Assembly: GCA_020722885.1 (NCBI GenBank) | Contig: DYJZ01000001.1 | Span: 1,144-65,143, forward strand | Reading direction: 5' to 3' | DNA length: 64,000 bases | DNA from: Thermoanaerobaculum aquaticum | GTDB taxonomy: Bacteria; Acidobacteriota; UBA4820 | In this document: positions 1-64,000 of the stretch, one piece after another | How positions within the stretch are numbered: position 1 is the first letter of the stretch | How the letters are laid out: every line of letters starts with the position of its first letter | Notes under the pieces: generated by a model | The model's database searches: none | Told to the model about the DNA's origin: nothing | The model's input: only the letters and a program-made list of their open reading frames with translations | Program-made: the position numbers and the translations under genes

Positions 1-34
1 GAATAACAATTAGAACTATTTTTCCTTTCATCTT
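1..34 (-). CDS. 5' end of an unidentified gene running off the left edge (MKGKIVLIVI...)
   Basis: ATG at 32-34 on the minus strand, preceded at about 8 nt by a GGAGGAG Shine-Dalgarno sequence. Only about 11 codons are visible. Confidence 0.3.
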
Positions 35-82
35 ACTACTCCTCCAATAAGACCATACAACTTTTTTTAATCTTTGTCAAGT

Positions 83-2245
83 CTATTGCATTTCCTTTCC
101 TTTAGGTTTCCTGTTCTTAAGTTTAGCCTTCATATTTTGAAACCGCGAGAGGTCAATTCCAAACAACCAGTTTATCTTCTTTGGAGTTGCACCGGTAGTG
201 TAATAGTAGCTGTTACTGTAATAGTAGTCATAATAATAAGAGGATGATGTATCAACATAATTCATCACAACACCGGCTATCTGCGCTTTAAGTCTTTCAA
301 GAGTAATAATTGTGCGCTGGAGCAAAGGCTTGTGCGTAGATTTATGTTTTGCAACCAGCAAAACGATGTCACTGTATGTTGCAAGAATCTGAGCATCTGT
401 AAGGGAAAGAGCCGGGGGAGAATCAATCACAACCCAGTCAAAATCCTGCTTGACCTTCCCGATGAGTTCTCTAAACCTTTTCATTGAAAAAAGTTCAGGA
501 GGATTTGGGGGAATTGGACCAGAATACATAATCCACAAATTGACCCCTACAGGCGTTATAAAGTCTTCTACCTTCACCTCTTTGTCAGCCAGATAGTGAG
601 TAAGCCCTTTAACTGCTGCCTCTGGCTTAAATTTTCTGTGCATTGTAGGTCTTCTTAAATCGCAGTCCATAACCAGAACCCTGTCTCCGCCCGCAGCAAG
701 AACGCTACCCAAATTTATTACAACAGTACTTTTTCCTTCTTTAGGCACAGCAGAGGTAACCAAAATGACATTCTGCTGCTTGTTCTGGCTTGCATAAATA
801 AGAGCCGTTCTTAGAGTCTGATAAGCTTCAACAGAAGCTCTTTGCGACTCTTGACCAATTGCGGGAACCATGGAAAGCAAATTTAATCCAAGCCCCCACT
901 CAACATCCTCCATAGATTTGATTCTTGTGTCGAAAAGCTGCACCATTGCTATAACACTAATTGAAAGAAAAATGCCCAGAAAAAAACCAAAAATAATATT
1001 GAATCTCCTGTTTGGAAAAATTGGTGCAGAAGGAGAAACTGCAGGATTCAATATTCTAATATTGTTCGAAAGAAGCCCGGCAGAAATATTAAGTTCCTGC
1101 ATTTTACTGTAAAGAAGGTCCATATAATTTTTCAATGATTCAAGATTTTTTTCCAGAGAAGTAGACCTTGAGGAACTCTCCACAAAAGAGACTCCTTCAT
1201 TTTTGGCTCTTTTTATATCTTCTGCCAGTCCACCTTCTTCCTGCATATAGGCGCTCAACTGATTCTTGTAGGAATTTAGAATTATTTCCGCTTGAGCCCT
1301 TATCTTCTGGTGTAAATTCTCAATTTCAGACTGCTTTTTTAAAACATCTGGATGTTTTGGTTTGAGTTTTGTAAGAAGTTGATTCAATTCCCTTTCCGAA
1401 ATTACGAGTTGATTATTTAATGATTGAATGGCACTATTTTGAGCAACTTCAGCAACTGTCAAAGGGTCGCCTCCTTTAGCAAGAACACCTTGAAGTTGAG
1501 AAATTACTGCCCGAGCCTCATTTTGTCGCACCCTTACATCATTTATTCTGCTTTCCATCGCTCTGATCTTGTCGTCAATAATCTGTTTCTGATTTTCAGG
1601 AAAATAAGATTGCGAGGCAGCAATCTGCGTGCTGTAGGTTTGCTGTAATTTGGCATACTGACTCTGCATTTCATTGATTTTTTCAAGAATAATTGAATTT
1701 GCCTTGCTAACATACTCCATTGCCGTTCTTAAATTTTGGTCTTTATAAACCTCTGAAATTGTATTTGCCCACAAAGCAACATCTTCTTTAAAGGGAGCCC
1801 TTACTGAAATGTTAAAAAGAGCGCTTTCCTTAATTTGATCAACTCTAACATAACCAACAAGAACTCCAGCAGGGTCCTTTGCTCCTTTAAATGCTTTATG
1901 ATTTTGAAGATTTAACCTTTCCACAACTTCTTCCATCACTGCTCTGCTTTTTATCACCGCCTCCTGAGAATTATAAAACTTCAATTCTTCAGTCCACGAA
2001 CCTGCCCCAACCATATTTTGATTTCCAATTGGGGCTCTTGAATAAGTCTGGACATAAACTGTTGAAGTGGCTTGATAGGTTGGGGTTACAAGAAAAGAAT
2101 ATATCAGTGCCAAAAAAGTGGTCAAAGCAGTAGCGCCGATTATAAAGAAGCGGTGCTCCAATAACAAAAAGAACCACTTGGCAAGGTCAAATTCACTTGT
2201 TACTGTTTCTGTTTGAACTTTAGGAACAGATTCTCCTATAGGCAT
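83..2245 (-). CDS. wzc: Wzc-like polysaccharide co-polymerase / bacterial tyrosine autokinase (Wzz-type periplasmic domain, coiled coil, cytoplasmic CpsD-like P-loop ATPase, Tyr-rich C-terminal cluster)
   Basis: Two TM segments flank a long coiled-coil region. Walker A GKSTVV is present in the C-terminal ATPase domain. The tyrosine cluster SSSYYYDYYYSNSYYY is the BY-kinase hallmark. An unusual 38-aa basic tail follows the Tyr cluster. Confidence 0.8.
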   Translation of the reverse strand: MPIGESVPKVQTETVTSEFDLAKWFFLLLEHRFFIIGATALTTFLALIYSFLVTPTYQATSTVYVQTYSRAPIGNQNMVGAGSWTEELKFYNSQEAVIKSRAVMEEVVERLNLQNHKAFKGAKDPAGVLVGYVRVDQIKESALFNISVRAPFKEDVALWANTISEVYKDQNLRTAMEYVSKANSIILEKINEMQSQYAKLQQTYSTQIAASQSYFPENQKQIIDDKIRAMESRINDVRVRQNEARAVISQLQGVLAKGGDPLTVAEVAQNSAIQSLNNQLVISERELNQLLTKLKPKHPDVLKKQSEIENLHQKIRAQAEIILNSYKNQLSAYMQEEGGLAEDIKRAKNEGVSFVESSSRSTSLEKNLESLKNYMDLLYSKMQELNISAGLLSNNIRILNPAVSPSAPIFPNRRFNIIFGFFLGIFLSISVIAMVQLFDTRIKSMEDVEWGLGLNLLSMVPAIGQESQRASVEAYQTLRTALIYASQNKQQNVILVTSAVPKEGKSTVVINLGSVLAAGGDRVLVMDCDLRRPTMHRKFKPEAAVKGLTHYLADKEVKVEDFITPVGVNLWIMYSGPIPPNPPELFSMKRFRELIGKVKQDFDWVVIDSPPALSLTDAQILATYSDIVLLVAKHKSTHKPLLQRTIITLERLKAQIAGVVMNYVDTSSSYYYDYYYSNSYYYTTGATPKKINWLFGIDLSRFQNMKAKLKNRKPKGKEMQ

Positions 2246-2247
2246 AT

Positions 2248-3381
2248 TTAGAATAACTTCCTTTCATAAACGACAATATGGTCATTCGGGAATAGAGGAA
2301 CATCTTTCTCCTTACCCTTTTCTATCTTTGAGGCGTCTACTTTAATACTTTTCGTTTCACCGTTTTCAGAAGTTCTTAAAATAATAACTTTGTCTTTGTT
2401 CGCCCACTCGGTAAACCCTCCCGCTTTTGCAATGGCTCTAAGCAATGTCAAATCTTTAGTATATTGAATTGATTGCTCGTTTTTAACCTGACCTGATACA
2501 TACACAGAGGCAACCGGTAGAACATTTATTACATCCTGGTCGAAAACATAGATATTTTCATTCCCTTCGCCAGCACTAAGAAGAGCGTCTTTGGATATAA
2601 GAATTTTTTGAAGTGAACCGGTGGAATCTCTTCTTTGAACTTCAATGTCACCCGATTTTGCACTAAAACCCCCTGCTTCAGATATTGCATCAAGAAGTCT
2701 CAGCGCTTTCTTTAACGATATTCTTCTCGGGGAATCTACTTCACCAAGGACATTTACAAATCTGCTCCCATATTCTATTAGTTGAAGATTGATCTGGGGA
2801 TCCTGAATATACTCTGAATATTTTTCTTCAAGAGTTCTCTGCAACTCATTCAAAGTCATATTCTGGACTAAAATCCTCTCAACGAGAGGAAGAGTAACAT
2901 ATCCCTGCGGGTCAACAATCACTTCCTTTTTTATGTCTTCAACTCCATAAACCTCAACACTGAGCTTGTCTCCAGGACCAATGGGATAAACGGGGGGATC
3001 TTTGCCAAAGAAAATTGAATTTTCAACTGCCGTTTCTTTCCAGTTCAATTTTAGAGAATTTTGAGACACGAAAAATCCAGGTTCTTTTTCAATAGGAATG
3101 ACTATGGAAATAATATTTTGTCCTTCGTCTCTAATAAGGTTGTAAAGTCCTTGAGTTATTTCAGGTTTTTCCCCTCGATAAGTAATCTTAATTTCTAAAT
3201 TTGAAGAATTACCTGAAACGGAAAAACTTTCGAAATCTTGAAAAATCAAACTTCCAGCTTTTCCATCTATGCTAAAAGGATATTCCCATAGCTGGAAAAA
3301 CACAAAAATGAACACATAAAACAAACGGGCGGAAATACACCCGCCCGTTAAGTTAAAATTTCCAAACAAAACCCTTACCAT
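2248..3381 (-). CDS. wza: Wza-like polysaccharide export outer-membrane protein (Poly_export + SLBB domains)
   Basis: N-terminal signal/lipobox-like segment. Poly_export signature region PVYPIGPGDKLSVEVYG...QGYVTLPLV. Repeated soluble-ligand-binding beta-grasp-like segments. Lies immediately upstream of wzc with a 3-nt gap. Confidence 0.8.
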   Translation of the reverse strand: MVRVLFGNFNLTGGCISARLFYVFIFVFFQLWEYPFSIDGKAGSLIFQDFESFSVSGNSSNLEIKITYRGEKPEITQGLYNLIRDEGQNIISIVIPIEKEPGFFVSQNSLKLNWKETAVENSIFFGKDPPVYPIGPGDKLSVEVYGVEDIKKEVIVDPQGYVTLPLVERILVQNMTLNELQRTLEEKYSEYIQDPQINLQLIEYGSRFVNVLGEVDSPRRISLKKALRLLDAISEAGGFSAKSGDIEVQRRDSTGSLQKILISKDALLSAGEGNENIYVFDQDVINVLPVASVYVSGQVKNEQSIQYTKDLTLLRAIAKAGGFTEWANKDKVIILRTSENGETKSIKVDASKIEKGKEKDVPLFPNDHIVVYERKLF

Positions 3382-4694
3382 CCCATCTGAATCTGGAAAA
3401 CGAACCTGTTTTCTGAATAAGTGAATGGTTTTCTTAAAATATTATAAACATCAATATATCTGAGATTGCAGTCTCTGTCTTCGTAAAAGTAGTTAACCCT
3501 CAAACTTATTCGAGGCGTAAAATGATACCCCAATTCAGCAAGAAATTCTATGATCTCGTCCTCTCTATGCTGACCTCTTAAATACCAGAACATCGCCACA
3601 TCTGTCAATCCATCTCCATCAATATCGTAGTCAATTGCCTCAGGATAACTGTTCTTCTGATATCTTCCTCCAATTGTACCAAAAAGGCGCCTGCTAAACT
3701 GGTGATGAAACCTCAGGTCTGCTCCAGTTGCAGTATAGTAGTTGTTAACATTAAACGAAGATTGGTCTGCATGCCTGAAAAAAACTCCACTCAATTCAGA
3801 GAACTGAGCAACTTTTAAGGTCAAGCCTGCATCTGCCGCCAAACCCTTGTAGTCATCAAAAGATAGTCCCAAATATTTACCAAAATCCATCTCTTTATAC
3901 CCGATTTTTGCAAAACCAGAGAGTTTCCTCTGAGCATTGCCCTCCCATCCAATAGAAATTCTGTTTTCTCTGTAAGACTTTTCTGTAGTATAAGACCCCA
4001 CTACAGTGTAGTAATAATTGTCTTCAATGGGATCAGACTCGACAGTTTCCCATTCAAAAAGAAGCGAGGCAAGTGGTTGATAGTGATATCTCCAGGCAAC
4101 ACCTCCACCTTTCTGGTTATAACTAAAGAAAGGCAGAACACCAGAATCGTAATCACCCTTAAAATTAATAAAGTTGTGCCTCAAGAAAAAGCTAAGGGTA
4201 TTGAGTGAAGTCACTTTTATCAAGTAATCGATCTTTGCATCATTCCTTGTAAATTTCGCTGTTCCCCAGTAAACCTCCATATCTGGGTCAAATTGCTCTG
4301 TCTGCTGAACACCCTGAATGTAATGGTCCTTGATGGTTAGAACACTATTGTTTGAAAATCTAAACTGGGAATTAAATGTTCCTCCCCAGGTGTCGTTGTG
4401 CTTTAAATCATAATCATCGTAATCTTTGTATTCATAGTTAAGAGAAAAATTTACATAACTGTTTTCAAATGGAAATTCGATCCCTATTTGAGGCCTTATA
4501 ACCCAGAAGTTATCATTTAATTTCTCTCCCATCGAAGAATCTACCCTCATAATGTTATCTGAATGAGCATAAATGAATTCAATCGAAGGTTTGAAATATG
4601 AGTTTCCCCAAGGAATCCCCTCTTGATACTGCTGAGCTACCGTCCCCATAGTTAAAAAACCAAGGAAACAAAAAATCAGAAAAAATTTCTTCAT
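3375..4694 (-). CDS. Putative outer-membrane beta-barrel protein (aromatic-rich, signal peptide), possibly the export-associated OMP of this polysaccharide system
   Basis: Signal peptide MKKFFLIFCFLGFLTMGTVAQQ. Alternating Y/F/W-rich amphipathic beta-strand pattern. C-terminal aromatic residue (W). Overlaps wza start by 7 nt. Confidence 0.5.
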   Translation of the reverse strand: MKKFFLIFCFLGFLTMGTVAQQYQEGIPWGNSYFKPSIEFIYAHSDNIMRVDSSMGEKLNDNFWVIRPQIGIEFPFENSYVNFSLNYEYKDYDDYDLKHNDTWGGTFNSQFRFSNNSVLTIKDHYIQGVQQTEQFDPDMEVYWGTAKFTRNDAKIDYLIKVTSLNTLSFFLRHNFINFKGDYDSGVLPFFSYNQKGGGVAWRYHYQPLASLLFEWETVESDPIEDNYYYTVVGSYTTEKSYRENRISIGWEGNAQRKLSGFAKIGYKEMDFGKYLGLSFDDYKGLAADAGLTLKVAQFSELSGVFFRHADQSSFNVNNYYTATGADLRFHHQFSRRLFGTIGGRYQKNSYPEAIDYDIDGDGLTDVAMFWYLRGQHREDEIIEFLAELGYHFTPRISLRVNYFYEDRDCNLRYIDVYNILRKPFTYSENRFVFQIQMGW

Positions 4695-4878
4695 CGTTCT
4701 CTCCTTATCGACACATAAAAACAGCCACCATAAAATCTCCCCAGCAAAAGCTCCATACCATTTTTAGTCTATCAAATTTAAAATCCTTTGTCAAGTATAT
4801 GTAGAAGTCTGTGTCATAACTATATGATAATGTCCTTTTTTTGAGAAGTCTCATAGACTTAATCGCAAATAGTATTTT
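4695..4878 (-). promoter_or_regulatory. AT-rich intergenic region, probable promoter/leader for the OMP-wza-wzc export operon
   Basis: At 184 bp this is the largest non-coding gap in the first 9 kb. It is AT-rich and contains a short inverted repeat AAGTCTCATAGACTT (4846-4863). Confidence 0.25.
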
Positions 4879-6936
4879 TTATATTACAGTTTCTGACTTA
4901 TTTCTTGCGTACAAGACAAGAAATAAGCAAAGAGCAGTTAAGCCTGTAAGGGCGATTACTTCTCCTCCATTTCCTTCCCATATTTTTTCAGAGAGAAAAT
5001 GAATTGCGTTTTTAGGAGCAAGAGAGCCACCTGTCTTAACAATTATCGCGTTGATGATGGCATCCACAACCCCCATTATCGCCCCACCTGCCATAAATCC
5101 TGATGCTATCAATATCGCAACATCATTTCTTTTTTTTGGCACCTCTTCATTTTCATTCTTTCCCTTTCTCTGAACTATGTAGCTCAATACCCCTCCGAGC
5201 AAAACAGGTGTATTCAGTTCGATTGGAAGATACATTCCAAGTGCAAAGGCAAGTGCAGGCACATTTATCATTCTAAGTATTATAGAAAGGATAACACCAA
5301 GAGCAAAGAGAAACCATCTAAGTCCTCCACCGCCAACGCCAAATATCCCTACCAGAATTTCTTTCATTGCAGAAGCCTGCGGGGCAGGGATTGCATTTGT
5401 TCCAAAGCCCTGCGACGGATCTGTTTGAGACATCACCCACATAGAAATTCCGCAGAATGTGGCTGCCACAAGAGTTCCAAGAAATTTGAGCGCCAGTTGC
5501 TTTGCAGGAGTTGCTCCAAGCCAGTGACCTATTTTCAGGTCTGTGGATAAGGCGCCGCTTGCCGCAAGTGCCGTGCAAACGACACCTCCAACCATCATTG
5601 TGACAAACATCCCCTGTCCACCTGAAAGTCCCAATTTCAGCATCACAAATCCCGTAATTATAAGCGTTAGCATTGTCATCCCCGAGACCGGGTTCGTTCC
5701 TATAATGGCAATCGCCCTTGCAGCAACAGGAGCAAAAAGAAAGGCTATGGAAGTTACAAGAGCAACACCTGCAACAGATGGAAGAAGTGGGTTTCCAATT
5801 TTTAGACCGAATGCAAAAAACATTAGTGCTACAACAACAAAAGCTGCAAGCCCTGACAGAACTGTAACCCCTGAGAGACTTCTTTCCGTTCTCGGAATAT
5901 ATTCCCTTAGCCCCTTATTCTTGCTTTTCATACCCTTCAAATTTGCCGAAATTGACCTCAACATAGAAGGAAAGGATGTCACAACACCCATTATTCCAGC
6001 ACCTGCAATGCCCCCCACGCCTATTATTCTTACATAGTTTTTAAAAACCTGGTCAGGGCTCATCGCTGAAATCAAAATTTCTCCTGGTGGCAAAACAGTT
6101 GTTAGAGAAGCCCCTATTTTGTAAACAAGAGGAACAAGAACAAAAAAAGAAAGGAAGGACCCTGCCGCAATTACCATCGCATATTTAAGCCCTATAATAT
6201 ATCCTATCCCTACAATTGCAGCATTATTTAACATCCTGAATGTCATAAAATTATTTTGTAAAACCTTTCCTATGCCCACTGATTTTAGTGTTATTGTTTC
6301 AGCCATTCCGTGAAATGTTGTCACTATTCCATCATATAGAGCACCAATTGCGGCAGAAAGAGCAAGTATTCCTGCCTGCTTTCCCGCTCTTTCACCGCTT
6401 AAAAGTATCTGTGTTGTCGCTGTCGCTTCAGGCCATGGAAACTGTCCGTGCATTTCTACCATAAAGTGATACCTTAATGGAATAAGAAAAAGAATCCCGA
6501 GACATCCTCCCAGAAATGAAACAAGAATCACCTGCCAGATAGATGGCTGAGAAACACCAGAACCTGGCTGGGCAGCAAGCATATAAAGGGCTGGTATTGT
6601 AAAAACTGCTCCCGAAACCACATGGGAAGAGTTGGCACCTATCGACTGAATAATTACATTTTCAAGAAGAGAACTTTTCCTCTTAAAAAAAATACCCATT
6701 CCAACTGCAAGTATTGATATTGGTATAGCCGCTTCAATTCCCTGACCAACTTTCAGCGCAAGATAGGCAGCAGCCATAGCAAAAACAGCACAAAATATTA
6801 GCCCAAGCCCGACAGAGCGAACGGTAACTTCTGGAACACCTGTTTCGTCAGGAACAACGGGAACATATTTTTCCCCTTCCTTTAAAACCCTTCTTGCATT
6901 TTCAGGTAAACCTTTAATACTCTCCTCCGTTTTCAT
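4879..6936 (-). CDS. OPT-family (oligopeptide transporter family) integral membrane transporter
   Basis: 685 aa with about 16 predicted TM helices. The N-terminal region (...VRSVGLGLIFCAVFAMAAAYLALKVGQGIEAAIPISILA...) matches the conserved bacterial OPT-family opening. Confidence 0.7.
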   Translation of the reverse strand: MKTEESIKGLPENARRVLKEGEKYVPVVPDETGVPEVTVRSVGLGLIFCAVFAMAAAYLALKVGQGIEAAIPISILAVGMGIFFKRKSSLLENVIIQSIGANSSHVVSGAVFTIPALYMLAAQPGSGVSQPSIWQVILVSFLGGCLGILFLIPLRYHFMVEMHGQFPWPEATATTQILLSGERAGKQAGILALSAAIGALYDGIVTTFHGMAETITLKSVGIGKVLQNNFMTFRMLNNAAIVGIGYIIGLKYAMVIAAGSFLSFFVLVPLVYKIGASLTTVLPPGEILISAMSPDQVFKNYVRIIGVGGIAGAGIMGVVTSFPSMLRSISANLKGMKSKNKGLREYIPRTERSLSGVTVLSGLAAFVVVALMFFAFGLKIGNPLLPSVAGVALVTSIAFLFAPVAARAIAIIGTNPVSGMTMLTLIITGFVMLKLGLSGGQGMFVTMMVGGVVCTALAASGALSTDLKIGHWLGATPAKQLALKFLGTLVAATFCGISMWVMSQTDPSQGFGTNAIPAPQASAMKEILVGIFGVGGGGLRWFLFALGVILSIILRMINVPALAFALGMYLPIELNTPVLLGGVLSYIVQRKGKNENEEVPKKRNDVAILIASGFMAGGAIMGVVDAIINAIIVKTGGSLAPKNAIHFLSEKIWEGNGGEVIALTGLTALCLFLVLYARNKSETVI

Positions 6937-6939
6937 CCT

Positions 6940-7659
6940 TCACTCCTTTTTCATTACCGCTATAAAGCCATCAGACCCGACTCCTCCATGCCAGGGCATA
7001 ACCTTCTCAAAAACTATTCTAAATTTTTCAGAGTCTATTAAATCTCTTATACTTTTCAGGGTAAATGTATGTGGATGCTTAAGATCTCTTTTAGTATCCC
7101 TATCTCTTATTTCTACAACGAGGACAAAAAAACCATCGCAATTCAAAACTCTTTTTATTTCAGCCAAAGCCATTTTGGGATTTGATGTATGATCAAGAGC
7201 GTTTGAGCACAAAACAATATCAAAAAATCTGTCCTGAAAGGGGATTTCCTCGGCATGCCCGTGCTTAATTGTCAAATCAGCAGGATATTTATAAATTTTT
7301 TTATACTCGTTTCCAAGAGGATCTAAACCATACTTTTTTCCTTCCAGAATATGTAAAACCGTTGCTATTCCGCATCCAACATCCAAAACATTCTTTTCCT
7401 TATTAAAGTGGCATATTTTTAGGATTTCATCAAGGCATCTATATTTTTTCCACACAACAGTCAAAGCTTCCTTCAATTCTTCACTTTTTCCATTGTAAGC
7501 TTTAGCCCATCGCATTTGAAAGGAAAGTTCCGATGAGTGTTTATCGAGCATACTATAATATAAATTATTTAGGCCAAGACTATTCTTTAAAATGATTTTT
7601 ATTCGCTTCGGTAGTTTATCGAAAGCTTTCGCCAATAAAACAACAAATAGATATCTCAT
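6940..7659 (-). CDS. Class I SAM-dependent methyltransferase
   Basis: Motif I VLDVGCGIATV and post-I/II motifs (DIVLCSNALDH). Confidence 0.7.
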   Translation of the reverse strand: MRYLFVVLLAKAFDKLPKRIKIILKNSLGLNNLYYSMLDKHSSELSFQMRWAKAYNGKSEELKEALTVVWKKYRCLDEILKICHFNKEKNVLDVGCGIATVLHILEGKKYGLDPLGNEYKKIYKYPADLTIKHGHAEEIPFQDRFFDIVLCSNALDHTSNPKMALAEIKRVLNCDGFFVLVVEIRDRDTKRDLKHPHTFTLKSIRDLIDSEKFRIVFEKVMPWHGGVGSDGFIAVMKKE

Positions 7660-7704
7660 TCCATTTTACAAAAAATTCAACTTTAATATTTGGTCCACCA
7701 ATTA

Positions 7705-8034
7705 TTAGCGAACCTTTTTTAGACATCCTTTCGTAAATTTTCTACGCTTCAAGAAGGTATATCCCCCTTTCACATCTAAAAGTGATCTCTTTCCAGAACA
7801 CATGGCAAAACCGCCAAGGTAAATGAATCGTGGGAAAAACTTGCTGCCAAATATTTCCCTTGCTGTAATTTGAGGATTAAACTGGTTAAAATTTACTCCC
7901 CGATACGCCTCAAGAATAAGAGGATATCTGTGGACCATCATTTTTATTGCCTCTGACATATCCTTACTGTTACTTAATATAGAATCATAAAAATTAATTA
8001 TTTTTGTTTTCTGTAAAAAACTCAATTTCGGCAA
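7705..8034 (-). CDS. Hypothetical protein; possibly the C-terminal fragment of a disrupted gene
   Basis: ORF only. One of three short ORFs in three different frames that tile 7705-8628. Confidence 0.3.
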   Translation of the reverse strand: MPKLSFLQKTKIINFYDSILSNSKDMSEAIKMMVHRYPLILEAYRGVNFNQFNPQITAREIFGSKFFPRFIYLGGFAMCSGKRSLLDVKGGYTFLKRRKFTKGCLKKVR

Positions 8035-8066
8035 ATCAATCTTTACATCCGTTCCTATTGCATCTG

Positions 8067-8381
8067 CTACTTTTCCACACTGGATATTATTATTAAAAGT
8101 GAGCCAGCCTCTATAATTATAGCTTCTTTTATTTTATTCTTAACAAATGGATAAGAATAGTAAGCTGCTAATGTTACAAGATATATATTCTTATTAAAAT
8201 ATGGAACTACAGGAACATAAATCTCATAAACATCAATCCCATCAATCACATACCTATGGGGAATTATTCTTTGATGAGTTAATGCCCTTATGCTTATAAC
8301 CGTTGTCCTGAGAACATCCTGAAGGTTTAAAAGTGCTCTATGACAGTGAAACCCCCTTACAGGTGGATAACCACTGTTCAC
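8067..8381 (-). CDS. Hypothetical protein; possibly the middle fragment of a disrupted gene
   Basis: ORF only. Frame differs from both neighbouring short ORFs. Confidence 0.3.
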   Translation of the reverse strand: MNSGYPPVRGFHCHRALLNLQDVLRTTVISIRALTHQRIIPHRYVIDGIDVYEIYVPVVPYFNKNIYLVTLAAYYSYPFVKNKIKEAIIIEAGSLLIIISSVEK

Positions 8382-8400
8382 AAAAATATGTGGTATTCTT

Positions 8401-8628
8401 TTATGAATATTTCTTATAAACTTCTATAATTTTTTCCACTTTTTTCAAAAGAATAAGGTTTCCCATTACCTTTTCAAATTCGTTCTTGCTTATCAATTCT
8501 CTTTTTTCATCATTTTTAAAAAGTTCCTCAAGCAAAAACAAAAATTCAACTACACTTTGAAGTTCAAGATAGCCTCTATTGGTTTCAAAAATTTGCAGGA
8601 AGCTTTCCTCTTTTCTGCTAACTGACAT
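8401..8628 (-). CDS. Hypothetical small protein; possibly the N-terminal fragment of a disrupted gene
   Basis: ORF only. Confidence 0.3.
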   Translation of the reverse strand: MSVSRKEESFLQIFETNRGYLELQSVVEFLFLLEELFKNDEKRELISKNEFEKVMGNLILLKKVEKIIEVYKKYS

Positions 8629-8710
8629 TCCCTTGATTTCTTATATTTTTTTGTCAGAATTTAATTAGGGAAAATGTGCTCGTGCATACGAAAACGCTTA
8701 AAAATTTTTT

Positions 8711-9784
8711 TCATTTTTTTTGCGCTTCGAGTTCAGCCATTTTTGATAGTAGCTTTAAAGCCCTAACTTTCAACGAGTGGTTTCTTCTTGCCTTTTCATA
8801 ACCCGACATGGCAATATCAACTCTTTTTTTTTCATCATTGAGCAAAATTTCGAGTTTCCCGATCAATTCATCTTCTCCGTCAAACTCCTCATAATCCTCC
8901 CCTGGCATTAGAAATTCACGAAAATGCTCTTTCTTTTCAGCCAGCTGGCAGGATCCCGAACCCGGTATTGAAAAAAAAGATGGGTTAATTGCGTCAACGC
9001 TGTCATCCCTGTGAACGTTCACGCAAACTCTCGCCCTCGACTGTAGATTGGCAAGTTCCATAGGGGGTACTCTCTTGGCCAGCCAATCAAAATTGCCGAT
9101 GGAGACAGAAAAATCTTTAAGGGACGACCCTGTCGACCCTACAAACACACACCTGAATTTTCTCGACAAACCCGATCTGCCTAAAAATTCGAGAACATGC
9201 CTTCTCTTGCGGTAAGTGGAGTTTATCGATCCTGAAAGCAAGATGTCTATATCCTTGGTGTTACCTGAAGGTTTATAGATTTCGTCGTCGTATCCAAGGG
9301 GAAGCCACTCTGAATGACCGGGGAATACTGCACAATCACTTTTCCAGACACAATAGACGAAATCAGCCATTTTTGAAACTTCTTCCTGGAGCGGCGTTGA
9401 AGAAAGAGGGTCATAGAGCCAGGCAATTAGGGGGACTGTTCTTTCGGACAGCAATTTTTTGCTCGCTTTATCGAGAAAATTTCCTCTCATTACCAAAATT
9501 GAAGAGTATCTCCGTTCCTTTATCGCTTCGGCATATATTTTCAAGTACTTGTTGAAAAGCTTCCTTATATCCTCCTGATAACCCGGATCAAAAAACTTAT
9601 GATATGCTCTGCTCCATAGTGTATGAGGCTTAAATACCTCCCGGTTATAGACACAAAGGTCACAAGAACTACCAGCATTCAGAAATCCCTTTCTGAGACC
9701 TTCCGGGATACCGCCTGCCTCATGAGCGAGCACAAGCAACCGTTGACGTTTTTTTTCAGAGTCACAAACTTTTGAACTATCCAC
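8711..9784 (-). CDS. Putative glycosyltransferase (CgeB/DUF3880-like GT-B fold)
   Basis: 357 aa. The C-terminal half resembles the GT1-like CgeB family (E-x7-E-like acidic pair near the C-terminus). Weak assignment from sequence pattern only. Confidence 0.4.
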   Translation of the reverse strand: MDSSKVCDSEKKRQRLLVLAHEAGGIPEGLRKGFLNAGSSCDLCVYNREVFKPHTLWSRAYHKFFDPGYQEDIRKLFNKYLKIYAEAIKERRYSSILVMRGNFLDKASKKLLSERTVPLIAWLYDPLSSTPLQEEVSKMADFVYCVWKSDCAVFPGHSEWLPLGYDDEIYKPSGNTKDIDILLSGSINSTYRKRRHVLEFLGRSGLSRKFRCVFVGSTGSSLKDFSVSIGNFDWLAKRVPPMELANLQSRARVCVNVHRDDSVDAINPSFFSIPGSGSCQLAEKKEHFREFLMPGEDYEEFDGEDELIGKLEILLNDEKKRVDIAMSGYEKARRNHSLKVRALKLLSKMAELEAQKK

Positions 9785-9919
9785 CTGTCATCTCAAAAAA
9801 TCTATTGATGTCTGGCAACGAAAGCTGAACCACCTGCTTGATAATCTTTTTCCTGTCTCATTCCCAGAATTTATGCCATCAAATTATGTTAACAACTCTC
9901 CATAAGGGAATCCCTGCCT

Positions 9920-10099
9920 CTAACATTCTCTAAAGTATCCTTCCCGTACCAACAGGAAACCTTCCCTATTCCTAATTCCAGCGACACGTACCCCTCCGTC
10001 GTCTGGACCCCTGTGTTTGAGCATACCAGTCATTTTCAAGATCAAATCAGGGTTTTTGATTTCATTTTTGAAAGATATTATTCCCGCTATCACGCACAT
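9920..10099 (-). pseudogene. asnB: Remnant of asparagine synthetase B (N-terminal 59 aa of the class-II glutamine amidotransferase domain)
   Basis: Minus-strand translation MCVIAGIISFKNEIKNPDLILKMTGMLKHRGPDDGGVRVAGIRNREGFLLVREGYFREC* has the canonical AsnB opening (Met-Cys nucleophile, ...LxHRGPDxxG...). It stops after 59 codons with only 135 nt to the next gene, so the gene is truncated. Local GC is clearly above that of the surroundings. Confidence 0.6.
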
Positions 10100-10108
10100 T
10101 AATTATCT

Positions 10109-12013
10109 TTAAGACCTCATTTCTAAATTCCACTTTGGAACTATTTTCTTCAATCCTATTCTAATCTCTTTCTCATCTTCGCTCTCCATTCTTACCCTTA
10201 GTTCATCTATTAATTCCCGCAAACCACCGGGAAAAAAGCTTCTCGCTACCATAATTTTTTCCCTCACTTTTTGAGTTCTTTCCTCTTCCTCCGTCAATAG
10301 GTCTTCCTGAAGCTTTTCTCCCGGTCTCAATCCTGTAAAAACTATTTTTATATCCTGGTCAGGCACAAGTCCCGCCATCGTTATCATATGCCTTGCAAGG
10401 TCAACGATTTTAATCTGTTCTCCCATATCGAGAATGCAAAGTTCACCATATTTCCCGAGACCTGCAAGTAGAACAAGCCCTACAGCCTCTTTTTTTGTCA
10501 TAAAATATCTCTTGATTTCACGATGGGTAACCGTTACCGGACCACCTTTTGCAATCTGTTTCTTGAACAGTGGCACAACCGAGCCTGCGCTTCCCAGAAC
10601 ATTGCCAAATCTGACAGCACAAAAATGTGTCTCTTTTAGATGTGCTTTATCCCTGACAATAAATTCACCTATTCTTTTTGTTACACCCATAACACTCGTT
10701 GGGTTGACAGCTTTGTCCGTTGAAATGAAAACAAATTTTTCCGCCCTGCATTCCAGTGCCATATCCGATACATTTAGAGTTCCAAAAATATTGTTTTTCA
10801 CAGCCTCTTCAGGCGCACTTTCCATAAGTGGAACATGTTTATGTGCTGCTGCGTGTAGAATATCCTGAGGCATGTACTTTTCACCGAGTCGAAACATCTT
10901 GCCGCGGTCTCTTATATCCGCCACCTCCGGATAAATTTCAACCTCGGGATATTCTTCCTTTAAGTCCCTGTACAGGAAATAGAGTTCGTTTTCATTGATG
11001 TCAACAATTGTTATGCTTTTCGCTCCATATTTTGCTAACTGTCTTGCTATTTCACTTCCTATTGAACCTGCTCCTCCTGTAACAAGTGTCCTTCTTCCTT
11101 TTATTAAATCTCTTATCTCTTCTTCTTTAAATGGGATGCTTTCTCTTGGAAGAAGATCTTCTGGCTGAAGTTCCTGAAGCATTGAGGCGCTAACACTATC
11201 CTGAACATAGGAAAAAGATACAGGCAAGATCTTATATCTTAATTTTAAGTCCTGACACATATCGAGAATCTCTTTTACCTTTTTTGGCTCCAGTCTCGGT
11301 ATTGCAATTAGAATGTCAGTAATTTTTTGCTTTTTTGCAATTTCAGGTATTTTAACTATATCTCCTAAAACTTTTTGGCCGCTTATTATTTTTCCAATTT
11401 TTTGAGGATCATCATCAATAAATCCAACCACTTTGTAAGAATGCTCTTGAGACCTCCTTAGATCTCTCAAAAGAAGTTCGCCCGCACTTCCTGCTCCAAC
11501 TATCAAAGTCCTTTTTATGTTCTTTCCTCTCGACCTTTCAAGTTCAAGTTGAAAGTAGTTTATAAAACGCGGAATAAATCTATACCCCCCGAGGAAAATT
11601 GAGGAAATGAAAAACTCAAGGGCAACAACAGACCTCGGCGGATATGGGAGGTGAAACAAAATCACCGATGACAGGAACAGGAGCGTTCCTGCTGACATTC
11701 CCATTATCACTCTTATACCGTCGTGGAAACCTGAATACCTGAAAGACCATCTGTGCAATTGAAAAAAGAAGTTGCTTATTATTCTTCCCATCAAAACAAA
11801 AGGCAAAAGTTTGGCAAAATTTACCCTTTCAGGTTCAGGTAGATTTCCTTCAAACCTTAACTGATATGCAAAAAAGAAAGAGATGAAAATTAAAATGACA
11901 TCAAAGAAAAAAAGCATCATATATCTCAGGGCAGCACTTTCCAGAATTTTCACAACAATTTCTTTTCCATTACTATTTTCTTTCACCATTATAGCCTCTA
12001 AAAATTTCATCAA
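10109..12013 (-). CDS. Membrane-bound UDP-GlcNAc 4,6-dehydratase of the PglF/CapD/WbpM family
   Basis: N-terminal 4-TM domain. Two Rossmann-type glycine motifs (IVGAGSAGELL and LVTGGAGSIGSEI). SDR catalytic region with Tyr-x3-Lys. Confidence 0.8.
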   Translation of the reverse strand: MMKFLEAIMVKENSNGKEIVVKILESAALRYMMLFFFDVILIFISFFFAYQLRFEGNLPEPERVNFAKLLPFVLMGRIISNFFFQLHRWSFRYSGFHDGIRVIMGMSAGTLLFLSSVILFHLPYPPRSVVALEFFISSIFLGGYRFIPRFINYFQLELERSRGKNIKRTLIVGAGSAGELLLRDLRRSQEHSYKVVGFIDDDPQKIGKIISGQKVLGDIVKIPEIAKKQKITDILIAIPRLEPKKVKEILDMCQDLKLRYKILPVSFSYVQDSVSASMLQELQPEDLLPRESIPFKEEEIRDLIKGRRTLVTGGAGSIGSEIARQLAKYGAKSITIVDINENELYFLYRDLKEEYPEVEIYPEVADIRDRGKMFRLGEKYMPQDILHAAAHKHVPLMESAPEEAVKNNIFGTLNVSDMALECRAEKFVFISTDKAVNPTSVMGVTKRIGEFIVRDKAHLKETHFCAVRFGNVLGSAGSVVPLFKKQIAKGGPVTVTHREIKRYFMTKKEAVGLVLLAGLGKYGELCILDMGEQIKIVDLARHMITMAGLVPDQDIKIVFTGLRPGEKLQEDLLTEEEERTQKVREKIMVARSFFPGGLRELIDELRVRMESEDEKEIRIGLKKIVPKWNLEMRS

Positions 12014-12659
12014 AGTCAGGTTCTTTACACATTCCTGGAATTATAACACCTTCGAGAGTTTTAAAAATTATTTTCATATCATAAAAGAAGCTTCTTTTCT
12101 TAAGGTAGTCTATGTACCCTTCCGCCTTGTACCTGGAAAGAAACCTGCTATAAAACTCTTGAGGATTTTCGCTTTTTGCAAGAAGTTCTTCCTCATTCCT
12201 TAATCTTAATGTAACGGGGTCTGTTATGCCTGGCTTAACCTTTAAAATTATTTTCCACATTTCTGGATGAAGATCTGTATACTCTTTAACTTCCGGTCTT
12301 GGTCCTACAATTGCCATTTCCCCTTTAATTACATTAACTAACTGTGGAAATTCATCCAGTTTCATTTGTCTGAGCAGTTTTCCTATTTTTGTTACCCTTA
12401 TATCATTTTTTGATGTTATTTTTAGACCCTCATTGTTAACTCTCATTGTTCTAAATTTATACAAAAAAAAATCTTCTCCGTTCAATCCAACCCTTTTCTG
12501 CTTAAAAAAAACAGGACCTTTTGAGGTCAGCTTAATTAAAACTGCAACCATTAAAAAAAATGGAAATAGTATTATAAGTCCAATCAGGGCAGAAAGGAAA
12601 TTAAACCAGGAAGGAAGTCCTTTTCTAATTTCTATTTTCTCTGCAAATGTCTCTGACAT
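11973..12659 (-). CDS. Small bacterial sugar transferase (PglC/WbaP C-terminal-domain type initiating undecaprenyl-phosphate phosphoglycosyltransferase)
   Basis: 228 aa with a single N-terminal TM segment. Conserved KFRTM and VGPRPE motifs of the Bac_transf family. Confidence 0.8.
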   Translation of the reverse strand: MSETFAEKIEIRKGLPSWFNFLSALIGLIILFPFFLMVAVLIKLTSKGPVFFKQKRVGLNGEDFFLYKFRTMRVNNEGLKITSKNDIRVTKIGKLLRQMKLDEFPQLVNVIKGEMAIVGPRPEVKEYTDLHPEMWKIILKVKPGITDPVTLRLRNEEELLAKSENPQEFYSRFLSRYKAEGYIDYLKKRSFFYDMKIIFKTLEGVIIPGMCKEPDFDEIFRGYNGERK

Positions 12660-13806
12660 TTTTGATTACATACTCTATCTCTTCGTCTCTCATATCTGGA
12701 AATATCGGAAGACTTACCAATCTTTTGTAGACCTTTGAAGCAACTTCAAAATCTGATTCTTTAAAACCATAAACTTCTCTATAATAGGGATGCATATGAA
12801 GCGGCATCCAGTGGACCGAAGTCATAATGCCTCTTTCCTTGAGTTTTTCAATAAACTCATTCCTGTCTATCTTAAGTTTTTCAAGGTTAAGCCTTATATA
12901 AAAAAGATGCCAGCTGTGAAGTCTGTTACTATCTGTGGGCGGCAATTCAATTTCTTCTATGTCTTTCATATTTTCAATATATTTGTTTGCCACTTCTTCT
13001 CTCTTTTCTCTAAATAATTCCGCCTTCTTCAATTGATGCAGGCCAATCGATGAGGCAACGTCTGTCAAATTGTATTTAAAACCAGGAGCAACAATCTCGT
13101 AATACCAGCTACCAGAGGAGGTGAACCTTTTCCAGGCATCTTTAGAAATACCGTGAAGAGACATTATTCTCATTCTTTCAGCAAGATTTTCTTTGTGAGT
13201 CGTAGCCATCCCCCCTTCACCGGTCGTTATTGTTTTATTTGCGTAAAAAGAAAAACAGGTTACTTCAGAATCTCCTGAACCACAATATTTCCATTTTTCA
13301 TTTTCAGACCTTCTCCAGGCTGCAGGAAAACTGTGCGCTGCATCCTCTACAATCCAGAGATTGTGTTTTTTAGCAAATTCCTGAACTTTAAACATATCTA
13401 CCATCATTCCGCCTATGTGAACGGGAATAATTCCTACAATTTTTATTTTAGATTTTCTAATCCGTTCTTCCGCATCTTCGAGATTAATCTGGAGAGTATC
13501 TCCCAAAACATCGACAAGTACAGGTGTTGCATTAAGATATCTTACAACCTCTGCAGTTGCTGCAAATGTCATTGTCGGAACTAAAACTGCCTCACCTTTT
13601 TGAAGGTGAAGAGCCTCAACAGCAAGATGAAGAGCCGCCGTGCAGGAATTGACAGCCACCGCATAAGGGGCATGAACTGCTTTTGCAAACTCCTCTTCAA
13701 ATCGTTTAGTCTTCGCTCCCGTTGTAAGCCAGCCTGATTTTAAAGTGTTATTAACCTCGTTTAGTTCATCTTCCCCAACTATTGGCCTAAAAAAAGGTAT
13801 TTGCAT
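12625..13806 (-). CDS. DegT/DnrJ/EryC1/StrS-family PLP-dependent sugar aminotransferase (PglE-like)
   Basis: 393 aa. Characteristic N-terminus (...FFRPIVGEDELNEV...). PLP-lysine region SFYANKTITTGEGG. Confidence 0.85.
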   Translation of the reverse strand: MQIPFFRPIVGEDELNEVNNTLKSGWLTTGAKTKRFEEEFAKAVHAPYAVAVNSCTAALHLAVEALHLQKGEAVLVPTMTFAATAEVVRYLNATPVLVDVLGDTLQINLEDAEERIRKSKIKIVGIIPVHIGGMMVDMFKVQEFAKKHNLWIVEDAAHSFPAAWRRSENEKWKYCGSGDSEVTCFSFYANKTITTGEGGMATTHKENLAERMRIMSLHGISKDAWKRFTSSGSWYYEIVAPGFKYNLTDVASSIGLHQLKKAELFREKREEVANKYIENMKDIEEIELPPTDSNRLHSWHLFYIRLNLEKLKIDRNEFIEKLKERGIMTSVHWMPLHMHPYYREVYGFKESDFEVASKVYKRLVSLPIFPDMRDEEIEYVIKNVRDICRENRN

Positions 13807-13820
13807 CTTATCCTTCCATT

Positions 13821-14483
13821 TTAGAGTTTTTTCACCATTCCAATACTTCCATATTCGTCTTTATATTCTACATAACCCAGTCTCTTGTAAAAATTTATTG
13901 CCCTTAAATTATCTTTATGCACAGTTAACCGCATCATATCAAAGCCCAATTCCCTTGCTTTTTCCTCACTTTTAAGCATCATAGCCTGTGCAACGCCTAA
14001 ACCCTTAAATTGAGGAAGGACACAAATGGAGAGAATAGTAAAAGCTTTTTCCTCAATCTCACTCGCCTGTAAATCATTAGAAGTCTTTAAATAATGTGGA
14101 AACATCATTGAAATCAGTGCAATTTTAATTGTTGGGAAAAAACCCTTTTTAAATATGATAAAAGGTTTAAAAATTAAAAGTAAGCATAAGTAAAAGAAAT
14201 TTCTTTTTAAATATCCCCCAAGAGAATTTCTGTATACTCCACCAAAACAAAAACCTATTATTTTTTTTTCAAGAACTGCTACAAGTGAATAAACTTTAGT
14301 ATTGTTAATTGACTGGTAAAGGTAATATCTCTTTATCGCTTCCACTCCCAATGCTGTCAGAAAACTTTCACTAAAAGCAAGTTTGTGAATCTCAGCTATT
14401 TCCTTAAGATCATTATCTACGATCTCACGAATATTTATATCTGGCATATTTTTACTGCAATTATTTTTTTGCTCCATTTTCAT
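13821..14483 (-). CDS. GNAT-family N-acetyltransferase
   Basis: Acetyl-CoA binding motif region (...GLGVAQAMMLKSEEKARELGF...) and C-terminal ...INFYKRLGY typical of GNAT. Confidence 0.6.
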   Translation of the reverse strand: MKMEQKNNCSKNMPDINIREIVDNDLKEIAEIHKLAFSESFLTALGVEAIKRYYLYQSINNTKVYSLVAVLEKKIIGFCFGGVYRNSLGGYLKRNFFYLCLLLIFKPFIIFKKGFFPTIKIALISMMFPHYLKTSNDLQASEIEEKAFTILSICVLPQFKGLGVAQAMMLKSEEKARELGFDMMRLTVHKDNLRAINFYKRLGYVEYKDEYGSIGMVKKL

Positions 14484-14525
14484 ATTTCTCCTTGCTACTT
14501 TTTAAGATGGATTGGCAGATTTTAA

Positions 14526-15173
14526 TTAATCTTTAAAAGCTCTATAACTTTTGATGCTTCTCTTAATGTTTTCCGGCAGGTCTTCCTCTTCCTTTAGGTC
14601 AATACAATAAACTCTTTCTCCTTCCTTTTTATATCTTAAATTACTTTCCGGACAAATTGCAATTCCATCTTTGTCAAAATTCAATTTAATGCCATGTCTG
14701 CTCATAAAACCTGCAAGTTTACCTGGAACACCCACTATGAGCCCATAATCGGGGACATCTTTTGTGACAACACTTCCTGCTGCAATAAAAGCGTATCTCC
14801 CAATTGTTACTCCACAGACAACTGTCGCGTTTGCACCAATTGACGCTCCTCTTTTAATTAAGGTCTTCTCATATAATGAATGTCTGTTTATCTCACTTCT
14901 CGGGTTTGTGACATTTGTTAAAACACAGGAGGGACCAAGAAAAACATAATCCTCAATAATTGTTCCTGTATAAATCGAAACATTGTTCTGAACTTTAACA
15001 TAGTTCCCGATAACCACATTTTCAGCAACATGGCAATTCTGCCCAAAAACACAATTTCTGCCTATTTTTGCTCCCCTCATAATATGGGAAAAATGCCATA
15101 TCTTTGTTCCTTCACCAATTTCACAGGGTTCATCAATCATTGATGTAGGGTGACAATAGTAATTAGTCGTCAT
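14526..15173 (-). CDS. Left-handed beta-helix (hexapeptide-repeat) sugar N-acetyltransferase (WbpD/WlbB or QdtC-like)
   Basis: Tandem hexapeptide repeats ([LIV]-G-x4) across residues about 20-150. The roughly 215-aa size is typical of nucleotide-amino-sugar N-acetyltransferases. Confidence 0.7.
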   Translation of the reverse strand: MTTNYYCHPTSMIDEPCEIGEGTKIWHFSHIMRGAKIGRNCVFGQNCHVAENVVIGNYVKVQNNVSIYTGTIIEDYVFLGPSCVLTNVTNPRSEINRHSLYEKTLIKRGASIGANATVVCGVTIGRYAFIAAGSVVTKDVPDYGLIVGVPGKLAGFMSRHGIKLNFDKDGIAICPESNLRYKKEGERVYCIDLKEEEDLPENIKRSIKSYRAFKD

Positions 15174-16261
15174 TTTATCTCCTTCAAAAACAATTTTATA
15201 GTATTTGAAATGTGAATTCCACTTTTGCCATCTCCATACATTTTTTCATTAAAATAGATTTCCTTCTTTAAAATGGACTTAAATGCCTTTAGGATATTCT
15301 CAGGTTTTGCTCCACAAACCATATTTGCTCCACACCGCTGAAGCTCAATCCACTCTGTCTCATCTCTTAAAGTCAAACAGGGAACTTTATGAAAATATGC
15401 TTCCTTTTGTAATCCCCCAGAATCGGTCAGAACTACCAGTGCTTGGGAAAGAAGAGCCTGTATGTTAAAGTATGATAGTGGTTCAGTAATAATTAAATTT
15501 TCAATATTTTGTGGGACAATATTTTTTATTCTCGGATGCGCTGGAAAAATAAGTTTTATGCCATCCTTTAAAATCAATTTTAATCCCCCAATTATCGAAT
15601 TGAACCTTCCTAAATCATTTGTATTCTCTTCACGATGTACAGTTACAACACCAAATTCTTTCTTTTTAACTCCATATTTACACAGCAAGGCTTGTGAATG
15701 CTTTTTATAACGAGATTTAAACATCTGGAAGGTATCATACATTACATCACCGGTTTTTACTATTCCTTTTGTCAATCCCTCGTTTTTCATATTTTTAACT
15801 GCCTCCTCTGTTGGAGCAAAAAGCAATGATGACATATGATCTGTCAAAACTCTATTTATCTCTTCTGGCATATTCCTGTTGAATGACCTCAACCCAGCTT
15901 CTATGTGAAAAACGGGAATCTTTAATTTAACTGCCGCAAGAGCCCCTGCTAAAGTTGAATTTGTATCACCATAGACTACGACTCCAGCAGGTTTTTCTTT
16001 AACAAGCACTTCTTCAACCTTTTCCAGCATTCTTCCAGTTTGTGCTCCGTGCGACAAAGAACCAATCTTTAAATTGTAATCGGGTTCCGGAATATTAAAT
16101 GTTTCAAAAAATATCTTGGACATTTCATAATCGTAATGTTGTCCTGTGTGAACGATTATTTCTTTTATTAAATTATTTTGAAAAGCCTTTGTCAAAGATA
16201 TTGCTTTGATAAATTGAGGCCTTGCTCCCAATATTGTAACTATCTTATTAGCATATTTCAT
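15170..16261 (-). CDS. UDP-N-acetylglucosamine 2-epimerase (WecB/WbpI-type)
   Basis: N-terminal ...ILGARPQFIKA... then HTGQHYDYEMS, both hallmarks of the UDP-GlcNAc 2-epimerase family. Confidence 0.75.
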   Translation of the reverse strand: MKYANKIVTILGARPQFIKAISLTKAFQNNLIKEIIVHTGQHYDYEMSKIFFETFNIPEPDYNLKIGSLSHGAQTGRMLEKVEEVLVKEKPAGVVVYGDTNSTLAGALAAVKLKIPVFHIEAGLRSFNRNMPEEINRVLTDHMSSLLFAPTEEAVKNMKNEGLTKGIVKTGDVMYDTFQMFKSRYKKHSQALLCKYGVKKKEFGVVTVHREENTNDLGRFNSIIGGLKLILKDGIKLIFPAHPRIKNIVPQNIENLIITEPLSYFNIQALLSQALVVLTDSGGLQKEAYFHKVPCLTLRDETEWIELQRCGANMVCGAKPENILKAFKSILKKEIYFNEKMYGDGKSGIHISNTIKLFLKEIK

Positions 16262-17493
16262 TTATCTGGCTTGTTCACAAATCCCAAAAAATCTGCAGCA
16301 AGTTTGCCATAGTTGTGATATTTTTGAACATATAATTTTCCGTTTTTACCCATCCTACATCTTTCCATCTCACTCATATTCATTAGTGTTAATATGGCCT
16401 GCGCAAGTTTAGAACAATCCTCCGGCTCAACAGTTAATCCACATCTTGCTTCCTTAACAATATCGTTTCCTGCAGATATTCCACAAATAATTGGCTTGCC
16501 AGCCATCATATAGTCAAACAATTTTGTGGGACTTATTCCATATTTATATATATCTCTTTTTTTCCAGCCAATGTACAAAACATCCATTAATTCTAAGATT
16601 ACAGGAACAAAAGGCTTTTGAATATAGGGCAAGAAATGAACATTTTCTAATTCCAATTCATCTCTTAATTTTATCAAGTTATTCTTTTCTGGCCCGCTGC
16701 CAATAAGGACAAAAGAACAGTTTTCATTTTTAATTTTTTTTGCTGCCAATATAAATGTTTCTAAAGAATCAGATATACTGTGAGAACCAAGATAACCAAT
16801 CACAAAGTGCTTTTTTACTTTCAATTTCTCTATTACATCCTTGTAAGGATTCGGAACATTAACTTTTGTATCCCATTCTTCTATTTTAAGCCCATTAGGT
16901 ACATAAAAAATTTTTTCTGCATCAATTCCCTTCATGACACAGTAATCTTTTACAAAGGGAAGAACAGAAATCACCCTGTCTGCACTCTTTAAGGCATATT
17001 TCTCCGCATATTTTGTAAGAACTATGAACGGATGGTAAGGAGACATTCCACCAAGTTCAACAGGAGACAATGGCCACAAGTCATGGATTTCAAATACGGT
17101 TCTCGCACAACATCTCTTCGCAATAAAGTTCACAGCAAACATATCAAAAGGGTAAGTTGACGAACCAATAATAATATCAGGCTTGAAATCCAGAACTATT
17201 TTATTCCATAGCAAAAGTAATTTTATAACAAAAGAAGAAATATTTACAAATCTTAATATATTGTTTTTATTATAGGAGGGAACTTTTATCCAGAAATAGT
17301 CTATACCGTCTATTTTTTCCTTTTCATAAGATTTCTTTATTTTTGGTTGTTCCCCTCTTAAATGAGAAAAAGAAGCGGCTACAATCCTAACTTTGTTTCC
17401 CATTTCTTGCCACTCCTTTGCAAGATAGTAAGGTCTAAATTCCATACCCATTTTGGGTGATCCAGCATAATGATTAATAATTAGAATATTCAT
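16258..17493 (-). CDS. Glycosyltransferase, GT4 family (GT-B fold)
   Basis: C-terminal Glycos_transf_1-like region with the E-x7-E pattern. About 410 aa. Confidence 0.7.
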   Translation of the reverse strand: MNILIINHYAGSPKMGMEFRPYYLAKEWQEMGNKVRIVAASFSHLRGEQPKIKKSYEKEKIDGIDYFWIKVPSYNKNNILRFVNISSFVIKLLLLWNKIVLDFKPDIIIGSSTYPFDMFAVNFIAKRCCARTVFEIHDLWPLSPVELGGMSPYHPFIVLTKYAEKYALKSADRVISVLPFVKDYCVMKGIDAEKIFYVPNGLKIEEWDTKVNVPNPYKDVIEKLKVKKHFVIGYLGSHSISDSLETFILAAKKIKNENCSFVLIGSGPEKNNLIKLRDELELENVHFLPYIQKPFVPVILELMDVLYIGWKKRDIYKYGISPTKLFDYMMAGKPIICGISAGNDIVKEARCGLTVEPEDCSKLAQAILTLMNMSEMERCRMGKNGKLYVQKYHNYGKLAADFLGFVNKPDK

Positions 17494-17498
17494 CTTTC

Positions 17499-18209
17499 TC
17501 AGGACATAAGTCTCAAAACTTGTTGGACACCAATATTTGCAATGGCATCAACTATACTTAATCCTTCAATAAATTCTTCTCTGCGATATTGCTTATAAAC
17601 GACATTATTCCATTTTAAGTAGGTTAACTTTATCCCATTCTGAGCGAATAATTCTTCCCTATGATATTTTACTCCTCCAGCCCCTGAAATATATTCTTTC
17701 CCTCCTAAATGTCTTATTACAGCAACCAGTCTTTCTGTTGGCTCTTCATAATTTGGTAAATTTAATTGACTTGCTATTTTAAATTCTTTATCAAAACCAA
17801 GAATTTTGCATATTCTTTTTATAAACATCATATTAATTTCAGCAATATACCCTGTGTTTATGTCACTAAATAATTCAATTACGGAAGACAATTCCTTAAA
17901 AAAGGGATGTTTGCAGTAAAATTGACATATTGTTTTCAAATGCTTTTCTTTCCAAACAAAGTCTGCTACTTCAACATCCTTAATAAGTGAACCAAACTTC
18001 CCCTTTATTGATACCGGCTGAGTTAGCCATATTTTGCCATTATTTCCTAAGATGTTAGTTCTATTGATGTAACTGTTCTTGCTATACTGAACATTATCTA
18101 AAAAAACAAATACATCACTCCTGCTAATTTTGTTAAAATAACCAAGCCAGGGTAAATAATTGGGTTGATGAATTGCTATTTTCAATCTATTTTTTCCAAA
18201 ATAGCACAA
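17499..18209 (-). CDS. WbqC-like family protein (O-antigen cluster protein of unknown biochemical function)
   Basis: Opening sequence ...KIAIHQPNYLPWLGYFNKI... is the hallmark of the WbqC-like family. Confidence 0.75.
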   Translation of the reverse strand: MCYFGKNRLKIAIHQPNYLPWLGYFNKISRSDVFVFLDNVQYSKNSYINRTNILGNNGKIWLTQPVSIKGKFGSLIKDVEVADFVWKEKHLKTICQFYCKHPFFKELSSVIELFSDINTGYIAEINMMFIKRICKILGFDKEFKIASQLNLPNYEEPTERLVAVIRHLGGKEYISGAGGVKYHREELFAQNGIKLTYLKWNNVVYKQYRREEFIEGLSIVDAIANIGVQQVLRLMS

Positions 18210-18826
18210 TATGTTGGAAAGGCGTTATTAACTATTTTGCAAACAGTTAATGATGGATTCTTAAATCTAATAAGAAATTTTGAAGGATAAAGGAATTTTA
18301 TTTTATAAAAAGGAAAATAATTTAGGAGTTCATGTGGTCCATAAAGTTTAATGCTTAAAATAGAGTTCGGGGATTTTCTTCTGTTTCTTGAATTATCACA
18401 AGCATCTTTGATAATAATAATTTTAGGACCGAATTTACCTATTTCCTTTATATCTCTTAATGACCTTATGGTGTCTAACAGGATAATCGCATCAAAACTT
18501 TCCTCTATAATTTTTGATAAAATCTCAGCATCTTCAATATCTCCATAGAGAAAGCGGTTTGAAGACAATTTAAGTTTAGAATGTTTTTTCTTAAGTGCTT
18601 CAATTGGCAAGTCCAATCCCCAGGCATCAATTCCATTTTCCAATGCCTCTTCAACAAGTAGTCCATATGCACACCCTATATCAAGTGCTTTTTTAACATT
18701 AAGAGCAACCAGCAGGGAAACAATTTTTTTATATAATTGCATCCTTCTGACAAGGTAGGTTTCTTGAAAATCGCTGTTTTCTGAGAATAAGTCATCATAT
18801 TTTTTTTTAAAATCTATAGTATCCAT
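18182..18826 (-). CDS. Class I SAM-dependent methyltransferase
   Basis: Motif I ALDIGCAYGLL. Motif II region ...FDAIILLD. Confidence 0.6.
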   Translation of the reverse strand: MDTIDFKKKYDDLFSENSDFQETYLVRRMQLYKKIVSLLVALNVKKALDIGCAYGLLVEEALENGIDAWGLDLPIEALKKKHSKLKLSSNRFLYGDIEDAEILSKIIEESFDAIILLDTIRSLRDIKEIGKFGPKIIIIKDACDNSRNRRKSPNSILSIKLYGPHELLNYFPFYKIKFLYPSKFLIRFKNPSLTVCKIVNNAFPTYCAILEKID

Positions 18827-19449
18827 CTTATTACCTCGTAAGCTTCGGCGTATTTTTCTCCCACTTGAGTTCCTCTTGTTCTTGCGAGACTTTTCACAAA
18901 TTCTTCTGTGCAGTACGGCCTAAAAGATTGAGATTTATAGCATTTGAGCGATTCTAATTTAGTTGTTAAATGCCTTTCTTCCAGGACGCAGAATCCTTCA
19001 GTTGCAAATGTCAAATTGTTCCATGGAACTTCATAACCTAAAATACTTGATTTTTTAAAGGCACGAAAACCTTCTTCAGCAATTGTTTTGTGGTCCTGAT
19101 GAGTATCATATGTGGAGGGAAGCATCACAAGTTGAGGCTTTATATCATTTTTCAATTTTATCATTTCTTCAAGAATTTCTTGCCGTAGAAAAGGAAAAAT
19201 TCTTACTTCGAAATTAAACACAATTACATTCGTCCTTATGATCCCGAGAACTTTAGTGGCCTCATAAACTTCTTTTATTAAAATATCAGAAGGAAAATTT
19301 AAAGGAACAGATTTTTCAGCTGATGAGAATGCAACGTAAACTACTTCACATTTATTTTCTATTAGTTTTGCAATTGTTCCACCGCAACCAAATTCCCCAT
19401 CATCAGTATGGGGGGCAAGAATCAGACATCTTTTAATATCTTTTATCAT
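18814..19449 (-). CDS. PIG-L/LmbE-family N-acetylglucosaminyl deacetylase
   Basis: N-terminal LILAPHTDDGEFGCGG (Zn-binding HxDD motif) and a downstream H-x2-H region (YDTHQDH). Confidence 0.7.
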   Translation of the reverse strand: MIKDIKRCLILAPHTDDGEFGCGGTIAKLIENKCEVVYVAFSSAEKSVPLNFPSDILIKEVYEATKVLGIIRTNVIVFNFEVRIFPFLRQEILEEMIKLKNDIKPQLVMLPSTYDTHQDHKTIAEEGFRAFKKSSILGYEVPWNNLTFATEGFCVLEERHLTTKLESLKCYKSQSFRPYCTEEFVKSLARTRGTQVGEKYAEAYEVIRWIL

Positions 19450-19464
19450 TAGAGTTCCTTTATT

Positions 19465-20646
19465 CTATAAAATATTTTTGCTACCATCTTTTAAAACTTC
19501 ACCATACAAATCCAGTAATTTTGAAAAATCAACTTTTGCGTTGTAATATTTGAGGCAGGCCTCTCTACCTCTAATTCCCATTTTTAAAGATTCCTCTTTG
19601 TTGTTTAGTAAGGAATCTATTGCTTGATAAATAGAATTTGAATTTGTAGTGTCACAAAACACGCCACATTTATGATTTACAACTAATTCCCTGTGATTGG
19701 GACAATCTGGAACTATTATAGGAAGACCAGCTGCCATATATTCAAACATTTTGTTGGGCAAAGCTAACTGAACATTCTTTGAGGGCCAAAATAAGACAAG
19801 TCCAACCACAAATTCGTTCAGCTTTTGCAGAAAAATATTTCTTTCTATCCTTGGAAAAATCTCCAATCTTTGCAGGACATTTCTCTTTCTCCAATACTCA
19901 ATTAAATCTTTTTTGGTCTTTTCCCATCTAAATTCTCCTATCATACATACTTTTACATCATCATATTTTTTTGATAATTCCATAACAGCATCAGCAAGAT
20001 GAAATAAAGATCTTTGTTCCAAACTTCCAGAGTAGACTAATTTGTTATTTTTTTTATCGTAGGGAGAATTGGTCATTAAAGAAATAATATTTTCTGTATC
20101 AGGAAGGTTCCTTACCACAGCAGAAGGGATATTATAGTGCTTATATTTTTCAGATATCTGATTTGTAACATGAATTGTCCCAGATATCTTTTTCATAGCC
20201 TTCTTCTCAATAATATCATAAATAATGGACAACAAGGCACCGACAAATAATCCCGAGTTATTTCTTATAGTATTCCTGTAATCTTCATGGATGTCATATA
20301 TGCACTTAATTTTGTTTTTATGGCAATATTCAGGTATCAACAAAAGTAATTCTGGATCGTGCATATGGATTAAATCTGGCTTCAACAGGCTAATCTTTTC
20401 TTTAATTTTTCTTAAAACACCAATTCTTTTTGTTCTTCCTCGCGGAAGAGTTCCTTCATTAAATCCGATAAACTTGACTCCATCAATACATGCATCTGGT
20501 GCATCCGGCGCTAATACAATGACTTCCTTAAATAAATCCGCCAGAAGTTTTGCCTCTCGTAAAAATATCCTAGTGTCATTATAGTTATGTGCGGAAGTTA
20601 CATGAACAATTGTTCTGTCAATTTTTAAATTAGGAAAGTTTTCCAT
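19465..20646 (-). CDS. Glycosyltransferase, GT4 family
   Basis: GT-B architecture with a C-terminal Glycos_transf_1-like segment (...EYMAAGLPIIVPD...). Confidence 0.65.
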   Translation of the reverse strand: MENFPNLKIDRTIVHVTSAHNYNDTRIFLREAKLLADLFKEVIVLAPDAPDACIDGVKFIGFNEGTLPRGRTKRIGVLRKIKEKISLLKPDLIHMHDPELLLLIPEYCHKNKIKCIYDIHEDYRNTIRNNSGLFVGALLSIIYDIIEKKAMKKISGTIHVTNQISEKYKHYNIPSAVVRNLPDTENIISLMTNSPYDKKNNKLVYSGSLEQRSLFHLADAVMELSKKYDDVKVCMIGEFRWEKTKKDLIEYWRKRNVLQRLEIFPRIERNIFLQKLNEFVVGLVLFWPSKNVQLALPNKMFEYMAAGLPIIVPDCPNHRELVVNHKCGVFCDTTNSNSIYQAIDSLLNNKEESLKMGIRGREACLKYYNAKVDFSKLLDLYGEVLKDGSKNIL

Positions 20647-20660
20647 TGTTTTGCCATTAT

Positions 20661-21821
20661 TTAGGAATAATATTTAATTTTTTTACCTCGCCGCTTTTCC
20701 AATATTCTTTGTATTTTCTTGACAACATTATATAACACTAGATCAGATGGAAAATCTGTTTGTTCTCTTTTTGGAGCTTTCATATAAAGATAAAACTCTT
20801 CTTCAGAAATACCTAATTTTTTAATAATATATTGAGTATCTCTTTTTAACTCCATTTTATCGTATAATGGTTCTTTTAGTTCTTTTAGCGCTTCTTCTCT
20901 AGTTATCTGTCCAGACAAAATCTGACTTGATAAATGAGGTCTTCTTTTATCATAGCCATATCTTTCAGGTAAATAGTATCTCTGAAAAAACTTAGTAAAG
21001 ATCGATTCACAATGTTTACTGCCGTATTCTTTAAAACCAATTTGCCTCAATTCCTCTAATGCTTTCTTTCTGTCGTAACATAAATAATTTAAAGGTCTTA
21101 CTACTTTCATTCCTTTTACAAATGGATAATAAAAATAGTATTTTAGAAGTGAAATAATTGGAATTTTTTTTAGTTCACTACTTCCATAATTTTTGTGAAT
21201 TGCCTTTAAATTTTTTCCGTCCATTGCAGTATAATGCCACGACTGAGGGAAAATTGCCTCCGTTGCCAAATTGCCTCCACTCATAATATACTTTATCGAA
21301 TTATCAGTAGCAAAGTTGTAGAGTGCCGCAAAAAAAACATGGTCTTGCGGAACATCTTGATTAGCAACACCACTTTTTAAATAGGCAAGCTGAAGGTCTT
21401 TCATTTCTTCCCAATCCATCACCAAGGTGTGTAACTCCCACTTGCACCAATCAACAATTTTTTTTATGTTGTTAACTGCAATTTCACTGTTCCAGCCAGC
21501 ATCTACATGAATTACAAGAGGTTTTAGACCAAACTCCTTAACCTTCAAAGCCATAAAACTGCTGTCGACACCTCCGCTTAACCCAATAATACAATCATAT
21601 TCGTTTTTCTTACTTTCTTTTTTGATTTTATCTACAATTTGAGTTAATTTATTTTTCAAGATTTCCTTATCTTCCATAAGAATTGGTTTAACCTCTCTGT
21701 CAAAATAATGACAGTGCGAACAAACACCGTTTTCATCAAATGAAATCTGAGGGTCAGAAGTATCCATAACACATCTTTTACATTCCTGATAATTATTGTT
21801 TGTCGGCCTGAAAAAGTGCAT
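20661..21821 (-). CDS. N-acetyl sugar amidotransferase (WbuX/PseA-type PP-loop ATP pyrophosphatase)
   Basis: N-terminal CxxC...CxxC zinc ribbon followed by the PP-loop SGGVDSS. Genetically linked to HisH/HisF paralogs, as in the wbuXYZ clusters. Confidence 0.8.
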   Translation of the reverse strand: MHFFRPTNNNYQECKRCVMDTSDPQISFDENGVCSHCHYFDREVKPILMEDKEILKNKLTQIVDKIKKESKKNEYDCIIGLSGGVDSSFMALKVKEFGLKPLVIHVDAGWNSEIAVNNIKKIVDWCKWELHTLVMDWEEMKDLQLAYLKSGVANQDVPQDHVFFAALYNFATDNSIKYIMSGGNLATEAIFPQSWHYTAMDGKNLKAIHKNYGSSELKKIPIISLLKYYFYYPFVKGMKVVRPLNYLCYDRKKALEELRQIGFKEYGSKHCESIFTKFFQRYYLPERYGYDKRRPHLSSQILSGQITREEALKELKEPLYDKMELKRDTQYIIKKLGISEEEFYLYMKAPKREQTDFPSDLVLYNVVKKIQRILEKRRGKKIKYYS

Positions 21822-22587
21822 TTATCTCCTCCTCAGCTGGATAATTTATCAGAACAGCATTCCTTTTACCATAAAAAACAAAAAGGCTACCAGCGGCAGC
21901 TGCTGAAGCACCATAATATTTTATAACATTTTTCATGTCAAGAAGATCTCTTGCTCCCCCTAACGCTACAAGTGGTATTTTTATTTTATCTGAAATCTTT
22001 TTGATGAACTCAAAGTCGTACCCTTCTTTTGTCCCATCTTTAGAAATAGAGTTTAGAATAATTTCTCCAACTCCATAATCTGTAAGTTTTTTTACCATTT
22101 CTAATACCGTTATGCCAGAGCATTTTCTCCCATTATGAGTATATACTATTTTGCCTTCTTTTTTAAAGATCTTTGATTTATAATCCAAAGTTACAACTAT
22201 CGCCTGACTTCCAAAAATTCTACAAGCATCTTTGACAAAATGAGGATTATAAACCGCCTGATGGGAGATTGAGACTTTTTCTACTCCCAACCTGAACAAT
22301 CGCTCCATTTCCTGAATTCTCTTGACCCCTCCCCCATAACATACAGGAATAAATGCTTCCCCTACAATGTCCATAATAAATTTATAATTGGGTTCTCTAT
22401 TTTCCACCGTGGCATCAATGTCATAAATTACTATTTCATCAACTTCTTTTTGATTGAATATTTTAATAGTATTAATAGGATCACCCACATAAACAGGATT
22501 GCGAAACTTCTTAGTTTTTACAAAACCTCTTTTGTGAATAAGCAATGCAGGAATTAATCTTCCTCTTAACATTATTTTAGTTCCCAA
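21793..22587 (-). CDS. Imidazole-glycerol-phosphate-synthase cyclase-subunit paralog (HisF-like, WbuZ-type)
   Basis: (beta/alpha)8 HisF-like motifs (...DELVIYDI..., ...LGGARDLLD..., C-terminal ...AAAAGSLFVF). Confidence 0.8.
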   Translation of the reverse strand: MGTKIMLRGRLIPALLIHKRGFVKTKKFRNPVYVGDPINTIKIFNQKEVDEIVIYDIDATVENREPNYKFIMDIVGEAFIPVCYGGGVKRIQEMERLFRLGVEKVSISHQAVYNPHFVKDACRIFGSQAIVVTLDYKSKIFKKEGKIVYTHNGRKCSGITVLEMVKKLTDYGVGEIILNSISKDGTKEGYDFEFIKKISDKIKIPLVALGGARDLLDMKNVIKYYGASAAAAGSLFVFYGKRNAVLINYPAEEEINALFQADKQ

Positions 22588-23225
22588 AAGTTCTTAATCA
22601 TCTGCATTCCAAAAATATGACTTTTTTCTGGATGAAACTGAACTCCAATAATATTATCCTGAATGACAACAGAGACAAAATTATATCCATAGTTTGTCAA
22701 ACCGTACTCACAATCTGCTCCTTCACATTCCATATGATAAGAATGAACAAAATAAAACCTCATTGGATGTTTGATATTTGAAAATATCCTATGAGTTTTT
22801 ATTTCGTTTACCACATTCCATCCCATATGAGGAATTTTCAACCCATTCATAACTGACTCTTTTTCTCTGAACCTTACAACTCTTTTAGCAAGCCAAGAAA
22901 AACCCTTTAGAGAACCTTCTTCGCTTGATATTCCCATCAATTGCATCCCCAAACAAATTCCAAGAATCATTTTTCCTTTTTTCAAAACTTGCTCTTCTAA
23001 AACCTCACGAAAGCCATAAGCCTCAATGTTTCTAACGCCGGCATTAAATGCTCCTACTCCGGGAAGAATGTATTTATCTGCATTAATTATATCCTCTTCC
23101 CTCAAGGCTACAATGGCATTTGCTCCGATATTCTCAAGCATATTAATAACTGACCGAATATTCCCCAAACCATAATCAATAACTGCTATGTTTCTTTTCA
23201 TTCTTATCCATTTCTTTAATAACAA
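22572..23225 (-). CDS. Class I glutamine amidotransferase, HisH-like (WbuY-type)
   Basis: N-terminal IAVIDYGLGNIRSV. Catalytic GICLGMQ (Cys nucleophile) and a C-terminal His-containing triad region (GVQFHPEKS). Confidence 0.8.
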   Translation of the reverse strand: MLLKKWIRMKRNIAVIDYGLGNIRSVINMLENIGANAIVALREEDIINADKYILPGVGAFNAGVRNIEAYGFREVLEEQVLKKGKMILGICLGMQLMGISSEEGSLKGFSWLAKRVVRFREKESVMNGLKIPHMGWNVVNEIKTHRIFSNIKHPMRFYFVHSYHMECEGADCEYGLTNYGYNFVSVVIQDNIIGVQFHPEKSHIFGMQMIKNFWELK

Positions 23226-23258
23226 TCAATTTAAATATTGAGGCATATTTTTTATAAC

Positions 23259-24515
23259 TCACAGTTTTTCCAGAAATTCTGCAAATTTCGTATAATTTGA
23301 TTCCGCATCGGCTTCTCTAAAGAAGATCTCTATACTTTTATTCTTCATTGAGTTCAAAATTTGAGGATTTTTCCTTAAAAATAAAATTTTTTCGGCAATT
23401 TCTTTGGGGCAAACGTTAACTGGAAACAAAAACCCATTTTCTCCATTTTCAACCAATTCACTAACTCCTCCAACATTTGAACAAATAATTGGTAAACCAA
23501 CACTCAACGCCTCCATTATGGAAACGGGTCTACCCTCAGTTTCACTTAAAAGGATAAAAATATCTACTGGATTGGACTGATAATACTTGATTACTTCAAA
23601 ATTTTCCAACTCTCCCAGAAAGTTAATTTTAACATTTGAAGGACATTTATTTTTTACTAATTCCAAGAGAGAATTTTTCAATGGTCCATCTCCAATATGT
23701 GTCCATTCCCACTTAAGTTCTCTTGTATAATTCCCGAGAATCTCCATTGTCTGTATTATCAAATGAACTCTTTTTAATGGAACTAAAAAAGAACATGAAA
23801 CAATTCTAAAAACATCATCTCTTGAAAAATTAGAATATGCTTTTGCCTTCTTAACCCCCATAGGAAAATATTCAAATTTCTCAGCAAAAATTGGATACTT
23901 TTTAGTTAAATATTCCTTCCCATTTTTGGATATTAAAATTACTTTATCAAGCCACTGCAAAGATAACTTTCTATAAGGGATATAATTTTTTTTCTGCCTA
24001 TATTCATAAAGATCAAAACCATGAGCCCTTGCAATCGCAACAACCTGGTTTTTATTATCTTTTTTAAGCAATGCTATGGCAACTGCAGGGAATGTAAGCC
24101 AATAGGAATAAAAAATAATTTTTTTATAGCGGTTTAAGCATTTTCTTAATATCCCCTCTTTCTCCATCCATTTTTTCAAACTAATTGTATACACAGACAT
24201 AATTAGTAGGTTTTTCAAGCATTCAACACAAAACATTATCCTCAAATTTGAAAAAAATTCTTTTAAAAAAAAAGACCAGAAACTTGAGCTTGCAAGTACT
24301 TTTAAAATCATTATGTTTTTTTTTGATGTTAATTTTGAAAATTCTTTGTCTACAACTATCCCTTCTGGTAACACCTTTTCTTTTCCCCCCTTTCTCATTG
24401 GAATTATAGTTACTTCAAACTTCTTTTTAAGAACTTCCAATTCAGGGATAAGAAAGGAATCTTCTTTAGCTTTATCAAAAGGAAAAGATGATGTAAAGAT
24501 AAATATTTTCTTCAT
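23259..24515 (-). CDS. Glycosyltransferase, GT4 family
   Basis: C-terminal ...ETEGRPVSIMEALSVGLPIICSNVGG... matches the Glycos_transf_1 EX7E region. Confidence 0.7.
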   Translation of the reverse strand: MKKIFIFTSSFPFDKAKEDSFLIPELEVLKKKFEVTIIPMRKGGKEKVLPEGIVVDKEFSKLTSKKNIMILKVLASSSFWSFFLKEFFSNLRIMFCVECLKNLLIMSVYTISLKKWMEKEGILRKCLNRYKKIIFYSYWLTFPAVAIALLKKDNKNQVVAIARAHGFDLYEYRQKKNYIPYRKLSLQWLDKVILISKNGKEYLTKKYPIFAEKFEYFPMGVKKAKAYSNFSRDDVFRIVSCSFLVPLKRVHLIIQTMEILGNYTRELKWEWTHIGDGPLKNSLLELVKNKCPSNVKINFLGELENFEVIKYYQSNPVDIFILLSETEGRPVSIMEALSVGLPIICSNVGGVSELVENGENGFLFPVNVCPKEIAEKILFLRKNPQILNSMKNKSIEIFFREADAESNYTKFAEFLEKL

Positions 24516-25747
24516 TATCTACGAAGTCTTAGATTTCTTGCTGCACAAATAGAAAGAACAAACCAAGTGGCTTTAATATATAACATAGTTAAGTCCAAAC
24601 TTGCCACAAAAACTACCACCCATAAAGAAAAAGGAATACTTTTTAAACTTTCTTTTCTTTTATTGAACGCTGCCTTCCCACACAGAATAAAAGCAATCCA
24701 ATATGGCAAACCACCTATAAAACCAACTTCGTGAACAACCCAGATAAATGAATTGTGTGGATCTCTTTGCTCCCTCTGAGTTCTTCCCCCAAGTACATAT
24801 AAATGTTCACCTAAACCCCATCCCAAAAATGGTTTCTCTTTCATCATTCTGATAGATTCCGGAAAGAACTTTTCTCTTGAGCTCATATTCCCTTCTTCAA
24901 TTGTTGCCTGCCATCTCTTGCTCATATAAGGGTGAAAATAGGAGTAAATAACAAAAGACAAAGCTAAAACCATAAACAAACCTAACGCCTTCTTTTTAAT
25001 TTTCCTGTCGGCATAATTTCTTGTAAAAAAATAGGAACAAAGTCCTAAAAATACTGCTATTTGTCCACCTCTTGATTGTGTTTGCATTATAACATAAAAC
25101 ATATATAAACCAAGCAATGAAAAGAACTTGCTTAAACGTCTCGTCTGCTCATATTTAGAAACCAATACATCCAAAAAATAAATTAAAGCAATGCCTGCTT
25201 TTACTGCAAATCCATTAGGATCGGCCTCCCCTAATGTGGCTCTTTGCTCATAGGTTTCAATGGCAGTTTCTGAAAAGAAACCAGGAACTTTTAAATATGA
25301 CAGAGTAATACAAAAAGTTAAAGAATAGGAATAAAAAGCCAAAGCACCCCTAACTAATTGTTTATATGACAACAGAATTCCGCAAAGCCAAAAGAAAATT
25401 AATAACTGTCCTAACTGAATTACTCTTTTTTGCCAAACGCTGAATAAACTGGGATTTAACCACTGAATACTTAACAAAACTACAGAATAATATAAAGAAA
25501 AAAACCAGAATGGTCTTCTTGGCATTTCAAGAAATAATTTCCCTCTTGCTCCAATTACTATAATGAAAATAAGTCCAAGAATTTGAGATATTGAATAATT
25601 TTCAATTAATGGAAAAGTTTCTATTGGAATCGAAGCAATAAACAAATAAAAAGCAAGCCTTACATCAAGTGCAATTGGCAATTCTGAGGCAAAAGTATGG
25701 GACTTTACAGGGATGTTAGTTTTCTCAATTCTTAATGTTTCTCTCAT
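24515..25747 (-). CDS. Wzy-type O-antigen/oligosaccharide-repeat polymerase (O-antigen ligase/Wzy_C family)
   Basis: About 10-12 TM helices with a large periplasmic loop containing ...RDPHNSFIWVVHEVGFIGGL..., the Wzy_C-like signature. Confidence 0.65.
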   Translation of the reverse strand: MRETLRIEKTNIPVKSHTFASELPIALDVRLAFYLFIASIPIETFPLIENYSISQILGLIFIIVIGARGKLFLEMPRRPFWFFSLYYSVVLLSIQWLNPSLFSVWQKRVIQLGQLLIFFWLCGILLSYKQLVRGALAFYSYSLTFCITLSYLKVPGFFSETAIETYEQRATLGEADPNGFAVKAGIALIYFLDVLVSKYEQTRRLSKFFSLLGLYMFYVIMQTQSRGGQIAVFLGLCSYFFTRNYADRKIKKKALGLFMVLALSFVIYSYFHPYMSKRWQATIEEGNMSSREKFFPESIRMMKEKPFLGWGLGEHLYVLGGRTQREQRDPHNSFIWVVHEVGFIGGLPYWIAFILCGKAAFNKRKESLKSIPFSLWVVVFVASLDLTMLYIKATWFVLSICAARNLRLRR

Positions 25748-25783
25748 TTGTTAAACACCCTTGTAGAAACAAAATAAAAATTA

Positions 25784-26419
25784 TTAACTATTAGAAGAGT
25801 TTTGATTCTCATTCATAACCTCCTCAAGAAAAGCATCTATTTGGGGACTTGACAGGAAATGAACCCAATTTTTTATCTTTTTCTCCTCCCAGTTCCACCA
25901 CTGTATTTTTAAAAGTTTTTTTATTACCTCATCACTAAATCTCGATCTGATTTTTTTTGCTGGAACTCCCCCATAAATCGAGTAGGGATCTACATCTTTT
26001 GTCACAACCGAACCTGCGCAGATAACTGCACCATCTCCTATCTTGACACCTGACAGGATTGTAACATTTGAACCTATCCAGACATCATTGCCAACCACAA
26101 TGTCTCCTTTAGTAGTCGGCATACCATCTTCCTCTCTGCCGGGAAGATTCCATTGCGCCCTGAAAGGATAGGTGGATATCCAGTGCGTTGGATGAATGCC
26201 ACCTGAAATGAAAATACAGTTAGGTCCTATAGAACAAAATTTTCCTATTATAACTTTAGCCTCGCTTCCTTTAAAAACATAAACATCAGGCATTCCATAT
26301 GAATGTTTCCCCATAATTAAAAAACCCTTTTTAATGTTCTTCTTAAAAAGATAATATTTATTTTGTTTTAACAAAAACTGATAGAATTCATAAAATATTT
26401 TTTGAAAAAATTTTTTCAT
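25784..26419 (-). CDS. Hexapeptide-repeat acetyltransferase (sugar O-acetyltransferase, CatB/Mac-like)
   Basis: Left-handed beta-helix repeats ending ...[24 protein letters not shown]. Confidence 0.7.
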
Positions 26420-26452
26420 TTTAAAAAACCTCTAAGTGATATTCATCACAAT

Positions 26453-27799
26453 TTAATAAAAATTTTTAATGAAATCTATTGCTTTGTTAGTAGCAGTTCC
26501 TCGATTGACAATTGCCTCTGAAAGAAACACTTCCTGTCTTTCAAGAAACTTTTTTCTTTCTATGCTATCACCTCCTATTTCTTTTACAATATCTTTTATG
26601 TTATCACGATTTACATAAATCCCTCCACCTAAAAGTGGAATATCAGGAAAAGGATTCTCTTTCGCTCCCTCCTGCCACCCAACCGGTACACCTAAAAGCA
26701 TTGCCTCTAAAGAAGCCGTCGATGCGTTTGTATAAACAAAATCACAGTTAAATAAAAGTCTGTGAAAATCTTCATTAATATAAGCAAATTTAACCTTACT
26801 CATTAGTTCGCCCCCTAAAAACCTGTTATAAATTTTTTCATCAGCCTCTGCAGGATGTTTCTTTATTACCACCTCTATCCCGCTTTTGAGCATCTTTTTA
26901 AGTGTTTCAAAGAACAATTCAATACTTTCAGGATAAAGATTAAAAATGTGAACACCTGAAATAGCCAGAACAACAGGCTTTTTTTCTATCCCATATTTTT
27001 TAAAAAAATTGGGATCCCTCTTATCTTTTTTTATTTTTTCAATCACATCAAACCTCGGACATCCTATTGAAATTGACCTTTCAACTGGATGTCCATATTC
27101 CTCCGCCTTTTTGGAAAAATAGGGACCCCAATCAAAGTGATATTTTGAATGTATTGGAAAAAGTCTGTTATTAAAAAAACCGTGCTGCAAAATGGCACTT
27201 TCATTTGTTCCAAGAAAAAAACCTTTCCTGAACGCTTCTTCATCTGAATCAGCAAGGACAAATCTTGCTTCACATCTTTCTGCAAATTTTTTTGCCATAA
27301 GACCTACATAAATCCAGTTGTATTCTACATCAATCGATCCATTTAATCTTCTTTCAATTTCATTTGCAAGATCCACAGCTTTTCTTTTAATCTTCTTAAC
27401 AGTTTTAGAATCAAAAAATTTGGAAAACATAATATTGTCTATTTCGCATATATTCCCTTTATAATCATTTATAAGAGACCATGTACTTCTACTAACAATT
27501 AAATAAGGCTTAATATCTGTTTCCGATAAACCTTTAATAACCGGCATTAAGCTTCCTGATGTGGAAGGAGTTGAAGAATATATTAAAATAACTATTTCCT
27601 TTTTTCCCGGTAAAATTATTTTCTTTCTGCCATAAATTATTTTTTTTACAAAATCCTTTATAAACCTAAATTCATTTTTGCTCCTTTTTTCACCTTTTCT
27701 AATGTGATATCTCCAGGCACTGATGACTGGTTCTTCCTTTTCTAAATCTTTAATGAAAGGTGAAATTCTATCTATTTCTTCAACTGTAAGAAGTGCCAT
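26453..27799 (-). CDS. Hypothetical GT-B-like transferase; candidate nonulosonic-acid (sialyl-like) or TagF/Capsule_synth-type transferase
   Basis: 448 aa with two Rossmann-like halves. Acidic D/E-D/E-G-like segment (DSDEEAFRKG). His-Pro dipeptide in ...VVIKKHPAEAD..., reminiscent of bacterial GT-B sialyltransferase HP motifs. Weak assignment without a database search. Confidence 0.35.
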   Translation of the reverse strand: MALLTVEEIDRISPFIKDLEKEEPVISAWRYHIRKGEKRSKNEFRFIKDFVKKIIYGRKKIILPGKKEIVILIYSSTPSTSGSLMPVIKGLSETDIKPYLIVSRSTWSLINDYKGNICEIDNIMFSKFFDSKTVKKIKRKAVDLANEIERRLNGSIDVEYNWIYVGLMAKKFAERCEARFVLADSDEEAFRKGFFLGTNESAILQHGFFNNRLFPIHSKYHFDWGPYFSKKAEEYGHPVERSISIGCPRFDVIEKIKKDKRDPNFFKKYGIEKKPVVLAISGVHIFNLYPESIELFFETLKKMLKSGIEVVIKKHPAEADEKIYNRFLGGELMSKVKFAYINEDFHRLLFNCDFVYTNASTASLEAMLLGVPVGWQEGAKENPFPDIPLLGGGIYVNRDNIKDIVKEIGGDSIERKKFLERQEVFLSEAIVNRGTATNKAIDFIKNFY

Positions 27800-28752
27800 T
27801 AAACTTTGTAAATCTCCTTTATTAACTCCATAGTGTAAATTGCCTCATCAAGAATGGGAACTTCGCAGGTTTCAAAATTTATTAGTTTTACCATTTCTTC
27901 AGCCTGTTTCCTGAAACCTGGTTTAAAATTTTTATCCCAGATATTTACCTTCATCTCTACGGATTTTTCAAATCTCTTCTGGATTCTTCCTTCTTATAGT
28001 GGTCTTAGTTCAAACCTTATATCAGGTAAATGGACAGTAATAGCCCAGGGCCCTGGTTCATTCCAGAAGGCATGATAAATTCCTAAATCACCAGAATTAA
28101 ACTCAATATGGCTTTCAATAAAACAGGGTTTATTGAAATCAAGACTTCCAGATGTTTTAATTATTTTAAAATTTCCCCTTGCAAAGATTCCGAAATAGTC
28201 GAGGATGTGAATTGAATTTGCATACATCCACCTTTCAACCACCTCTTTCGGCTTTCCCATTGACAGAGCCCTTTCAGGATCTTCCTGATCTTGAGCAAAT
28301 ATCATTCTTTTTCCATCAATTTTCTCTAACTCCTTTTTAACAAACCCGGTCACTGAATAGCTACTTCTATTTAAGGCTACTCTAATCTTTTTATTCTTTT
28401 TGTTTGCAATATCCCTGATTTCTTTAGCATTCTCAACAGAAAGTGCTGGCGGTTTTTCACATAGGATTTCCCAGTCATAATCAAGGCATTTTATTATTGT
28501 TTGTGGCATACTCATTTCGTTAACGGCGATTACTACTATGTTTGCTCTTGTTTTGTCCCATAATTCCTAAAGGGTATCACAAACATTCAATATGTTATAT
28601 TTAGTCGCAAGACTTTCAGCCTTTTCTCTCGTTCTGCTGAATATCCCTGTAATTTCAACTTCTTCAATATCTCTAAATGCTTTCAAATGTTCATTTGCCG
28701 TATAACCTGCCCCGATAAGTGCCACTTTGATCTTCTCATTACAGTTTTCCAT
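27797..28752 (-). pseudogene. Gfo/Idh/MocA-family NAD(P)-dependent oxidoreductase interrupted by two in-frame nonsense codons (TAG at 28567-28569, TAA at about 27994-27996)
   Basis: The three segments (61 aa; 17 codons + 173 aa; 63 codons) are all in one frame. Read straight through they give a typical 315-aa Gfo/Idh/MocA protein (KVALIGAGYTANEHL...NVCDTL*ELWDKTRANIVVIAVNEMSMPQTIIKCLDYDWEILCEKP...ELRPL*EGRIQKRFEKSVEMKVNIWDK...PILDEAIYTMELIKEIYKV). The final TAA overlaps the ATG of the downstream gene (TAATG). Coordinates near 27800-28000 may be off by 1. Confidence 0.6.
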
Positions 28753-29506
28753 TAATTCTCCTCACGAAAAAAATCTACCACCATTTTTGCAACAATTTCA
28801 GCGTAAAGAAGATGTCCAGTAAAAGTTATATGATGACCATCGTTTGCGTTTATCAATTCATTCAAGTCGGATGACTTTACCTTTATTGCTCTGTTTATAT
28901 CCACCAGTTTGATTCGATTGCTACCTGATAAGGAAACAACTTCTTCGATCAGCTTGTTGTACTGTTCGATCGACCTGGAAAACCCAGGCGAATGGTCTTC
29001 AATCTTTTGATTGGTGGGCGCAATATTGATGATTAGGACCATATCGCTTGATACAGAAGCTTCTTTAATCCAGGTCATCAGGATTTTCTTAAACTTTGAA
29101 GGAGATGTAAGCCTTGTCCCGAAGCCTGCTTTTAAAATGAGCGCCCTGTTGTTATGAAGACATTTCACGACGGGTTTTCTCACGATCTCCGGTAAGTATC
29201 CCAAAATCCGCCTCATAAACGACGGTAGCGGCCTCGGAGCGCAGTCCACAACCCCACACTGGATGACGACAATCCCACTTCTCCGAGGTAATCCCTGTCT
29301 TCCCTGAACTGCCTGCTAAGCCTTTCAACCGTGGCACCTCCGAAAAACCTGTTATAGACCTGTACGCTCTTTCCGAGAATTGACTCTATTTCTCTTGCTA
29401 CCAAAAAACAGTATTCCTCTCCGTACCCGATTCCTTCAAACGGTCTTGGAAGGCTCAGGGAATCCCCGTAAATTTTCAGGGCGATTGGTCTTTCAAAATT
29501 TCTCAT
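28752..29506 (-). pseudogene. SGNH/GDSL-family hydrolase split by a frameshift (candidate glycan O-acetyl esterase/acyltransferase)
   Basis: Upstream ORF (29213-29506) carries block I ...IYGDSLS. Downstream ORF (28752-29249) carries block V ...NDGHH. The two overlap in different frames at 29213-29249, inside a GC-rich patch (about 50% against a locus average near one-third). Confidence 0.5.
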
Positions 29507-30917
29507 CTTCTTTTCTGTCCTTCAACCAAAAAAATCCTCCGATAATAGCAGCAGTTAACAACATTAAAATCTTCCATGCAAGTCCCACCTTAGGAGAATA
29601 GGCCAAAAAGAATGCCCCAGCCATCATCGCCGCTGACAGGATCAAAGGTGCCAATCTGTAACAAAGGGGATAACGAAAATGGCCCAAAATGAACGAAAGG
29701 AACGCCATTACGAAGAACCCGGCAGCAGTAGCCCACGCCGCAGTCATAACTCCCCAGCGCGGAATGCCATAAAAATTGATTGTAATGTTTGTTACAGCCG
29801 ATACTCCAGTAATGAGAGGGAAAAAATATGTCTTCTTTAGACGGTAAAAAGTCATTCCTGGAACTGAATACAATCCCTGAAAAAGGTAACCCAGAACCAC
29901 CGGTGAAACATATTTTGCACTTTCCTCGTATCTACCAGAAGAAAGAATAACAATCGCCTCTTTCGAAAAAAGAATCAATCCACCAGCACAAAGAGAAAGA
30001 AAAAAAATGGAGTAAGAAGCAGCCTTTCCAAGAACAGATTTTGCATCATCGCTTTTACCAGTCTCACTCATAAAGACAGGTGACCATATACTGGTAAATG
30101 CTCCCACAACCCCCTGCATAACCATACCCACTGCATACCCAAATGAATAAAATCCCAGATCTTTTAAGTATTCCTTCCCATAGTAAGATATCACCATTCT
30201 GTCACTTAAATTTAAGACCCACATAAATAGCGTGTGAGGAAGTAAAGGAATTGCAAATTTGCTGACATTTTTAAATAACTTTAAATCAATTGAAAAAGTT
30301 GTATCTTTAATCAAAAAATAGTAATAAACTATCAGGAACAATAAGGCACCAAGAAAAACTGCAACTATTTGACCTTTTGCCCCCTTTTTAAAATAAACAA
30401 CGAAAAGAATGATTAAACAAACCTGTGTTAAACCAAAAGCACTCTGGATAATTGTATTTAATGCAATCTTTTCTTTTGCAATGAAAAGAGCCGTAGGAAC
30501 CGTGGAGAAAGAAATAAGAAAGGCTGACAAACCGATTAAAAAACCATATGGGTAGAAAGGAAGTCCAATACTTCCAAAAATTTTTTCTATTACTATTTTT
30601 CCGACTGCAGAATAAATTAAAAACCATACTAAAGAATAAAAAAAGCATAAAACCGCTATTCCTCCAATATTTTTTCTTTGCTCTTTTATATCTTTATATT
30701 TCTGGTTATAAAAGAAAACGACTGCTCCACCAACGCCCATCGGCATTAACATCGTTAGAACATTTCGAAGTGAATTCGCGAAACCCACCACGGCGTATTC
30801 TTCCGGGTTCATGGCTCTGGCGTACATTGGAGCAAGAAAAAATGCAATCAGGTATGTTCCACCATGGCCGAGAATAGAATAGAAAAAACCTTTTCCAAGC
30901 CTTTTGTATATTTGCAT
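29493..30917 (-). CDS. wzx: Wzx-type polysaccharide flippase (MOP superfamily, Polysacc_synt family)
   Basis: 474 aa with about 12-14 TM helices. Typical length and hydropathy of O-unit flippases, in a glycan-cluster context. Confidence 0.75.
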   Translation of the reverse strand: MQIYKRLGKGFFYSILGHGGTYLIAFFLAPMYARAMNPEEYAVVGFANSLRNVLTMLMPMGVGGAVVFFYNQKYKDIKEQRKNIGGIAVLCFFYSLVWFLIYSAVGKIVIEKIFGSIGLPFYPYGFLIGLSAFLISFSTVPTALFIAKEKIALNTIIQSAFGLTQVCLIILFVVYFKKGAKGQIVAVFLGALLFLIVYYYFLIKDTTFSIDLKLFKNVSKFAIPLLPHTLFMWVLNLSDRMVISYYGKEYLKDLGFYSFGYAVGMVMQGVVGAFTSIWSPVFMSETGKSDDAKSVLGKAASYSIFFLSLCAGGLILFSKEAIVILSSGRYEESAKYVSPVVLGYLFQGLYSVPGMTFYRLKKTYFFPLITGVSAVTNITINFYGIPRWGVMTAAWATAAGFFVMAFLSFILGHFRYPLCYRLAPLILSAAMMAGAFFLAYSPKVGLAWKILMLLTAAIIGGFFWLKDRKEDEKF

Positions 30918-30925
30918 TATCAGGA

Positions 30926-31933
30926 TCAGGAAAATACTTTTTCATAAAAATCGTTATTCAGTTCAGTTACTATTCCACCATTCTCAGAAGAAAAATAACC
31001 TGCAACCAAAGTCTTAACTGCATATAAAGCATCTTCTGCAGAACTTCTTACATTTTCTTCCCAGTTTATAAGACCCATTACCATACTTTTTGTTAGTTCT
31101 ACAACACTTTCAGAAGGAATAGCCATTTCCTCTTCAATCGACTCAAGACCGTATCTTGTTGGAGGGTAAATCCCGTTTTCCTTTCTTCTATAACTCATTC
31201 TTAGAAGCCCTCTTATTAAATCTACTTCAATAATCCCATATCTGCAGGTTATTATCATCTTAATTTCATAGCCGCTGTCATTACCAATAACTACTACTAT
31301 CTTTTTGTTATTTGCTGTTCTTCCTATTAAAACGCCAACCGGGTCATTAAATCTATCACCCCTCGGATTTTGATGGTTTGAATCTTCAAATATGGCATTA
31401 ACATAACATATATTTTCATCCGTTATAAATCGTGCAATTTCTACTAAATGGCTTCCTATCATAGCGAATCCAACATTGGCACATACAAAAGCCATATTTT
31501 CTAAACCACCAAACCTCTCTTCGTTCACAATCTTTTTAAGAGTGATGTACCTTTGTGAAAATCTCTGCGGATGATTCACTGCCATTTTTATATTTTTTTC
31601 TCTGCAAATTTTCAGTATAGTCTCGCAGTCTTTAACAGATGATGCCATTGGCTTTTCGCATAAAATATATTTTGCATATTTTGACGCCATTTCCACAATG
31701 TCTTTGCGAGAATCACTGTTTGTAGCAATGATCACTGCTTCTGGTTTAACCCTTTCCATAAGTAAATACGAATCTGTAAAAAACAATTCTTTCGCAAAAT
31801 CAAATTTCTTTTTTGCTTCTTTTATTTTACTTTCCTCTTTATCACACAGACCACAAATTTCAAGATTCGGCTCTTTAATTGCCTGAATATACCTTAAGTC
31901 CATCGGTCCCAGACCAATTACCGAGCATTTCAT
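30926..31933 (-). CDS. Gfo/Idh/MocA-family oxidoreductase
   Basis: N-terminal Rossmann motif (KCSVIGLGPMDLRY...) and EKP motif (...ILCEKPMA...). Confidence 0.7.
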   Translation of the reverse strand: MKCSVIGLGPMDLRYIQAIKEPNLEICGLCDKEESKIKEAKKKFDFAKELFFTDSYLLMERVKPEAVIIATNSDSRKDIVEMASKYAKYILCEKPMASSVKDCETILKICREKNIKMAVNHPQRFSQRYITLKKIVNEERFGGLENMAFVCANVGFAMIGSHLVEIARFITDENICYVNAIFEDSNHQNPRGDRFNDPVGVLIGRTANNKKIVVVIGNDSGYEIKMIITCRYGIIEVDLIRGLLRMSYRRKENGIYPPTRYGLESIEEEMAIPSESVVELTKSMVMGLINWEENVRSSAEDALYAVKTLVAGYFSSENGGIVTELNNDFYEKVFS

Positions 31934-31936
31934 TTT

Positions 31937-33181
31937 TTATACCTTCTGTAAAGAAGTAATTTTCTCTATAACAAAATCTTGTTCTTTTTGGGCAAGTTTT
32001 ACAGAACAGGGAAGACATAAGCACCTTTTTTTCAATTTTTCTGCAACATCGCAAACCGTTTTTGGACTATTTTTATGCGGTTTTAAAAGATGCATAGGCT
32101 GCCATAAGGGTCTTGTCTCAATTTTATGTTTTTGAAGTTCTTTCATTAGGTTAACCCTGTTTAAACCATATTCTTTTTCTTCAATTTTTATGGTATACAA
32201 CCAGAAAGTTGTTTCGCAGTAATATGGCTTTGTCATTACACCAATACCAGGAATCTCTGACAGTTTTTCATTATACATTTTTGCTATTTCCCTTTTCTTC
32301 TCAATATAGGCATCTATCTTCTCCATCTGTGCACATCCCATTGCCGAAAGAAGGTTTGGAAGACGATAGTTGTAGCCTATTTCATTATGAATAAACTCGA
32401 CACTATCATCTTTAGCCTGTGTTGTAAGGTATTTTGCTTTTTTTGCAAGAACCGGATCATCGGTTACAATCATTCCTCCACCACCTGTAGTTATAATTTT
32501 GTTACCATTAAAACTAAAAACGCCCAATTTCCCAAATGTTCCGGCAAATTTCCCTTTAACACTTGCTCCGAGTGCCTCTGTAGCATCCTCTATAACAGGA
32601 AGTCCATAATTTCTGGAAATCTCCATAATGCTTTCTATATCACAACAATGGCCCAGAATATGAACAGGTAGAATAGCTTTTATGTATCTTTTTGTATCCT
32701 TATTCATCAATCCTTTAGCTGTTTTTTTAGTTCTTGTCTTTAAAAAGTAATTGAGTTTATCTACATCCAACTGGAAAGTATTGTAATCAGCATCTATAAA
32801 TACTGGATGGGCTCCAACATACCTGATTGCATTTGCGGGAGCAACAAAAGTTAAATCGGATGTTATTACCTCATCGTCTCGATGAATTCCAAGCAACAAA
32901 AGCGAAATATGCAACGCAGCCGTTCCATTGACACAGGCAACAGCGTACCTAACTTTTACAAAGTCTGCAACCATTTTTTCAAATTTATCAACAAATGGTC
33001 CTGCGGAAGAAACCCAATTCGTATCAAGGCATTCTTTTATATACTTCCACTCATTTCCAGAAAGATGTGGAACACATAAGGGAATGAATCCTTTTTCGGC
33101 AATGCCAGGTTCGACCTTTCTTTTCATATTTTCCTCATATATTGTAAATGTTTGTTTTGTAGTGGTGAAGATTCTGCTCAA
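31937..33181 (-). CDS. DegT/DnrJ/EryC1-family sugar aminotransferase (LegC-like)
   Basis: PLP-lysine region ...FSFNGNKIITTGGGG.... The start is probably the internal Met at about 33127, which removes the 47-nt overlap with the upstream gene. Confidence 0.8.
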   Translation of the reverse strand: MSRIFTTTKQTFTIYEENMKRKVEPGIAEKGFIPLCVPHLSGNEWKYIKECLDTNWVSSAGPFVDKFEKMVADFVKVRYAVACVNGTAALHISLLLLGIHRDDEVITSDLTFVAPANAIRYVGAHPVFIDADYNTFQLDVDKLNYFLKTRTKKTAKGLMNKDTKRYIKAILPVHILGHCCDIESIMEISRNYGLPVIEDATEALGASVKGKFAGTFGKLGVFSFNGNKIITTGGGGMIVTDDPVLAKKAKYLTTQAKDDSVEFIHNEIGYNYRLPNLLSAMGCAQMEKIDAYIEKKREIAKMYNEKLSEIPGIGVMTKPYYCETTFWLYTIKIEEKEYGLNRVNLMKELQKHKIETRPLWQPMHLLKPHKNSPKTVCDVAEKLKKRCLCLPCSVKLAQKEQDFVIEKITSLQKV

Positions 33182-34130
33182 GCCACTTAGCGGTCTTTAA
33201 TATTCCATTTTTCAGGTCAATTTTACTTTCCCATTTTAAGACATTTTTAGCCTTTTCAGGATTGGATAACAGAATCATTACTTCACTTTTTTTAGGTCTC
33301 AATCTCTCTTTTTTCGTAACTATCTCTTTTTTACAATTCAGTACTTCCATTGCTACATCTGCTATTTGTTTAATAGAGTAAGTTTTACCTAATCCAAGTT
33401 GTATGACTTCCCCTTCAATCTTCCTCGTAATCCCGGCTCTTATAAAACCTTCAACTGTATCCGAAACATAAGTCAAATCCCTCTTTGGATTCAAATTTCC
33501 CAATTCAATTTTACTTTTACTCGATAAAATCTGTCCTAAAATCGTTGGAATAACCGCTCTCATAGATTGCCTTGGTCCGTAGGTATTAAACGGCCGTAAA
33601 ACAATAACCGGTAAACCATAAGAGCAATAAAAAGCCTCACACAATTTATCTGCAGCAATTTTAGAAGCAGAATATGGGGATTGTCCTTGCAGAGGATGTT
33701 TCTCGGTTATTGGAATATTTTGTGGGGTCCCATAAACCTCACTCGTCGAAGTGTGAACAACACGCCTTACACCCTGTTTTAACGCTCCTTCAAGCAGGTT
33801 ATAAGTTCCAAGGATGTTAGTTTCAATAAACGAAGCTGGCGCAACATAGGAATAGGGAATTGCAATCAATGCGGCAAGATGAAATACTATATCAATTCCT
33901 TTCAAAGACTTTTCAACAAATTCCTTGTCCCTGATATCACCAAGAACTACTTCAAAAGAATCTTTTTTTTCCGATTTATCGAGCCATCCCCACGACCCAA
34001 AGGAATTGTAGAAACAAAAGGCTTTCACCTGTGCACCTTCATCCACAAGCCTTTCAACAAGATGGCTGCCTATAAATCCATCTGCGCCGGTTACCAGAAC
34101 TTTAATTCCTGTATATTTTTTTTCTCTCAT
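33135..34130 (-). CDS. NAD-dependent nucleotide-sugar 4,6-dehydratase/epimerase (extended SDR; LegB-like)
   Basis: VLVTGADGFIGSHLVERL Rossmann motif. Catalytic Y-x3-K (YSASKIAADKL). Confidence 0.75.
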   Translation of the reverse strand: MREKKYTGIKVLVTGADGFIGSHLVERLVDEGAQVKAFCFYNSFGSWGWLDKSEKKDSFEVVLGDIRDKEFVEKSLKGIDIVFHLAALIAIPYSYVAPASFIETNILGTYNLLEGALKQGVRRVVHTSTSEVYGTPQNIPITEKHPLQGQSPYSASKIAADKLCEAFYCSYGLPVIVLRPFNTYGPRQSMRAVIPTILGQILSSKSKIELGNLNPKRDLTYVSDTVEGFIRAGITRKIEGEVIQLGLGKTYSIKQIADVAMEVLNCKKEIVTKKERLRPKKSEVMILLSNPEKAKNVLKWESKIDLKNGILKTAKWLEQNLHHYKTNIYNI

Positions 34131-35182
34131 TCTTTTTCCCTGTAATGACCGCGTGCTTTACTTAGTTCGCTATGCCTCCCAATATCTATCCATTCTTCTT
34201 CTATTTGGTAAACTGACACATTTAACTTTTTCTCAGTTGCTTTATTAATCAAATCTGGCATTGTAAAAAAAGTTTTTTGGGGAACCAATTTTATCAATTC
34301 TGGAGAAACAACATATATGCCAGATGCGACAGGACAGGAACTAACCGGTTTTTCCACCACAGCGTATAACTTTTTTCGTTTGAGTTTTAGAACTCCATAT
34401 GGTATCTGATAAACATAGTTATAAGCCCCAACCGTTAAATGACTTTTCATTCTGTTGTGGTAATCAATCATATCCGAAATATTAACCTGAGTTACTAAAT
34501 CTCCATTTAAAACTACTATTGGTTGTTTAGTTTTAACTTTGATAAGTGAGAGGGAACCTGCTGTTCCCAATGGTTCACTTTCCACAACATATTCAAGATT
34601 ACATCCAAATCTTGCACCATCTCCAAAATAATCCATTATCTTCTCTTTCAAATAGTTCACCGACACATAGATTTTTCTTATTCCAAAACCAACAAGATGG
34701 TGAATAATCCTTTCTAAAATGGGCCTGCCTGCAACAGTCAACATAGGTTTGGGAATTTTTTCTGTTAGCGGTTTTAGCCTCTCTCCTCTGCCCCCCGCCA
34801 TAATGACTGCTATATTGTTTTTTTTCTCTACTCCTAAAATACCATAAAGAGTATGTATTCCCTTTATTCTTCGTTTATCATCCAGAATTGGAATAACATT
34901 TATTTTTCTTGCTTTCATAATGTCAAGAACATTCATCCTCGATTCGTTTTTATTTACCCATATAAAATTTCTGTTTGCATATTCGAGCACCGATGTATCA
35001 AGCATTTTGCCTTTTAACAGGGCTTTTCTTATATCACCATCAGCCAGACTGCCCAGCATTTCACCTTCTCTACCCGTAACAAAACAGATTTCTTGCCCTG
35101 ACTTTTCAAGGGATACAAGGGCATCTTTTATGTTAGATTTATAGTCAATAATCATATTTTTATAGAGGTTATCTTTATTCAT
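34127..35182 (-). CDS. CBS-pair + nucleotidyltransferase fusion (PtmE-like hexosamine-1-phosphate guanylyltransferase)
   Basis: N-terminal tandem CBS domains followed by a sugar-phosphate nucleotidyltransferase signature (AVIMAGGRGERLKPLTEKIPKPML). This architecture matches Campylobacter PtmE of the GDP-linked legionaminic acid pathway. Confidence 0.7.
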   Translation of the reverse strand: MNKDNLYKNMIIDYKSNIKDALVSLEKSGQEICFVTGREGEMLGSLADGDIRKALLKGKMLDTSVLEYANRNFIWVNKNESRMNVLDIMKARKINVIPILDDKRRIKGIHTLYGILGVEKKNNIAVIMAGGRGERLKPLTEKIPKPMLTVAGRPILERIIHHLVGFGIRKIYVSVNYLKEKIMDYFGDGARFGCNLEYVVESEPLGTAGSLSLIKVKTKQPIVVLNGDLVTQVNISDMIDYHNRMKSHLTVGAYNYVYQIPYGVLKLKRKKLYAVVEKPVSSCPVASGIYVVSPELIKLVPQKTFFTMPDLINKATEKKLNVSVYQIEEEWIDIGRHSELSKARGHYREKE

Positions 35183-35837
35183 TACTTTCCCTTTTCTTTA
35201 TTATTTTTGCGGGAACTCCAGCCACAACGCAGTTGTCTTCTATATCATTTATGACTACAGAGCCAGCTCCAACTATCACATTTTTACCAATCTTTATTCC
35301 CTGTATGATGGATGCTCCTGTTCCTATATGACTGAGTCCGCCAATTTTAACATTGCCAGAAACTGTTACCCCAGGAGCAATATGAACACTCTCCCCCACC
35401 TGACAATCGTGTTCAACGATAGCCCCGCTGTTTATTATGGTATTAATTCCAATTTTAGCACCAGCATTAACAATCGCCCCAACAAGTATCTGGCAACCAT
35501 CGTCTAAAGTTACCTGAGACGAAATCAAGGCAGTAGGGTCAACAACCGTAAATGGTTTTAGCCCCATTTCAATTCCTGAAATAAAAATTTTATGCCTCAA
35601 GGTACAGTCTCCAGTTGTACCTATTCCATTAATAAAATATTTTACACCCTTTTTGATAAGGTCTGGAACTATTCCATCTCCTCCTTTAACCTTAATCCCC
35701 CAAAAAAACCTATTCCACAGCTCGCTGTTTTTTTCAATGAAACAGTCTATCTCATACTCTTCATTTTTCTGTCTGTTAAACGATTCAAGAACAACCTTGC
35801 TATGTCCACCACAGCCAAAAATAGCAATTTTTTTCAA
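35175..35837 (-). CDS. NeuD/PglD/LegH-family sugar N-acetyltransferase (N-terminal Rossmann-like domain + left-handed beta-helix)
   Basis: MKKIAIFGCGGHSKVV N-domain followed by hexapeptide repeats. Confidence 0.7.
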   Translation of the reverse strand: MKKIAIFGCGGHSKVVLESFNRQKNEEYEIDCFIEKNSELWNRFFWGIKVKGGDGIVPDLIKKGVKYFINGIGTTGDCTLRHKIFISGIEMGLKPFTVVDPTALISSQVTLDDGCQILVGAIVNAGAKIGINTIINSGAIVEHDCQVGESVHIAPGVTVSGNVKIGGLSHIGTGASIIQGIKIGKNVIVGAGSVVINDIEDNCVVAGVPAKIIKKRESNE

Positions 35838-37036
35838 ATAATTTTATCTCCTTTTAAATCATAAAAGGCTTTTTGGGTTTTTATCCCTTTCTCCAGTCTT
35901 GACTCGATGAACTTCACAATAATTTTTGCTGCATTACCATCACCATATATGTTTTTGCAATTTTTTAACTTCTCTTTGAACTCAGAGGATGTCGCGAAAT
36001 TAACTGAATCCACTATTTGCTGTTCTCCAAAGTCACAATCAATAACATTTGTATTTCTAACTCTTCCCTCCTGTCTTTTCCCTATATTTATAGCAGGAAG
36101 TTTGAATGAGGCTGATTCTATTATTCCGCTCGATGAGTTCCCGATTACTGCCTCAGCAAGAGACATCAAACTAAAATAATTCTGCGTTCCAAGATTTTCA
36201 AAAAATATTAAATTTTTATTACTTTTAACTTCGCTCAGTATAACTTCCCTGATTTCACTGTTTCCTGGATCAGCGTTGGGCAGGGTTACAATTAATTGGA
36301 CATCAAATTCCCTTAGTGCTTTAAACATAGTTTGTGCGTTTTTTCTGTTATCTACTTTTCCTACAGTTTCCGGATGAAGCGTAACCAGAAAAAACCTCTT
36401 TTTTAAATTTATATTTAACTTTTTTTCAATCTCACTTTTAGAAAGAATTTTTATTTCTTTCAGGTTATCTAAAGAAGGTGCACCTGATATTATTACATTT
36501 TCAGGGTTCTCTCCAAGCTGTATTACTCTATTTCTGTACTCTCCTGTTGAAACAAAATGAAGATGCGAAAGTTTTGTAATCGAATGCCTTAAAGAATCAT
36601 CAATTGCTCCATAAGTCAATTCTCCACCGTGAATATGTGCAACCGGAATATTAAAAGGAAGAGCAGCAAGAGCAGCTGCGTGCATTTCAAACCTGTCACC
36701 TAAAACAAAAAGAAGGTCAATTTTCCTTCTTGAAAAAACTTCCGCAAAAAAATTTAACGCCAGTGCCATTGATTTGACCGTAGATGAGGGACTATCCGCT
36801 GCTAAAAGGATTTCACCTTTTTCCATAATTTTAAATTTTTCTTTCTCTATTTCTCTGATAGTTAAACCATATAGAGCGGATAAATGACTTCCTGTTACAA
36901 TAAAGAAGAACTTTATTTTATTGCTTTTTTTTAGTTCTCTTGCAACAGGAAGATATATTCCAAAATCAGCTCTTGATGTGGTCACAAGTCCTATAGTCTT
37001 CAATCGATCATCTGCCATTTTATTATTGTACCACAT
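35834..37036 (-). CDS. Hydrolysing NDP-HexNAc 2-epimerase (NeuC/LegG-like)
   Basis: About 400 aa of the epimerase_2 family (...IGLVTTSRADFGIYLPV..., ...HIHGGE...), adjacent to the NeuB-like synthase. Confidence 0.75.
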   Translation of the reverse strand: MWYNNKMADDRLKTIGLVTTSRADFGIYLPVARELKKSNKIKFFFIVTGSHLSALYGLTIREIEKEKFKIMEKGEILLAADSPSSTVKSMALALNFFAEVFSRRKIDLLFVLGDRFEMHAAALAALPFNIPVAHIHGGELTYGAIDDSLRHSITKLSHLHFVSTGEYRNRVIQLGENPENVIISGAPSLDNLKEIKILSKSEIEKKLNINLKKRFFLVTLHPETVGKVDNRKNAQTMFKALREFDVQLIVTLPNADPGNSEIREVILSEVKSNKNLIFFENLGTQNYFSLMSLAEAVIGNSSSGIIESASFKLPAINIGKRQEGRVRNTNVIDCDFGEQQIVDSVNFATSSEFKEKLKNCKNIYGDGNAAKIIVKFIESRLEKGIKTQKAFYDLKGDKII

Positions 37037-38046
37037 TTGATATTTATAAGTGCTTTTCTGCCTACAACTTTATCAATATCCGAAGGAGGAATTCCTCCTC
37101 TTGGCCTTTTAGCGGTAACCATCTCTTTAGTTATTTTGTCTCCTTTTTTAATATCTACTTTTGCAACAATTGACTTTCTTGCCTTTTGGAGTATTTCTTT
37201 TTCACACTGTTGTATATTTTTAGAATTTTTTCCGAGCGCTTCTTCCACATCTCTTATCTCTGTAACCATTTTTCTAAATTCTTCGGGCTCGAGAGAACAA
37301 AAATGGTCAGGCCCCGCCATAGACCTGTCGAGTGTGAAATGTTTTTCTATTATTTTTGCCCCGAGCGCCACTGCTGCAACAGGAATATGAATCCCAATTG
37401 AATGGTCTGATAACCCTATTGGAAAATTAAACCTAAACTGCAATTCAGGAATTACCTTCAAATTTATCTGGTTGTAAGGACAGGGATAAGAACTGACACA
37501 GTGAAGTAAAGCAATATTTTTTTCACCCAATTTTTTTACTCTTTTAATCGTGGTGTCAATTTCTTCCATTGTAGACATTCCACAAGATAATATAACAGGC
37601 TTTTTGAACGATACTATTTTTTCGAGAAGCAAAAAGTTGTCAAAGTCTCCCGAGCCAATTTTAAAGGCTGGAACTCCAATTTCATTAAGAAATGAAGCAC
37701 TTTCCTCATCAAAGGGTGTTGACAGAAAAGTAATTTTCCTCTTATCACACCTTTCTTTAATTTTAACAAAATCTTCAAACTTTATTTCGAGAGATTTTAG
37801 CATATTGTACTGGTCTTTGAATTCCCTGCTTCTTTTTTGATAATCGGCTTGAGGAGTACCTTTTAAGACGAGAGAATTTACCTTAAATGTTTGAAATTTA
37901 ACTGCGTCAGCCTTGCTTTCACAGGCTGCATCAACGAGGGCATAAGCCGTTTTCAGACTTCCATTGTGGTTAACACCCGCCTCTGCAATAATATAAGTGC
38001 TGTAATTTGATCCAATTTTTCTATTATCTATCTCTATAACTACCAA
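37000..38046 (-). CDS. Nonulosonic acid synthase (NeuB/LegI/PseI family, with C-terminal SAF domain)
   Basis: N-terminal ...YIIAEAGVNHNGSL...ADAVKFQTF... TIM-barrel signature. C-terminal antifreeze-like domain. Confidence 0.85.
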   Translation of the reverse strand: MVVIEIDNRKIGSNYSTYIIAEAGVNHNGSLKTAYALVDAACESKADAVKFQTFKVNSLVLKGTPQADYQKRSREFKDQYNMLKSLEIKFEDFVKIKERCDKRKITFLSTPFDEESASFLNEIGVPAFKIGSGDFDNFLLLEKIVSFKKPVILSCGMSTMEEIDTTIKRVKKLGEKNIALLHCVSSYPCPYNQINLKVIPELQFRFNFPIGLSDHSIGIHIPVAAVALGAKIIEKHFTLDRSMAGPDHFCSLEPEEFRKMVTEIRDVEEALGKNSKNIQQCEKEILQKARKSIVAKVDIKKGDKITKEMVTAKRPRGGIPPSDIDKVVGRKALINIKCGTIIKWQMID

Positions 38047-38834
38047 ATTGTAAATCCTCCATCAAGGACAATATTCTGTCCGGTCAAATAATCAGACATA
38101 TCACTTACAAGATACATTATAGTTCCTTTAATGTCTTCCTCCCGTGCCATCCTTTTCTGGGGTGTTTTTTTTATGTATCTCTCTACGAATTTAGAATCCT
38201 GATTTCTAAAAACACCTCCGAATGAAATGCAATTAACTCTTATATCAGGCGCCAATTTGGTTGCCAGATACCTCGTTAACTGAATTAAACCAGCTTTGCT
38301 CGCACCGTATGCAGCAGGATTTGCCATACCTGTTCCTTCATAAAGAGAAAAATCAGGTCCAACAATCCCATAAATTGATGAAATAAAAACTATAACTCCT
38401 TTCTTTTCTTTTTGATTATGTTTTGCAAAATCCTGACTCAATATAAATGCTGAAGTCAGATTAACCCTTAAACCTGCCTCAAATGCGTTTTCAGTTTGTT
38501 CTTCAAAGGGAACAGCCCATCCTGAATACTCTGTAGTCCCAACAAAGGCTGCTGAATGAACAAGAATATCAATTTTTTTAAATTTTTCTATCACCTTTGG
38601 AACAATTGTTCTGGTCTCTGCATTCTCCAAAAGGTTTGCCTCTATCGCTATCGACTTGACATTGTACCTTGTTTCAATAAGTTTCTTTAGTGGGTGGATT
38701 TTATTTTCGGAGATATCGTGAATAGCAATATTGCAGCCCTCCTCAGCAAGACTTTCACAAATCGCTCTTCCTATCTTTCCACCACCTCCAACAACAAGAG
38801 CCACCTTTTGATCCAATATTCTTTTTCTTTTCAT
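38040..38834 (-). CDS. Short-chain dehydrogenase/reductase (PtmA-like)
   Basis: VVGGGGKIGRAI Rossmann motif. Catalytic YGASKAG. Confidence 0.75.
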   Translation of the reverse strand: MKRKRILDQKVALVVGGGGKIGRAICESLAEEGCNIAIHDISENKIHPLKKLIETRYNVKSIAIEANLLENAETRTIVPKVIEKFKKIDILVHSAAFVGTTEYSGWAVPFEEQTENAFEAGLRVNLTSAFILSQDFAKHNQKEKKGVIVFISSIYGIVGPDFSLYEGTGMANPAAYGASKAGLIQLTRYLATKLAPDIRVNCISFGGVFRNQDSKFVERYIKKTPQKRMAREEDIKGTIMYLVSDMSDYLTGQNIVLDGGFTIW

Positions 38835-39568
38835 TTTTCAATCCACGGGAAATTTATTATTTTTGCTTCAAGTAAAACCCTCGCCTTCTCAAAATCTTCA
38901 ATATGGTCAATATGGATTGCTCTTATTTCCGGTATTTTAACAACACTATGTTTTCCCTGCTCAATCCAGTTAGATGCTTTTTCCGATAAGAGAAAATCTC
39001 TTCGCCATAAATAAATTGTTGCATTTATTCGATAAACCTGAGGCACTTCCTGCCTTCTTTTATACCTGCTCGCGCCCTCAATTAACGGCTTCATAATACC
39101 ACCTTTTAATATAACGCAATGCCACAGCGGATTAAATTCTGGTTCTGACACACCAATTACGCCATCAAGACTTTCATCATTCTTTAAAATATCTATGGCT
39201 TTTTCTATATCTTCTGGATATCTCCCAGGACTTGTTGGATCAAGCAGGAGAAGTGAATGATATTTATCTCTATAAATTTTTTCACACTCCACAAGTGCGT
39301 GTTGCAAAACAGGGATCATTGCTGCCTTATCGGTAGATAATTCCGCTGGTCTTTTAAAAGGTACATCTGCACCATATTTTCTTGCAACATCAGCAATTCC
39401 CTCATCATCAGTTGAAACAGCAATCCTGTCAATTTTTCCACACATTTTAGCACACATAATCGAATGGGCAATAAGAGGATGGGATAACAAAGGTCTTACA
39501 TTTTTACCTGGAAGCCCTTTCGAACCACCTTTTGCAGGGATCACACACAGCAAAGGATTAACTTCCAT
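38831..39568 (-). CDS. CMP-nonulosonic acid synthetase (acylneuraminate cytidylyltransferase, NeuA/LegF-like)
   Basis: N-terminal ...IPAKGGSKGLPGKN... cytidylyltransferase motif. Confidence 0.8.
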   Translation of the reverse strand: MEVNPLLCVIPAKGGSKGLPGKNVRPLLSHPLIAHSIMCAKMCGKIDRIAVSTDDEGIADVARKYGADVPFKRPAELSTDKAAMIPVLQHALVECEKIYRDKYHSLLLLDPTSPGRYPEDIEKAIDILKNDESLDGVIGVSEPEFNPLWHCVILKGGIMKPLIEGASRYKRRQEVPQVYRINATIYLWRRDFLLSEKASNWIEQGKHSVVKIPEIRAIHIDHIEDFEKARVLLEAKIINFPWIEK

Positions 39569-40541
39569 AATTTATTTTTACCTCTCTTTTTATTTTTTCA
39601 CTTTTTTTCCAGCTTTCAATTATTGAAAGGACATTAAGTGCTTCAAAATAATTACATAGACATCGAGGTTCTTTTCCCTTTATAATCGCTATGAAATCTT
39701 TGAGTTCTTCTTTATAAAGGGTATTTTCATCCCTTTTTACCAAGATAATTTTTTCTTTTTTCTTAGAAGAAATTGTAATTCTCTTTTTAGAAAAATCGTA
39801 ACTCAATGTTGTCGAAACAGAAGATAAAGTGCATTTTCGGATGTGGCTTAAACTTAAATAATCTAAAACGATTATTGAAGAACAATTTCTTTCGTATTTC
39901 AGAATTGCAGATGCATATTCTTCTTCAGCAATACCGAGTATGTTGTAGTTCTTTGCAATCCCGTAAATTCCATATGGTTTTTCAAAGAAAAAATTCAGAT
40001 AATCAATCTCGTGACTTAAATCAAGAATAACACCTCCTTCATCTTTTCTGGCTGAATAATTCTGAAGACAGTTTCTATTCTTACGCCAATGTGGTAAATA
40101 AGACCTGCATTCTGCACTTAAAAAATAAATTTCGCCAATATCCCCTGCAAGTTTAAAAAGTTTTTCAAATCCTCTGTCATATCTTAAATTGTATCCTACA
40201 TAAAGGTTGTTTTTTACATAATTTTTTATTTTCTCGGTTTGTTTTAAATTTGACGCAAGAGGTTTTTCACACAGAACAATCAGGTTTAGATCAAGGGCAA
40301 TGGAACAGTCTTCAATATGCCTCGATGTATCGGTACATATTATAACACCAATTGCCCCCATACTTTTTGCCTCTTCAAGATTTTTAGCCGTAGTGAATCC
40401 TTTTTTTTGCAACTCAACAATTCGCTCTTTTCTTACCGGAACTGCAATGGTTTTAATAGTAAGTGAACTTAAAATTTTAAGATGCCTTAGACCAATTGAA
40501 CCCGTCCCCAGTACTGCAATAACAATGTTTTCTTTATTCAT
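39558..40541 (-). CDS. Gfo/Idh/MocA-family oxidoreductase (PtmF-like position in the nonulosonate block)
   Basis: N-terminal ...IVIAVLGTGSIGLRHL... and ...VLCEKPLA... motifs. Confidence 0.65.
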   Translation of the reverse strand: MNKENIVIAVLGTGSIGLRHLKILSSLTIKTIAVPVRKERIVELQKKGFTTAKNLEEAKSMGAIGVIICTDTSRHIEDCSIALDLNLIVLCEKPLASNLKQTEKIKNYVKNNLYVGYNLRYDRGFEKLFKLAGDIGEIYFLSAECRSYLPHWRKNRNCLQNYSARKDEGGVILDLSHEIDYLNFFFEKPYGIYGIAKNYNILGIAEEEYASAILKYERNCSSIIVLDYLSLSHIRKCTLSSVSTTLSYDFSKKRITISSKKKEKIILVKRDENTLYKEELKDFIAIIKGKEPRCLCNYFEALNVLSIIESWKKSEKIKREVKINYGS

Positions 40542-41479
40542 TTTATTATCAGTGGATGCTCCTGACCTTTCTGAGGAGTTGAAAGAGGACTTTTTCTTAT
40601 CTTATAAACAACCTCTATCGATTTTCTGGAATCTTCTATTCCAAGTCCTTTTTTTTCCAACACTTCTTCATAAACCCTTGTATGAAGATTATTAAACCCT
40701 TCTGAAAATTCAATTTCTTTATTGTCCACTTTTATTGAACGAAAGGTGTTTCTGCCTTCTTTTTTTACATCTTCAGGAATAAAGCGGGGATTCAATGATA
40801 AAAACCATTTTACATCAGCCTTTTCAAGAGACATATAACCAGAAACTGTTTGTTCCTCCCTGTGAAAAATAAGTGTTTCCTTAACATTCCCAAACAGCCA
40901 TATCAAGAGGTCAAAAAAATGTATTCCGATATTTGTCGCCACACCACCAGAATACTCTTCATTCCCTTTCCAGGATACATAGTACCACCTTCCCCTCCCG
41001 GTAATGTATGTCAGTTCAACATTGAAATGCTGGCCCCTTTTTTCTATCTCCTGTTTGATATTTTTTAAAACTGGATGCAATCTTAGTTGCATAACTGTAT
41101 AAACTCTTCTTCCTGTTTCTTCTTCAAGTTCCTTAAGTGCATCGAGATTCCAGGGATTTATTACAAGAGGTTTTTCACAAATTGCATCACAATCATTTCT
41201 CAATGCGAGTCTAATATGGGCATCGTGAAGATAATTGGGAGTACATATAGAAACATAATGAACCTTTTCGTCGTTAGATTTTCTATGCTGTTTAAACAAG
41301 AATCTGTCAAACCTCTCGGTCTCGCGAAAATACATTATGTCAAGCGAATATCTGTCAAGAATTCCTACAGAATCCTTTGGATCAACTGCCGCAACGATTC
41401 TGTTGCCGGTTTGCTTTATAGCCTCAAGGTGCCTCGGAGCAATGTATCCACCTACCCCCATTACAGCAAAGTTATACAT
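40538..41479 (-). CDS. Gfo/Idh/MocA-family oxidoreductase, WbpB-like (UDP-HexNAc-uronate 3-dehydrogenase type)
   Basis: About 313 aa. ...FAVMGVGGYIAPRHL... and ...AICEKPLV.... Sits adjacent to the UDP-sugar 6-dehydrogenase, as in wbpA-wbpB. Confidence 0.6.
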   Translation of the reverse strand: MYNFAVMGVGGYIAPRHLEAIKQTGNRIVAAVDPKDSVGILDRYSLDIMYFRETERFDRFLFKQHRKSNDEKVHYVSICTPNYLHDAHIRLALRNDCDAICEKPLVINPWNLDALKELEEETGRRVYTVMQLRLHPVLKNIKQEIEKRGQHFNVELTYITGRGRWYYVSWKGNEEYSGGVATNIGIHFFDLLIWLFGNVKETLIFHREEQTVSGYMSLEKADVKWFLSLNPRFIPEDVKKEGRNTFRSIKVDNKEIEFSEGFNNLHTRVYEEVLEKKGLGIEDSRKSIEVVYKIRKSPLSTPQKGQEHPLIIK

Positions 41480-41493
41480 TATTTACCATCCTT

Positions 41494-42828
41494 TCACGAT
41501 TGAACAATGTTTGCCTTAACTTTAAGATTTTTATAAACTCCTCTCGTATCAATTATAAGCGGAACCACATTCCCGACCATCTTATAATCCACATTGGAAT
41601 GGTCGGTAATAACTATAGCAGCAGAATATTTTTTCAAATTTTTCTGTGTCAACTTTATAGATTTCATTCCTGCAAGATTTTTATGTTTTCTCGTTTCTGG
41701 ACAGATAGGCACATAAGAGTCATAAAAATCGATTTCTGCTCCTCTATCAATAAGTTTTTCAATTATTTCAAAAGCAGGGGTTTCTCTTGCATCGTCTATA
41801 TCTTTTTTGTAGGCAATTCCCAGTATGAGAATTTTTGTCCCTTTTATTGGTTTCTTCATCTGATTTAATCCAAGAGTAAGTTTTTCAATGACATATTCAG
41901 GCATTCTCCAGTTTATCTCTCCGGCAAGTTCTATGAATTTAGTGGAAAAACCGTACTCTTTTACTTTCCAAGAAAGATAAAATGGGTCAAGGGGAATACA
42001 ATGTCCTCCCCAGCCAGGTCCAGGATTGAAACGCATAAAGCCGAATGGTTTTGTGCTCGCTGCATCCAAAACTTCCCATATATCTATCCCCATTTTATCG
42101 TAAGCCATTTTTAATTCATTTACAAGAGCTATGTTTACCGCCCTGAATATGTTTTCTGTTAATTTTGTGGCTTCGGCAGTTTTTGAATCCTTAACCGAAA
42201 CGACTTTCTGGACAAAAGTGGAATAAAATAGAGTTGCAAGTTCACCCGATACTTTGCTTACTCCACCAACCACTTTTGGCGTCGTTGTTGTTGTGAAATC
42301 CTTCCTTCCTGGGTCCTCTCTTTCAGGAGAAAAGGCAAGAAAAAAGTCTTTTCCTTCTTTTAGACCTGTCTTTTCAAGAATATCTTTCATAAGTTCATCT
42401 GTTGTTCCAGGATAGGTTGTAGATTCAAGAATAATCAATTGTCCTTTTTTTAAGTTATTTTTTATAGCCTCAGTTGTAGCCAAAATGAAACTCATATCAG
42501 GTTCTCTTTGCACTGTTAGCGGTGTTGGAACACAAATCACGACTATATCCATTTCAGAGAGTCTGCTGAAATCGCCTGTTACATCAAAATGCCCCGATTT
42601 TACCATTTTTTCAAAAAGATTTTTGTCTAAATGTTTAATATACACTTTCCCATTTTTTAAGAGTTTCACTTTTTCCTTGTCAGTATCAAATCCACTTATT
42701 TTAAACCCTTTTGCGTTAATTGCAATAGCAAGGGGAAGTCCCACATACCCCATTCCGATTATTCCGACCATTGCATTGAAACTTTTAATTTTTCTTTTAA
42801 GTTCAATAAAAGTTTTACTCATTCGCAA
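41494..42828 (-). CDS. UDP-N-acetyl-hexosamine 6-dehydrogenase (UDP-glucose/GDP-mannose dehydrogenase family; WbpA/WecC-like)
   Basis: N-terminal ...VGIIGMGYVGLPLAI... Rossmann motif. Central catalytic Cys region (...GGHCIPLDPFYL...). Confidence 0.8.
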   Translation of the reverse strand: MRMSKTFIELKRKIKSFNAMVGIIGMGYVGLPLAIAINAKGFKISGFDTDKEKVKLLKNGKVYIKHLDKNLFEKMVKSGHFDVTGDFSRLSEMDIVVICVPTPLTVQREPDMSFILATTEAIKNNLKKGQLIILESTTYPGTTDELMKDILEKTGLKEGKDFFLAFSPEREDPGRKDFTTTTTPKVVGGVSKVSGELATLFYSTFVQKVVSVKDSKTAEATKLTENIFRAVNIALVNELKMAYDKMGIDIWEVLDAASTKPFGFMRFNPGPGWGGHCIPLDPFYLSWKVKEYGFSTKFIELAGEINWRMPEYVIEKLTLGLNQMKKPIKGTKILILGIAYKKDIDDARETPAFEIIEKLIDRGAEIDFYDSYVPICPETRKHKNLAGMKSIKLTQKNLKKYSAAIVITDHSNVDYKMVGNVVPLIIDTRGVYKNLKVKANIVQS

Positions 42829-43759
42829 TCCTTTCTTTCATTTTCTCAAAAGTAATTTTTAGCCCTTCCTTTATAGCAACCTGTGGTTCATAGTTCAAAT
42901 TAATTTTTGCTTTTTCGTAGCTTCCGCAGGATCTTAAAATATCATTTCTTCTGCCACTAATGTGCTCGATTTTAAGCCCGTTTATTATATGAGACATTTC
43001 AATTGCAAGCTCATTTATAGATGTTTCTTTTGCCGAACAGATATTATAAACTCCATAAGATTCGTTACTTTTCTCAACAGCAAGAAGGTTTGCCCTTGCA
43101 ACGTCATCGACAAAAACAAAATCTCTTGTCTGTTGACCACTTCCCTCTACGCAAATCTCTTTTTTTCTTAACCCTTCATTCATAAATCTGGAAATAACTG
43201 CGGAATACATTCCGTTGGGATTCTGACCTGGTCCATATACATTGAAATACCGCAGTATTTTAACAGATACATTTGTTCTTAAACTGAATTCTCTCAAAAT
43301 TTCTTCTGCAACTATCTTTGAATGAGCATAGGGAGATAAAGGATTAATTGAAGAATTTTCATCAAGTGGAATTTCTTTGTTATCTCCATATAAAGCACAA
43401 GAGGAAGCAAAAATAATTTTTTTGACGCCACTTTTTTCGGCAATTTTTGCAACTTTTATAGTTCCTCCAACATTTACATCATAACACTCTGAGCAATTTA
43501 ATTCAGATTCTGGAACGGAGATGAAAGCAGCTTGATGAAATACGACCTGAGCGTTTTCAAAGGCTCCAAAAAGAGAGCTTTCTTCTCTTATATCTCCTAT
43601 TATAAGATCAATATAAGGTTCAAAATCCTTTATATTATGAAGACTTCCAGTAGAAAGATTATCCACAACAGAAACTGCCCATCCCTGCTTTAAAAGCAGA
43701 TCAACTATATGACTACCTATAAAACCACAACCACCTGTTACGACTGCTTTATGTGCCAT
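42815..43759 (-). CDS. NAD-dependent nucleotide-sugar 4-epimerase (GalE/WbpP-like extended SDR)
   Basis: ...VTGGCGFIGSHIVDLL.... Catalytic YAHSKIVAE (Y-x3-K). Confidence 0.75.
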   Translation of the reverse strand: MAHKAVVTGGCGFIGSHIVDLLLKQGWAVSVVDNLSTGSLHNIKDFEPYIDLIIGDIREESSLFGAFENAQVVFHQAAFISVPESELNCSECYDVNVGGTIKVAKIAEKSGVKKIIFASSCALYGDNKEIPLDENSSINPLSPYAHSKIVAEEILREFSLRTNVSVKILRYFNVYGPGQNPNGMYSAVISRFMNEGLRKKEICVEGSGQQTRDFVFVDDVARANLLAVEKSNESYGVYNICSAKETSINELAIEMSHIINGLKIEHISGRRNDILRSCGSYEKAKINLNYEPQVAIKEGLKITFEKMKERIANE

Positions 43760-44858
43760 TAGCCATATTCCATAACATCCGGGTCAGTTTTGCAATAAGT
43801 CTTGTGTAATAGATAATGTATAAAGAAAAAAACCACCTGTTTTCACCATACCTCTTTTTAAGAAAAATTTTATCCGGGAAAAACCATATCATAAGCCAGA
43901 GCAGCTTACTCTTTAAACCTTCTATGTTTTTAAACTCATCAACTAATTTGTAGTATTGGCTTCTAAGTGGTTCACTGTTTTTTACAAAAGAGAAAGAATT
44001 GTTTTTTTTATCTTTCAGAAAAAAATCCAAAACTTTTTCTCCATAATCTATAGTCTCTTTCATATTAGAACTTTCTGCAATTATATTTAACTTATTTTCA
44101 TCTAATTTATTTCTTAAAAGTAACAAATCCAGTATCCATATTAGACGATGACAATTAAAGTGACTTTTAAAAGCGTGATAACAAAGGTAAACATAATTTG
44201 CCTCTGCTGAAAAGCCATAATAGCTTATTTTACCATTATTGTGCAAAATTAAATTATCACCTTCAAAGAAGATTCTGTCTGAGTTTCTTCTCCTGTCATT
44301 GGGTCCAAATCTCAAACTATGGTGCAATTCTATCATTAATTCTTTTTTATCATCGGAAACTAAAACAATGTCTTTGGAAAAATTAATGGGGTAAGCTTTT
44401 GACCTGTACAAATAATTTTGATAATTCATTCTGTAAATTTCATTTAATACTTTATAAAAGTCGTCCCTGCTCAAAATCATAATATCGAGGTCGCTTGAAG
44501 GTCTTAATTCAGGTTTAATATAAAGATTTTCCTGCAGGTCAATTCCCTTTAATATTAAAGGAGTAAAACCAGCTCGATTTAAAACACCAACAATTCTTTC
44601 AACTTTTCTCCTATAAATTTCATTGGCCCCAAAAAAATGAAAATAATAACGTTTCAATTTTTCTATGAACTCAATAGAGTTAAGCGTATTCTTACACCTA
44701 TCATAATAAAAAGAAATAACTTTTTCTTTGATAAGAAACTCAAAAAAATTTTCTTCGTTTACCTTTGTCTCATTTTCTTTTATGCACATACCACAATCAA
44801 AAAAAAATTTTTGCCATAATTTAAGTTCACTTGAATTTATTGTCCAGTTTCTTTCCAT
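43749..44858 (-). CDS. Uncharacterised nucleotidyltransferase-family protein (NTP_transf_5-like)
   Basis: Segment ...TPLILKGIDLQENLYIKPELRPSSDLDIMI... resembles the conserved core of the 'uncharacterised nucleotidyltransferase' family. Tentative. Confidence 0.45.
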   Translation of the reverse strand: MERNWTINSSELKLWQKFFFDCGMCIKENETKVNEENFFEFLIKEKVISFYYDRCKNTLNSIEFIEKLKRYYFHFFGANEIYRRKVERIVGVLNRAGFTPLILKGIDLQENLYIKPELRPSSDLDIMILSRDDFYKVLNEIYRMNYQNYLYRSKAYPINFSKDIVLVSDDKKELMIELHHSLRFGPNDRRRNSDRIFFEGDNLILHNNGKISYYGFSAEANYVYLCYHAFKSHFNCHRLIWILDLLLLRNKLDENKLNIIAESSNMKETIDYGEKVLDFFLKDKKNNSFSFVKNSEPLRSQYYKLVDEFKNIEGLKSKLLWLMIWFFPDKIFLKKRYGENRWFFSLYIIYYTRLIAKLTRMLWNMANGT

Positions 44859-44862
44859 TTTT

Positions 44863-45717
44863 CTATAGTTGCTCGTACTTTCTTACCAAATAAAGGTTTA
44901 TGTCTTTGGCAAAAGGTTTATCACTTATGACAATTATGGAATTAAGAACAAAATAGTTTCTTTGATACATTTGAGTGAATATTTCCATAGTTTTCTGACT
45001 TTGAGTGTACACTTTAACATTCCGGTAATAGCTACAACTATCGTTTGTTCCAATTATCACAATATTATTTTCTCTTTTCTCTGAACTAACAATTAAATCA
45101 AAGGCTCTTGTCCCCTGTGGACAACCAATTAAAAGTGGATAATAAAGACCGAAATTTCCCTCTGCAGGAAGGTCTCCCGCTTTTAGATAAATTAAATTGC
45201 CTGGATATTTATATAGCTCTGTCTCCTGTGGTAGTTTCCGATAAAGAAAAATGGGAGAAATCTTAGGAGATTCAAGCCAGAAAGTCCTCTTACCATTTTT
45301 ATAAATTAAAGGATATGAGAAAGTGGTTAGTTTTCCCTTACTTTTATTTAAGACAAAACTTTCTACCACAGTTGCAGTTTTATCGAAATTCTTTGCGAAA
45401 AGCGAGTATGCAGTGAGTAAATTTAAAGCGCTTTGGGGTTCCTTTTCTATTATTTCACAACCCGCCGTTGCAAGCCGCGTTTTAATTCTTTCATATACGC
45501 CATTCCTGCCACATCGTTTGGATCTCATCATTGCTATTTTAAAACACTCAACAGCCTCATCTACTCTACCCTTTAAAACATACTCTTCAGCCTTTAACAG
45601 TATGTTATAAGCACCATTTGCAAAATCTTGAGGAAAGGGCCTATCGAAATAATTAAAATTTATTATGATGGCAAACAATGAAATAACCACAGTAAAAAAA
45701 GAAAACAATTTCTTCAT
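44863..45717 (-). CDS. Hypothetical membrane-anchored/secreted protein
   Basis: N-terminal hydrophobic anchor MKKLFSFFTVVISLFAIIINF. No recognisable motif. Confidence 0.4.
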   Translation of the reverse strand: MKKLFSFFTVVISLFAIIINFNYFDRPFPQDFANGAYNILLKAEEYVLKGRVDEAVECFKIAMMRSKRCGRNGVYERIKTRLATAGCEIIEKEPQSALNLLTAYSLFAKNFDKTATVVESFVLNKSKGKLTTFSYPLIYKNGKRTFWLESPKISPIFLYRKLPQETELYKYPGNLIYLKAGDLPAEGNFGLYYPLLIGCPQGTRAFDLIVSSEKRENNIVIIGTNDSCSYYRNVKVYTQSQKTMEIFTQMYQRNYFVLNSIIVISDKPFAKDINLYLVRKYEQL

Positions 45718-47075
45718 TCTCTGATTTTTCCAATTGCTATTGCATATAGCAACACAAAAGTCGCTGCAAGAGGAATTATGTGAAATGTCATATCAAACCA
45801 AACTCTGACTATTTCCGCTAACATGGCTGCTGAAAGAAAAAATCCTTTATCATAATTTTTTAAAAAGACAAAATTTTTATAAATAATTGAAAATGCAACC
45901 GCTGAAACCAGAATAAGTCCTACTATGCCAAATTCAAAAAAACTCTGAAGGTATTCATTTTCGAGAAAGACATTTCTCATCTCAAAAAAGATAGGCCAGT
46001 CTACTATTTTTGCAGGAAACACATCCTCAAAAGAACCTATTCCGTAGCCAAGTAGATTAAATTCTGTGAAAACATTTGGATTCATTCTTATCCTGACAGA
46101 ATCACTAATTAATCCACTTTGAACTAAAAATAAAGATAATAAAAGAACAACCAGAAAATAGAACGCTGCTAAAACATTAAGCAGTGCTTTTCTTTTGTTC
46201 AATCCATATTGCACCAGAAAAAAGAATGGCAGAAGAATAAGATAAAGAAAGTTACCTTTTGAAGTTCCGCTCAAAACGAGAGCCCCCTGTAAAAGTAAAA
46301 GGGCACCTATTAAGACAAACATACCAATTTTGTCAATAATGATTCTTGTTCTTAAAGCCTTTTTCCATACAAGGTAACATAGTATCGGAAAAGTAAGATT
46401 TATAAATGCTTCTCCATGGTTTGCATTCACAAAGGGACCAAAGGCAAATGAAGCCCTTGTACTTTCTCTAAGCCATAATATGTGGGTTCTATGCTCAATT
46501 CCCTTCTCAATAAGGGCTATTATTCCAATTGCCAGTCCAATCAAACCTACAAAAAGGGCAAGCTTTCTTAGCTCGCTATTGCCCTCTTTAATAACATCCT
46601 CAAGTAAAAGCAAAAAACAGAAAAAAGAGAGTAGAGCAATAAGGGCTCTTATTGTCGCAAAGGGTGATCTTGTAATGGTAAGAAAAGATGGTGGTTCAGG
46701 TGTAATTCTCTGGCTTTCATAAGGGATCTCGGTTTTCATGAAAGGATCAATTCTGTATTTTTCACTCTGAAGTAGTTCTTCTGCCTTTGCTCCATCTTCA
46801 TACATTTGAATTCTGCTTTTGTCAATAATCCTGTAAACCGAAACTGGAAAAGGTATCAATTGAATCAGGCATACTACAATAAGAAATGAAACAAAGAGAG
46901 CCAAAATGTTTAGTTTCTTGGGCCACTGCAAAAATTTCTCATCCACAAAGGAGGCTACACCTGCCCCTAAAAAGAGAATGACTTCACAGGTCGCAACAGC
47001 CCAGTTTTCCGTGCAACCAAATGCAAAAGAGGAAAAGAGAAAGAACACTGATAGAGCAAGAAAAGATACTGTCAT
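45714..47075 (-). CDS. Polytopic membrane protein, O-antigen ligase / Wzy-like (second copy in the window)
   Basis: 453 aa with about 10-12 TM helices. Loop motif ...FGPFVNANHGEAFINL... resembles the Wzy_C/O-antigen ligase signature. Confidence 0.5.
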   Translation of the reverse strand: MTVSFLALSVFFLFSSFAFGCTENWAVATCEVILFLGAGVASFVDEKFLQWPKKLNILALFVSFLIVVCLIQLIPFPVSVYRIIDKSRIQMYEDGAKAEELLQSEKYRIDPFMKTEIPYESQRITPEPPSFLTITRSPFATIRALIALLSFFCFLLLLEDVIKEGNSELRKLALFVGLIGLAIGIIALIEKGIEHRTHILWLRESTRASFAFGPFVNANHGEAFINLTFPILCYLVWKKALRTRIIIDKIGMFVLIGALLLLQGALVLSGTSKGNFLYLILLPFFFLVQYGLNKRKALLNVLAAFYFLVVLLLSLFLVQSGLISDSVRIRMNPNVFTEFNLLGYGIGSFEDVFPAKIVDWPIFFEMRNVFLENEYLQSFFEFGIVGLILVSAVAFSIIYKNFVFLKNYDKGFFLSAAMLAEIVRVWFDMTFHIIPLAATFVLLYAIAIGKIRE

Positions 47076-48094
47076 TTTAAAAGTGTTTTCTTTCTTTTTT
47101 CTTTTTCAATAAAAACAACCGTCGGCATCTCTGGAATTGTTTCATCTTCTAAGGTTCTTTTCTCTCTCTTAATTTTTAGATGGCTACTGTCATCAAGACC
47201 TTTGCCGAAAACTCCTGAAAAAATTCCTTTAACTATACTGAAGGCACATTTTAAATGAAAAGTAATAAACGCTCTTCCAATTTTAAAAGGGTATCTACCA
47301 AAAAATGAAAAAAACAGAAAAACCGAGTATTTGAAAAAATTTGCATACAATCTTTCAACCCATATCTGGTTTCTTATTGAAACATAATTGATAAAAGGTT
47401 CGTACAAACGCTCTTTAGTTTTATCTTTGTGAAAAACCCTCGATTTAGGAATCGCAACAATTTTCCAGTATTCCCTTTTTGCCCTCAATCCAATTTCAAC
47501 ATCTTCGTAATAGAGAAAAAACTTTTCGTGAAAAAGACCGGCGTCTTCAAAAAACTCTCTTTTAAAAGCAACTGCGTTTCCCTCAGGAAAGTCAACATAC
47601 TCAAAATCACTTTTTAAACTTTCAATCTCTTTATTATAAAACCTTCTTTTGGCTCTTCCTGTCCATAAGGAAATATTTCCCCCAAGAGATTGAATCTTCT
47701 TTCCAGATTTTGACAGCGTTAGCGGACAGGCTATGCCCGTTTTCTTCTGAGCCTGCAGAGCAATAAGTAGCCTTATCAAGAATTCTTCATCGACATCTAT
47801 ATCTGGATTAAGAACAACAAAATATTCCGCTCCCCATTCGAGACCTTTTCTTATTCCAATATTGCAACATGCTCCATATCCGAGATTCTCTTCAGCCTGA
47901 ATAAAATTCTCTTCTTCCCGAAGTTCAGGCTCAATAATTTCCCTTGCGTTTTCTGTGGAACAAGAATCGATAATATAAATCTTTTTCTCGCCTCCCCCTT
48001 TTACCTTTCTTAACTGCTTTAAAAGTGAAATTGTATCTTCACTGCTGTTGTAGTTAACAATGACTATACATATTTTTGAAAATTCAATCTTCAT
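47072..48094 (-). CDS. Glycosyltransferase, GT2 family
   Basis: N-terminal ...IVIVNYNSSEDT... and DxD-containing ...VVLNPDIDV.... Confidence 0.7.
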   Translation of the reverse strand: MKIEFSKICIVIVNYNSSEDTISLLKQLRKVKGGGEKKIYIIDSCSTENAREIIEPELREEENFIQAEENLGYGACCNIGIRKGLEWGAEYFVVLNPDIDVDEEFLIRLLIALQAQKKTGIACPLTLSKSGKKIQSLGGNISLWTGRAKRRFYNKEIESLKSDFEYVDFPEGNAVAFKREFFEDAGLFHEKFFLYYEDVEIGLRAKREYWKIVAIPKSRVFHKDKTKERLYEPFINYVSIRNQIWVERLYANFFKYSVFLFFSFFGRYPFKIGRAFITFHLKCAFSIVKGIFSGVFGKGLDDSSHLKIKREKRTLEDETIPEMPTVVFIEKEKRKKTLLK

Positions 48095-48095
48095 C

Positions 48096-49271
48096 TTAGT
48101 TCAATATTTCTATTATTTCTCTTTTAAAATTTTCAGCCACTGCCTGAAACGAAAATTTTTCTGTAATTGCTTTTCTACCATTCATTCCCGCTCTTTTATT
48201 TAGCTCGGCGTTTTTAAAAATATTTATAATTTTATTCGCGTAATCTTCAGGAGTATCAGCAATGAAAAGTCCATCCTCTTCTTTCAAATCAAGACCTTCT
48301 GCCCCCTCTTTCGTGGAAACAACAGGTATTCCAAAAGCAAGGGATTCAATTATTTTGTAGCGACTTCCGCCTCCAGTAAGAATTGGAGCTATTGAAAGAA
48401 ATGCTTCTTTGTAAACTTCTTGAGGTTCATCAAATTCACCGTACAATACAACCCCACCGTCTTCAATTTTGAGATTTTTTGATCGTTTTCCAGCAACTAA
48501 CAGTCTTATATCTTTTATTCTTTCCTTTATTTCAGGAAGTACATTTTTGACAAAATAGGTAAGTCCTTCGAAGTTTGGCTCATATCCAAAATCACCAGTC
48601 ATAACAAGCGTTCTTTTTTGAGTATTTGGAAGAAGTAATGGATACATTTCGATATCAACAACATTTGGAATTGTTTTTACATTCTTTAAACCGTAAATTT
48701 CTTTATGCTTTTCTTTATCATCTAAAGAAACCACAAAAATTCTCCTCGCTTTTTTAAAATGCTTTTTTTCAAATCGTTTTTGTTTTAAAAAATCAAGGTT
48801 AAAAAGTATATTTAAAGGAAACGGCGAATTGAGACTCCTTTTCTTAAGAACAAGAGAATCAAGATTGTGCTGGTCAAGAACTATTTCTCTCTTTTCATTT
48901 TTTTTTAAAATATCCATTAGCCAGATTGCTTCAAGCCATAAAACCGCACCATCATACTTTCCTCGAAGAGAGTAGAGTTTTTTCCTAAAATCAGCAATAT
49001 TAAGATGTCTTCCCGAAGCGGGGAAAAAAGTGAATGGCTCCTTTAACCTATTAAATATTTTTGAAAAAAACCCATTACCTCTACATTTTATTAAATATGC
49101 ATCAGAACAATATTTTTTAGCCTCTTCAACATCACTTAAATCGTTCCCCTGCGCAATCAAAACAACTTCTGTTAGAGAAGACAAAGTTTTTACAATGAAT
49201 GACACTCTTTTCTCTGCACCAACTTTTGAAGGAAAAGGGAAAAAATGTGAAAGAACAATCACAGGTTTCAA
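48096..49271 (-). CDS. Glycosyltransferase, GT4 family
   Basis: C-terminal ...GGGSRYKIIESLAFGIPVVST... Glycos_transf_1-like region. Confidence 0.7.
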   Translation of the reverse strand: MKPVIVLSHFFPFPSKVGAEKRVSFIVKTLSSLTEVVLIAQGNDLSDVEEAKKYCSDAYLIKCRGNGFFSKIFNRLKEPFTFFPASGRHLNIADFRKKLYSLRGKYDGAVLWLEAIWLMDILKKNEKREIVLDQHNLDSLVLKKRSLNSPFPLNILFNLDFLKQKRFEKKHFKKARRIFVVSLDDKEKHKEIYGLKNVKTIPNVVDIEMYPLLLPNTQKRTLVMTGDFGYEPNFEGLTYFVKNVLPEIKERIKDIRLLVAGKRSKNLKIEDGGVVLYGEFDEPQEVYKEAFLSIAPILTGGGSRYKIIESLAFGIPVVSTKEGAEGLDLKEEDGLFIADTPEDYANKIINIFKNAELNKRAGMNGRKAITEKFSFQAVAENFKREIIEILN

Positions 49272-50155
49272 TTAAAAACCTTCTCTCCCTCTACTCTAAA
49301 AGCAAAATCTTTTATTCCCTCAAGAACTGATAAAATTTTCTTTCTTCCTTCTCTTCCATAAAAGAAAAACCACAAGAAAAATATGCGCATTAGATTTATG
49401 GTAAAGAAAACAAGAGGAATTGGAATTAGAAAGCAGGAACCATTTTTAAAGAGAAAGCGAAGATGATTTCTAAAGTAGTAGTAAAGGTAACTTCTTGACT
49501 CCAGGGTGGTCGATGCTGAACCAATATGATTTATCTTTATATCAGGCATCACAAAAAGTGAGTAACCATTTCTCTTCAATCTTAAAGACCAGTCAACATC
49601 CTCCCAGTAAAGAAAATATTCTTCATCCATCAATCCCGCATCATCGGCAACTTTCCCCGGAAAACACATTGCACAACCTGTCAGATAATCACTTTTCCTT
49701 TTTTTAAAATCATAAACTTTTTTTGGAGACTTAATGTGTCTGGCTCTTCCAGTCAGCCTCGAATACTTTCCACCGCAAAACCATACTTTTTCACCATCTT
49801 TATCGTAAATTAGTGGAGAAAAAACTATTTTTGACTCTTTAAATTTAGAGATAATTTTTTTTGTTTCCTTACAAAAATTTTCACAACACTCCACATCATT
49901 GTTTAAAATCATTACCCAATCTGCACCGTCTTTTAGCGCTTTTTTTATCCCTTTATTCATTCCTCCAGCAAAACCAGTATTCTTTTTTAAAGAAATTTTT
50001 TCTATAAACGGAAATTCTTTCTCAAGAATATCTTCAGCCAGCTTATCTTCCCCGTTAATGACGACATATATCTTTTCATCACTTGTTTTTAAGGATTTGA
50101 GGCACTTTCTTGTAATTTCAAAGTCTCTGTAATGAAGGATTATATAGGCTATCAT
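49268..50155 (-). CDS. Glycosyltransferase, GT2 family
   Basis: N-terminal ...IAYIILHYRDFEIT... and ...VMILNNDVE... (DxD). Confidence 0.7.
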   Translation of the reverse strand: MIAYIILHYRDFEITRKCLKSLKTSDEKIYVVINGEDKLAEDILEKEFPFIEKISLKKNTGFAGGMNKGIKKALKDGADWVMILNNDVECCENFCKETKKIISKFKESKIVFSPLIYDKDGEKVWFCGGKYSRLTGRARHIKSPKKVYDFKKRKSDYLTGCAMCFPGKVADDAGLMDEEYFLYWEDVDWSLRLKRNGYSLFVMPDIKINHIGSASTTLESRSYLYYYFRNHLRFLFKNGSCFLIPIPLVFFTINLMRIFFLWFFFYGREGRKKILSVLEGIKDFAFRVEGEKVFN

Positions 50156-50162
50156 CTCTTTA

Positions 50163-51731
50163 TCACATATAGCCCAAATTTTTGAGCTTCTCCTTTACCT
50201 GCTCTTCATCTATGTTTTGACTGTTTAAATCAATTTTTCTAATACTACCATAATCTTCAAATTTAATTTTTTCTGGTTCTTTCACATACCCAATAAGCGG
50301 TTTACCATCCATCGTTAGCCCAACTGGCAAACCCAGAAGATAGAGAATGGTCGGACAGATATCTACTATTTCTGCCTCCTCAATCTTCTCTTTCTGCTCG
50401 AAAGAATTTCCATACAAAATCAGAAAACCATTTTTTCTATGAGAACCGCTTTTTATAGCACCATATTGAGAGGATACTTTAATTTCTTCATATAAAGACC
50501 AATCAGTTTTGAAGGCGTATCTTCCATCCTCTTCAAGAATCAAATCTGGAGCGTTTTCAAGCCACTCTCCCTTGTAGACTTCCTCTTTCTTCCAGACTTT
50601 TACAAAAGGTCTGTTTTGAGTTTCTTCATCGATATAGTTCATAAATCTCTCTTTAAGCTCATTTGCTATTTCATTTTTTCTTTTCTCATCAAGGATAACA
50701 ACAGACCTGCCAGAAACACTTGTAAAGACAGCACTCGATTTTGTAAAGTCTATAAAACCAAGAGGATTTGCAAGCGGTGAGCTTTTAATATTTTCTCTCA
50801 AAAATTTCCTGATTTTAGGTGGAACAACCGATTTTAAAACTTTTTTTATTGGAGACTTTTTTAAAACATCTTCAGCGTATTCATTAACTTTGAGGTATCC
50901 CCACTTATGAAGAAGTTTGTTTACATACACATCTTTGTAAAGCGGACCAAAACCGTGGTCTGAATAGATTATAAGGTCACAGTCACCAAACTCTTTTAAA
51001 AAATTTTGAATCCCCTTTTCAATTCTCCTGTAATATCTTAAAATTTCATCTTTAAATTTAGTTCCATCGACATATTTTGGATGGCTCTCATCAAAATCGT
51101 GCCAGTAAAAATGCATAACTCTATCAGATTCGTCGTAAATATGCATCATAACTAATGGATTGATTTTTTTCATTAGTTCTACTGATATTTTCTCATCAAT
51201 CTCCGTAATTTCATAAATTTCTTCTAAAAATTTGACTCTGTTTCCTTTTTCAAGATGGAAAGTGCTTGCCCCAAACTTCCCATTTTTTTCTTTTTGAACA
51301 TACTCTTCTACCTCTTCTGGATAAGCATAGGATGCACTCTTTGCTGGGGTAGCCATTCCTGAAACCATAAAGCCGTTTACTTTATCTACAGGATATGAGC
51401 AGGGAACATTGTAAAAACCACATTTTATATTGTGGTAACTCAATATCTCCCATATAGCAGGATATTTTCTGTCCATCGAAGAAAGAAGCCTTAACGATTT
51501 TGAATTTTTGTCAAAAACAAAAAAATCAAAAATATTGTGCTTTCCAGGATTCACTCCTGTAAAAGATGAGGTCCAGGCAGGGGGAGTTAGCGCCGGAACC
51601 GTGCTTTTTAGTTCACCAGAGCAACCCTCTTCCATAAGTTTTTTAAAAAAGGGAAGTTCTCCGCTTAAAGTGAATTTCTTTATTAGATCAGGAGTTCCGC
51701 CATCAATTCCAATAATCAATATCTTTTTCAA
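50163..51731 (-). CDS. Alkaline-phosphatase-superfamily protein (NPP/type-I phosphodiesterase-like, COG3379-like), paralog 1; carries the conserved C-terminal tail ...EEQVKEKLKNLGYM
   Basis: N-terminal metal-site motif ...LIIGIDGGTPDL.... Nucleophile region ...STVPALTPPAWTSSFTGVNPGKHNIFDF.... C-terminal tail motif shared with four other proteins in the module. Confidence 0.7.
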   Translation of the reverse strand: MKKILIIGIDGGTPDLIKKFTLSGELPFFKKLMEEGCSGELKSTVPALTPPAWTSSFTGVNPGKHNIFDFFVFDKNSKSLRLLSSMDRKYPAIWEILSYHNIKCGFYNVPCSYPVDKVNGFMVSGMATPAKSASYAYPEEVEEYVQKEKNGKFGASTFHLEKGNRVKFLEEIYEITEIDEKISVELMKKINPLVMMHIYDESDRVMHFYWHDFDESHPKYVDGTKFKDEILRYYRRIEKGIQNFLKEFGDCDLIIYSDHGFGPLYKDVYVNKLLHKWGYLKVNEYAEDVLKKSPIKKVLKSVVPPKIRKFLRENIKSSPLANPLGFIDFTKSSAVFTSVSGRSVVILDEKRKNEIANELKERFMNYIDEETQNRPFVKVWKKEEVYKGEWLENAPDLILEEDGRYAFKTDWSLYEEIKVSSQYGAIKSGSHRKNGFLILYGNSFEQKEKIEEAEIVDICPTILYLLGLPVGLTMDGKPLIGYVKEPEKIKFEDYGSIRKIDLNSQNIDEEQVKEKLKNLGYM

Positions 51732-53326
51732 GACATATACCCCAAACTTTTAAGTTTCTTTTGAATCTCCTCTCCATCAAAATCAATCCTTTCTCTTTCA
51801 GGCTTCTTCCCTTCGCAAAACTCTATTTTATGTTTTTCAAGATAGGAACTTTCAACTATTCTCTGGAAAACCTTTCCATCAAGATTATCAGGAATTTTTT
51901 GACCAAGAAAATAAAGGATTAAAGGTGCTATATCCAAAACAGAAATTTCACCCTTTTCAATTAACTGAGGAGTAATGTTTCTGCCATAACATAGAAAAAC
52001 ACCAAATAGTGAATGAATTCCTCTATCCACGAGTGCAAAGGGATTTTTCTCCAGCGTCCTTACTGCTGAGGAATAACCCCACTCAGAGTCGCCAAAAATC
52101 AGGTCAGGAGCATATTTTAAAAATTCTCCAGAATAGGTCTCCTCCTTATAAAAAATATCCCTGAAAAGTTTCTCCCCACCAAACTCAAGAGAAAGAAGTA
52201 AATTTTTCAAACTATCTCTTACCTCTTCTATGTCACATTCATCAACAATACCATCTTCAAATCTTAATTTGTCGTTTATGGTAACACCATATGATTCAGA
52301 AGTCATCATCAGCGCTTTTGATTTTAATGGATTTGCTTTGAGAAATAGAGGGTATGGGTATCCAAATTTTCTTAATAATTTAATAAATTTTCCTGCAAAT
52401 GGATTTTTCATTCCCATCTTCAGCCATCTTTCACTCACTTTTTTGAAATCACTTCTGTCAAATAGACCCTTTTCCATTTTGTGGCTTAAAGGTGGAGAAG
52501 GGTTTTCGTAATCTGGCTCCAAAAAACCATTTTGGAAAAGAATTTCATTAAAATGCAATATCCCTTTTGCTTTTTTGAAACCGTGATCGCTTACGATCAT
52601 TAAACAATCATCTTCACCAAGACCTTTTGCTGCAAAATATATCGCTTCGTCAAAAAGCCTGAATATTTCGTATGCTTCCTCTGGAGCAACTCCATCAAAC
52701 ATCTCCCCAAAAAATTCGTGGCTAAGCCAGTCCCCACCCGAGAAAACAATAAAAAAACAGTCCCAATCTTTGTGCCACAAATGCTTCATTGCCTGAAATC
52801 TTATTCTTTCAATTTCGTAAACACCTTTAATGTAGCCTTTTAAATCCCCTTTTCTCAAAAGTGAAGTGTCAGGAAATATCCTGTAGTTCTTAAAAATATC
52901 CACTTCTTCTTTCAAACTTTCTGGAAAAACGCAATTTTCACCCTGCGTTAAAAGTGAGGTAATTGTTATTTCTGATGTAAGGGGGGGATATGTTCCTGGA
53001 AGATTTATTAAAATTGTTTTCTTTCCGTTCCTGCTTAATATTTCATAAAATGTCTCTGTCTGTATGTCCCATGATTGAAGAGGTCTTATTCTTGAAAGCG
53101 AATTTTCCGCTTTGTTAAAATCAAAACAACCGTGTTTTCCAGGATTCACACCTGTTGCCATTGATATCCAAGAAGGTGCCGTAACTGGCGGATATGTTGA
53201 CAGAAGTTTTCCCCTTGCTGAATCTTTATACAAATCATTTAAGCAGGGCATAATATTCTTTTCCATAAGGACCTCAAGAAGATCCCATGTTGCCCCATCA
53301 ATACCCAAAACGACTACTTTTCCCAT
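51728..53326 (-). CDS. Alkaline-phosphatase-superfamily protein (COG3379-like), paralog 2; C-terminal tail ...GEEIQKKLKSLGYMS
   Basis: ...VVLGIDGATWDL..., ...STYPPVTAPSWISMATGVNPGKHGCFDF..., and the conserved tail. Confidence 0.7.
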   Translation of the reverse strand: MGKVVVLGIDGATWDLLEVLMEKNIMPCLNDLYKDSARGKLLSTYPPVTAPSWISMATGVNPGKHGCFDFNKAENSLSRIRPLQSWDIQTETFYEILSRNGKKTILINLPGTYPPLTSEITITSLLTQGENCVFPESLKEEVDIFKNYRIFPDTSLLRKGDLKGYIKGVYEIERIRFQAMKHLWHKDWDCFFIVFSGGDWLSHEFFGEMFDGVAPEEAYEIFRLFDEAIYFAAKGLGEDDCLMIVSDHGFKKAKGILHFNEILFQNGFLEPDYENPSPPLSHKMEKGLFDRSDFKKVSERWLKMGMKNPFAGKFIKLLRKFGYPYPLFLKANPLKSKALMMTSESYGVTINDKLRFEDGIVDECDIEEVRDSLKNLLLSLEFGGEKLFRDIFYKEETYSGEFLKYAPDLIFGDSEWGYSSAVRTLEKNPFALVDRGIHSLFGVFLCYGRNITPQLIEKGEISVLDIAPLILYFLGQKIPDNLDGKVFQRIVESSYLEKHKIEFCEGKKPERERIDFDGEEIQKKLKSLGYMS

Positions 53327-54799
53327 TTATGCCAGTTTAACTTTCTCAATAAGTTTACCAAACAATTCTTTATCCTCTTTTTCCATACCTAAAAAAATTA
53401 TACTAATAACAAACAAAATCAAAGAGACAAGCAATGAAAGTAATGGAACTATGTTGTAAAGCAAGAAGCCTGCAATTAAAGATAAAGATACAGAAAAAAG
53501 AGGCTTTAAAATTGATTTATTCCAGGGTGATATTTTCAATATTATATTAATTTCGATAGATCTTAAAAGATTGACAACAATCAAACTCAAAGCCGACCCG
53601 AGAGCAGCACCTAAGGCTCCATACTCTGGAATTAAAATAACAAGCAAAATAACATTAAAAATGCCCACAAATATCGCATTTACAAGGTTAACTTTTGGAT
53701 GACCTGTCTGCGTAATAAGCGTGCCATTTGTTCCAAAAGCAGCGCTGAATAACTGCCCTGCTGTTAAAACAGATAGCGGCAGTATTCCTTCTTTAAAATC
53801 TTTTCCAAAAAGAGAAAGTATCAATTTTGATCCAAAAATAAGAACTATTGCCGCTATTGATGCAGCAATAAAAATCCACCTTGTTGAGGTCTTGTATAAA
53901 TTTGAAAGTCCCTCCGTGTCACTTTTACCTGTTAACGCAGAATATTGAGGCGCAAGTGATGCCCCAAGAGAATCTGCAGGCATTCCAACACCGAGAGCAA
54001 GCCGTGAAGCAATTGCATAAATTCCAACCTCCTTTGGCTCTCTAAAAAAACCCATTATAAGTATGTCAGACTGAAGTATGAAGAAACTTAAAAAATTTAA
54101 GAAAAGAATTGGAATTGAGAAAGAGAATAATTCTCTGTATCTGTTTTCTTTAAGAGGCGGTAAAGGTGGAATTTTTTGCAGTTCTTTTCTCACCCAAATA
54201 TATGAGAAAAGAAAAACTATTGCCGCTGATAAAACATAGCAAAAAAGAACAAATTCCATTTTCCTTACAAATAGTGCCCCAATAAGTAAAAAGAGAGAAA
54301 AGATTAGAGGATGGGCAATTTTTTCGATAAAGACCCTTTTTCTTATCCTCATAAAGCCCTGAAGAATACTGCTTTTTACATTGTATAATGAGAGAAAAGG
54401 AATTGAAAGACCAAGCCCGATTAACGGCACAACAAGGCTTTCTTTCTTATAAACTTTATTTGCTATAAACGGCGAAATAAGAACAAAAAATGATAAAGAC
54501 AGAATACCAATTATCAATGTTAGTTTTGTTCCATTTTTTATAAACCATAAAGTGGAAGAGTAATTTTCTTTCTCCTTTTCTTTTGCCACAAAGTGAACCA
54601 TTGCCGATGGGAATCCAAAAGAGGTCGCTATTGTAGTTACTGTCACAATGGTATTTGCAAGGGCGTAAATGCCAAAACCTGCGGCTCCAAGAATCCTTGT
54701 CAGGATTATGTTGTTCCCATAGCGAACAAAAGCTCCACCCAGACTGAACAGCCATGCAAAGCCGCCTTCTTTCGCCGCTATTTTGCCTCTATCTGCCAT
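53327..54799 (-). CDS. wzx: Wzx-type polysaccharide flippase (second copy in the window)
   Basis: 490 aa, about 14 TM helices, Polysacc_synt-like. Confidence 0.7.
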   Translation of the reverse strand: MADRGKIAAKEGGFAWLFSLGGAFVRYGNNIILTRILGAAGFGIYALANTIVTVTTIATSFGFPSAMVHFVAKEKEKENYSSTLWFIKNGTKLTLIIGILSLSFFVLISPFIANKVYKKESLVVPLIGLGLSIPFLSLYNVKSSILQGFMRIRKRVFIEKIAHPLIFSLFLLIGALFVRKMEFVLFCYVLSAAIVFLFSYIWVRKELQKIPPLPPLKENRYRELFSFSIPILFLNFLSFFILQSDILIMGFFREPKEVGIYAIASRLALGVGMPADSLGASLAPQYSALTGKSDTEGLSNLYKTSTRWIFIAASIAAIVLIFGSKLILSLFGKDFKEGILPLSVLTAGQLFSAAFGTNGTLITQTGHPKVNLVNAIFVGIFNVILLVILIPEYGALGAALGSALSLIVVNLLRSIEINIILKISPWNKSILKPLFSVSLSLIAGFLLYNIVPLLSLLVSLILFVISIIFLGMEKEDKELFGKLIEKVKLA

Positions 54800-54802
54800 A
54801 TG

Positions 54803-56080
54803 TTATAAATATCCGAGAGATTTAAGTTGTTTTTCAATCTCTTTACTGCTTTTTCCTTCGCTTGAGGGTAAATCAGATTTATAGTTCATTGATTTGAGAA
54901 AATCATCCATTTTCTTTTTCATAGTTTTTTCTAAATCTTTGTCGCAATAAGGCTTCCCGCTCCTTTCAAAAAGATTTTCTTCTTCCAGTTTCATCTGCCA
55001 TTTATTTTCAACATAACCATTTCTTTCAACATAAATAAAATTTTTATCCCTTATAGCCTTCATAAAGTTGTCAACATGTTCTGAAAAGGAAAAATCTCTT
55101 ATTTTGCCTTTCCCGCTTAAAAGTTTTGAAAGATCTATTCCCTGATACCTTTCTTCCTCTATGTTTGCATACCCTGCTATTGTAGGAGCAATGTCAGTAT
55201 GCTCCACAATTTCATTACATTCTTCTCCTCCATATTTATTTTCTGGGAATTTTACAAAAAGCGGGACATTCACTGTTTCATCAAACAATTTCTTATGGGC
55301 ACAGAAAATATTATGGTCTCCAAGAAGACATTCACCATGGTCTGCTGTTAGAAAAATCAAACTTTCTTTATACAAATCCAATTTTTTTAAAATGGAGAAA
55401 AAGACATTCAGTTCGTTATCTATATAACTTATCGCTCCTTTGTAGCATTCAGGGAAAAAAGAAAGGTCAACTTTTTTTTCATATTCTTTAAAATACGGCG
55501 AAAACCAGCCCTTTGAATCTATCTGCTCTTTTACACTATTTTTTGCTCTGGTTTTATTTCCTTTAAAATATTTCTTGGGTGAGTAATAAGGCATATGGGC
55601 ATCAAAAAAATGAAGCCATAAAAACTTATTATCTCCTCTCCCTCTGTCAAGAAGCCATTTTAAGCCTTTCGAAACAACATTTTGAGCCTTTCTTCTTTCG
55701 CCCATTAACTTTTTTATAATTTTTTTTACTCTTGAATTATAAGGGCTAAAAATGTCATCAGTTTCACCAACTTTGTTCCCGAGTTGATTTGCAAGGAATG
55801 AAATTCCGCAAACTGCTTTTGTTTCAAAGTATTTACTTCTCAATCTATTATCCAGTGAAAAATCTGGCAGGGGTACAGAAGTGTAATTTGAATAGACACC
55901 GTGCTGAAATAGATATTGTGATGTAAACATTGTGTAATGGGATGAGAGCGTATTCTGGCTCTGAGAAAAAGCGTTTGAAAAAGAAACCCAATCCTGTTTA
56001 TCCTTAAAAAATTGTGGCATCAAATCAGGATTGAAGTAATCTTTTCTTACACAATCAAGGGTAATTAAAATAACAATCAT
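54803..56080 (-). CDS. Sulfatase-fold (AP-superfamily) hydrolase/transferase lacking the C/S-x-P-x-R formylglycine motif; C-terminal tail ...SKEIEKQLKSLGYL
   Basis: N-terminal ...MIVILITLDCVRKDYF... aligns to the sulfatase metal-binding start, but the formylglycine position reads ...NTLSSHY.... Downstream ...LWLHFFDAHMPY... matches the sulfatase metal ligands. Carries the conserved tail. Confidence 0.65.
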   Translation of the reverse strand: MIVILITLDCVRKDYFNPDLMPQFFKDKQDWVSFSNAFSQSQNTLSSHYTMFTSQYLFQHGVYSNYTSVPLPDFSLDNRLRSKYFETKAVCGISFLANQLGNKVGETDDIFSPYNSRVKKIIKKLMGERRKAQNVVSKGLKWLLDRGRGDNKFLWLHFFDAHMPYYSPKKYFKGNKTRAKNSVKEQIDSKGWFSPYFKEYEKKVDLSFFPECYKGAISYIDNELNVFFSILKKLDLYKESLIFLTADHGECLLGDHNIFCAHKKLFDETVNVPLFVKFPENKYGGEECNEIVEHTDIAPTIAGYANIEEERYQGIDLSKLLSGKGKIRDFSFSEHVDNFMKAIRDKNFIYVERNGYVENKWQMKLEEENLFERSGKPYCDKDLEKTMKKKMDDFLKSMNYKSDLPSSEGKSSKEIEKQLKSLGYL

Positions 56081-57108
56081 TGAATTTTAACCAGATTTTT
56101 GTATTTTCTTTCAATATCCTCGCTGTTTAATCTTGGATAGATTATTCTTAAAGTCCTTGTCCTGTAAAAATTTATATCAACGCATTTCATTGCCTGCACC
56201 TCGTTTCCACAGGCACAGACTGAGTGTGGACAGATTCTGTAATTTAAGGAAAGTTCAGGAAAACCATCTAAAAGATTTCCAATTTTCTCCTTTATAATTC
56301 TTTTTTCAACCATTTTTTTCCCGAAAGATCTGTTAATTTTATAGGCTACCTTCTCAAAAAGAGTCCACTCTGGATATTTGTCAACGCCACATTTATAAAT
56401 ATCTCCCTTATGGTCAATGTAAAAGTAATCTTCACCTGCTCCACAGGCTTTTCCCTTCGGCGAATCTCTTTCAACAAGCATTCTGTAATAATGGTGGGAA
56501 AAGAAAACTTCTTTTAAAAAATTTCTCTCGCTTTGAGTATATGCATCGGGATAGGTCTTCCCGTTATACTCACCATTAAGTTCATTGAGAATAAAGGGAA
56601 CGCCCATATCATCCAATCTTTTCTTGTACTCTTTGATTTTTTCAAACCTATTGGGAATAGCAACATATCCGACATAAATTAAAACTCCCATATCATTTAT
56701 TCTTTTTACCTTTTCAAAAAAATCTTCAATATTATTGATAACGGTATCGTGCAGGGTACAACCCATTCCCAGTTTTTTTAGATTGACTCTTTCAAAAAAA
56801 TCATTCATACAACTCCAGTCCGCCTGAAGATTTGACGAGAATGAAACTCCAAGAATGCTGTCACTTTTGCTCAGCTCAATTACCCCCTGCTGCAGTTCCT
56901 TTGAAAGAAAGAACTCCCCCTCCACACCAATCCTCAAAACTATTTTTTCTTCTGCCTTCTTTAAAACCTCAACGCACCTAAAAAATTTTTGAGAATCGAA
57001 TTCAACCTTTCTCTTCGGCCACTCAGCAATACAGTAAGGGCATTTCAGGTTACATTTTGTAAATCTAACCTGCCATCTGATTTTAACAATCTTCTTTGAG
57101 TCAGTCAT
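56077..57108 (-). CDS. Radical SAM enzyme with a C-terminal SPASM/twitch-like cysteine cluster
   Basis: CNLKCPYC (Cx3Cx2C) at residues 19-26. C-terminal ...GKACGAGEDYFYIDHKGDIYKCG... and ...ICPHSVCACGNEVQAMKC... auxiliary-cluster-like motifs. Confidence 0.7.
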   Translation of the reverse strand: MTDSKKIVKIRWQVRFTKCNLKCPYCIAEWPKRKVEFDSQKFFRCVEVLKKAEEKIVLRIGVEGEFFLSKELQQGVIELSKSDSILGVSFSSNLQADWSCMNDFFERVNLKKLGMGCTLHDTVINNIEDFFEKVKRINDMGVLIYVGYVAIPNRFEKIKEYKKRLDDMGVPFILNELNGEYNGKTYPDAYTQSERNFLKEVFFSHHYYRMLVERDSPKGKACGAGEDYFYIDHKGDIYKCGVDKYPEWTLFEKVAYKINRSFGKKMVEKRIIKEKIGNLLDGFPELSLNYRICPHSVCACGNEVQAMKCVDINFYRTRTLRIIYPRLNSEDIERKYKNLVKIQ

Positions 57109-58393
57109 AGATTTTCTTTAAAATTATAGAGCCAACATCTTCTATGTGAGGTTTTTTTGTAAACTTTTCGTCCGTAATTAAAAATGCATCGTCTCTCGTG
57201 TGCATTCCGGTGAAATGGGTTTTCGCAAAAGGTTCGGTGCTTCTGGGATTTCCCTTTAAATCAAAGCCATAATTTGAGAGAAGAACCATATCAGGTGCGT
57301 TTGAAATGTAGTCTCCCTTATAAATCTCTTCTTTATAGAAAATCTCTCTAATTACTTTTTTCCCGTTTCTTTCGAGAGAGGAAAAAAGTTGCTTTAAATC
57401 CGTTCTGATTTTCTCAACATCATTTTCTTCAACGCTGCCTTTAGGATACTTATCTTTTCGGTGGATGTAAATTCTTGAAGGGTCCATAGCAAAAGCCCTG
57501 CTTTGAGAATCTATTTTGCCAAAATCCGAAGGGGGATCTTCCTCCCATTTTAAAAAGCCATTCTGAACAAGAATCCTGTTTAAATAGACTTCTTCTTCTA
57601 TTTTTGTAAAGCCGTGGTCGCTCATCATTAGAACGGTATCTTTCTCATTTGTTCTGTCAAGTATTTCACCAACAGCCTCATCAACCTTCTTATAAAACTT
57701 CATTGCTGTTTCAAATCTCTCACTCTTTTCATCCACAACAACATCATATTCAAAATGCTGTAAACGGTCAGTATCTGTAATTACACCTATAAAGAGGTCA
57801 CACTGTTCATTCCACAACTCACTGAAAACTTTTCTTCTTTTGTCAAGGGTATCAAAAAGATCATCGTAAAAAAACTTTTTGTCTTTCGCTTTTGTAGTGT
57901 CAACATCAATTTTATAATCCATTTTTTTCAATTTTTCGTAAAGAGTTTGAGGATAAACAGATTTTTTAAGGTCAACAGCAACAAAGCCTGATATCAAAAT
58001 TCCGTTATGCTCTCTTGCTGGATATGTTCCGGGCAGGTTGAGAACTGTGCTCTTCTTACCATTTTCCCCGATTTTATCCCAGATAGTTTTTTCTTTCAAC
58101 GAAAGATAGTTAGGAAAAGTTATCGAATAAGAATTGGGCTTAAGTTCAGTAAAACCGAAAATTCCGTGTCTTGCGGGATTTGTTCCAGTCATAAATGAAG
58201 CCCACGAAACAGATGAAATCTCAGGAAGTGAAGCATCCATCTGCATAAAATTGCCTTTCTGACATAAATTCTTTATATTGGGACAAACTCCTCTTTCAAT
58301 AAGGTTTTTTAAAAGTGAAAAGGGAACTCCGTCAAGTCCAATCATTACAACTCTCTTTTCCCTTTTCTTGAGAATATTCTTAATAAAATTCAT
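57101..58393 (-). CDS. Alkaline-phosphatase-superfamily protein (COG3379-like), paralog 3 (no tail motif)
   Basis: ...VVMIGLDGVPFSLL... and ...SWASFMTGTNPARHGIFGF.... Confidence 0.7.
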   Translation of the reverse strand: MNFIKNILKKREKRVVMIGLDGVPFSLLKNLIERGVCPNIKNLCQKGNFMQMDASLPEISSVSWASFMTGTNPARHGIFGFTELKPNSYSITFPNYLSLKEKTIWDKIGENGKKSTVLNLPGTYPAREHNGILISGFVAVDLKKSVYPQTLYEKLKKMDYKIDVDTTKAKDKKFFYDDLFDTLDKRRKVFSELWNEQCDLFIGVITDTDRLQHFEYDVVVDEKSERFETAMKFYKKVDEAVGEILDRTNEKDTVLMMSDHGFTKIEEEVYLNRILVQNGFLKWEEDPPSDFGKIDSQSRAFAMDPSRIYIHRKDKYPKGSVEENDVEKIRTDLKQLFSSLERNGKKVIREIFYKEEIYKGDYISNAPDMVLLSNYGFDLKGNPRSTEPFAKTHFTGMHTRDDAFLITDEKFTKKPHIEDVGSIILKKIYD

Positions 58394-58395
58394 TT

Positions 58396-59238
58396 TTAGT
58401 TTCCTCTAATCCTTGAAAAGAATTTCTCTGCAACCCAATCGGGAATCCTCATATTTCCTTCACCAATTCCAATGAATATGTTCGGGCGATTGCTTCCGTG
58501 GAAATCGCTTCCACCAGTTACCAGAAGGTCCAATTCCTGTGCTATCTGCAGGAGGTTTTCCTCATCCTCCTTTGTGTGATTTCTGTAAAAACATTCCAAT
58601 CCCTCAAGTCCACTTTCTTTAAGTCTTATTACAACTTCCCTGATTTCACTAAAATTCAATTTTAAAGATAATGGGTGAGCCAGAACGGGAACCCCTCCAC
58701 TTTCGAGTATTATTCTTATTGCTTCTTCTGGTTCAAATCTAAATTTGTCCACATAGCATTGCGCTCCCTTTTTGAGATACCTGTCAAAAGCCTCCTGTGT
58801 GGATGATACATAGCCCTTCTTTAGCATTACCGAGGCAAAATGGGGTCTTCCAACCACCTTTCCCCCTGCTTCTTTTACAACATCTTCATAACATAAATCA
58901 AAACCTGCCTCGTTAAGTTTTTGAACAATTTTGGGGTTTCTTTCCTCTCTCGCTTTTCTTAGAAACTTAAGTTTTTCATTCAGAGTTTTATCTCTGTAGT
59001 CAATGCCATAGCCGAGAATGTGCATTGTTCGGTCTTTAAATTCTGCAGAAACCTCTACGCCTCCCGCGAACTTTAGCCCTCTTTCTCTGGCATAAAGTAG
59101 AGCACTCTCAACCCCATCTATCGTGTCGTGGTCTGTAAGTGAAAGATGTGTTATCCCCTGAGATATTGCATAATCAACGAGGTCTTCCGGGTGAAATGTC
59201 CCATCAGATGCTGTTGAATGAGTATGCAGGTCAATCAT
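58396..59238 (-). CDS. PHP-family metal-dependent phosphoesterase (candidate 3',5'-bisphosphonucleotide/pAp phosphatase)
   Basis: N-terminal [13 protein letters not shown]...[11 protein letters not shown] motifs. Immediately downstream of and overlapping cysC. Confidence 0.7.
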
Positions 59239-59882
59239 CCGAGGTAACCAAGGTCCTTCAATCTTCTGGCAACTTCTTCTTCTTCCTCCTTTGAATAATC
59301 TGAAGAAGGATCGGCTGGGATCAGTTTCATCATCTCAAGAGTTTTGATAATTTTGTTTAAAGATGTTTCCACGCTCTCTTCTCCAGTTTTACAGATAACC
59401 TCAGGATTTAAAGGCGGTTCGTAAGGATCTGATACCCCCGTAAAATTCTTTATCTCACCATTTAGAGCCTTTTTATAAAGTCCTTTCGTATCTCTTTCAA
59501 TCAATTTCTCTAAAGAGCATTCACAATAAACTTCAACAAATTTCGCCCTTTCTTCTACAAATTTTCTCACTTCGTCTCTTATATCTCTGTACGGAGATAT
59601 TGCAGCAGTTATTGCACAAACTCCATTTCTTGAAAGAAGTTTTGCAACATATCCAATTCTTCTTATGTTGGTATCCCTATCTTCTTTTGAAAATCCAAGA
59701 CCTTTTGAAAGATTTGTTCTGACTTCATCTCCGTCAAGAACTTCAACTTTAACGCCTCTTTCAAGAAGTTTTTCTTCAGCAAGTTTTGAAAGTGTTGATT
59801 TTCCTGAACCTGATAACCCTGTAAACCATAAAACGAATCCTTTGTTGTTCATGCTCTCTCCTTTACTCGATAATTTTTCCAA
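59235..59882 (-). CDS. cysC: Adenylylsulfate (APS) kinase; C-terminal tail ...[17 protein letters not shown]
   Basis: P-loop ...[15 protein letters not shown]... and full APS-kinase length, followed by an acidic linker and the conserved tail. Confidence 0.85.
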
Positions 59883-61245
59883 TCATTCCTTCTTCTTTTT
59901 TTATACCGAAAATATTTAGAATGGTGGGAGCAATATCGTATATTGATATGCTCTTCCTCCTTCCTTTGCTAATTCCATTGCCCTTCATTATGAAAAGCCC
60001 GTATTGGGCGTGGTTTGCATCGTCAGGTCCCGTATCATTTTCGAATGTGTGTATCGCTCCTCCACCAACGCTTCCCGCGCTTCTCCAGTTGAGATCTCCA
60101 AAATACACAATCAGATCGGGCGGTATATTTTTTACCTCCCTGTAAACTTCTTCAGGTTTAAATACTTTTGTTCCTATCGGATTTCCATTCTGATCTCCAA
60201 GATTTTCAAGTTTTGATTTTATTTCGTCTCTTACTTTCTCATATTGACTTTTTGGTATTATTCCTGATGGTTCTCTTCCTTCAACATTCATAAAAATTCT
60301 TGAATAGTATCCTCCTTCACCCCAGCAGTATGTCTTATTCCAGTCAATATCTGAAACCCTGAGTTTCTGCTGTTTATCAGGTTCTTCTTTAAGTTTTAAA
60401 AGCCCTTCCCTTCTGAAAAATTCATTTACACATATTGCCCCATGCATTGTTTTAGCACCATGGTCTGAAACTACAAAAATAATGGTATCATCATCAAGAA
60501 TTTTAAGGACAGAACCTATCTCGCTGTCAAGATAAATATAGTAATCTCTTATCGCATACTCAAATTTGTGCCCCTTTTCATAAAGTCTGTGGTTTTTATC
60601 ATGGTATCTCCAGAATGCATGGTGAATTCTATCAACACCCATCTCAACAAAGATAAAGAAATCCCATTCTTTTGACCTAATAAACTCTCTGACAACTTTA
60701 AACCTTCTTCTTGTCATCTCATAAATTTGTTTTAAAAGTTCTTCTTTGTTTTCTGTCCTGAAATCTTTTACATCAATAATGTAATCCCCCCCTGCAGCCA
60801 TATCTATCTCTTTAGCGGCTTCTTCAGGATATGTCCATACCCCATTTTTGTCGGGAGTCAGAAAACAGCCTGCCATTATCCCGTTTATCGGTTTTGGTGG
60901 ATAACTCTGGGGAACGCTTAAAACTATTGACGAGAGACGGTTTCTCGATAAAATCTGGTAGAGTGTTTTCTCTTTTACATAAGCACCGTTAGCAAAATAA
61001 AGCTCCTCGTAGCCGTAAGACTTTCTGTTTCTAAAACCATAAAAACCAAGTTGCCCAGGGTCTTTACTTGTCATCATCGATGTCCAGGCAGGAACCGTTA
61101 TTGGAGGCAGTGTAGATTTCATTTCTCCATAGCAACCTTCGTTCATAAGTGAGCTAAGATTGGGAAGCAGATTTCTCCATTCTCCAAAGACCAGAGATGG
61201 CTCAAAGCAGTCTATTCCAAAAACAAACACCTTCTTCTTTTTCAT
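59863..61245 (-). CDS. Alkaline-phosphatase-superfamily protein (COG3379-like), paralog 4 (no tail motif)
   Basis: ...[12 protein letters not shown]... and ...[28 protein letters not shown].... Confidence 0.7.
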
Positions 61246-61261
61246 TTTTTCTCCGATTTAA

Positions 61262-61294
61262 AAAGGTCATATAAATGGGCTAAAAGTAGCCCAT
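61262..61294 (-). terminator. Candidate intrinsic terminator/attenuator at the 3' end of the RHH gene
   Basis: Perfect 8-bp stem ATGGGCTA-AAAG-TAGCCCAT (61275-61294). On the minus-strand RNA it is followed by a U-rich tract (UUAUAUGACCUUUUUAAAUC), then the start of the next gene. Confidence 0.35.
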
Positions 61295-61495
61295 ACTTTT
61301 CAGCCGCTTTCTTATTGCCTCAATCTCTTTAGCAGAAAGGTTTGAAGTACTTTTGTCGCTTTCCTGATGAGAAACAAGATCTCTTAAAACATAAACGACA
61401 AATTCCGTAACTGAAGAAAAACCACTACCTTCAATTGAAACTTTCAATTTTTCATATAAAGGCTTTGGAATTTTTATTGTAACTTTGTTTTCCAA
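61280..61495 (-). CDS. Small ribbon-helix-helix (CopG/Arc-like) protein carrying the same C-terminal tail ...KEIEAIRKRLKSMGYF
   Basis: 71 aa. N-terminal beta-strand/helix/helix pattern (VTIKIPKPLYEKLKVSIEGSGFSSVTEFVVYVLRDLV), then a Ser/Asp-rich linker and the conserved tail. Sits at the head of the tail-tagged module. Confidence 0.4.
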   Translation of the reverse strand: MENKVTIKIPKPLYEKLKVSIEGSGFSSVTEFVVYVLRDLVSHQESDKSTSNLSAKEIEAIRKRLKSMGYF

Positions 61496-61504
61496 AAAAT
61501 CCTC

Positions 61505-61939
61505 TTATCCGCCTTGTTGACTGTTCTCTGCTGGCTTATTGGTTGCAGACTGCGGAGCCCCGCCTTTATGATCTTTTACCTGAAAACCTGCTATTTTTCC
61601 AGTGTTGTCAACCGCAATATGAAGATCCACCAACCCTTTTTCAAACTTACATACAGCTATAACAAGAGTAAAATCATTTTTGAATTCAGTCTTACTTTCT
61701 TTAAATTCCACAAAATTTCCTGCTTTTGAAGTTAGTTGATTCCAGAGGATTTGTAAATTTTCTGGCTTCGCTTTAAAACCAAGATCAGAATTTAATAAGA
61801 GATAAGCCTTCTGAAATTCTCCTTTGCTCATTGCGGAAATGAAATCATGAGCCTTTTGAGACATTGGATCCTGGGCAAATAATAAAAATGTTCCAGATAC
61901 TAAAATTAAAACCAGTGAAATTTTTGCAACAATTTTCAT
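61505..61939 (-). CDS. Secreted/periplasmic hypothetical protein (DUF3887-like)
   Basis: Signal peptide MKIVAKISLVLILVSGTFLLFAQ. Roughly 120-aa mature domain. Confidence 0.5.
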   Translation of the reverse strand: MKIVAKISLVLILVSGTFLLFAQDPMSQKAHDFISAMSKGEFQKAYLLLNSDLGFKAKPENLQILWNQLTSKAGNFVEFKESKTEFKNDFTLVIAVCKFEKGLVDLHIAVDNTGKIAGFQVKDHKGGAPQSATNKPAENSQQGG

Positions 61940-62299
61940 TCAAAAATCTCCTTTAACAAACCTGACCTTTTACGGTCAAAACAATATTACAAAAAAATAA
62001 ATCGCCTGTCAACATCCATAGCCCCCTAAAATTTTAACAAAATTATTTCACATGTGTTCATCTATTTTCTTTGGCAGTAATGCTTTTAACTTTCAATTTC
62101 AACATCCACACATTTTCAATTTTTCTTTATTGCTAAAATATTTTCTCCTCATATTATCAGGATTATCCTCGAGATGGTTGATCATCACATTCAGAGCATG
62201 AAGTTTCTCCTCAAATGATGATGCTTTTTCAATCATACCGAATGCAACAACGCTTTTATAAAATATGTACTCATCGCTCGAGGATAACGGATTGACCTT

Positions 62300-63700
62300 T
62301 TAAGCGGCAGTGCCAGAAGGTATGAAGTAAAAGGTCAAGTTAAGAGGCTCACTTTTTTTATAAATCATATAAATAATTTCCTGATCAGGAACTTGTTCTG
62401 TAAGTTCGTTAGTTTGAAACTCTTGCCCTATATTGATGTTTGCAGCTCGTGTGGTAATAATCACCTTATGGTGATTTGTATTTAATTCTGATATAAATTC
62501 TACTATTTTGTCTTTTTCTTCTTTTGGAAAAGTCTCAAAATCATCAACTACCAAAAAAACTTTCTTCCCGTCAATTTGAATAATTTGTTTAGGGTCATCA
62601 CTTTCAGTATTGAAAAGAATTTTGTTTACTCCTTTTATTAAATCTGAAAATGTAGCTATTCGGTCAGTAATTTCTTCTATTTTACCTGTATAATAATCGT
62701 ATTTTCTATCTTTTGCTGATAAAAATATAATGTAGTCAAAAACCTTTTTTTCGTCATTTGCTAAATCTTCACAGAGGCTTTGAATTGTAGCTGTTTTACC
62801 TACTCCTCCATGTCCCCAAACTGTGGCACAAACAAAAGCATTATTTCTAATGAGAAATGTTTTTAATTTTCCCTTAATACCTATATCAATATACTTTCGG
62901 TAGTTGTTTTCGTAAATATTGCGAATTGTACCGTTATGGCTTTTTACTTTTACTCCGTCATTTGTAACGTCTAATTCACACAATTCGTCCCACTCTTTAA
63001 AGTAGATACCTGTGACAAGCAACCTGTTGTACTTTACTTTTCCAAGAAGTTTTTCATCAATACTGTTGAAAAAGTAAAGCTCATTTCCGTAAAAAGTGAT
63101 TTCAATAAAAGGCGATAGCCTAAAATATGTATTAGACTCTGTGCTTGCGTACAAACTGCCTAATTCAAAAGAACCAATCGTTTTTGGACAACTCCAAGGG
63201 GCATAACCTGCCCCGTCACTTTTGTATAAAATGCCTTTATAGGTTGTATTTTCTGTATTAGTTACATATACTAAATCTACGTTGTCTTTAAGGATTGGTA
63301 AATCTTCTGCCAAAACGAAGTCGTAAAGCTCTTGTAATGCTGAAAGTAATTTTTCAGGTGCATCTTCATAAACAAATCCGTGTCCAGGCAATTCATTCCT
63401 AACAGATGGATATTTGTCTAAGGCTTGGCTTAGTTTACTCTTTTTGAAAATTTCTTTTTCTGTGTCAAGTTTTCGGCAAATACCAACTATACTACCAATT
63501 GTAGGTTTTATAACTGACTGAAAAACAAACTCTTTATCTTCGTAATCAAGTTCGTCTAAGTTCTTGTTCCAAAGATAAGCCAACAGGTAAACCAACACAT
63601 ATTCAAACCTTGCTTGAAAGTGCTGGTTTAAGGCGTTTTTGTCGCCCATAGTTTGTAAGAAGTCTATTCGTTGGTCAATCTGTTTTCTGATGTAATCCAT
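62300..63700 (-). CDS. NB-ARC/STAND-type P-loop NTPase with an N-terminal domain of unknown function (candidate defence/signalling NTPase); possibly disrupted, since an in-frame TAA is followed by 57 more plausible codons down to about 62126
   Basis: Walker A GHGGVGKTA. Walker B KVFLVVDDFE. NB-ARC motif HHKVIITTRAANI. The roughly 290-aa N-terminal region has no recognised motif. After TAA the frame continues KVNPLSSSDEYIFYKSVVAFGMIEKASSFEEKLHALNVMINHLEDNPDNMRRKYFSNKEKLKMCGC*. Confidence 0.55.
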   Translation of the reverse strand: MDYIRKQIDQRIDFLQTMGDKNALNQHFQARFEYVLVYLLAYLWNKNLDELDYEDKEFVFQSVIKPTIGSIVGICRKLDTEKEIFKKSKLSQALDKYPSVRNELPGHGFVYEDAPEKLLSALQELYDFVLAEDLPILKDNVDLVYVTNTENTTYKGILYKSDGAGYAPWSCPKTIGSFELGSLYASTESNTYFRLSPFIEITFYGNELYFFNSIDEKLLGKVKYNRLLVTGIYFKEWDELCELDVTNDGVKVKSHNGTIRNIYENNYRKYIDIGIKGKLKTFLIRNNAFVCATVWGHGGVGKTATIQSLCEDLANDEKKVFDYIIFLSAKDRKYDYYTGKIEEITDRIATFSDLIKGVNKILFNTESDDPKQIIQIDGKKVFLVVDDFETFPKEEKDKIVEFISELNTNHHKVIITTRAANINIGQEFQTNELTEQVPDQEIIYMIYKKSEPLNLTFYFIPSGTAA

Positions 63701-63726
63701 TTGTTATTTATTTTTCGGTTTCTACA

Positions 63727-63802
63727 ATAGCCCACAATGGTTTCGGGCTATACGAAGTCGGCGTAAGCCGATTTGGGTAAGCGTAGCGAACCGCATAGCT
63801 AC
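63727..63802. other. GC-rich structured intergenic element (three consecutive hairpins; possible structured RNA / regulatory leader)
   Basis: Hairpin 1: ATAGCCC-ACAATGGTTTC-GGGCTAT. Hairpin 2: GTCGGC-GTAA-GCCGAT, with a GNRA loop on the plus strand. Hairpin 3: GTAGC-GAACCGCATA-GCTAC. About 50% GC within a roughly one-third-GC locus. Lies between two minus-strand genes. Confidence 0.3.
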
Positions 63803-63835
63803 TGTTAGGCAAAGTGCATATATACATGGTTAAAC

Positions 63836-64000
63836 CCCCTTAATGATATCAAGTTCATCTAATGCTCTATAAGATATTGCTGCATAAGGTATATACCCTT
63901 TATTCAGTGCATCTTTTCTATAGTCATCTATCCTTTCTTTATTAGTTCCCAAGTATCCAGAACCATTATCAACATAATCCACACTAAATACTGGTTTGCC
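63836..64000 (-). CDS. 3' end of an unidentified gene entering from the right edge (...GKPVFSVDYVDNGSGYLGTNKERIDDYRKDALNKGYIPYAAISYRALDELDIIKGV*)
   Basis: Open minus-strand frame from the window edge to TAA at about 63836-63838. No motif recognised. Confidence 0.35.

Follow-up and report, generated by a model that had tools for sequence, protein, structure and literature searches.

We identified, within a large surface-polysaccharide locus of Thermoanaerobaculum aquaticum, nine adjacent minus-strand open reading frames (ORFs) at positions 31937-40541 of the window (the whole 64,000-nucleotide stretch that was analysed). These probably form an operon segment with the complete pathway to a CMP-activated 5,7-diacetamido-3,5,7,9-tetradeoxy-nonulosonic acid (NulO) of the legionaminic acid (Leg) family, in the LegB/LegC/CBS-nucleotidyltransferase version. 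The gene families, their order, and their conservation were observed directly; nucleotide specificity, stereochemistry, the transferase, and the final glycan are inferred from them. The gene set is an ordinary, complete pathway of a known kind for a sialic-acid-like sugar of this family.

Gene content and conservation of the block

The ORFs lie back to back or overlap by a few bases, and their families were assigned through NCBIfam and Pfam profile searches. In transcription order, they are as follows.

39558..40541, minus strand: Gfo/Idh/MocA oxidoreductase of PtmF/ElaA type, which opens the block (Pfam PF01408/PF22725/PF02894)
38831..39568, minus strand: CMP-nonulosonate synthetase (CMP-sugar cytidylyltransferase, LegF/ElaB/NeuA-like; Pfam CTP_transf_3, 77 bits)
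38040..38834, minus strand: short-chain dehydrogenase (SDR), PtmA/ElaC type (under the cut-offs of its best models, PRK09186 at 213.6 bits and FlagModPtmA at 153.6 bits)
37000..38046, minus strand: nonulosonate synthase, NeuB/LegI (TIGR03569, 424.9 bits, above 399.65)
35834..37036, minus strand: hydrolysing NDP-sugar 2-epimerase, NeuC/LegG (TIGR03568, 452.1 bits, above 235.9)
35175..35837, minus strand: NeuD/PglD-type N-acetyltransferase, LegH-like, NeuD/PglB/VioB family (TIGR03570, 204.6 bits, above 160.8)
34127..35182, minus strand: fusion of a CBS pair and a sugar-1-phosphate nucleotidyltransferase, PtmE/LgaF-like (Pfam CBS and NTP_transferase)
33135..34130, minus strand: LegB-type NAD-dependent 4,6-dehydratase (TIGR04180, 436.7 bits against a cut-off of 475, E 3e-131, full-length)
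31937..33127, minus strand: LegC-family aminotransferase (TIGR04181, 493.6 bits, above 420)

The initial annotation had placed a complete Leg-type NulO pathway at exactly these positions, and all nine ORFs were recovered with families assigned by profiles. Chance family matches were excluded by E-values down to 1e-148 and by the synteny kept in relatives. The LegB, cytidylyltransferase, SDR, and Gfo proteins score below the curated NCBIfam cut-offs, and the likeness to C. jejuni Cj1319-Cj1332 was drawn through profile models and E. coli intermediates. For the aminotransferase, the ATG at 33127 is probably the start, over the TTG at 33181 chosen by the ORF finder, because it has a GAGGA Shine-Dalgarno motif and yields a 396 aa product of the same length as in relatives.

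The block, with its gene order unchanged, also occurs in the Acidobacteriota MAG GCA_041890195.1 and in other metagenome contigs, with 54-78% protein identity; the Gfo gene at 39558-40541 was kept in relatives L002, L003, L004, and L014 (46-60% identity). In L002 and L003, a formyltransferase occupies the exact slot of the NeuD/LegH acetyltransferase, which fits an N-acylating step with a varying acyl group. The predicted target of the acetyltransferase is the 4-amino group that becomes N7. The genes of interest downstream of the block are listed below.

30926..31933, minus strand: extra Gfo/Idh/MocA oxidoreductase (Gfo3), directly after LegC (Pfam PF01408 N-terminal domain only)
29493..30917, minus strand: Wzx flippase of the repeat unit (Pfam Polysacc_synt; 62-63% identical in relatives)
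26453..27799, minus strand: GT-B-fold protein whose HP motif is invariant in its family, candidate CMP-nonulosonate transferase

Comparison with individual enzymes gave a similar picture. NeuB is 46% identical to its E. coli O161 counterpart, and NeuC is 39-42% identical to the NeuC proteins of Leg-type E. coli clusters and 38% to that of O145. The cytidylyltransferase shares 36% (O161), 33% (NT1F31), and 33% (O108) identity with the E. coli cluster enzymes, and matched PDB 6ifd at 121 bits and the NCBIfam PseF model at 134.6 bits, under its cut-off of 205.7. The best PDB matches of the Gfo protein were 3cea/3ezy, and the SDR matched 6uh2 (153.9 bits); 3ezy and 6uh2 served as search models for ElaA and ElaC, respectively. 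The CBS-nucleotidyltransferase, whose CBS + NTP_transferase architecture has more than 6600 homologues, is a positional homologue of the E. coli Leg-type fusions (full-length identity of 38% to O161, 37% to O108, and 36% to NT1F31) which speaks against the mannose-1-phosphate guanylyltransferase paralogue unrelated to PtmE that the initial annotation had named as a possible pitfall.

Pathway type and nucleotide linkage

The pathway is of the Leg type and is neither a Pse nor a Neu5Ac pathway. The dehydratase scored 436.7 bits with the LegB model versus 74.7 with PseB (dTDP-glucose dehydratase, 174.8; FnlA, 52), and the aminotransferase scored 493.6 bits with LegC versus 278 with PseC, whose cut-off is 423.5. 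Their best matches are thus LegB and LegC, and not the PseB/PseG or neuraminic types that had been raised as the competing possibility. The synthase scored 424.9 bits with the NeuB model versus 313.1 with PseI (cut-off 340.25), the 2-epimerase scored 452.1 bits as hydrolysing NeuC versus 92.8 as WecB, and no PseG was found in the block.

By analogy with PtmE, the CBS-nucleotidyltransferase would activate GlcN-1-P to GDP-GlcN, which would be acetylated by a GlmU-type housekeeping enzyme encoded outside the window (PgmL and GlmU partners were not found in its 64,000 nucleotides). The LegB homologue would form the 4-keto-6-deoxy sugar, LegC would carry out an equatorial C4 amination, and the NeuD/LegH enzyme would acetylate the C4 amine. 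The NeuC/LegG enzyme would then remove the nucleotide and epimerise C2, NeuB/LegI would condense the product with PEP, and the cytidylyltransferase would form the CMP-sugar.

The LegB-type dehydratases of T. forsythia and C. jejuni accept GDP-GlcNAc only, and a PtmE homologue has been read as a GDP marker (PMC5378307). The initial annotation likewise took the CBS-nucleotidyltransferase fusion as the signature of a GDP-linked route. The LegB/LegC/CBS signature is present; however, the fusion alone is no proof of this route, because E. coli and Acinetobacter pair the same fusion with a PglF/LgaA-type dehydratase, and GTP specificity is not readable from sequence. The window dehydratase showed no significant similarity to the E. 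coli O161 LgaA/PglF-type dehydratase (E 0.013). An alternative is a Legionella-type route with UDP linkage. In it, UDP-diNAcBac made by the PglF/PglE/PglD-like enzymes (10109-15173) would be hydrolysed by the NeuC-like enzyme, and the CBS-nucleotidyltransferase would have no part in NulO synthesis. The same locus does contain a PglF-like dehydratase, a DegT aminotransferase, and acetyltransferases, and the L. pneumophila route from UDP-diNAcBac was reportedly established by Glaze et al. in 2008. This route is nevertheless very improbable here: dedicated LegB, LegC, LegH, and nucleotidyltransferase genes lie between NeuC and the flippase, translationally coupled and kept together as one unit in all relatives, and the PglF-like set adjoins a PglC-like initiating transferase, typical of the first sugar of a repeat unit.

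Stereochemistry at C8

Judged from the genes, the product could be Leg or its mirror form at C8. The initial labels of "PtmF-like" and "PtmA-like" fit, and these are the same families as ElaA/ElaC, but Leg as the final stereoisomer is not secured by them. The Gfo-cytidylyltransferase-SDR order is identical to that of the E. coli O108 cluster and of ElaABC from A. baumannii KL49, which make 8-epi-legionaminic acid. In contrast, E. coli O161 produces Leg from a cluster without Gfo and SDR genes, and both are also missing from NT1F31 and A. baumannii lgaABCDEFG, Leg clusters without 8-epimerisation. The product may therefore be 8-epi-Leg. Among the Gfo paralogues in the window, the protein at 39558-40541 alone shows a relationship to the O108 Gfo (26% identity over 316 aa, E 5e-24); the SDR is 30% identical over its full length to the O108 SDR, which matches the same two NCBIfam models (PRK09186, 343 bits; FlagModPtmA, 210 bits).

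We give close to an even chance to the reading in which Gfo and SDR act as an ElaA/ElaC-type pair and turn CMP-Leg5Ac7Ac, via a CMP-8-keto intermediate, into CMP-8-epi-Leg5Ac7Ac. The glycan would then contain 8-epi-Leg, or another epimer if Gfo3 (30926-31933) also acts. Gfo3 lies directly after LegC in every relative (37-45% identity), is distant from the other Gfo paralogues, and may modify the NulO. Elsewhere the epimer is set by additional genes beside the module (PMC5595891), and a cytidylyltransferase with two reductases 8-epimerises Pse by experiment (EpaA/EpaB; PMC12053666). However, the three proteins share only 26-33% identity with their O108 counterparts, and the ElaA and ElaC activities come from modelling, not from assays. 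C. jejuni and C. coli reportedly carry the same triad (PtmF, LegF, and PtmA in C. jejuni) yet make Leg, according to published NMR work.

That the end product is Leg itself, as the initial annotation held, we regard as a tentative, minority possibility. PtmF and PtmA of C. jejuni are said to act in GlcN-6-P supply. The scheme for that organism assigns both to the first segment, GDP-GlcNAc synthesis, and in P. shigelloides flagellar glycosylation is lost when ptmA is mutated (PMC4481668). The FlagModPtmA model does match the SDR, but its 153.6 bits are far under the 350-bit cut-off, the Gfo and SDR families are not known isomerase or glutaminase folds, and E. coli O161 and Acinetobacter make Leg without either gene.

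The amidotransferase trio and its target

The locus also encodes an acetamidino-forming amidotransferase trio, WbuX/HisH/HisF (20661..23225).

22572-23225, minus strand: HisH (TIGR01855, 226.3 bits)
21793-22587, minus strand: HisF/AglZ (NF038364, 328.7 bits; passes the cut-off for AglZ/HisF2)
20661-21821, minus strand: WbuX (TIGR03573, 311.5 bits)

All three models exceeded their cut-offs (TIGR03573, 311.5 over 203.2; NF038364, 328.7 over 310; TIGR01855, 226.3 over 105.4), and an orthologous trio was found in relative L012 (WbuX 67% identical). The trio is therefore real, but it does not flank the block as had been described: the trio is located downstream, separated from the block by 8.7 kb that contain a further Gfo gene, Wzx, two pseudogenes, the GT-B-like gene, an acetyltransferase, Wzy, and a GT4. 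Its proteins are 41-46% identical to those of the E. coli O145 trio (WbuX 43%), which adjoins fnlABC in a locus also making Neu5Ac and reportedly amidinates FucNAc, not the NulO.

The pathway that could supply another target is represented by the following genes, of which the 40538..42828 pair, directly upstream of the NulO block, belongs to a different pathway, that of a 2,3-diacetamido uronic acid, and not to the NulO.

41494-42828, minus strand: NDP-sugar 6-dehydrogenase (TIGR03026, 415.3 bits)
40538-41479, minus strand: WbpB-type UDP-GlcNAcA 3-dehydrogenase (PDB WbpB 3o9z, 322.6 bits, E 2e-95)
15170-16261: WecB-type 2-epimerase
14526-15173: WlbB/WbpD-like protein (PDB 3mqg, 208.7 bits)

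The initial annotation extended its reading to an acetamidino-Leg derivative. That the trio turns the 5-N-acetyl of the NulO into an acetamidino group, giving Leg5Am7Ac or an epimer, we consider unlikely. In L. pneumophila, hisF/hisH-like genes occur in the LPS loci together with an "LPS biosynthesis protein", and the O-antigen is built from an acetamidino NulO alone. In relative L004, a WbuX-family gene (347.9 bits) lies inside the NulO block, which makes NulO amidination probable in this lineage. No such embedded copy occurs in L012/L014, the relative that has the trio, and L013, a contig like L004, has no trio within the part covered. However, the window WbuX shares only 29% identity with the L004 copy, versus 54-73% for neighbouring proteins, so the two are paralogues and not orthologues. 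It is closer to the O145 WbuX, and the trio sits amid glycosyltransferases.

The trio could instead amidinate a 2,3-diacetamido-2,3-dideoxy-hexuronic acid that WbpA/WbpB/WbpD/WbpI-like enzymes encoded in the locus would supply; this is plausible, if somewhat short of an even chance, and would parallel WbpG-HisH2-HisF2 of P. aeruginosa O5 and AglXYZ of Methanococcus. Given the WbpB and WlbB/WbpD homologues, a target like that of Pseudomonas O5 is no less likely than the NulO, and the 6-dehydrogenase, the WecB-type epimerase, and the AglZ/HisF2 match of HisF point the same way. The order hisH-hisF-wbuX-GT4 ... epimerase ... phosphoglycosyl transferase-WbpM-like resembles the O5 cluster. Against this target, the locus gave no clear candidate for a WbpE-type 3-aminotransferase, and its sole spare DegT enzyme (12625-13806) is closest to the ArnB/PseC type. 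In its favour, in B-band LPS synthesis, the amidotransferase WbpG interacts with HisF2, and HisF2/HisH2 are proposed to supply it with ammonia (PMC11445079).

Transfer into the repeat unit

The GT-B-fold protein at 26453-27799 is a reasonable candidate for the NulO transferase. The fold, the HP motif, and co-occurrence, with the family always adjoining this block, agree with the initial proposal, although the homology is sub-threshold. Once the CMP-sugar is formed, one of its side-chain hydroxyls would most likely be oxidised and then reduced again by the Gfo and SDR, whose genes bracket the cytidylyltransferase gene, in the way proposed for ElaA/ElaC. The donor delivered after their action may thus be the 8-epimer, not Leg, and this sugar would be added by the GT-B protein to a Wzx/Wzy-dependent repeat unit.

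Nonulosonic acid biosynthesis genes

The whole window was found to be a single long run of minus-strand genes with approximately 35% G+C. Nine ORFs lie tightly packed between 31937 and 40541 (the nonulosonic acid, or NulO, block), and NCBIfam and Pfam profile searches placed them in the following families, listed from the 5' end of the block.

Gene families of the NulO block, with scores and curated cut-offs in bits
39558-40541, minus strand: Gfo/Idh/MocA oxidoreductase (NCBIfam/Pfam)
38831-39568, minus strand: cytidylyltransferase (Pfam CTP_transf_3, 77)
38040-38834, minus strand: SDR (NCBIfam/Pfam)
37000-38046, minus strand: NeuB (TIGR03569, 424.9; cut-off 399.65)
35834-37036, minus strand: hydrolysing NeuC (TIGR03568, 452.1; cut-off 235.9; WecB model only 92.8)
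35175-35837, minus strand: NeuD/PglD acetyltransferase (TIGR03570, 204.6; cut-off 160.8)
34127-35182, minus strand: CBS-pair and NTP_transferase fusion (Pfam)
33135-34130, minus strand: LegB-type dehydratase (TIGR04180, 436.7, E 3e-131, full length)
31937-33181, minus strand: LegC-family aminotransferase (TIGR04181, 493.6, cut-off 420; PseC 278.1, cut-off 423.5)

The observation in the initial annotation was confirmed, because the nine families and their order match those it had listed. The N-acetyltransferase, hydrolysing 2-epimerase, synthase and CMP synthetase were all found, and they are contiguous. For the dehydratase, the lesser NCBIfam models were the next family at 174.8 bits, PseB at 74.7 and FnlA at 52, while its LegB score lies 38 bits under the curated cut-off of 475, so the NCBI pipeline would not assign the LegB name by this model. 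Dehydratases of the LegB family are retaining and do not epimerise C5. No LegB structure was matched in the PDB, where the best match was Pal of B. thuringiensis (166 bits). The LegC gene likely starts at the ATG at 33127, which has a GAGGA Shine-Dalgarno motif ahead of it and gives a 396-aa product matching those of the relatives.

The pseudaminic acid (Pse) pathway was not recovered by NCBIfam in the block: PseB, PseC and PseI (313.1 bits) all scored below their cut-offs and below the legionaminic acid (Leg) or Neu models, and PseG and PseH had no match, a hydrolysing 2-epimerase standing in their stead. The best matches thus fell neither to PseB and PseG nor to NeuC and NeuB alone, and the core interpretation of a Leg-type pathway stands. 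The names LegG, LegI and LegF are given from context; no model splits them from NeuC, NeuB and NeuA, and the identities of the window's NeuB, NeuC and cytidylyltransferase to Leg-type and Neu5Ac-type E. coli enzymes are only a few percent apart and were given no weight. The block is a well-formed but ordinary Leg-family NulO module in a Wzx/Wzy polysaccharide locus.

Proposed pathway and nucleotide route

By homology with the pathways of C. jejuni and T. forsythia, the CBS-nucleotidyltransferase would provide nucleotide-activated GlcN or GlcNAc, which would be dehydrated by LegB, aminated by LegC and acetylated by LegH. LegG would hydrolyse this intermediate and epimerise it at C2, LegI would condense it with PEP, and the cytidylyltransferase would activate the product.

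LegB-type enzymes of T. forsythia and C. jejuni take GDP-GlcNAc only, and a PtmE homologue is read as a marker of the GDP route (PMC5378307). From these two points we infer a GDP-type route by analogy, since nucleotide specificity is not readable from the sequences. The nucleotidyltransferase gave only generic NTP_transferase matches in NCBIfam (MurU, archaeal GlmU, mannose-1-phosphate guanylyltransferase and HddC; 86-145 bits), and in the PDB the fusion matched generic nucleotidyltransferases alone and no PtmE structure. Its full-length identity of 38%, 37% and 36% to the fusions of the Leg-type clusters of E. coli O161, O108 and NT1F31 sets it apart from a mere paralogue of mannose-1-phosphate guanylyltransferase without relation to PtmE. 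The fusion had been described as the signature of the GDP-linked route; a PtmE-like fusion is indeed present, but by itself it is no strict signature, because in the E. coli clusters it is paired with a dehydratase of another family. The LegB/LegC pair argues more strongly for the GDP type. No PgmL or GlmU partner was found within the 64-kb window; being of the housekeeping type, these genes should lie in another part of the genome.

The oxidoreductase-cytidylyltransferase-SDR triad and the final isomer

The contiguous Gfo/Idh/MocA, cytidylyltransferase and SDR genes (the triad) adjoin the Leg backbone module and are ordered as in E. coli O108. The labels PtmF-like and PtmA-like, previously attached to the oxidoreductase and the SDR, are right at the family level; C. 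coli PtmF, E. coli WeiH and a P. shigelloides protein share 46-52% identity (PMC4481668). The same triad is formed by ElaA, ElaB and ElaC of A. baumannii KL49, which have been proposed to convert Leg through CMP-Leg and CMP-8-keto-Leg to CMP-8-epi-Leg. In the Acinetobacter module grammar, lgaABCDEFG corresponds to Leg, and lgaABCDEF with elaABC to 8-epi-Leg. The E. coli cluster annotated as O161 was without Gfo and SDR genes, and the O161 O-antigen contains a Leg derivative. The O108 cluster contains Gfo, cytidylyltransferase and SDR genes in the order seen in the window, and its O-antigen is chemically validated as containing 8-epi-Leg.

We consider the chances roughly even that the product is 8-epi-Leg (or another epimer) or Leg itself, because the evidence from the C. 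jejuni triad opposes that of the Ela type. The match to the ElaABC and O108 gene order argues for epimerisation, as does the relatedness of the Gfo to that of O108 (26% over 316 aa, E 5e-24), which is specific to the triad Gfo and not shared by the three Gfo paralogues of the window. The cytidylyltransferase and SDR are 33% and 30% identical to their O108 counterparts, and the two SDRs have their top two NCBIfam models in common, with a lower best score in the window (213.6 versus 343.3 bits). Among the best PDB matches of the triad (3cea/3ezy, 6ifd and 6uh2), 3ezy, 6ifd and 6uh2 were the search models behind the ElaA, ElaB and ElaC structures; the ElaA, ElaB and ElaC chains themselves were not among the PDB matches. 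Leg as the product is favored by C. jejuni, which has the triad and yet makes Leg. There, PtmF and PtmA have been assigned to the first, GDP-GlcNAc segment of the pathway (PMC4481668). A precedent for the epimer is the 8-epimerisation of Pse by a cytidylyltransferase-reductase and an SDR, which has been demonstrated experimentally (PMC12053666). The Leg-type pathway was retained from the initial annotation, while legionaminic acid as the isomer is not secured, as the triad may also be of the ElaABC type. All relatives keep one more Gfo gene immediately behind LegC (30926-31933), which diverges faster (37-45% identity) and could provide a further modification.

The amidotransferase trio and its target sugar

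The following genes, on either side of the block, make up the amidotransferase trio and a possible uronic acid route.

Amidotransferase trio and uronic acid-type genes
40538-42828, minus strand: WbpB homologue and NDP-sugar 6-dehydrogenase
22572-23225, minus strand: HisH
21793-22587, minus strand: HisF/AglZ
20661-21821, minus strand: WbuX
14526-16261, minus strand: WlbB/WbpD-like acetyltransferase and WecB-type 2-epimerase

The adjacent HisH, HisF/AglZ and WbuX genes (the trio), of the acetamidino-forming WbpG-HisH2-HisF2 and AglXYZ kind, score above curated cut-offs (TIGR03573, 311.5 against 203.2; NF038364, 328.7 against 310; TIGR01855, 226.3 against 105.4), and their position is kept in the related metagenome contig L012. 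The trio had been described as flanking the block; it is real, yet lies 8.7 kb downstream and is not adjacent. The extension of the product to an acetamidino-Leg derivative was likewise not secured, the window WbuX being 29% identical to the enzyme embedded in the NulO block of relative L004 and 43% identical to the WbuX of E. coli O145.

This difference in identity weighs against a NulO as the trio's target, which we regard as unlikely. The O145 trio, which amidinates FucNAc, adjoins fnlABC in a locus that makes Neu5Ac as well. In favor of a NulO target, hisH/hisF/WbuX-type genes occur in Legionella LPS loci too, and a WbuX-family gene does sit inside the block of L004, where a stand-alone amidotransferase (4470-5588; TIGR03573, 347.9 bits) lies between the Gfo and cytidylyltransferase genes. 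The trio-bearing relative has no embedded copy, and the L004-like contig L013 is without the trio in the part seen. A 2,3-diacetamido-uronic acid target comes nearer to an even chance but stays tentative. The route to UDP-2,3-diacetamido-2,3-dideoxy-hexuronic acid is mostly present in the locus. Just upstream of the block lie a WbpB homologue (40538-41479; PDB 3o9z, 322.6 bits) and the NDP-sugar 6-dehydrogenase, and on the other side a WlbB/WbpD-like acetyltransferase (14526-15173; PDB 3mqg, 208.7 bits) and a WecB-type 2-epimerase. In P. aeruginosa O5, WbpG, the B-band LPS amidotransferase (PMC11445079), acts on such a sugar together with HisH2 and HisF2. Against it, a WbpE-type aminotransferase was not recognised in the window. 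It was noted that the genes of this route are split to both sides of the NulO block. FucNAm was considered as a further target and is unlikely: a WecB/FnlC-like epimerase is present, with no FnlA or FnlB in the window.

A candidate NulO transferase

ORF 26453-27799 had been proposed as a GT-B-like NulO transferase. Its AlphaFold model has a GT-B fold (pLDDT 81.6), and 60 diverse homologues show little or no variation in the HP motif (H315-P316) and in QHG205-207. The gene is always found downstream of the NulO block, in the relatives as well. The BFO_1060 model is matched by 58 of those 60 homologues; BFO_1060 is the FDC 92A2 counterpart of T. forsythia Tanf_01245 and TFUB4_00887, which are needed for Pse or Leg transfer. 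Neither the BFO_1060 nor the TIGR04396 model was matched at its curated score (56.6 bits, cut-off 200; 37.2 bits, cut-off 125), and the alignments cover the C-terminal ~150 residues only. The PDB gave no sequence match, and no sialyltransferase-specific structural match was found. The close family is small: a word search gave 11 members, and at E<=1e-30 there were 26 among 1.84 billion cluster representatives. The fold, the HP motif and the place beside a CMP-NulO pathway thus hold, while the family scores fall below cut-off, and the ORF is a reasonable NulO transferase candidate.

Relatives and further features of the locus

JGI metagenome contig 3300000227 TB_AS07_7DRAFT_10000128 encodes the GT-B protein with 100% identity, and NCBI and Logan contigs carry it too; a Logan contig of a different run matches 4.9 kb of the block with 98.8% DNA identity. 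Next nearest are metagenome contigs of similar G+C with proteins 54-78% identical, some of them labelled Acidobacteriota (MAG GCA_041890195.1 and others). Their common gene order is NTP_transf_5, epimerase, NDP-sugar dehydrogenase, Gfo, Gfo, cytidylyltransferase, SDR, NeuB, NeuC, acyltransferase, CBS-nucleotidyltransferase, LegB, LegC, Gfo, Wzx, small gene, Gfo, GT-B-like, (acetyltransferase), Wzy and GT4. Because a formyltransferase takes the exact place of the NeuD/LegH acetyltransferase in two relatives (L002, 9329-10000; L003, 4803-5474), the slot fits N-acylation of the 4-amino sugar at the future N7, and a 7-N-formyl variant is therefore predicted in both.

Several features beside the block were also noted. 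A full-length Gfo/Idh/MocA gene (27799-28752, minus strand) carries an in-frame TAG and TAA without a frameshift, whereas its L004 orthologue (314 aa, 65% identity) is intact. Both stops are G-to-T changes at the first codon position, as the orthologue has Glu at both sites. The JGI contig shows identical fragmented gene calls. The two stops mark either a gene that decayed recently or an error in the reads; recoding or an alternative genetic code was rejected, since all other genes are normal in table 11 and the neighbouring gene is frameshifted. That neighbour, an SGNH/GDSL-type hydrolase gene (28752-29506, minus strand), is split by one frameshift near 29273-29282 and is intact (245-268 aa) in L004 and L012; the region has a G+C of 0.41 versus 0.33-0.36 around it. 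Downstream of the trio (17499-19449, minus strand), WbqC-like, methyltransferase and PIG-L-type de-N-acetylase genes sit together between glycosyltransferases; in L012 they are absent from this position, and the GT4 genes on either side adjoin each other.

A second glycan cluster (43749-61245, minus strand) has its own Wzx (53327-54799) and Wzy-like (45714-47075) genes. It contains five alkaline-phosphatase/sulfatase-superfamily paralogues (50163-51731, 51728-53326, 54803-56080, 57101-58393 and 59863-61245), a radical SAM protein (56077-57108), a PHP-domain protein (58396-59238) and an APS kinase (59235-59882), which suggests a sulfated or phosphorylated polysaccharide. At the low-coordinate end (83-4694, minus strand), a Wzc tyrosine kinase, a Wza exporter and a beta-barrel porin-like protein are separated from the glycan genes by an OPT oligopeptide transporter and a methyltransferase. 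The high-coordinate end (62300-63700, minus strand) carries a STAND/NACHT-type NTPase.

Comparison with characterized systems

Likeness to Cj1319-Cj1332, T. forsythia and L. pneumophila was judged through NCBIfam models (LegB, LegC, PtmA and PseB/C/F/I) and through the E. coli O161, O108, O145 and NT1F31 clusters, which a DNA search had recovered. The enzyme family at each step is identical to that of C. jejuni Cj1319-Cj1332 (LegB, C, H, G, I and F with PtmE, PtmF and PtmA) and of the CMP-Leg locus of T. forsythia FDC 92A2/UB4 (BFO_1063-1074). With both the window shares a LegB-type rather than PglF/PseB-type dehydratase, a LegC-family aminotransferase and the CBS-nucleotidyltransferase; with C. 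jejuni it shares the triad, and with T. forsythia a BFO_1060-related GT-B protein downstream. It differs from both in being a Wzx/Wzy polysaccharide locus instead of a flagellin or S-layer O-glycosylation island, in gene order, in being without maf genes, and in LegB, cytidylyltransferase and SDR scores below curated equivalog cut-offs.

E. coli O108 and A. baumannii KL49 (lgaABCDEF with elaABC; 8-epi-Leg) have the contiguous triad in identical order, the CBS-nucleotidyltransferase, LegC, NeuC, NeuB, a NeuD-type acetyltransferase and a Wzx/Wzy context. However, their LgaA/PglF-like dehydratase has no significant similarity to the window's LegB type, their triad lies at the 3' rather than the 5' end of the block, and identities are 26-43%. 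The Leg clusters of E. coli O161 and A. baumannii lgaABCDEFG resemble the window in CBS-nucleotidyltransferase (38%), cytidylyltransferase (36%), NeuB (46%), NeuC (42%) and LegC (40%) but are without Gfo and SDR genes, and their dehydratase is of another family. A trio within a Wzx/Wzy locus is shared with the P. aeruginosa O5 B-band cluster (wbpA-wbpM, hisH2-hisF2-wbpG) and with E. coli O145 (wbuXYZ, fnlABC and neuDBAC), where a NulO pathway and a trio coexist, each serving a different sugar. Like O5, the window has WbpB, WbpD/WlbB-like, WbpI-like and WbpM-like genes; unlike O145 and O5, it is without fnlA, fnlB and a recognisable WbpE, and unlike O5 it adds a full Leg-type block.

Significance

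On its own the block adds little, since Leg-type pathways are both widespread and well described. It offers a clean case of the LegB/LegC form of the pathway linked to the triad; the lineage is uncultured and Acidobacteriota-like, and its metagenome came from a bioreactor. The role of the triad is disputed, between precursor supply (Campylobacter) and C8 epimerisation (Acinetobacter, E. coli). The natural variants among relatives could guide glycan chemistry: acetyltransferase versus formyltransferase, embedded WbuX-like gene versus downstream trio, and intact versus decayed SGNH and Gfo genes. The candidate NulO transferase family has almost no characterized members. It is possible, though doubtful, that the donor is not Leg but an epimer (8-epi-Leg, or an undescribed isomer made with the extra Gfo at 30926-31933), installed by a small uncharacterized GT-B family that is no more than a distant relation of the T. 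forsythia Pse/Leg transferases. If true, this would extend ElaABC-type post-activation epimerisation, together with a new NulO-transferase family, to environmental Acidobacteriota.

What the first reader, a model, noticed from the sequence alone, without database searches (positions are those of the whole stretch)
50163..61495. Five unrelated proteins in one module share a conserved C-terminal peptide tail (...EE[IV]xx[KR]LKxLGY[MLF])
Five proteins end in the same motif after a Ser/Asp/Glu-rich linker:
- AP paralog 1: ...NIDEEQVKEKLKNLGYM
- AP paralog 2: ...DFDGEEIQKKLKSLGYMS
- sulfatase-fold protein: ...SSKEIEKQLKSLGYL
- APS kinase: ...[18 protein letters not shown]
- 71-aa RHH protein: ...SAKEIEAIRKRLKSMGYF

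The underlying DNA differs in synonymous codons (ggc/ggg, aat/agt). The conservation is therefore at the peptide level, not a nucleotide repeat. The folds are unrelated (AP-superfamily, sulfatase fold, P-loop kinase, RHH). A shared appended amphipathic helix with a penultimate Tyr looks like a targeting, docking or scaffolding tag, or a common substrate peptide for a modifying enzyme. The adjacent radical SAM/SPASM protein is an obvious candidate for the latter. This is formally analogous to encapsulation peptides or to HbYX/GQYL-type docking tails. The other members of the module (AP paralogs 3 and 4, PHP, radical SAM, Wzx) lack the tail.
Basis: seen in the sequence. Interest (0 to 1): 0.85.

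Follow-up and report, generated by a model that had tools for sequence, protein, structure and literature searches.

The report
Shared helix tail marks sulfate-pathway proteins
Five proteins in this gene cluster end in the same ~20-residue self-capped helix on a flexible linker; the tail is widespread and apparently undescribed, and it marks proteins of sulfate uptake, activation and transfer together with their small DNA-binding regulator across many bacterial phyla and some archaea, most likely as a docking handle.

Summary
Exactly five ORFs in the 64-kb window end in ...L[KR]x[LM]GY[MLF], all within the 11-kb module (0.25 matches expected by chance). The conservation is at the peptide level. 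The tail is not specific to this locus. It is the normal C-terminus of a very large family of small RHH proteins (120/120 homologs), a clade of APS kinases (119/120) and most COG3379-type alkaline-phosphatase-superfamily enzymes (99/120, including Brocadia and Haloferax). In other genomes it also occurs on CysA, SulP, CysD-like and DUF2061 proteins and in a TauE loop. Tailed RHH genes head operons for sulfate import, ATP sulfurylase, APS kinase and AP-type enzymes. The unit is a doubly capped amphipathic helix on a tether. AlphaFold leaves it undocked on AP1 but places it confidently on CysC. The radical-SAM-substrate idea fails: the rSAM gene co-occurs in 5/83 and 0/120 tail-containing loci. 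Best reading (about 0.45): a pathway-specific docking or assembly helix shared by the enzymes, the transporters and their regulator. The partner was not identified. The main rival is membrane targeting. The core of the motif is a generic helix design that also occurs in unrelated domains.

The parts
61283..61339 (-). Tail of the 71-aa RHH protein: LSAKEIEAIRKRLKSMGYF (N-cap box L-S-x-x-E, amphipathic helix, L-K-x-M-G-Y C-cap)
   Evidence: conserved in 120/120 homologs; alignment A1 has invariant R64, L65, G69, Y70
59238..59297 (-). Tail of APS kinase CysC: [20 protein letters not shown], appended after the native last helix of the kinase fold and a Pro/Ser/Asp linker
   Evidence: solved APS kinases align only to about residue 183-196; 119/120 homologs; helix 198-211, pLDDT about 90
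54806..54850 (-). Tail of the cytoplasmic sulfatase-fold protein: SSKEIEKQLKSLGYL
   Evidence: tailed homologs in 14 RHH-anchored loci and about 10 metagenome loci
51731..51784 (-). Tail of AP paralog 2: DFDGEEIQKKLKSLGYMS
50166..50216 (-). Tail of AP paralog 1: NIDEEQVKEKLKNLGYM
   Evidence: 99/120 homologs tailed; AlphaFold helix 509-518 with pLDDT 44-56 on a body with mean pLDDT 90.7
61280..61495 (-). RHH (CopG/Arc/MetJ-like) small protein, the probable regulator at the head of the module
   Evidence: weak NikR RHH match, E=0.05; sources name it CopG family
59863..61245 (-). AP4, an untailed COG3379-type AP-superfamily protein; its ortholog (61% identity) lies between ATP sulfurylase and CysC in other phyla
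59235..59882 (-). APS kinase CysC (true start probably the ATG at 59852, giving 205 aa)
   Evidence: NF002059, 268 bits against cut-off 244; P0121, 205 aa, 100% identical
58396..59238 (-). PHP-family phosphatase, best match 3',5'-nucleoside bisphosphate (pAp) phosphatase (below the curated cut-off); untailed
   Evidence: NF041577, 214 bits, cut-off 400
57101..58393 (-). AP3, an untailed COG3379-type AP-superfamily protein
56077..57108 (-). STM4011-like radical SAM protein; untailed and not generally linked to the tail
54803..56080 (-). Sulfatase-fold (PF00884) protein, tailed; no N-terminal signal peptide was noted by eye
53327..54799 (-). Wzx-type polysaccharide flippase, untailed
51728..53326 (-). 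AP2, a tailed COG3379-type AP-superfamily protein
50163..51731 (-). AP1, a tailed COG3379-type AP-superfamily protein with an NPP/PhnA-like fold
61963..62012 (-). Sigma-70-like promoter (TTGACA-17-TAATAT) followed by a perfect palindrome TGACC-N6-GGTCA upstream of DUF3887-RHH; a candidate operator
   Evidence: the palindrome recurs at the same relative position in L001 and L005

Best explanation
Each tail is one copy of a portable unit of about 40 residues. It has a flexible, usually acidic linker followed by a self-contained amphipathic alpha-helix of about 16-19 residues. The helix has an N-capping box ([Y/L]-S-x-x-E) and a Schellman-type C-cap (L-[KR]-x-[LM]-G-Y-hydrophobic), and it ends 0-1 residue before the stop codon. 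The unit marks a functional set of proteins. These are small RHH regulators, sulfate importers (CysA, SulP), sulfate-activating enzymes (CysD-like, CysC), AP-superfamily enzymes that probably use PAPS (COG3379 type and cytoplasmic sulfatase fold), and associated membrane proteins (DUF2061, plus a loop of TauE). The most likely function is a tethered docking helix that binds a common partner surface in trans. That partner could be other copies of the tail, through antiparallel helix pairing, or a shared untailed hub protein. Docking would bring the pathway's transporters and enzymes together. It would also let the RHH regulator, which carries the same handle and heads the operons, read out or compete for that assembly. 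Shown: the anatomy, the distribution, the operon linkage, the absence of cis-docking in AP1, and the lack of linkage to the radical SAM enzyme. Inferred: trans-docking, the identity of the partner, and the regulatory coupling.
For: (1) The motif is strongly non-random and position-specific: 5 of 5 hits in the window are at C-termini, and across 1.86 Mb of fetched DNA 252 of 263 core matches lie 0-1 residue from a stop codon. (2) It is conserved within families across phyla: RHH 120/120, CysC 119/120, AP1-like 99/120 including Brocadia, Chlamydiae, Nitrospirota and Haloferax. The RHH family was found in 380 stretches of species genomes. (3) It is a discrete add-on. Solved APS kinases lack it. 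Four of the eight AP1 relatives scored as tail-less stop 22-24 residues after the last body motif, against 59-72 in tailed ones; the other four keep the extension with a diverged ending. (4) Three family-agnostic censuses give the same narrow owner list. These were the RHH-anchored loci, a DNA-pattern scan of metagenomes and a tail-only profile against 1.84 billion representatives (300 hits at E<=1e-3; 142 of the top 150 C-terminal). Owners are RHH-like proteins, CysC, COG3379 AP, sulfatase fold, CysA, SulP, a PhnC-like ATPase, DUF2061 and CysD-like proteins. (5) Operon linkage: RHH*-Sbp-CysT-CysW-CysA*, RHH*-Sat-CysC(*), RHH*RHH*-TauE(internal motif)-CysD*-CysN, and RHH*-Sat-AP4-CysC* found by anchoring on CysC. 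(6) The AlphaFold model of AP1 has a body at pLDDT 90.7 but a tail helix at 44-56, meaning tethered and not docked in cis. (7) All tails are dipolar, with an acidic N-half and a basic C-half. Window-type RHH tails are net basic and CysC/AP tails net acidic. One RHH protein (P0361) carries one copy of each type in tandem. This is compatible with antiparallel pairing. (8) Physical coupling of sulfate-activation steps is independently known from the CysN-CysC fusion in the M. tuberculosis sulfate-activating complex (PMC4373884) and the Sat-APS kinase fusions among solved structures (2gks, 3cr8).
Against: No partner was identified, and no untailed gene is constant across loci. The immediate neighbours of RHH* vary, and some tailed AP genes stand alone. 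In the CysC model the tail helix has pLDDT about 90, which could mean it packs on its own enzyme or dimer. The core xLxxLGY is a generic helix-cap design. It is the native last helix of some APS kinases (7yq0; L112), helix 1 of PG_binding_1-type repeats, and the end of unrelated TctC and PBP2 proteins, so part of the similarity could be convergent. The last 12 residues are amphipathic and net cationic like known membrane-targeting helices. Many RHH-like proteins in metagenomes carry acidic-type tails, which weakens a simple picture of basic regulator tails pairing with acidic enzyme tails.
Confidence: 0.45

Rival explanations
1. Membrane-targeting sequence. The tail is a MinD/FtsA-like C-terminal amphipathic helix that reversibly places soluble pathway enzymes, and the regulator, at the inner face of the membrane. 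The sulfate transporters, Wzx and the lipid-linked glycan substrates are there. In integral membrane carriers (SulP, DUF2061, the TauE loop) it would be an interfacial helix.
For: The last 12 residues have a net charge of +1 to +4 in most of the tails collected and a hydrophobic moment of 0.3-0.57, similar to MinD/FtsA sequences quoted from memory, and they follow an acidic stretch as in MinD. Several owners are membrane proteins or membrane-associated ATPases. A COG3379 homolog sits in a Haloferax glycan cluster, and sulfation there occurs on a dolichol-phosphate-linked sugar (PMC3892788). This model needs no dedicated receptor gene, which fits the lack of a constant untailed neighbour.
Against: The hydrophobic stripe is narrow (I/V at -11, L at -7, L at -4). 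CysC and AP tails are net acidic over 19 residues. Membrane-targeting helices usually conserve amphipathicity and not exact residues, whereas L, G and Y are near-invariant here. A generic membrane anchor should occur on many pathways, yet the censuses find it almost only on sulfate/AP-type proteins and RHH proteins. A membrane-anchored RHH DNA-binding protein would be unusual.
Confidence: 0.2
2. Cis-acting element. Each tail packs back on its own protein or homo-oligomer as an extra capping, lid or oligomerisation helix. Examples would be tetramerisation of RHH dimers as in Mnt/LacI, or an autoregulatory lid on CysC. In this model the tails do not interact between different proteins.
For: The CysC model places the tail helix with pLDDT about 90. 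In CysC the tail looks like a tandem duplicate of the native last helix of the fold (7yq0). C-terminal tetramerisation helices are established for the RHH repressor Mnt and for LacI (general knowledge).
Against: The AP1 tail is not docked (pLDDT 44-56). The same sequence on at least eight unrelated folds would require each fold to have evolved a matching groove. The long flexible linkers, and the restriction of the tail to one pathway plus its regulator, are not explained.
Confidence: 0.12
3. Shared C-terminal degron. The tail is recognised by an AAA+ protease or adaptor (Lon, ClpXP or FtsH type), so that the pathway proteins and their regulator are turned over together.
For: The tail is an exposed, tethered C-terminal peptide with hydrophobic or aromatic end residues. 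RHH antitoxins are classical protease substrates (general knowledge). The tail also occurs on cytosolic tails of membrane proteins.
Against: A conserved, doubly capped 19-residue helix is unlike known short degrons. The TauE copy is internal. No protease or adaptor gene is linked to the tail. Degrons are rarely conserved across phyla and between domains of life.
Confidence: 0.08
4. Common substrate peptide for a modifying enzyme: the neighbouring radical SAM/SPASM protein, the Wzc tyrosine kinase of the cluster, or a Tyr sulfotransferase acting on the invariant Tyr.
For: An STM4011-like radical SAM gene lies inside the module and a Wzc-type kinase lies at 83-2245. The tail has an invariant Tyr, and the module makes PAPS.
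Against: An rSAM homolog occurs in 5/83 and 0/120 tail-containing loci. Most tail contexts are sulfate transport or activation operons without polysaccharide or Wzc genes. The residues around the Tyr are basic and aliphatic, unlike the acidic context of known Tyr-sulfation sites (general knowledge). The invariance of G and Y is explained structurally by the helix C-cap.
Confidence: 0.04
5. No shared function: a stable capped helix arose or spread independently as a convenient C-terminal ending.
For: The core is generic and is also found in PG_binding_1-type repeats, TctC, PBP2 and ribosomal protein uL13.
Against: The full unit (linker, N-cap box, acidic run, basic helix, cap at the extreme C-terminus) recurs on a narrow, functionally coherent set of proteins and on the regulator that heads their operons. 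There are five copies in 11 kb against 0.25 expected.
Confidence: 0.04

Closest known systems
CysE C-terminal tail docking into CysK (cysteine synthase complex) and its mimics
   Same: It is a sulfur-metabolism system in which a flexible C-terminal peptide of one protein docks on a partner, and formation of the complex tunes enzyme function (PMC6829319). From general knowledge, other proteins (the CdiA-CT toxin, the CymR regulator) also engage CysK, which gives a precedent for one hub serving both enzymes and a transcription factor.
   Different: CysK recognition needs a terminal Ile carboxylate inserted in the active site. Here the ending is GY followed by F, L, I or M and then 0-2 further residues. 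One copy is internal, the conserved unit is a 16-19-residue helix, and no CysK gene is linked. Membership was tested and not met.
MinD/FtsA-type C-terminal membrane-targeting amphipathic helices
   Same: It is an extreme C-terminal, short, cationic amphipathic helix after an acidic or flexible stretch, appended to unrelated folds.
   Different: The hydrophobic face is narrower, residue-level conservation (L, G, Y) is much stronger, enzyme tails are net acidic, and the owners belong to one pathway. Lipid binding was not tested.
RHH antitoxins and repressors with C-terminal partner-binding or tetramerisation segments (RelB, ParD, CcdA; Mnt)
   Same: The architecture is an N-terminal RHH DNA-binding dimer followed by a linker and a C-terminal segment that folds on a partner or bundles with other copies, coupling protein-protein binding to operator occupancy.
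   Different: No toxin-like partner gene is adjacent. The same C-terminal segment is also carried by the regulated enzymes and transporters, which is not a feature of toxin-antitoxin or Mnt systems.
Bacterial microcompartment encapsulation peptides and encapsulin cargo-loading peptides
   Same: It is a terminal amphipathic helix of about 18 residues on a poorly conserved linker, shared by functionally related but structurally unrelated enzymes.
   Different: No shell or encapsulin genes were found in the window. The owners include a DNA-binding protein, ABC ATPases and integral membrane proteins, which cannot be cargo.
Fused sulfate-activating enzymes (CysN-CysC, Sat-CysC/PAPS synthase)
   Same: They serve the same pathway and the same presumed selective advantage, namely keeping ATP sulfurylase, APS kinase and downstream steps physically together (PMC4373884; 2gks and 3cr8).
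   Different: Those are covalent fusions. Here the proposed coupling is non-covalent through a shared helix, and it has not been demonstrated.

Membership tests
RiPP-like / radical SAM-SPASM substrate peptide | Consistent genomic co-occurrence of the peptide with its maturase | tested here: not met
   tblastn of the window rSAM protein: 5 of 83 RHH-anchored loci and 0 of 120 motif-anchored loci
BMC encapsulation peptide / encapsulin cargo-loading peptide | Shell (PF00936/PF03319) or encapsulin gene in the locus | tested here: not met
   Pfam scans of the large window ORFs found none; a few ORFs between 12 and 22 kb were not scanned
BMC encapsulation peptide / encapsulin cargo-loading peptide | Owners are soluble cargo enzymes | tested here: not met
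   The tail also occurs on an RHH DNA-binding protein, CysA, SulP, DUF2061 and a TauE loop
HbYX proteasome-activator tail | Hydrophobic-Tyr-X at the exact C-terminus of an AAA ATPase or activator | tested here: not met
   The residue before Tyr is an invariant Gly. Of 263 core matches, 96 end with one residue after Tyr, 156 with two and 5 with more. The owners are not AAA ATPases
CysE-type CysK-docking tail | C-terminal Ile with a free carboxylate as the last residue | tested here: not met
   The last residues are F, L, M or I, often followed by G, S, D, E or K; one family carries an internal copy
MinD/FtsA-type membrane-targeting sequence | C-terminal cationic amphipathic helix | tested here: inconclusive
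   The last 12 aa have net charge +1 to +4 and muH 0.3-0.57, comparable to MinD/FtsA, but the full 19-aa unit is net acidic in CysC and AP
MinD/FtsA-type membrane-targeting sequence | Direct lipid binding | not testable with these tools
   Needs liposome flotation or localisation experiments
Ribbon-helix-helix (CopG/Arc/MetJ) regulators (for the 71-aa protein) | N-terminal beta-strand followed by two helices, similar to known RHH domains | tested here: inconclusive
   No Pfam or NCBIfam hit. The profile of A1 matches the NikR RHH domain at residues 2-47 with E=0.05. Sources name homologs CopG/Arc/MetJ
APS kinase CysC | Score above the curated family cut-off | tested here: met
   NF002059 268.1 bits (cut-off 244); TIGR00455 241.3 bits (cut-off 138.7)
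PG_binding_1 peptidoglycan-binding domain | Full three-helix unit: helix 1 (..LQxxLxxLGY) followed by DG.FG..T..AV..FQ..GL..DG | tested here: not met
   Only the helix-1-like part is present and the proteins end right after GY-x. That P0363/P0364/P0382 are PG_binding_1 repeats was recognised by eye, not confirmed by a Pfam scan
Capped autonomous alpha-helix (N-capping box plus Schellman C-cap) | S/T-x-x-E at the N-terminus; hydrophobic C3, Gly at C', hydrophobic at C'' | tested here: met
   Column frequencies: S/T at -18 in 85/120, E at -15 in 94/120, L at -7 in 117/120; G at -3 and Y at -2 were required by the selecting regex. Helix predicted in both models
Glycan sulfotransferase of the Haloferax Agl7 type (for AP1-AP4) | Homology to Agl7 (HVO_2046) and a requirement for sulfation | not testable with these tools
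   The paper shows that Agl7 is needed for sulfation of DolP-hexose (PMC3892788) but does not state its family. A tailed Haloferax homolog lies in an agl-like glycan cluster. That HVO_2046 is PF01663 is from memory only

The most novel reading that the evidence does not exclude
The tail is a pathway-wide interaction code for sulfate. A single conserved helix lets sulfate importers, ATP sulfurylase subunit CysD, APS kinase, PAPS-using AP-superfamily transferases and a dedicated RHH transcription factor bind one another or one hub. This would form a non-covalent sulfate-activation and sulfation assembly whose occupancy is read directly by the regulator, because the regulator carries the same handle. 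It would be a new principle for coupling metabolon assembly to gene control, conserved from Acidobacteriota to haloarchaea.
Probability: 0.3. Interest if true: 0.85.

Novelty: new variant of a known kind. Interest (0 to 1): 0.62.

Why it matters
Sulfate activation is thermodynamically uphill. Many organisms fuse its enzymes, and how unfused enzymes are coordinated is largely unknown outside a few model bacteria. Regulators of sulfate assimilation in most phyla are also unknown. A portable helix shared by transporters, activating enzymes, probable glycan sulfotransferases and a small RHH regulator gives a concrete, testable handle on both questions. It also flags two large uncharacterised groups: the tailed RHH proteins, found in hundreds of species genomes, and the COG3379 AP-type enzymes, which have no close solved relative. 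For annotation, the tail is a simple marker that predicts membership of a sulfate/PAPS-related gene set.

Tried and rejected
- **PDB search with a tail profile.** It returned only designed coiled coils and a chance match in ribosomal protein uL13, so there is no structural precedent.
- **Automatic tail-based locus retrieval.** It failed twice for lack of a conserved stretch. One metagenome scan used an unhelpful pattern and confirmed nothing. I replaced it with a hand-written degenerate DNA pattern.
- **CysD C-terminus lead.** 1ZUN_A ends ...KKRQGYF. The papers available say nothing about its role, and the structure paper is not held. It remains a lead only.
- **Sulfur-only theme.** I had to soften this, because some RHH* genes precede PstCAB phosphate-type transporters or unrelated genes.
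- **Hydrophobic moment and charge.** They did not separate the tail from known membrane-targeting helices.
- **Basic regulator tail pairing with acidic enzyme tail.** This holds for window-type RHH proteins but not for many metagenomic RHH-like proteins.
- **Coincidental owners.** The TctC, PBP2 and HAD-like owners were judged coincidental, because they are periplasmic or lack the linker and N-cap.
- **Family of HVO_2046/Agl7.** It could not be verified from the text, and no supplements are held.
- **Literature searches.** Searches for DUF2061, COG3379 and the motif strings found nothing relevant.

Full report
**1. Observation**

They lie on minus-strand ORFs 50163-51731 (AP1), 51728-53326 (AP2), 54803-56080 (sulfatase fold), 59235-59882 (CysC) and 61280-61495 (RHH).

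A six-frame scan of the 64-kb window with L[KR].[LMIVF]GY[LMFIV] finds exactly these five places. Each is 0-1 residue before a stop codon. Shuffled sequence gives a mean of 0.25 matches.

The conservation is at the peptide level:
- The 13 tail codons are only 41-74% identical in DNA.
- For CysC against AP1, AP2 and the sulfatase-fold protein, every shared residue is encoded by a different codon.
- No DNA repeat family lies on the tails.

Pfam and NCBIfam confirm the gene content:
- four PF01663 AP-superfamily paralogs;
- a PF00884 sulfatase-fold protein;
- an APS kinase that scores above its curated cut-off;
- a PHP-family phosphatase whose best match is 3',5'-bisphosphate nucleotidase (below cut-off);
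- an STM4011-like radical SAM protein;
- Wzx.

One correction to the finding: AP1, AP2 and the sulfatase fold belong to one superfamily, so the window itself shows three independent folds.

**2. Context in the window**

All genes run on the minus strand. The module sits at the head of a Wzx/Wzy-dependent polysaccharide cluster about 60 kb long. The cluster contains glycosyltransferases, two Wzy-like and two Wzx-like genes, nonulosonic-acid and amino-sugar genes, Wza and a Wzc-type tyrosine kinase. No microcompartment shell, encapsulin, ATP sulfurylase or canonical sulfotransferase gene was found.

A sigma-70-like promoter and a perfect palindrome TGACC-N6-GGTCA lie upstream of a DUF3887 gene that directly precedes the RHH gene.

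**3. The tail is not specific to this locus**

| Family | Homologs carrying the tail |
|---|---|
| RHH | 120/120 of the best hits (1536 hits in all) |
| CysC | 113/120 by the first regex, 119/120 on inspection |
| AP1-like | 99/120, from Acidobacteriota, Brocadia (Planctomycetota), Chlamydiae, Nitrospirota and Haloferax |

The RHH family was found in 380 stretches of species-representative genomes. They are labelled Acidobacteriota/Aminicenantes, Thermotogota, Omnitrophota, Chrysiogenota, Zixibacteria, KSB1, Desulfobacterota and others.

The tail is a discrete add-on:
- None of the solved APS kinases aligns beyond about residue 183-196 of the 215.
- Four of the eight AP1 relatives scored as tail-less stop 22-24 residues after the last body motif, against 59-72 residues in tailed ones. 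The other four keep the extension with a diverged ending.

**4. Who carries it**

Three censuses that did not depend on protein family agree.

(a) In 80 loci anchored on the RHH gene, tailed ORFs are RHH (84), CysC (21), sulfatase fold (14) and AP2-like (2). New owners also appear: a DUF2061 membrane protein, CysA-type ABC ATPases with a TOBE domain, and a second small RHH-like protein.

(b) I wrote a degenerate DNA pattern for [IV]xx[RKQ]LKxLGY[hydrophobic][DEKN]-TAA and scanned public metagenomes. The owners were:
- about 35 RHH-like small proteins of several divergent subfamilies;
- about 29 COG3379 AP proteins and about 10 sulfatase-fold proteins;
- CysC and DUF2061;
- a SulP sulfate permease that has the tail where no STAS domain is detected;
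- a PhnC-like ATPase;
- a few judged coincidental (periplasmic TctC, PBP2, short junk ORFs).

(c) A tail-only profile of 31 positions, searched against 1.84 billion representative proteins, gave 300 hits at E<=1e-3. Of the best 150, 142 carry the match at the C-terminus. These are again RHH-like proteins, APS kinases and AP-type enzymes.

Over all fetched DNA (1.86 Mb), 252 of 263 core matches lie 0-1 residue from a stop codon. The six truly internal copies all sit in a loop of TauE/SafE transporters.

**5. Operon logic**

Tailed RHH genes (marked *) head operons of the following types:

| Operon |
|---|
| RHH*-Sbp-CysT-CysW-CysA* (components above the curated sulfate-ABC cut-offs) |
| RHH*-TauE-DUF2061* |
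| RHH*-Sat-CysC(*) |
| RHH*RHH*-TauE(internal motif)-CysD-like*-CysN |
| RHH*-PAPS-reductase-like* |
| RHH*-AP4-CysC*-PHP-AP... (this window and close relatives) |

Anchoring instead on tailed CysC proteins from another lineage recovers RHH*-Sat-AP4-CysC*. The AP4 ortholog there is 61% identical to the window's AP4 and is untailed.

CysD-like proteins in these operons end ...MQKLRALGYM. Classical CysD (1ZUN_A) ends ...KKRQGYF, which may be a diverged relative.

There are exceptions. Some RHH* genes precede PstCAB-type transporters or unrelated genes, and some tailed AP genes stand alone.

COG3379 genes recur with Wzx, GT4, epimerase and UDP-glucose dehydrogenase genes. The tailed Haloferax homolog lies among rhamnose genes, a flippase, glycosyltransferases and a PHP protein. 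In Haloferax volcanii, Agl7 is required for sulfation of a dolichol-phosphate-linked hexose (PMC3892788). That Agl7 belongs to this family is my recollection and was not verified.

The window module is therefore best read as a PAPS-supply and glycan-sulfation module.

**6. Anatomy of the unit**

Column statistics over 120 distinct tails give [Y/L]-[S/T]-x-[E/D]-E-x-[E/D]-x-[I/V]-x-x-[R/K/Q]-L-[K/R]-x-[L/M]-G-Y-[F/L/I/M]. G and Y were required by the selecting regex.

- S-x-x-E is a helix N-capping box.
- L(-7), G(-3) and Y(-2) fit a Schellman C-cap: C3 hydrophobic, C' Gly, C'' hydrophobic.
- The unit is therefore a doubly capped, self-contained helix. Its N-half is acidic and its C-half basic.
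- The hydrophobic stripe is narrow (positions -11, -7, -4, plus -14 in RHH tails).

This design explains why the core also appears in unrelated settings:
- as the native last helix of some APS kinases (PDB 7yq0 ends ...EVEAVLKKLMELGYL; a 186-aa CysC in L112 ends ...KVIEKLKELGYIL);
- as what I recognise by eye as helix 1 of tandem PG_binding_1-type repeats (..LQQRLKELGYF);
- at the ends of TctC, PBP2 and uL13.

In longer CysC proteins the native helix (..LEVLGYVP) is followed by an acidic linker and a second copy. There the tail looks like a tandem duplicate of the native helix.

**7. Structure predictions**

| Model | Overall | Tail helix | Linker |
|---|---|---|---|
| AP1 | mean pLDDT 90.7, pTM 0.90 | 509-518, pLDDT 44-56 | low |
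| CysC (shallower, closer alignment) | mean pLDDT 88.7 | 198-211, pLDDT about 90 | about 78 |

The AP1 result is the signature of a preformed helix on a flexible tether that is not docked in cis. The CysC tail may pack on the enzyme or its dimer. I could not inspect contacts in either model.

AP1's fold is NPP/phosphonoacetate-hydrolase-like, with TM about 0.54 and no close solved relative.

**8. Interpretation**

The radical-SAM-substrate idea is rejected. A homolog of the module's rSAM gene occurs in 5 of 83 RHH-anchored loci and 0 of 120 motif-anchored loci, although all contain tails. The encapsulation-peptide, HbYX and CysK-docking memberships each fail a defining feature (see the membership table).

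The following points favour a pathway-specific protein-protein docking or assembly helix acting in trans (confidence about 0.45):
- the owner list is narrow and functionally coherent;
- the regulator that heads the operons carries the same tail;
- the tail sits on a tether;
- AP1's tail is undocked.

It may act by antiparallel pairing of the dipolar tails. The tandem basic-plus-acidic tails of P0361 are a weak Rosetta-stone hint for that. Alternatively it may bind a shared untailed hub; candidates seen next to tailed genes are Sat, CysN, AP4 and the PHP phosphatase. Known fusions (CysN-CysC, Sat-CysC) show that physical coupling of these steps is selected for (PMC4373884).

The main rival is a MinD/FtsA-like membrane-targeting helix (about 0.2), which simple biophysics does not exclude. 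Further rivals are a cis-acting helix (0.12), a degron (0.08), a modification substrate (0.04) and no shared function (0.04).

**9. Novelty and score**

I found no description of the motif. Full-text searches for motif strings, DUF2061 and COG3379 were unproductive. No Pfam or NCBIfam model covers the tail or the tailed RHH family.

Docking tails as a class are well known, so I rate this a new variant of a known kind. Interest is 0.62. The phenomenon is real, widespread (Bacteria and Archaea) and functionally coherent, and it suggests a testable link between metabolon assembly and regulation. However, the partner and mechanism are unresolved, and the core of the motif is a generic helix design.

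Noticed in passing
window 50163-61495: Four COG3379-type AP-superfamily paralogs and a sulfatase-fold protein sit with APS kinase, a PHP pAp-phosphatase-like gene and Wzx at the head of an exopolysaccharide cluster that has no canonical sulfotransferase. This suggests the AP-type enzymes are the PAPS-using glycan sulfotransferases. Compare Haloferax Agl7, which is required for sulfation of DolP-hexose (PMC3892788); the family identity of Agl7 was not verified.
   Followed up: partly
window 59863-61245; L205:8607-9986; L206:8587-9966: The untailed AP4 has a 61%-identical ortholog placed between ATP sulfurylase and CysC in another lineage (RHH*-Sat-AP4-CysC*). This implies a conserved core role in sulfate activation. 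It might also be a candidate partner for the tails.
   Followed up: partly
window 61963-62012: A sigma-70-like promoter (TTGACA-17-TAATAT) is followed by a perfect palindrome TGACC-N6-GGTCA upstream of DUF3887-RHH. The palindrome is at the same relative position in L001 (8393-8408) and L005 (1451-1466). It is a possible RHH operator.
   Followed up: partly
L088:4290-5108 and homologs in L107, L134, L189, L192: TauE/SafE transporters in RHH*RHH*-TauE-CysD-CysN operons carry the only internal copies of the motif (..DEAIKKRLRGLGYMPRS..), between transmembrane segments.
   Followed up: partly
P0361 (107 aa, from the representative library): This RHH protein has two tails in tandem: ..QVRKRLRGLGYL, then an acidic linker, then ..KIKKRLKDLGYI.
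   Followed up: no
L161:1-195, L107:3090-3899, PDB 1ZUN_A: CysD-like (PF01507) proteins next to CysN end ...MQKLRALGYM. Classical CysD ends ...KKRQGYF. The role of this conserved CysD C-terminus is not described in the papers available.
   Followed up: partly
window 59235-59882: The longest CysC ORF starts at a TTG. An identical database protein (P0121) has 205 aa, so the real start is probably the ATG at 59852.
   Followed up: partly
window 54803-57108: The radical SAM protein matches the STM4011 family and the adjacent sulfatase-fold protein weakly matches the STM4013 family. This recalls a conserved gene pair of unknown function. The sulfatase-fold protein appears to lack the Cys/Ser-x-Pro-x-Arg formylglycine motif (judged by eye).
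   Followed up: no
window 27994-29249: There is a local GC rise (0.41 against about 0.33) with a truncated GFO/IDH/MocA-like ORF (173 aa) and an unannotated 165-aa ORF. The region lies between two halves of the polysaccharide cluster, each with its own Wzx and Wzy. It may be a junction of two clusters or a decayed gene.
   Followed up: no
window 62300-63700: A STAND-type NTPase (NB-ARC/NACHT-like P-loop, 466 aa) lies directly upstream of the module's promoter region. Its C-terminal part looks short for this class.
   Followed up: no
L029, L035, L039, L043, L065, L076: In several Aminicenantes-type genomes the tailed RHH gene lies between dnaG-rpoD and an untailed PstC-PstA-PstB-type transporter. 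The regulator is therefore not restricted to sulfate genes.
   Followed up: partly
P0366, P0498 (representative library): Actinobacteria-like proteins are built of 8-10 repeats of about 65 residues, each ending ..RSARAVAERLRTLGYRVPDP. This is an uncharacterised repeat that uses the same capped-helix core.
   Followed up: no

Follow-up and report, generated by a model that had tools for sequence, protein, structure and literature searches.

Sulfated capsular and exopolysaccharides are described from loci that combine cysC with cysDN or sat, genes of the Sulfotransfer_1/2/3 families, glycosyltransferases and export functions; the locus of Vibrio sp. KMM 8419 (PMC11641403) represents the set used here for comparison. 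A 2024 review of polysaccharide sulfotransferases regards the PSB/PB PAPS-binding fold as the hallmark of these enzymes (PMC11625862). A different group of transferases with a Thr nucleophile is found in the AP superfamily: LtaS, EptA/MCR-1, OpgB and BcsG, all of which are anchored in the membrane, act in the periplasm, draw on phospholipid donors and transfer phospho-groups. To our knowledge, the known AP-fold transferases (LtaS, EptA/MCR-1, OpgB) transfer phospho-groups and not sulfate, and we know of no AP-fold enzyme with biochemically shown sulfotransferase activity.

The locus described here is part of a polysaccharide operon in the 64-kb stretch of DNA that was analysed (the window). 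The preliminary description had listed nine minus-strand genes at 50163-61245; all nine are real, and their Pfam and NCBIfam domain calls, coordinates and strand hold. They are separated by gaps of 0-7 nt or joined by stop/start overlaps, and the operon runs RHH-AP4-CysC-PHP-AP3-rSAM-SulfL-Wzx-AP2-AP1, followed by glycosyltransferases and Wzy (Table 1). In total the operon encodes five AP-fold proteins, namely AP1-AP4 (Phosphodiest/NPP fold) and the sulfatase-fold SulfL. The repeat unit to be decorated is presumably built by the downstream GT2/GT4/GT2/Wzy-like genes, and the position of the embedded Wzx is also filled in the related loci L008 and L092. The RHH gene, a shared C-terminal tail and the distinct character of AP4 as compared with AP1-AP3 had been overlooked. 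In the window as a whole, Wzx and Wzy genes occur twice each, and there are some gene fragments.

Table 1. Genes of the module and its downstream neighbours (window coordinates)
Feature	Position	Strand	Evidence
RHH protein, 71 aa	61280..61495	-	Gene call on source contig; C-terminus ...AIRKRLKSMGYF is the shared tail
AP4, 460-aa NPP-fold, cytoplasmic, predicted nucleophile Thr50	59863..61245	-	Pfam Phosphodiest 151 bits
APS kinase CysC	59235..59882	-	Pfam APS_kinase 215 bits; likely ATG start 59852, giving 205 aa
PHP phosphoesterase, nearest to pAp (3',5'-bisphosphonucleotide) phosphatase / RNase AM group	58396..59238	-	Pfam PHP 45.8 bits
AP3, 430-aa NPP-fold, Ser nucleophile, tail-less	57101..58393	-	Pfam Phosphodiest 143.3 bits
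Radical SAM enzyme, Cys-rich (SPASM/twitch-like) C-terminus	56077..57108	-	Pfam Radical_SAM 22.9 bits, under cut-off
SulfL, sulfatase-fold, 425 aa	54803..56080	-	Pfam Sulfatase 93.8 bits; tail ...KQLKSLGYL
Wzx-type MOP flippase, embedded in module	53327..54799	-	Pfam Polysacc_synt 98.8, Polysacc_synt_3 94.8 bits
AP2, 532-aa NPP-fold, Thr nucleophile	51728..53326	-	Pfam Phosphodiest 103.8 bits; tail ...KKLKSLGYMS
AP1, 522-aa NPP-fold, Thr nucleophile	50163..51731	-	Pfam Phosphodiest 128 bits; tail ...KEKLKNLGYM
GT2, GT4, GT2, Wzy-like polymerase	45714..50155	-	Pfam; directly downstream of AP1, spacing 0-7 nt

We propose that this operon forms a self-contained module in which a Wzx/Wzy-dependent polysaccharide receives a PAPS-linked decoration, with AP-fold enzymes acting as non-canonical transferases. 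This is a tentative proposal, in which we place slightly less confidence than doubt. Its starting point is an absence. As the preliminary description had claimed, the window has no canonical sulfotransferase: a Pfam search of all minus-strand ORFs of at least 120 aa gave no Sulfotransfer_* match, and the only hit of a six-frame scan of the 64 kb for the 5'-PSB loop is the Walker A motif of Wzc. The same is true of sulfate adenylyltransferase, since tblastn for Sat was empty in the window and the 69-kb source contig is also without sat.

The PAPS side of the module is easier to recognize. CysC passes NCBIfam PRK00889 (268 bits, cut-off 244) and matches PDB 5CB6 with E=2.7e-58, its kinase domain ending near residue 178; by homology, it would convert APS to PAPS. 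Like the Cv1693/TrpH-type PHP 3',5'-bisphosphonucleotide phosphatases (CysQ analogues), the PHP protein is similar to PDB 2YB1 over its full length (E=8e-37, residues 2-252), which fits removal of pAp. Unlike the equivalogs of that type, it reaches only 214 bits with the nearest NCBIfam model, NF041577 (3',5'-nucleoside bisphosphate phosphatase), under the cut-off of 400; because of this score and because RNase AM belongs to the same family, its substrate assignment is provisional.

The motif TxPxxTxPAWTSxxTGxNPGxH..FDF, quoted earlier for the AP paralogs, is indeed present in the translations, and all of the paralogs retain the complete bimetallo catalytic set. None has a signal peptide or a TM segment, hence we consider them cytoplasmic; SulfL likewise lacks both. 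NTLSSH does replace C/S-x-P-x-R in SulfL, as had been noticed: in the alignment to 4UPL the Thr of QNTLSSH occupies the position of the formylglycine Cys, and Thr is found there in 13 of 13 SulfL-related sequences aligned over this region. In sulfatases, an enzyme intermediate with the sulfo group on Ser or Thr is kinetically trapped, and for this reason they employ formylglycine. Gene content points to a putative sulfotransfer by AP-fold proteins with a Thr nucleophile, but the chemistry would be awkward for such a residue.

The translation of the radical SAM gene contains CxxxCxxC, and its nearest NCBIfam model is the STM4011 family (97 bits, under the cut-off of 200). No anSME model matched, and we rejected a role as an anSME-type sulfatase maturase. 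It has only 71 homologs. In glycan loci L091 and L093 they adjoin canonical Sulfotransfer_1/3 genes, in L090 a faint Gal-3-O-sulfotransferase together with a sulfatase-fold gene, and in L094 a sulfatase-fold gene; L092 carries the same cassette as the window. It follows that canonical sulfotransferases elsewhere hold the place that AP-fold genes hold here.

The preliminary description spoke of four paralogs. By Pfam all four do have the Phosphodiest fold, but they are not equivalent. AP4, the one beside CysC, shows 51-70% identity across more than 10 phyla, a conservation equal to that of Sat and CysC. In our survey of non-redundant AP4 loci, 82 in number and spread over more than 10 phyla, the conserved order is Sat-AP4-CysC-AP3-like-further AP-fold genes. 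CysC lies immediately downstream of AP4 in 43 of the 69 loci with enough downstream sequence; Sat is present in 35 of the 82, directly upstream of AP4 in 27, and additional AP-fold genes occur in 32. AP3 is the ortholog of a gene we call AP434 (43.7% identity to AP434 of L005), which trails CysC in the cross-phylum cassette, and genes of the AP3/AP434 type follow CysC in many loci. In two MAGs (L034, L049) Sat and AP4 are fused in frame, and Sat, AP4 and PHP also occur as stand-alone triads with unrelated genes on either side and no glycan genes. Given these triads and its Sat/CysC-like conservation, AP4 looks like a donor-side enzyme. The core cassette is also found away from any glycan genes (L087), therefore the acceptor is not always a polysaccharide.

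A further link between these genes is a C-terminal helix, ...RLKxLGY(L/M), that CysC, the RHH protein, SulfL, AP1 and AP2 have in common. No ORF of the 64 kb outside the module has L..[LM]GY as its ending; inside it exactly five do. The helix is equivalent to the one with which APS kinases natively end (e.g. 7YQ0); CysC has its native last helix, then a linker and then the tail as an additional helix, and such an extra helix is found on 34 of 41 complete cassette CysCs. An exhaustive profile search recovered the tail on proteins of the Phosphodiest and APS-kinase families, on small proteins of the RHH type and on mini-proteins of 40-50 aa. When AP4 and the tail were modelled in cis with AF2, the tail reached a pLDDT of about 70, the linker stayed below 50 and docking was not confident. 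The RHH protein has no match in Pfam; a profile of 14 orthologs gives a weak alignment of residues 4-50 with the NikR RHH domain (1Q5V, E=0.02; 2BJ1, E=0.058). This small gene stands before Sat or AP4 in many loci, and the RHH protein is probably a regulator of the cassette.

In the mechanism that we envisage, APS would come from a Sat whose gene lies outside the contig (in relatives, Sat is an adjacent or fused gene), CysC would make PAPS, and the PHP enzyme would clear the by-product pAp. On the donor side, AP4 would act on an intermediate universal to the pathway, with chemistry centred on phosphorus, perhaps hydrolysis or use of PPi that pulls the Sat reaction, or turnover of pAp/PAPS. AP3, the Thr-type SulfL, AP2 and AP1 may be variable, acceptor-specific enzymes that replace the missing P-loop sulfotransferases, O-sulfating the undecaprenyl-PP-linked repeat unit while it still faces the cytoplasm; the embedded Wzx would then flip it. 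The tethered, amphipathic, APS-kinase-derived tail helix could dock CysC, AP1, AP2, SulfL and RHH onto a common partner, yielding a PAPS-channelling assembly coupled to transcription. Sulfation at the lipid-linked stage has a precedent in Haloferax (PMC3892788), and sulfated EPS bearing nonulosonic acid is common in bioreactor granules (PMC10483923).

One may object that the module only makes and recycles PAPS, that a canonical P-loop sulfotransferase elsewhere does the transfer, and that the AP-fold proteins work as phosphoesterases or phosphotransferases on PPi or pAp, proofread APS/PAPS, or add or trim glycan phospho-substituents. In our opinion this is unlikely, but it deserves serious attention. 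The Sat-AP4 fusions and the triads without acceptor genes suit a nucleotide-side role, eukaryotic APS kinase-ATP sulfurylase-pyrophosphatase fusions are a precedent for a PPase in AP4's position, and the genome sequence visible to us is the 69-kb contig only, which leaves room for a distant sulfotransferase. However, five AP-fold genes per operon are excessive for housekeeping, and three of their products (AP1, AP2, SulfL) share the tail with CysC. Moreover, a scan with crude regular expressions found a canonical sulfotransferase within 10 kb in just one of 82 related loci (L046) and none in the other 81, though sulfated-glycan loci normally have one (PMC11641403). The Pfam matches of the window also lack genes for CDP-glycerol, CDP-choline or comparable donors, which speaks against the objection as well. 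Phosphoglycerol and phosphoethanolamine had been suggested, next to sulfate, as transferred groups; this is not supported, no donor pathway for either being visible in the window.

It is improbable, in our view, that the genes serve sulfur scavenging and assimilation, with cytoplasmic AP-fold and sulfatase-like enzymes freeing sulfate from organosulfates and Sat/CysC activating the product for cysteine synthesis via PAPS reductase. Indeed, assimilation begins with Sat and CysC, a pAp phosphatase is needed after PAPS reductase too, the AP superfamily includes sulfatases, and the best PDB matches of SulfL are sulfatases and phosphonate monoester hydrolases. Yet every aligned sulfatase-like protein has Thr instead of formylglycine, in the window translational coupling ties the genes to Wzx, glycosyltransferases and Wzy, and the radical SAM relatives adjoin sulfotransferases, not reductases. 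Neighbouring sat/cysH/cysIJ had been named as what would speak for assimilation; a CysH-like motif (again a crude regular expression) is absent from all 5295 ORFs of 86 related loci, and no reductase or transporter families are among their recurrent neighbours. The system-specific tail on CysC, the AP4-CysC adjacency and the adjacent or fused Sat rather bear out a dedicated, non-assimilatory PAPS module linked to AP-fold enzymes. The tail also permits a similarly improbable reading, that it is a modification site or carrier whose invariant C-terminal Tyr is sulfated or adenylylated by AP4, the aryl sulfate being a protein-borne donor for the AP/sulfatase-fold enzymes or a PAPS-level signal read by RHH. 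All 52 tails compared have the same L, G and Y, the flanks are acidic, often [DE]Y[ST]xEEE, the 40-50 aa proteins are free-standing tails, and a kinase-less CysC remnant retains its tail. Sulfatase-fold enzymes naturally act on aryl sulfates, which also counts in its favour. On the other side, the tail copies the helix with which APS kinases ordinarily end, RHH tails have F or L in place of the upstream Tyr, SulfL tails lack this Tyr, and the S/T-x-x-E plus L-G-Y pattern resembles helix capping motifs. As for the idea that unrelated AP-superfamily genes lie near cysC by chance, glycan islands are mosaics, as the duplicated Wzx and Wzy genes and the fragments illustrate; but with gene order kept across phyla, in-frame Sat-AP4 fusions and all five ORFs with a tail in the window falling in the block, this is effectively refuted.

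Since its core recurs in more than 10 bacterial phyla, the cassette may represent a route for using activated sulfate that has not been described; in the literature searched we found no description of such an AP-fold PAPS cassette. The proposed decoration module shares with loci of the Vibrio sp. KMM 8419 type a dedicated second copy of a PAPS-synthesis gene in a glycan assembly locus with a flippase or exporter, and several decorating enzymes; it differs in having Thr/Ser-nucleophile AP-superfamily proteins instead of a P-loop sulfotransferase, an NPP-fold partner between Sat and CysC, the shared tail and the RHH protein. Unlike LtaS, EptA, OpgB and BcsG, its AP proteins are soluble, cytoplasmic and genomically tied to PAPS synthesis. 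AP4 has no sequence match in PDB and only 12-16% identity to Xac NPP and ENPP1/4/6/7, from which it further differs in being cytoplasmic, in many extra invariant Arg/Lys/His and in being locked between Sat and CysC. As in formylglycine sulfatase and anSME pairs, a sulfatase-fold gene adjoins a radical SAM gene whose product has an auxiliary Cys-rich region, but T-L-S-S-H replaces C/S-x-P-x-R, and the radical SAM protein is STM4011-like and elsewhere accompanies canonical sulfotransferases without AP-fold genes. Some algae have APS kinase-ATP sulfurylase-pyrophosphatase fusions of the PAPS synthase type. Like these, Sat-AP4 physically couples Sat to a second enzyme that would, if the putative role of AP4 is correct, pull the unfavourable sulfurylase reaction; the partner, however, is of the NPP fold and neither an inorganic pyrophosphatase of family I/II nor an APS kinase.

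The window's substantial ORFs are all on the minus strand, and together they are one very large Gram-negative surface-polysaccharide island, many of whose genes encode glycosyltransferases (see the table). The sequence sits on a 69-kb MAG contig and was also found in a JGI bioreactor metagenome. The nine genes claimed for its 50163-61245 module in the preliminary description are real and correctly delimited: four have Phosphodiest matches of 104-151 bits, and the others are Sulfatase, Wzx, APS kinase, PHP and radical SAM genes. Adjacent module genes either overlap or leave 0-7 nt between them, and GT2-GT4-GT2-Wzy follows directly, a layout that fits a single transcription unit. A promoter/terminator scan of the window gave nothing above shuffled expectation (its best minus-strand match, 62012-61984, is upstream of the DUF3887 gene), and Rfam and tRNA scans of the window returned nothing. 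What we find is a dedicated, non-assimilatory PAPS-linked gene set that is conserved across phyla. The only candidates in it for acceptor-side enzymes are AP-superfamily proteins that, by their sequences, are cytoplasmic and catalytically intact, and in the window the set is embedded, together with a Wzx gene, in a glycan assembly operon.

Coordinates of the features discussed (window positions unless a compared locus, L0xx, is named; L001 is the window's own contig)
Feature	Coordinates	Strand
Wzc, Wza, outer-membrane barrel	83-4694	minus
59-aa ORF	9920-10099	minus
Initiating sugar transferase	11973-12659	minus
HisH/HisF-like pair and PP-loop ORF	20661-23225	minus
Wzy-like genes (two)	24515-25747, 45714-47075	minus
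173-aa GFO_IDH_MocA fragment	27994-28515	minus
165-aa ORF	28752-29249	minus
Wzx genes (two)	29493-30917, 53327-54799	minus
NeuB-type nonulosonic-acid pathway	~33-39.5 kb	minus
AP1, NPP-fold paralog	50163-51731	minus
AP2, NPP-fold paralog	51728-53326	minus
SulfL, sulfatase-like protein	54803-56080	minus
Radical SAM	56077-57108	minus
AP3, NPP-fold paralog	57101-58393	minus
PHP phosphoesterase	58396-59238	minus
CysC, APS kinase	59235-59882	minus
AP4, NPP-fold paralog	59863-61245	minus
71-aa gene between DUF3887 and AP4	61280-61495	minus
Tails	50166-50231, 51731-51796, 54806-54871, 59238-59303, 61283-61348	minus
Genes upstream of the operon	62300-63700; further upstream on the contig, L001:2742-4179	minus (window part)
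Radical SAM relative regions	L091:8001-12649, L093:4920-9811, L090:4498-11103	
Multi-TM protein closing the core cassette	L087:19113-19937, L088:17836-18654, L013:17658-18482	
Sat-AP4 fusions	L034:1780-4479, L049:202-2787	
CysC remnants with tail	L028:11542-11832, L031:11436-11720	
Mini-protein P0124	L084:12145-12444 region	

Several smaller features of the island deserve a record. Upstream of the operon lie DUF3887, a STAND/NB-ARC-type NTPase, GH114 and an MNT/HepT toxin-antitoxin pair, of which the last three bear no relation to sulfur metabolism. Between the two Wzx/Wzy gene sets, a GC-richer stretch (0.41 vs ~0.33) holds a fragment that covers the GFO_IDH_MocA NAD-binding domain at its C-terminal end alone and, adjoining it, an ORF without family; two glycan clusters probably meet in this stretch, at a junction or in a zone of decay. 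The 59-aa ORF (start MCVIAGI...) resembles the N-terminal part of a class-II glutamine amidotransferase/asparagine synthase standing alone and is probably a gene remnant. A HisH/HisF-like pair adjoins a PP-loop amidotransferase-like ORF, as N-acetyl-sugar amidotransferases (WbuX/Y/Z type) are usually arranged in O-antigen loci.

It had been claimed that no P-loop sulfotransferase is recognisable in the 64 kb, and both of our searches uphold this. Pfam models of Sulfotransfer_1/2/3 and relatives matched none of the minus-strand window ORFs of at least 120 aa, all AP-fold proteins included, while the positive control (L046:3892-5082) was found as Sulfotransfer_3 at 53.6 bits. A six-frame regex scan of the window for the 5'-PSB loop (P/G-K/R-x-G-S/T-S/T) gave only the Walker A of Wzc, at ~745, and the pair of 5'-PSB loop and 3'-PB motif by which PAPS sulfotransferases are recognised does not occur in the window. 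The sole large ORF without a Pfam family (44863-45717, 284 aa) was considered as a cryptic sulfotransferase and rejected, having an N-terminal TM segment and no PSB motif. Likewise rejected was a 274-aa Pfam-less gene that recurs in related cassettes, whose product crosses the membrane several times and which the window lacks. A canonical sulfotransferase may be encoded elsewhere in the genome. As the preliminary description also had it, the window contains no ATP sulfurylase (Sat), and there is none upstream on the contig.

CysC is an APS kinase by every model used: PRK00889 268 bits (cut-off 244), TIGR00455 241 bits (cut-off 138.7) and Pfam APS_kinase 215 bits, with a visible P-loop and a match to 5CB6 at E=2.7e-58. 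The PHP protein aligns over its full length (E=8e-37) with 2YB1, which we take to be the characterised pAp phosphatase Cv1693. Its best NCBIfam model, NF041577 (3',5'-nucleoside bisphosphate phosphatase), gives 214 bits, below the cut-off of 400, and RNase RNM gives 194 bits, below the cut-off of 375.

The four paralogs match PF01663 (gathering cut-off 23 bits) with 128 bits for AP1, 103.8 for AP2, 143.3 for AP3 and 151 for AP4, they are 26-31% identical to one another, and each carries the Thr/Ser-nucleophile motif that had been read from the sequence. They have the NPP fold of the alkaline phosphatase superfamily, and the bimetallo ligand set and Thr/Ser nucleophile of NPP/type I phosphodiesterases are present; 7 AP-fold proteins and 35 AP4 orthologs all keep D12, T/S50, D205, H209, D261, H262 and H412 (AP4 numbering). 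Among the four, AP4 stands apart in its conservation and in its partnership with Sat and CysC. No NCBIfam equivalog covers AP4, and a sequence search against the PDB gave no match to it. Its gene overlaps the start of cysC and has ~8000 database homologs; in our genome collection, the best 80 of at least 596 matching stretches show 51-70% identity. The matches include Acidobacteriota, Poribacteria, Latescibacterota, Eisenbacteria, Chloroflexota, Planctomycetota (Brocadia), Armatimonadota, Actinomycetes, Zixibacteria, Ignavibacterium and Thermodesulfobacteriota.

Among 82 non-redundant AP4 loci, just 69 of which have at least 1.5 kb downstream, CysC directly follows AP4 in 43. Sat occurs in 35 (directly upstream of AP4 in 27), further AP-fold genes in 32 and PHP in about 8. 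The commonest order is a small ribbon-helix-helix (RHH) gene, Sat, AP4, CysC, an AP3-like gene (~435 aa), two larger AP-fold genes whose products have N-terminal hydrophobic anchors, a second small RHH-like gene and the 274-aa membrane protein; one locus with this order is flanked by housekeeping genes only. The protein closing the core cassette is conserved at 272-277 aa, is multi-TM and matches no Pfam family. In two Anaerolineae MAGs, Sat and AP4 are fused in frame, giving proteins of 899 and 861 aa. A stand-alone Sat-AP4-PHP triad occurs in three deltaproteobacterial loci, and around it, in the two loci examined (L072, L031), are genes for type II secretion/pilus proteins, for PFOR and for further functions that bear no relation to it. 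AP4 is conserved about as well as Sat and CysC, with AP3-like proteins at 35-56% and the other AP-fold genes at 25-35%. In our reading, AP4 would act on a universal intermediate of the PAPS pathway and not on the variable glycan, the candidate roles being hydrolysis or use of PPi, turnover of pAp or PAPS, and a sulfuryl relay. That AP4 replaces Sat, through adenylyl-Thr and sulfate, is weakened, because Sat adjoins AP4 in 27 loci and is fused to it in 2.

Exactly five ORFs of the 64 kb end in L-x-x-[LM]-G-Y plus 0-2 residues, namely CysC, AP1, AP2, SulfL and the 71-aa gene at the head of the operon, which the preliminary description had missed. This tail is an amphipathic helix of ~20 aa, ...RLKxLGY(L/M/F), with the consensus ...[YFL][ST]xEEExx[IV]xxRLxxLGY[ILM] across related loci. 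There it is found on 34 of 41 complete cassette CysCs, on most sulfatase-like proteins, on many AP1/AP2-like proteins and on the small RHH proteins, never on Sat, PHP or AP3-like proteins; AP4 itself carries it in 7 loci that yielded no CysC gene. It also occurs in free-standing mini-proteins of 40-50 aa, a Pro/Ala-rich leader followed by the tail (…DAGYTEEEEAEVRKRLEDLGYVE; P0121-P0227). Within the stand-alone triads of Thermodesulfobacteriota-like MAGs, 96-aa CysC remnants without P-loop keep the last helix and the tail, which suggests that the tail has a function independent of kinase activity. Searches with 42-aa tail queries were complemented by an exhaustive profile search of 1.84 billion representatives, with 140 matches. 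Of the 30 longer ones, Pfam places 7 in Phosphodiest and 3 in APS_kinase, and it also recognises multi-repeat PG_binding proteins; no sulfotransferase turned up. The PG_binding_1/2/3 cross-hits (P0299, P0311, P0339, P0406, P0421) have repeats with an internal L..L..LGY helix motif and probably reflect convergence on a helix-capping motif, not homology.

The C-terminus of PDB 7YQ0 reads ...EEVEAVLKKLMELGYL, and cassette CysCs end in ...ILATLEILGYIP-linker-IKQRLKDLGYI; the tail duplicates the helix in which APS kinases natively end. Sulfation of the tail Tyr, or another modification of it, is consequently demoted to a minor rival, since the tail proved to be a copy of a native CysC helix. We interpret the tail as a probable docking helix that would gather PAPS-related enzymes and a regulator on a common partner. 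In an AF2 model of a natural AP4-plus-tail protein, the helix sits on a low-confidence linker, with no confident docking in cis. As to the regulator, a 14-member profile of the N-terminal 45 residues of the 71-aa protein (KVTIKIPKPLYEKLKVSIEGSGFSSVTEFVVYVLRDLV) aligns weakly to the NikR ribbon-helix-helix domain (E=0.02 and 0.058), in register from the N-terminal beta-strand; Pfam gives no match for the protein. Its position at the cassette head in many phyla suggests a regulatory role.

The radical SAM protein has as its best model the STM4011 family (NCBIfam NF038073), at 97.2 bits against a cut-off of 200, and by this score it is a relative of that family and not a member. Its identification as an anSME is rejected, given that no anSME model matched and that the neighbouring SulfL has no C/S-x-P-x-R substrate motif. 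The protein's own family is small (71 homologs), and we looked up five neighbourhoods of its relatives (L090-L094). L092 has the architecture of the window. In the glycan loci L091 and L093, the relative is directly beside Sulfotransfer_1 or Sulfotransfer_3 genes. In L090 the relative's neighbours are a sulfatase-fold gene with a membrane anchor and a faint Gal-3-O-sulfotransferase whose loop reads HKVGGTS, and in L094 they are another radical SAM/SPASM gene and a sulfatase-fold gene. These neighbourhoods associate the family with sulfation, and the AP-fold genes here occupy the position that canonical sulfotransferases have in other radical SAM loci. That the protein is a dedicated maturase of AP-fold enzymes is weakened by relatives that accompany canonical sulfotransferases where no AP-fold gene is present. 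As a single anecdote, the canonical sulfotransferase L091:11924-12649 ends in ...EILRLGYS.

How, then, might sulfate reach the glycan? In our scheme the variable AP-fold enzymes (AP3, SulfL, AP2 and AP1) would transfer it to the lipid-linked repeat unit before flipping, AP4 would be the donor-side partner of Sat and CysC, and the tail would organise a complex. Three points count against such transfer: it has no biochemical precedent in the AP fold, sulfatases reach a dead end at a sulfo-Ser or sulfo-Thr intermediate, and the genome may encode a canonical sulfotransferase at another place. The main rival is that AP-fold proteins serve nucleotide housekeeping or phospho-decoration and that the sulfotransferase is remote. 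Sulfur scavenging is a further, unlikely rival. Sulfation at the lipid-linked stage does have a precedent in Haloferax (PMC3892788), in whose papers the protein family of Agl7 is not stated, and sulfated, sialic-acid-type EPS is common in granular sludge (PMC10483923).

We put forward the wider proposal only tentatively and regard it as rather unlikely in full: that Thr/Ser-nucleophile AP-superfamily proteins of more than 10 phyla are unrecognised users of activated sulfate (PAPS sulfotransferases or an equivalent relay), assembled with Sat, CysC and AP4 by an APS-kinase-derived docking helix, while an RHH regulator with the same helix reads the state of assembly. It is similarly doubtful that we are dealing with a categorically new class of sulfotransferase. 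We regard the finding as a glycan sulfation locus that is based on PAPS, has non-canonical enzymes and is organised by a new motif. In the searchable literature, neither an AP-fold sulfotransferase nor the Sat-AP4-CysC cassette nor the tail was found described, and searches for COG3379, tail sequences and PDB 7YQ0 gave nothing relevant.

Characterised carbohydrate sulfotransferases share one PAPS-binding fold, the PSB/PB fold being common to known polysaccharide sulfotransferases (PMC11625862), and genome mining for producers of sulfated polysaccharides depends on it; here a widespread cassette ties PAPS synthesis to AP-fold enzymes instead. Should these indeed transfer sulfate, environmental and bioreactor communities with known sulfated EPS would hold an entire class of sulfation systems that current surveys overlook, the alkaline phosphatase superfamily would gain a new reaction, and new enzymes for making sulfated glycans would become available. 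Even on a conservative reading, the tail derived from APS kinase, borne by enzymes, a regulator and free mini-proteins, is a principle of organisation that is undescribed and can be tested directly.

SulfL matches PF00884 with 93.8 bits, and the replacement of its formylglycine motif by NTLSSH, noted from the sequence, holds when QSQNTLSSH is aligned to QSPICGSSR of 4UPL. Relative to solved sulfatases and phosphonate monoester hydrolases, SulfL has Thr in place of the formylglycine Cys and His in place of the Arg; all 13 related sulfatase-like sequences aligned there from other loci share this Thr, mostly as W-T-x-P. SulfL starts at strand beta-1 (MIVILITLDC...) with no hydrophobic N-terminal segment, and has no signal peptide or TM. 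Given these replacements and this N-terminus, it is neither a canonical sulfatase nor a periplasmic transferase of the LtaS/EptA type. With S1 formylglycine sulfatases it shares PF00884, but not the C/S-x-P-x-R signature or an FGE/anSME partner. With LtaS, EptA and OpgB it shares the Thr nucleophile in the PF00884 fold, whereas those enzymes have an N-terminal multi-TM anchor and an extracytoplasmic catalytic domain, and SulfL has neither.
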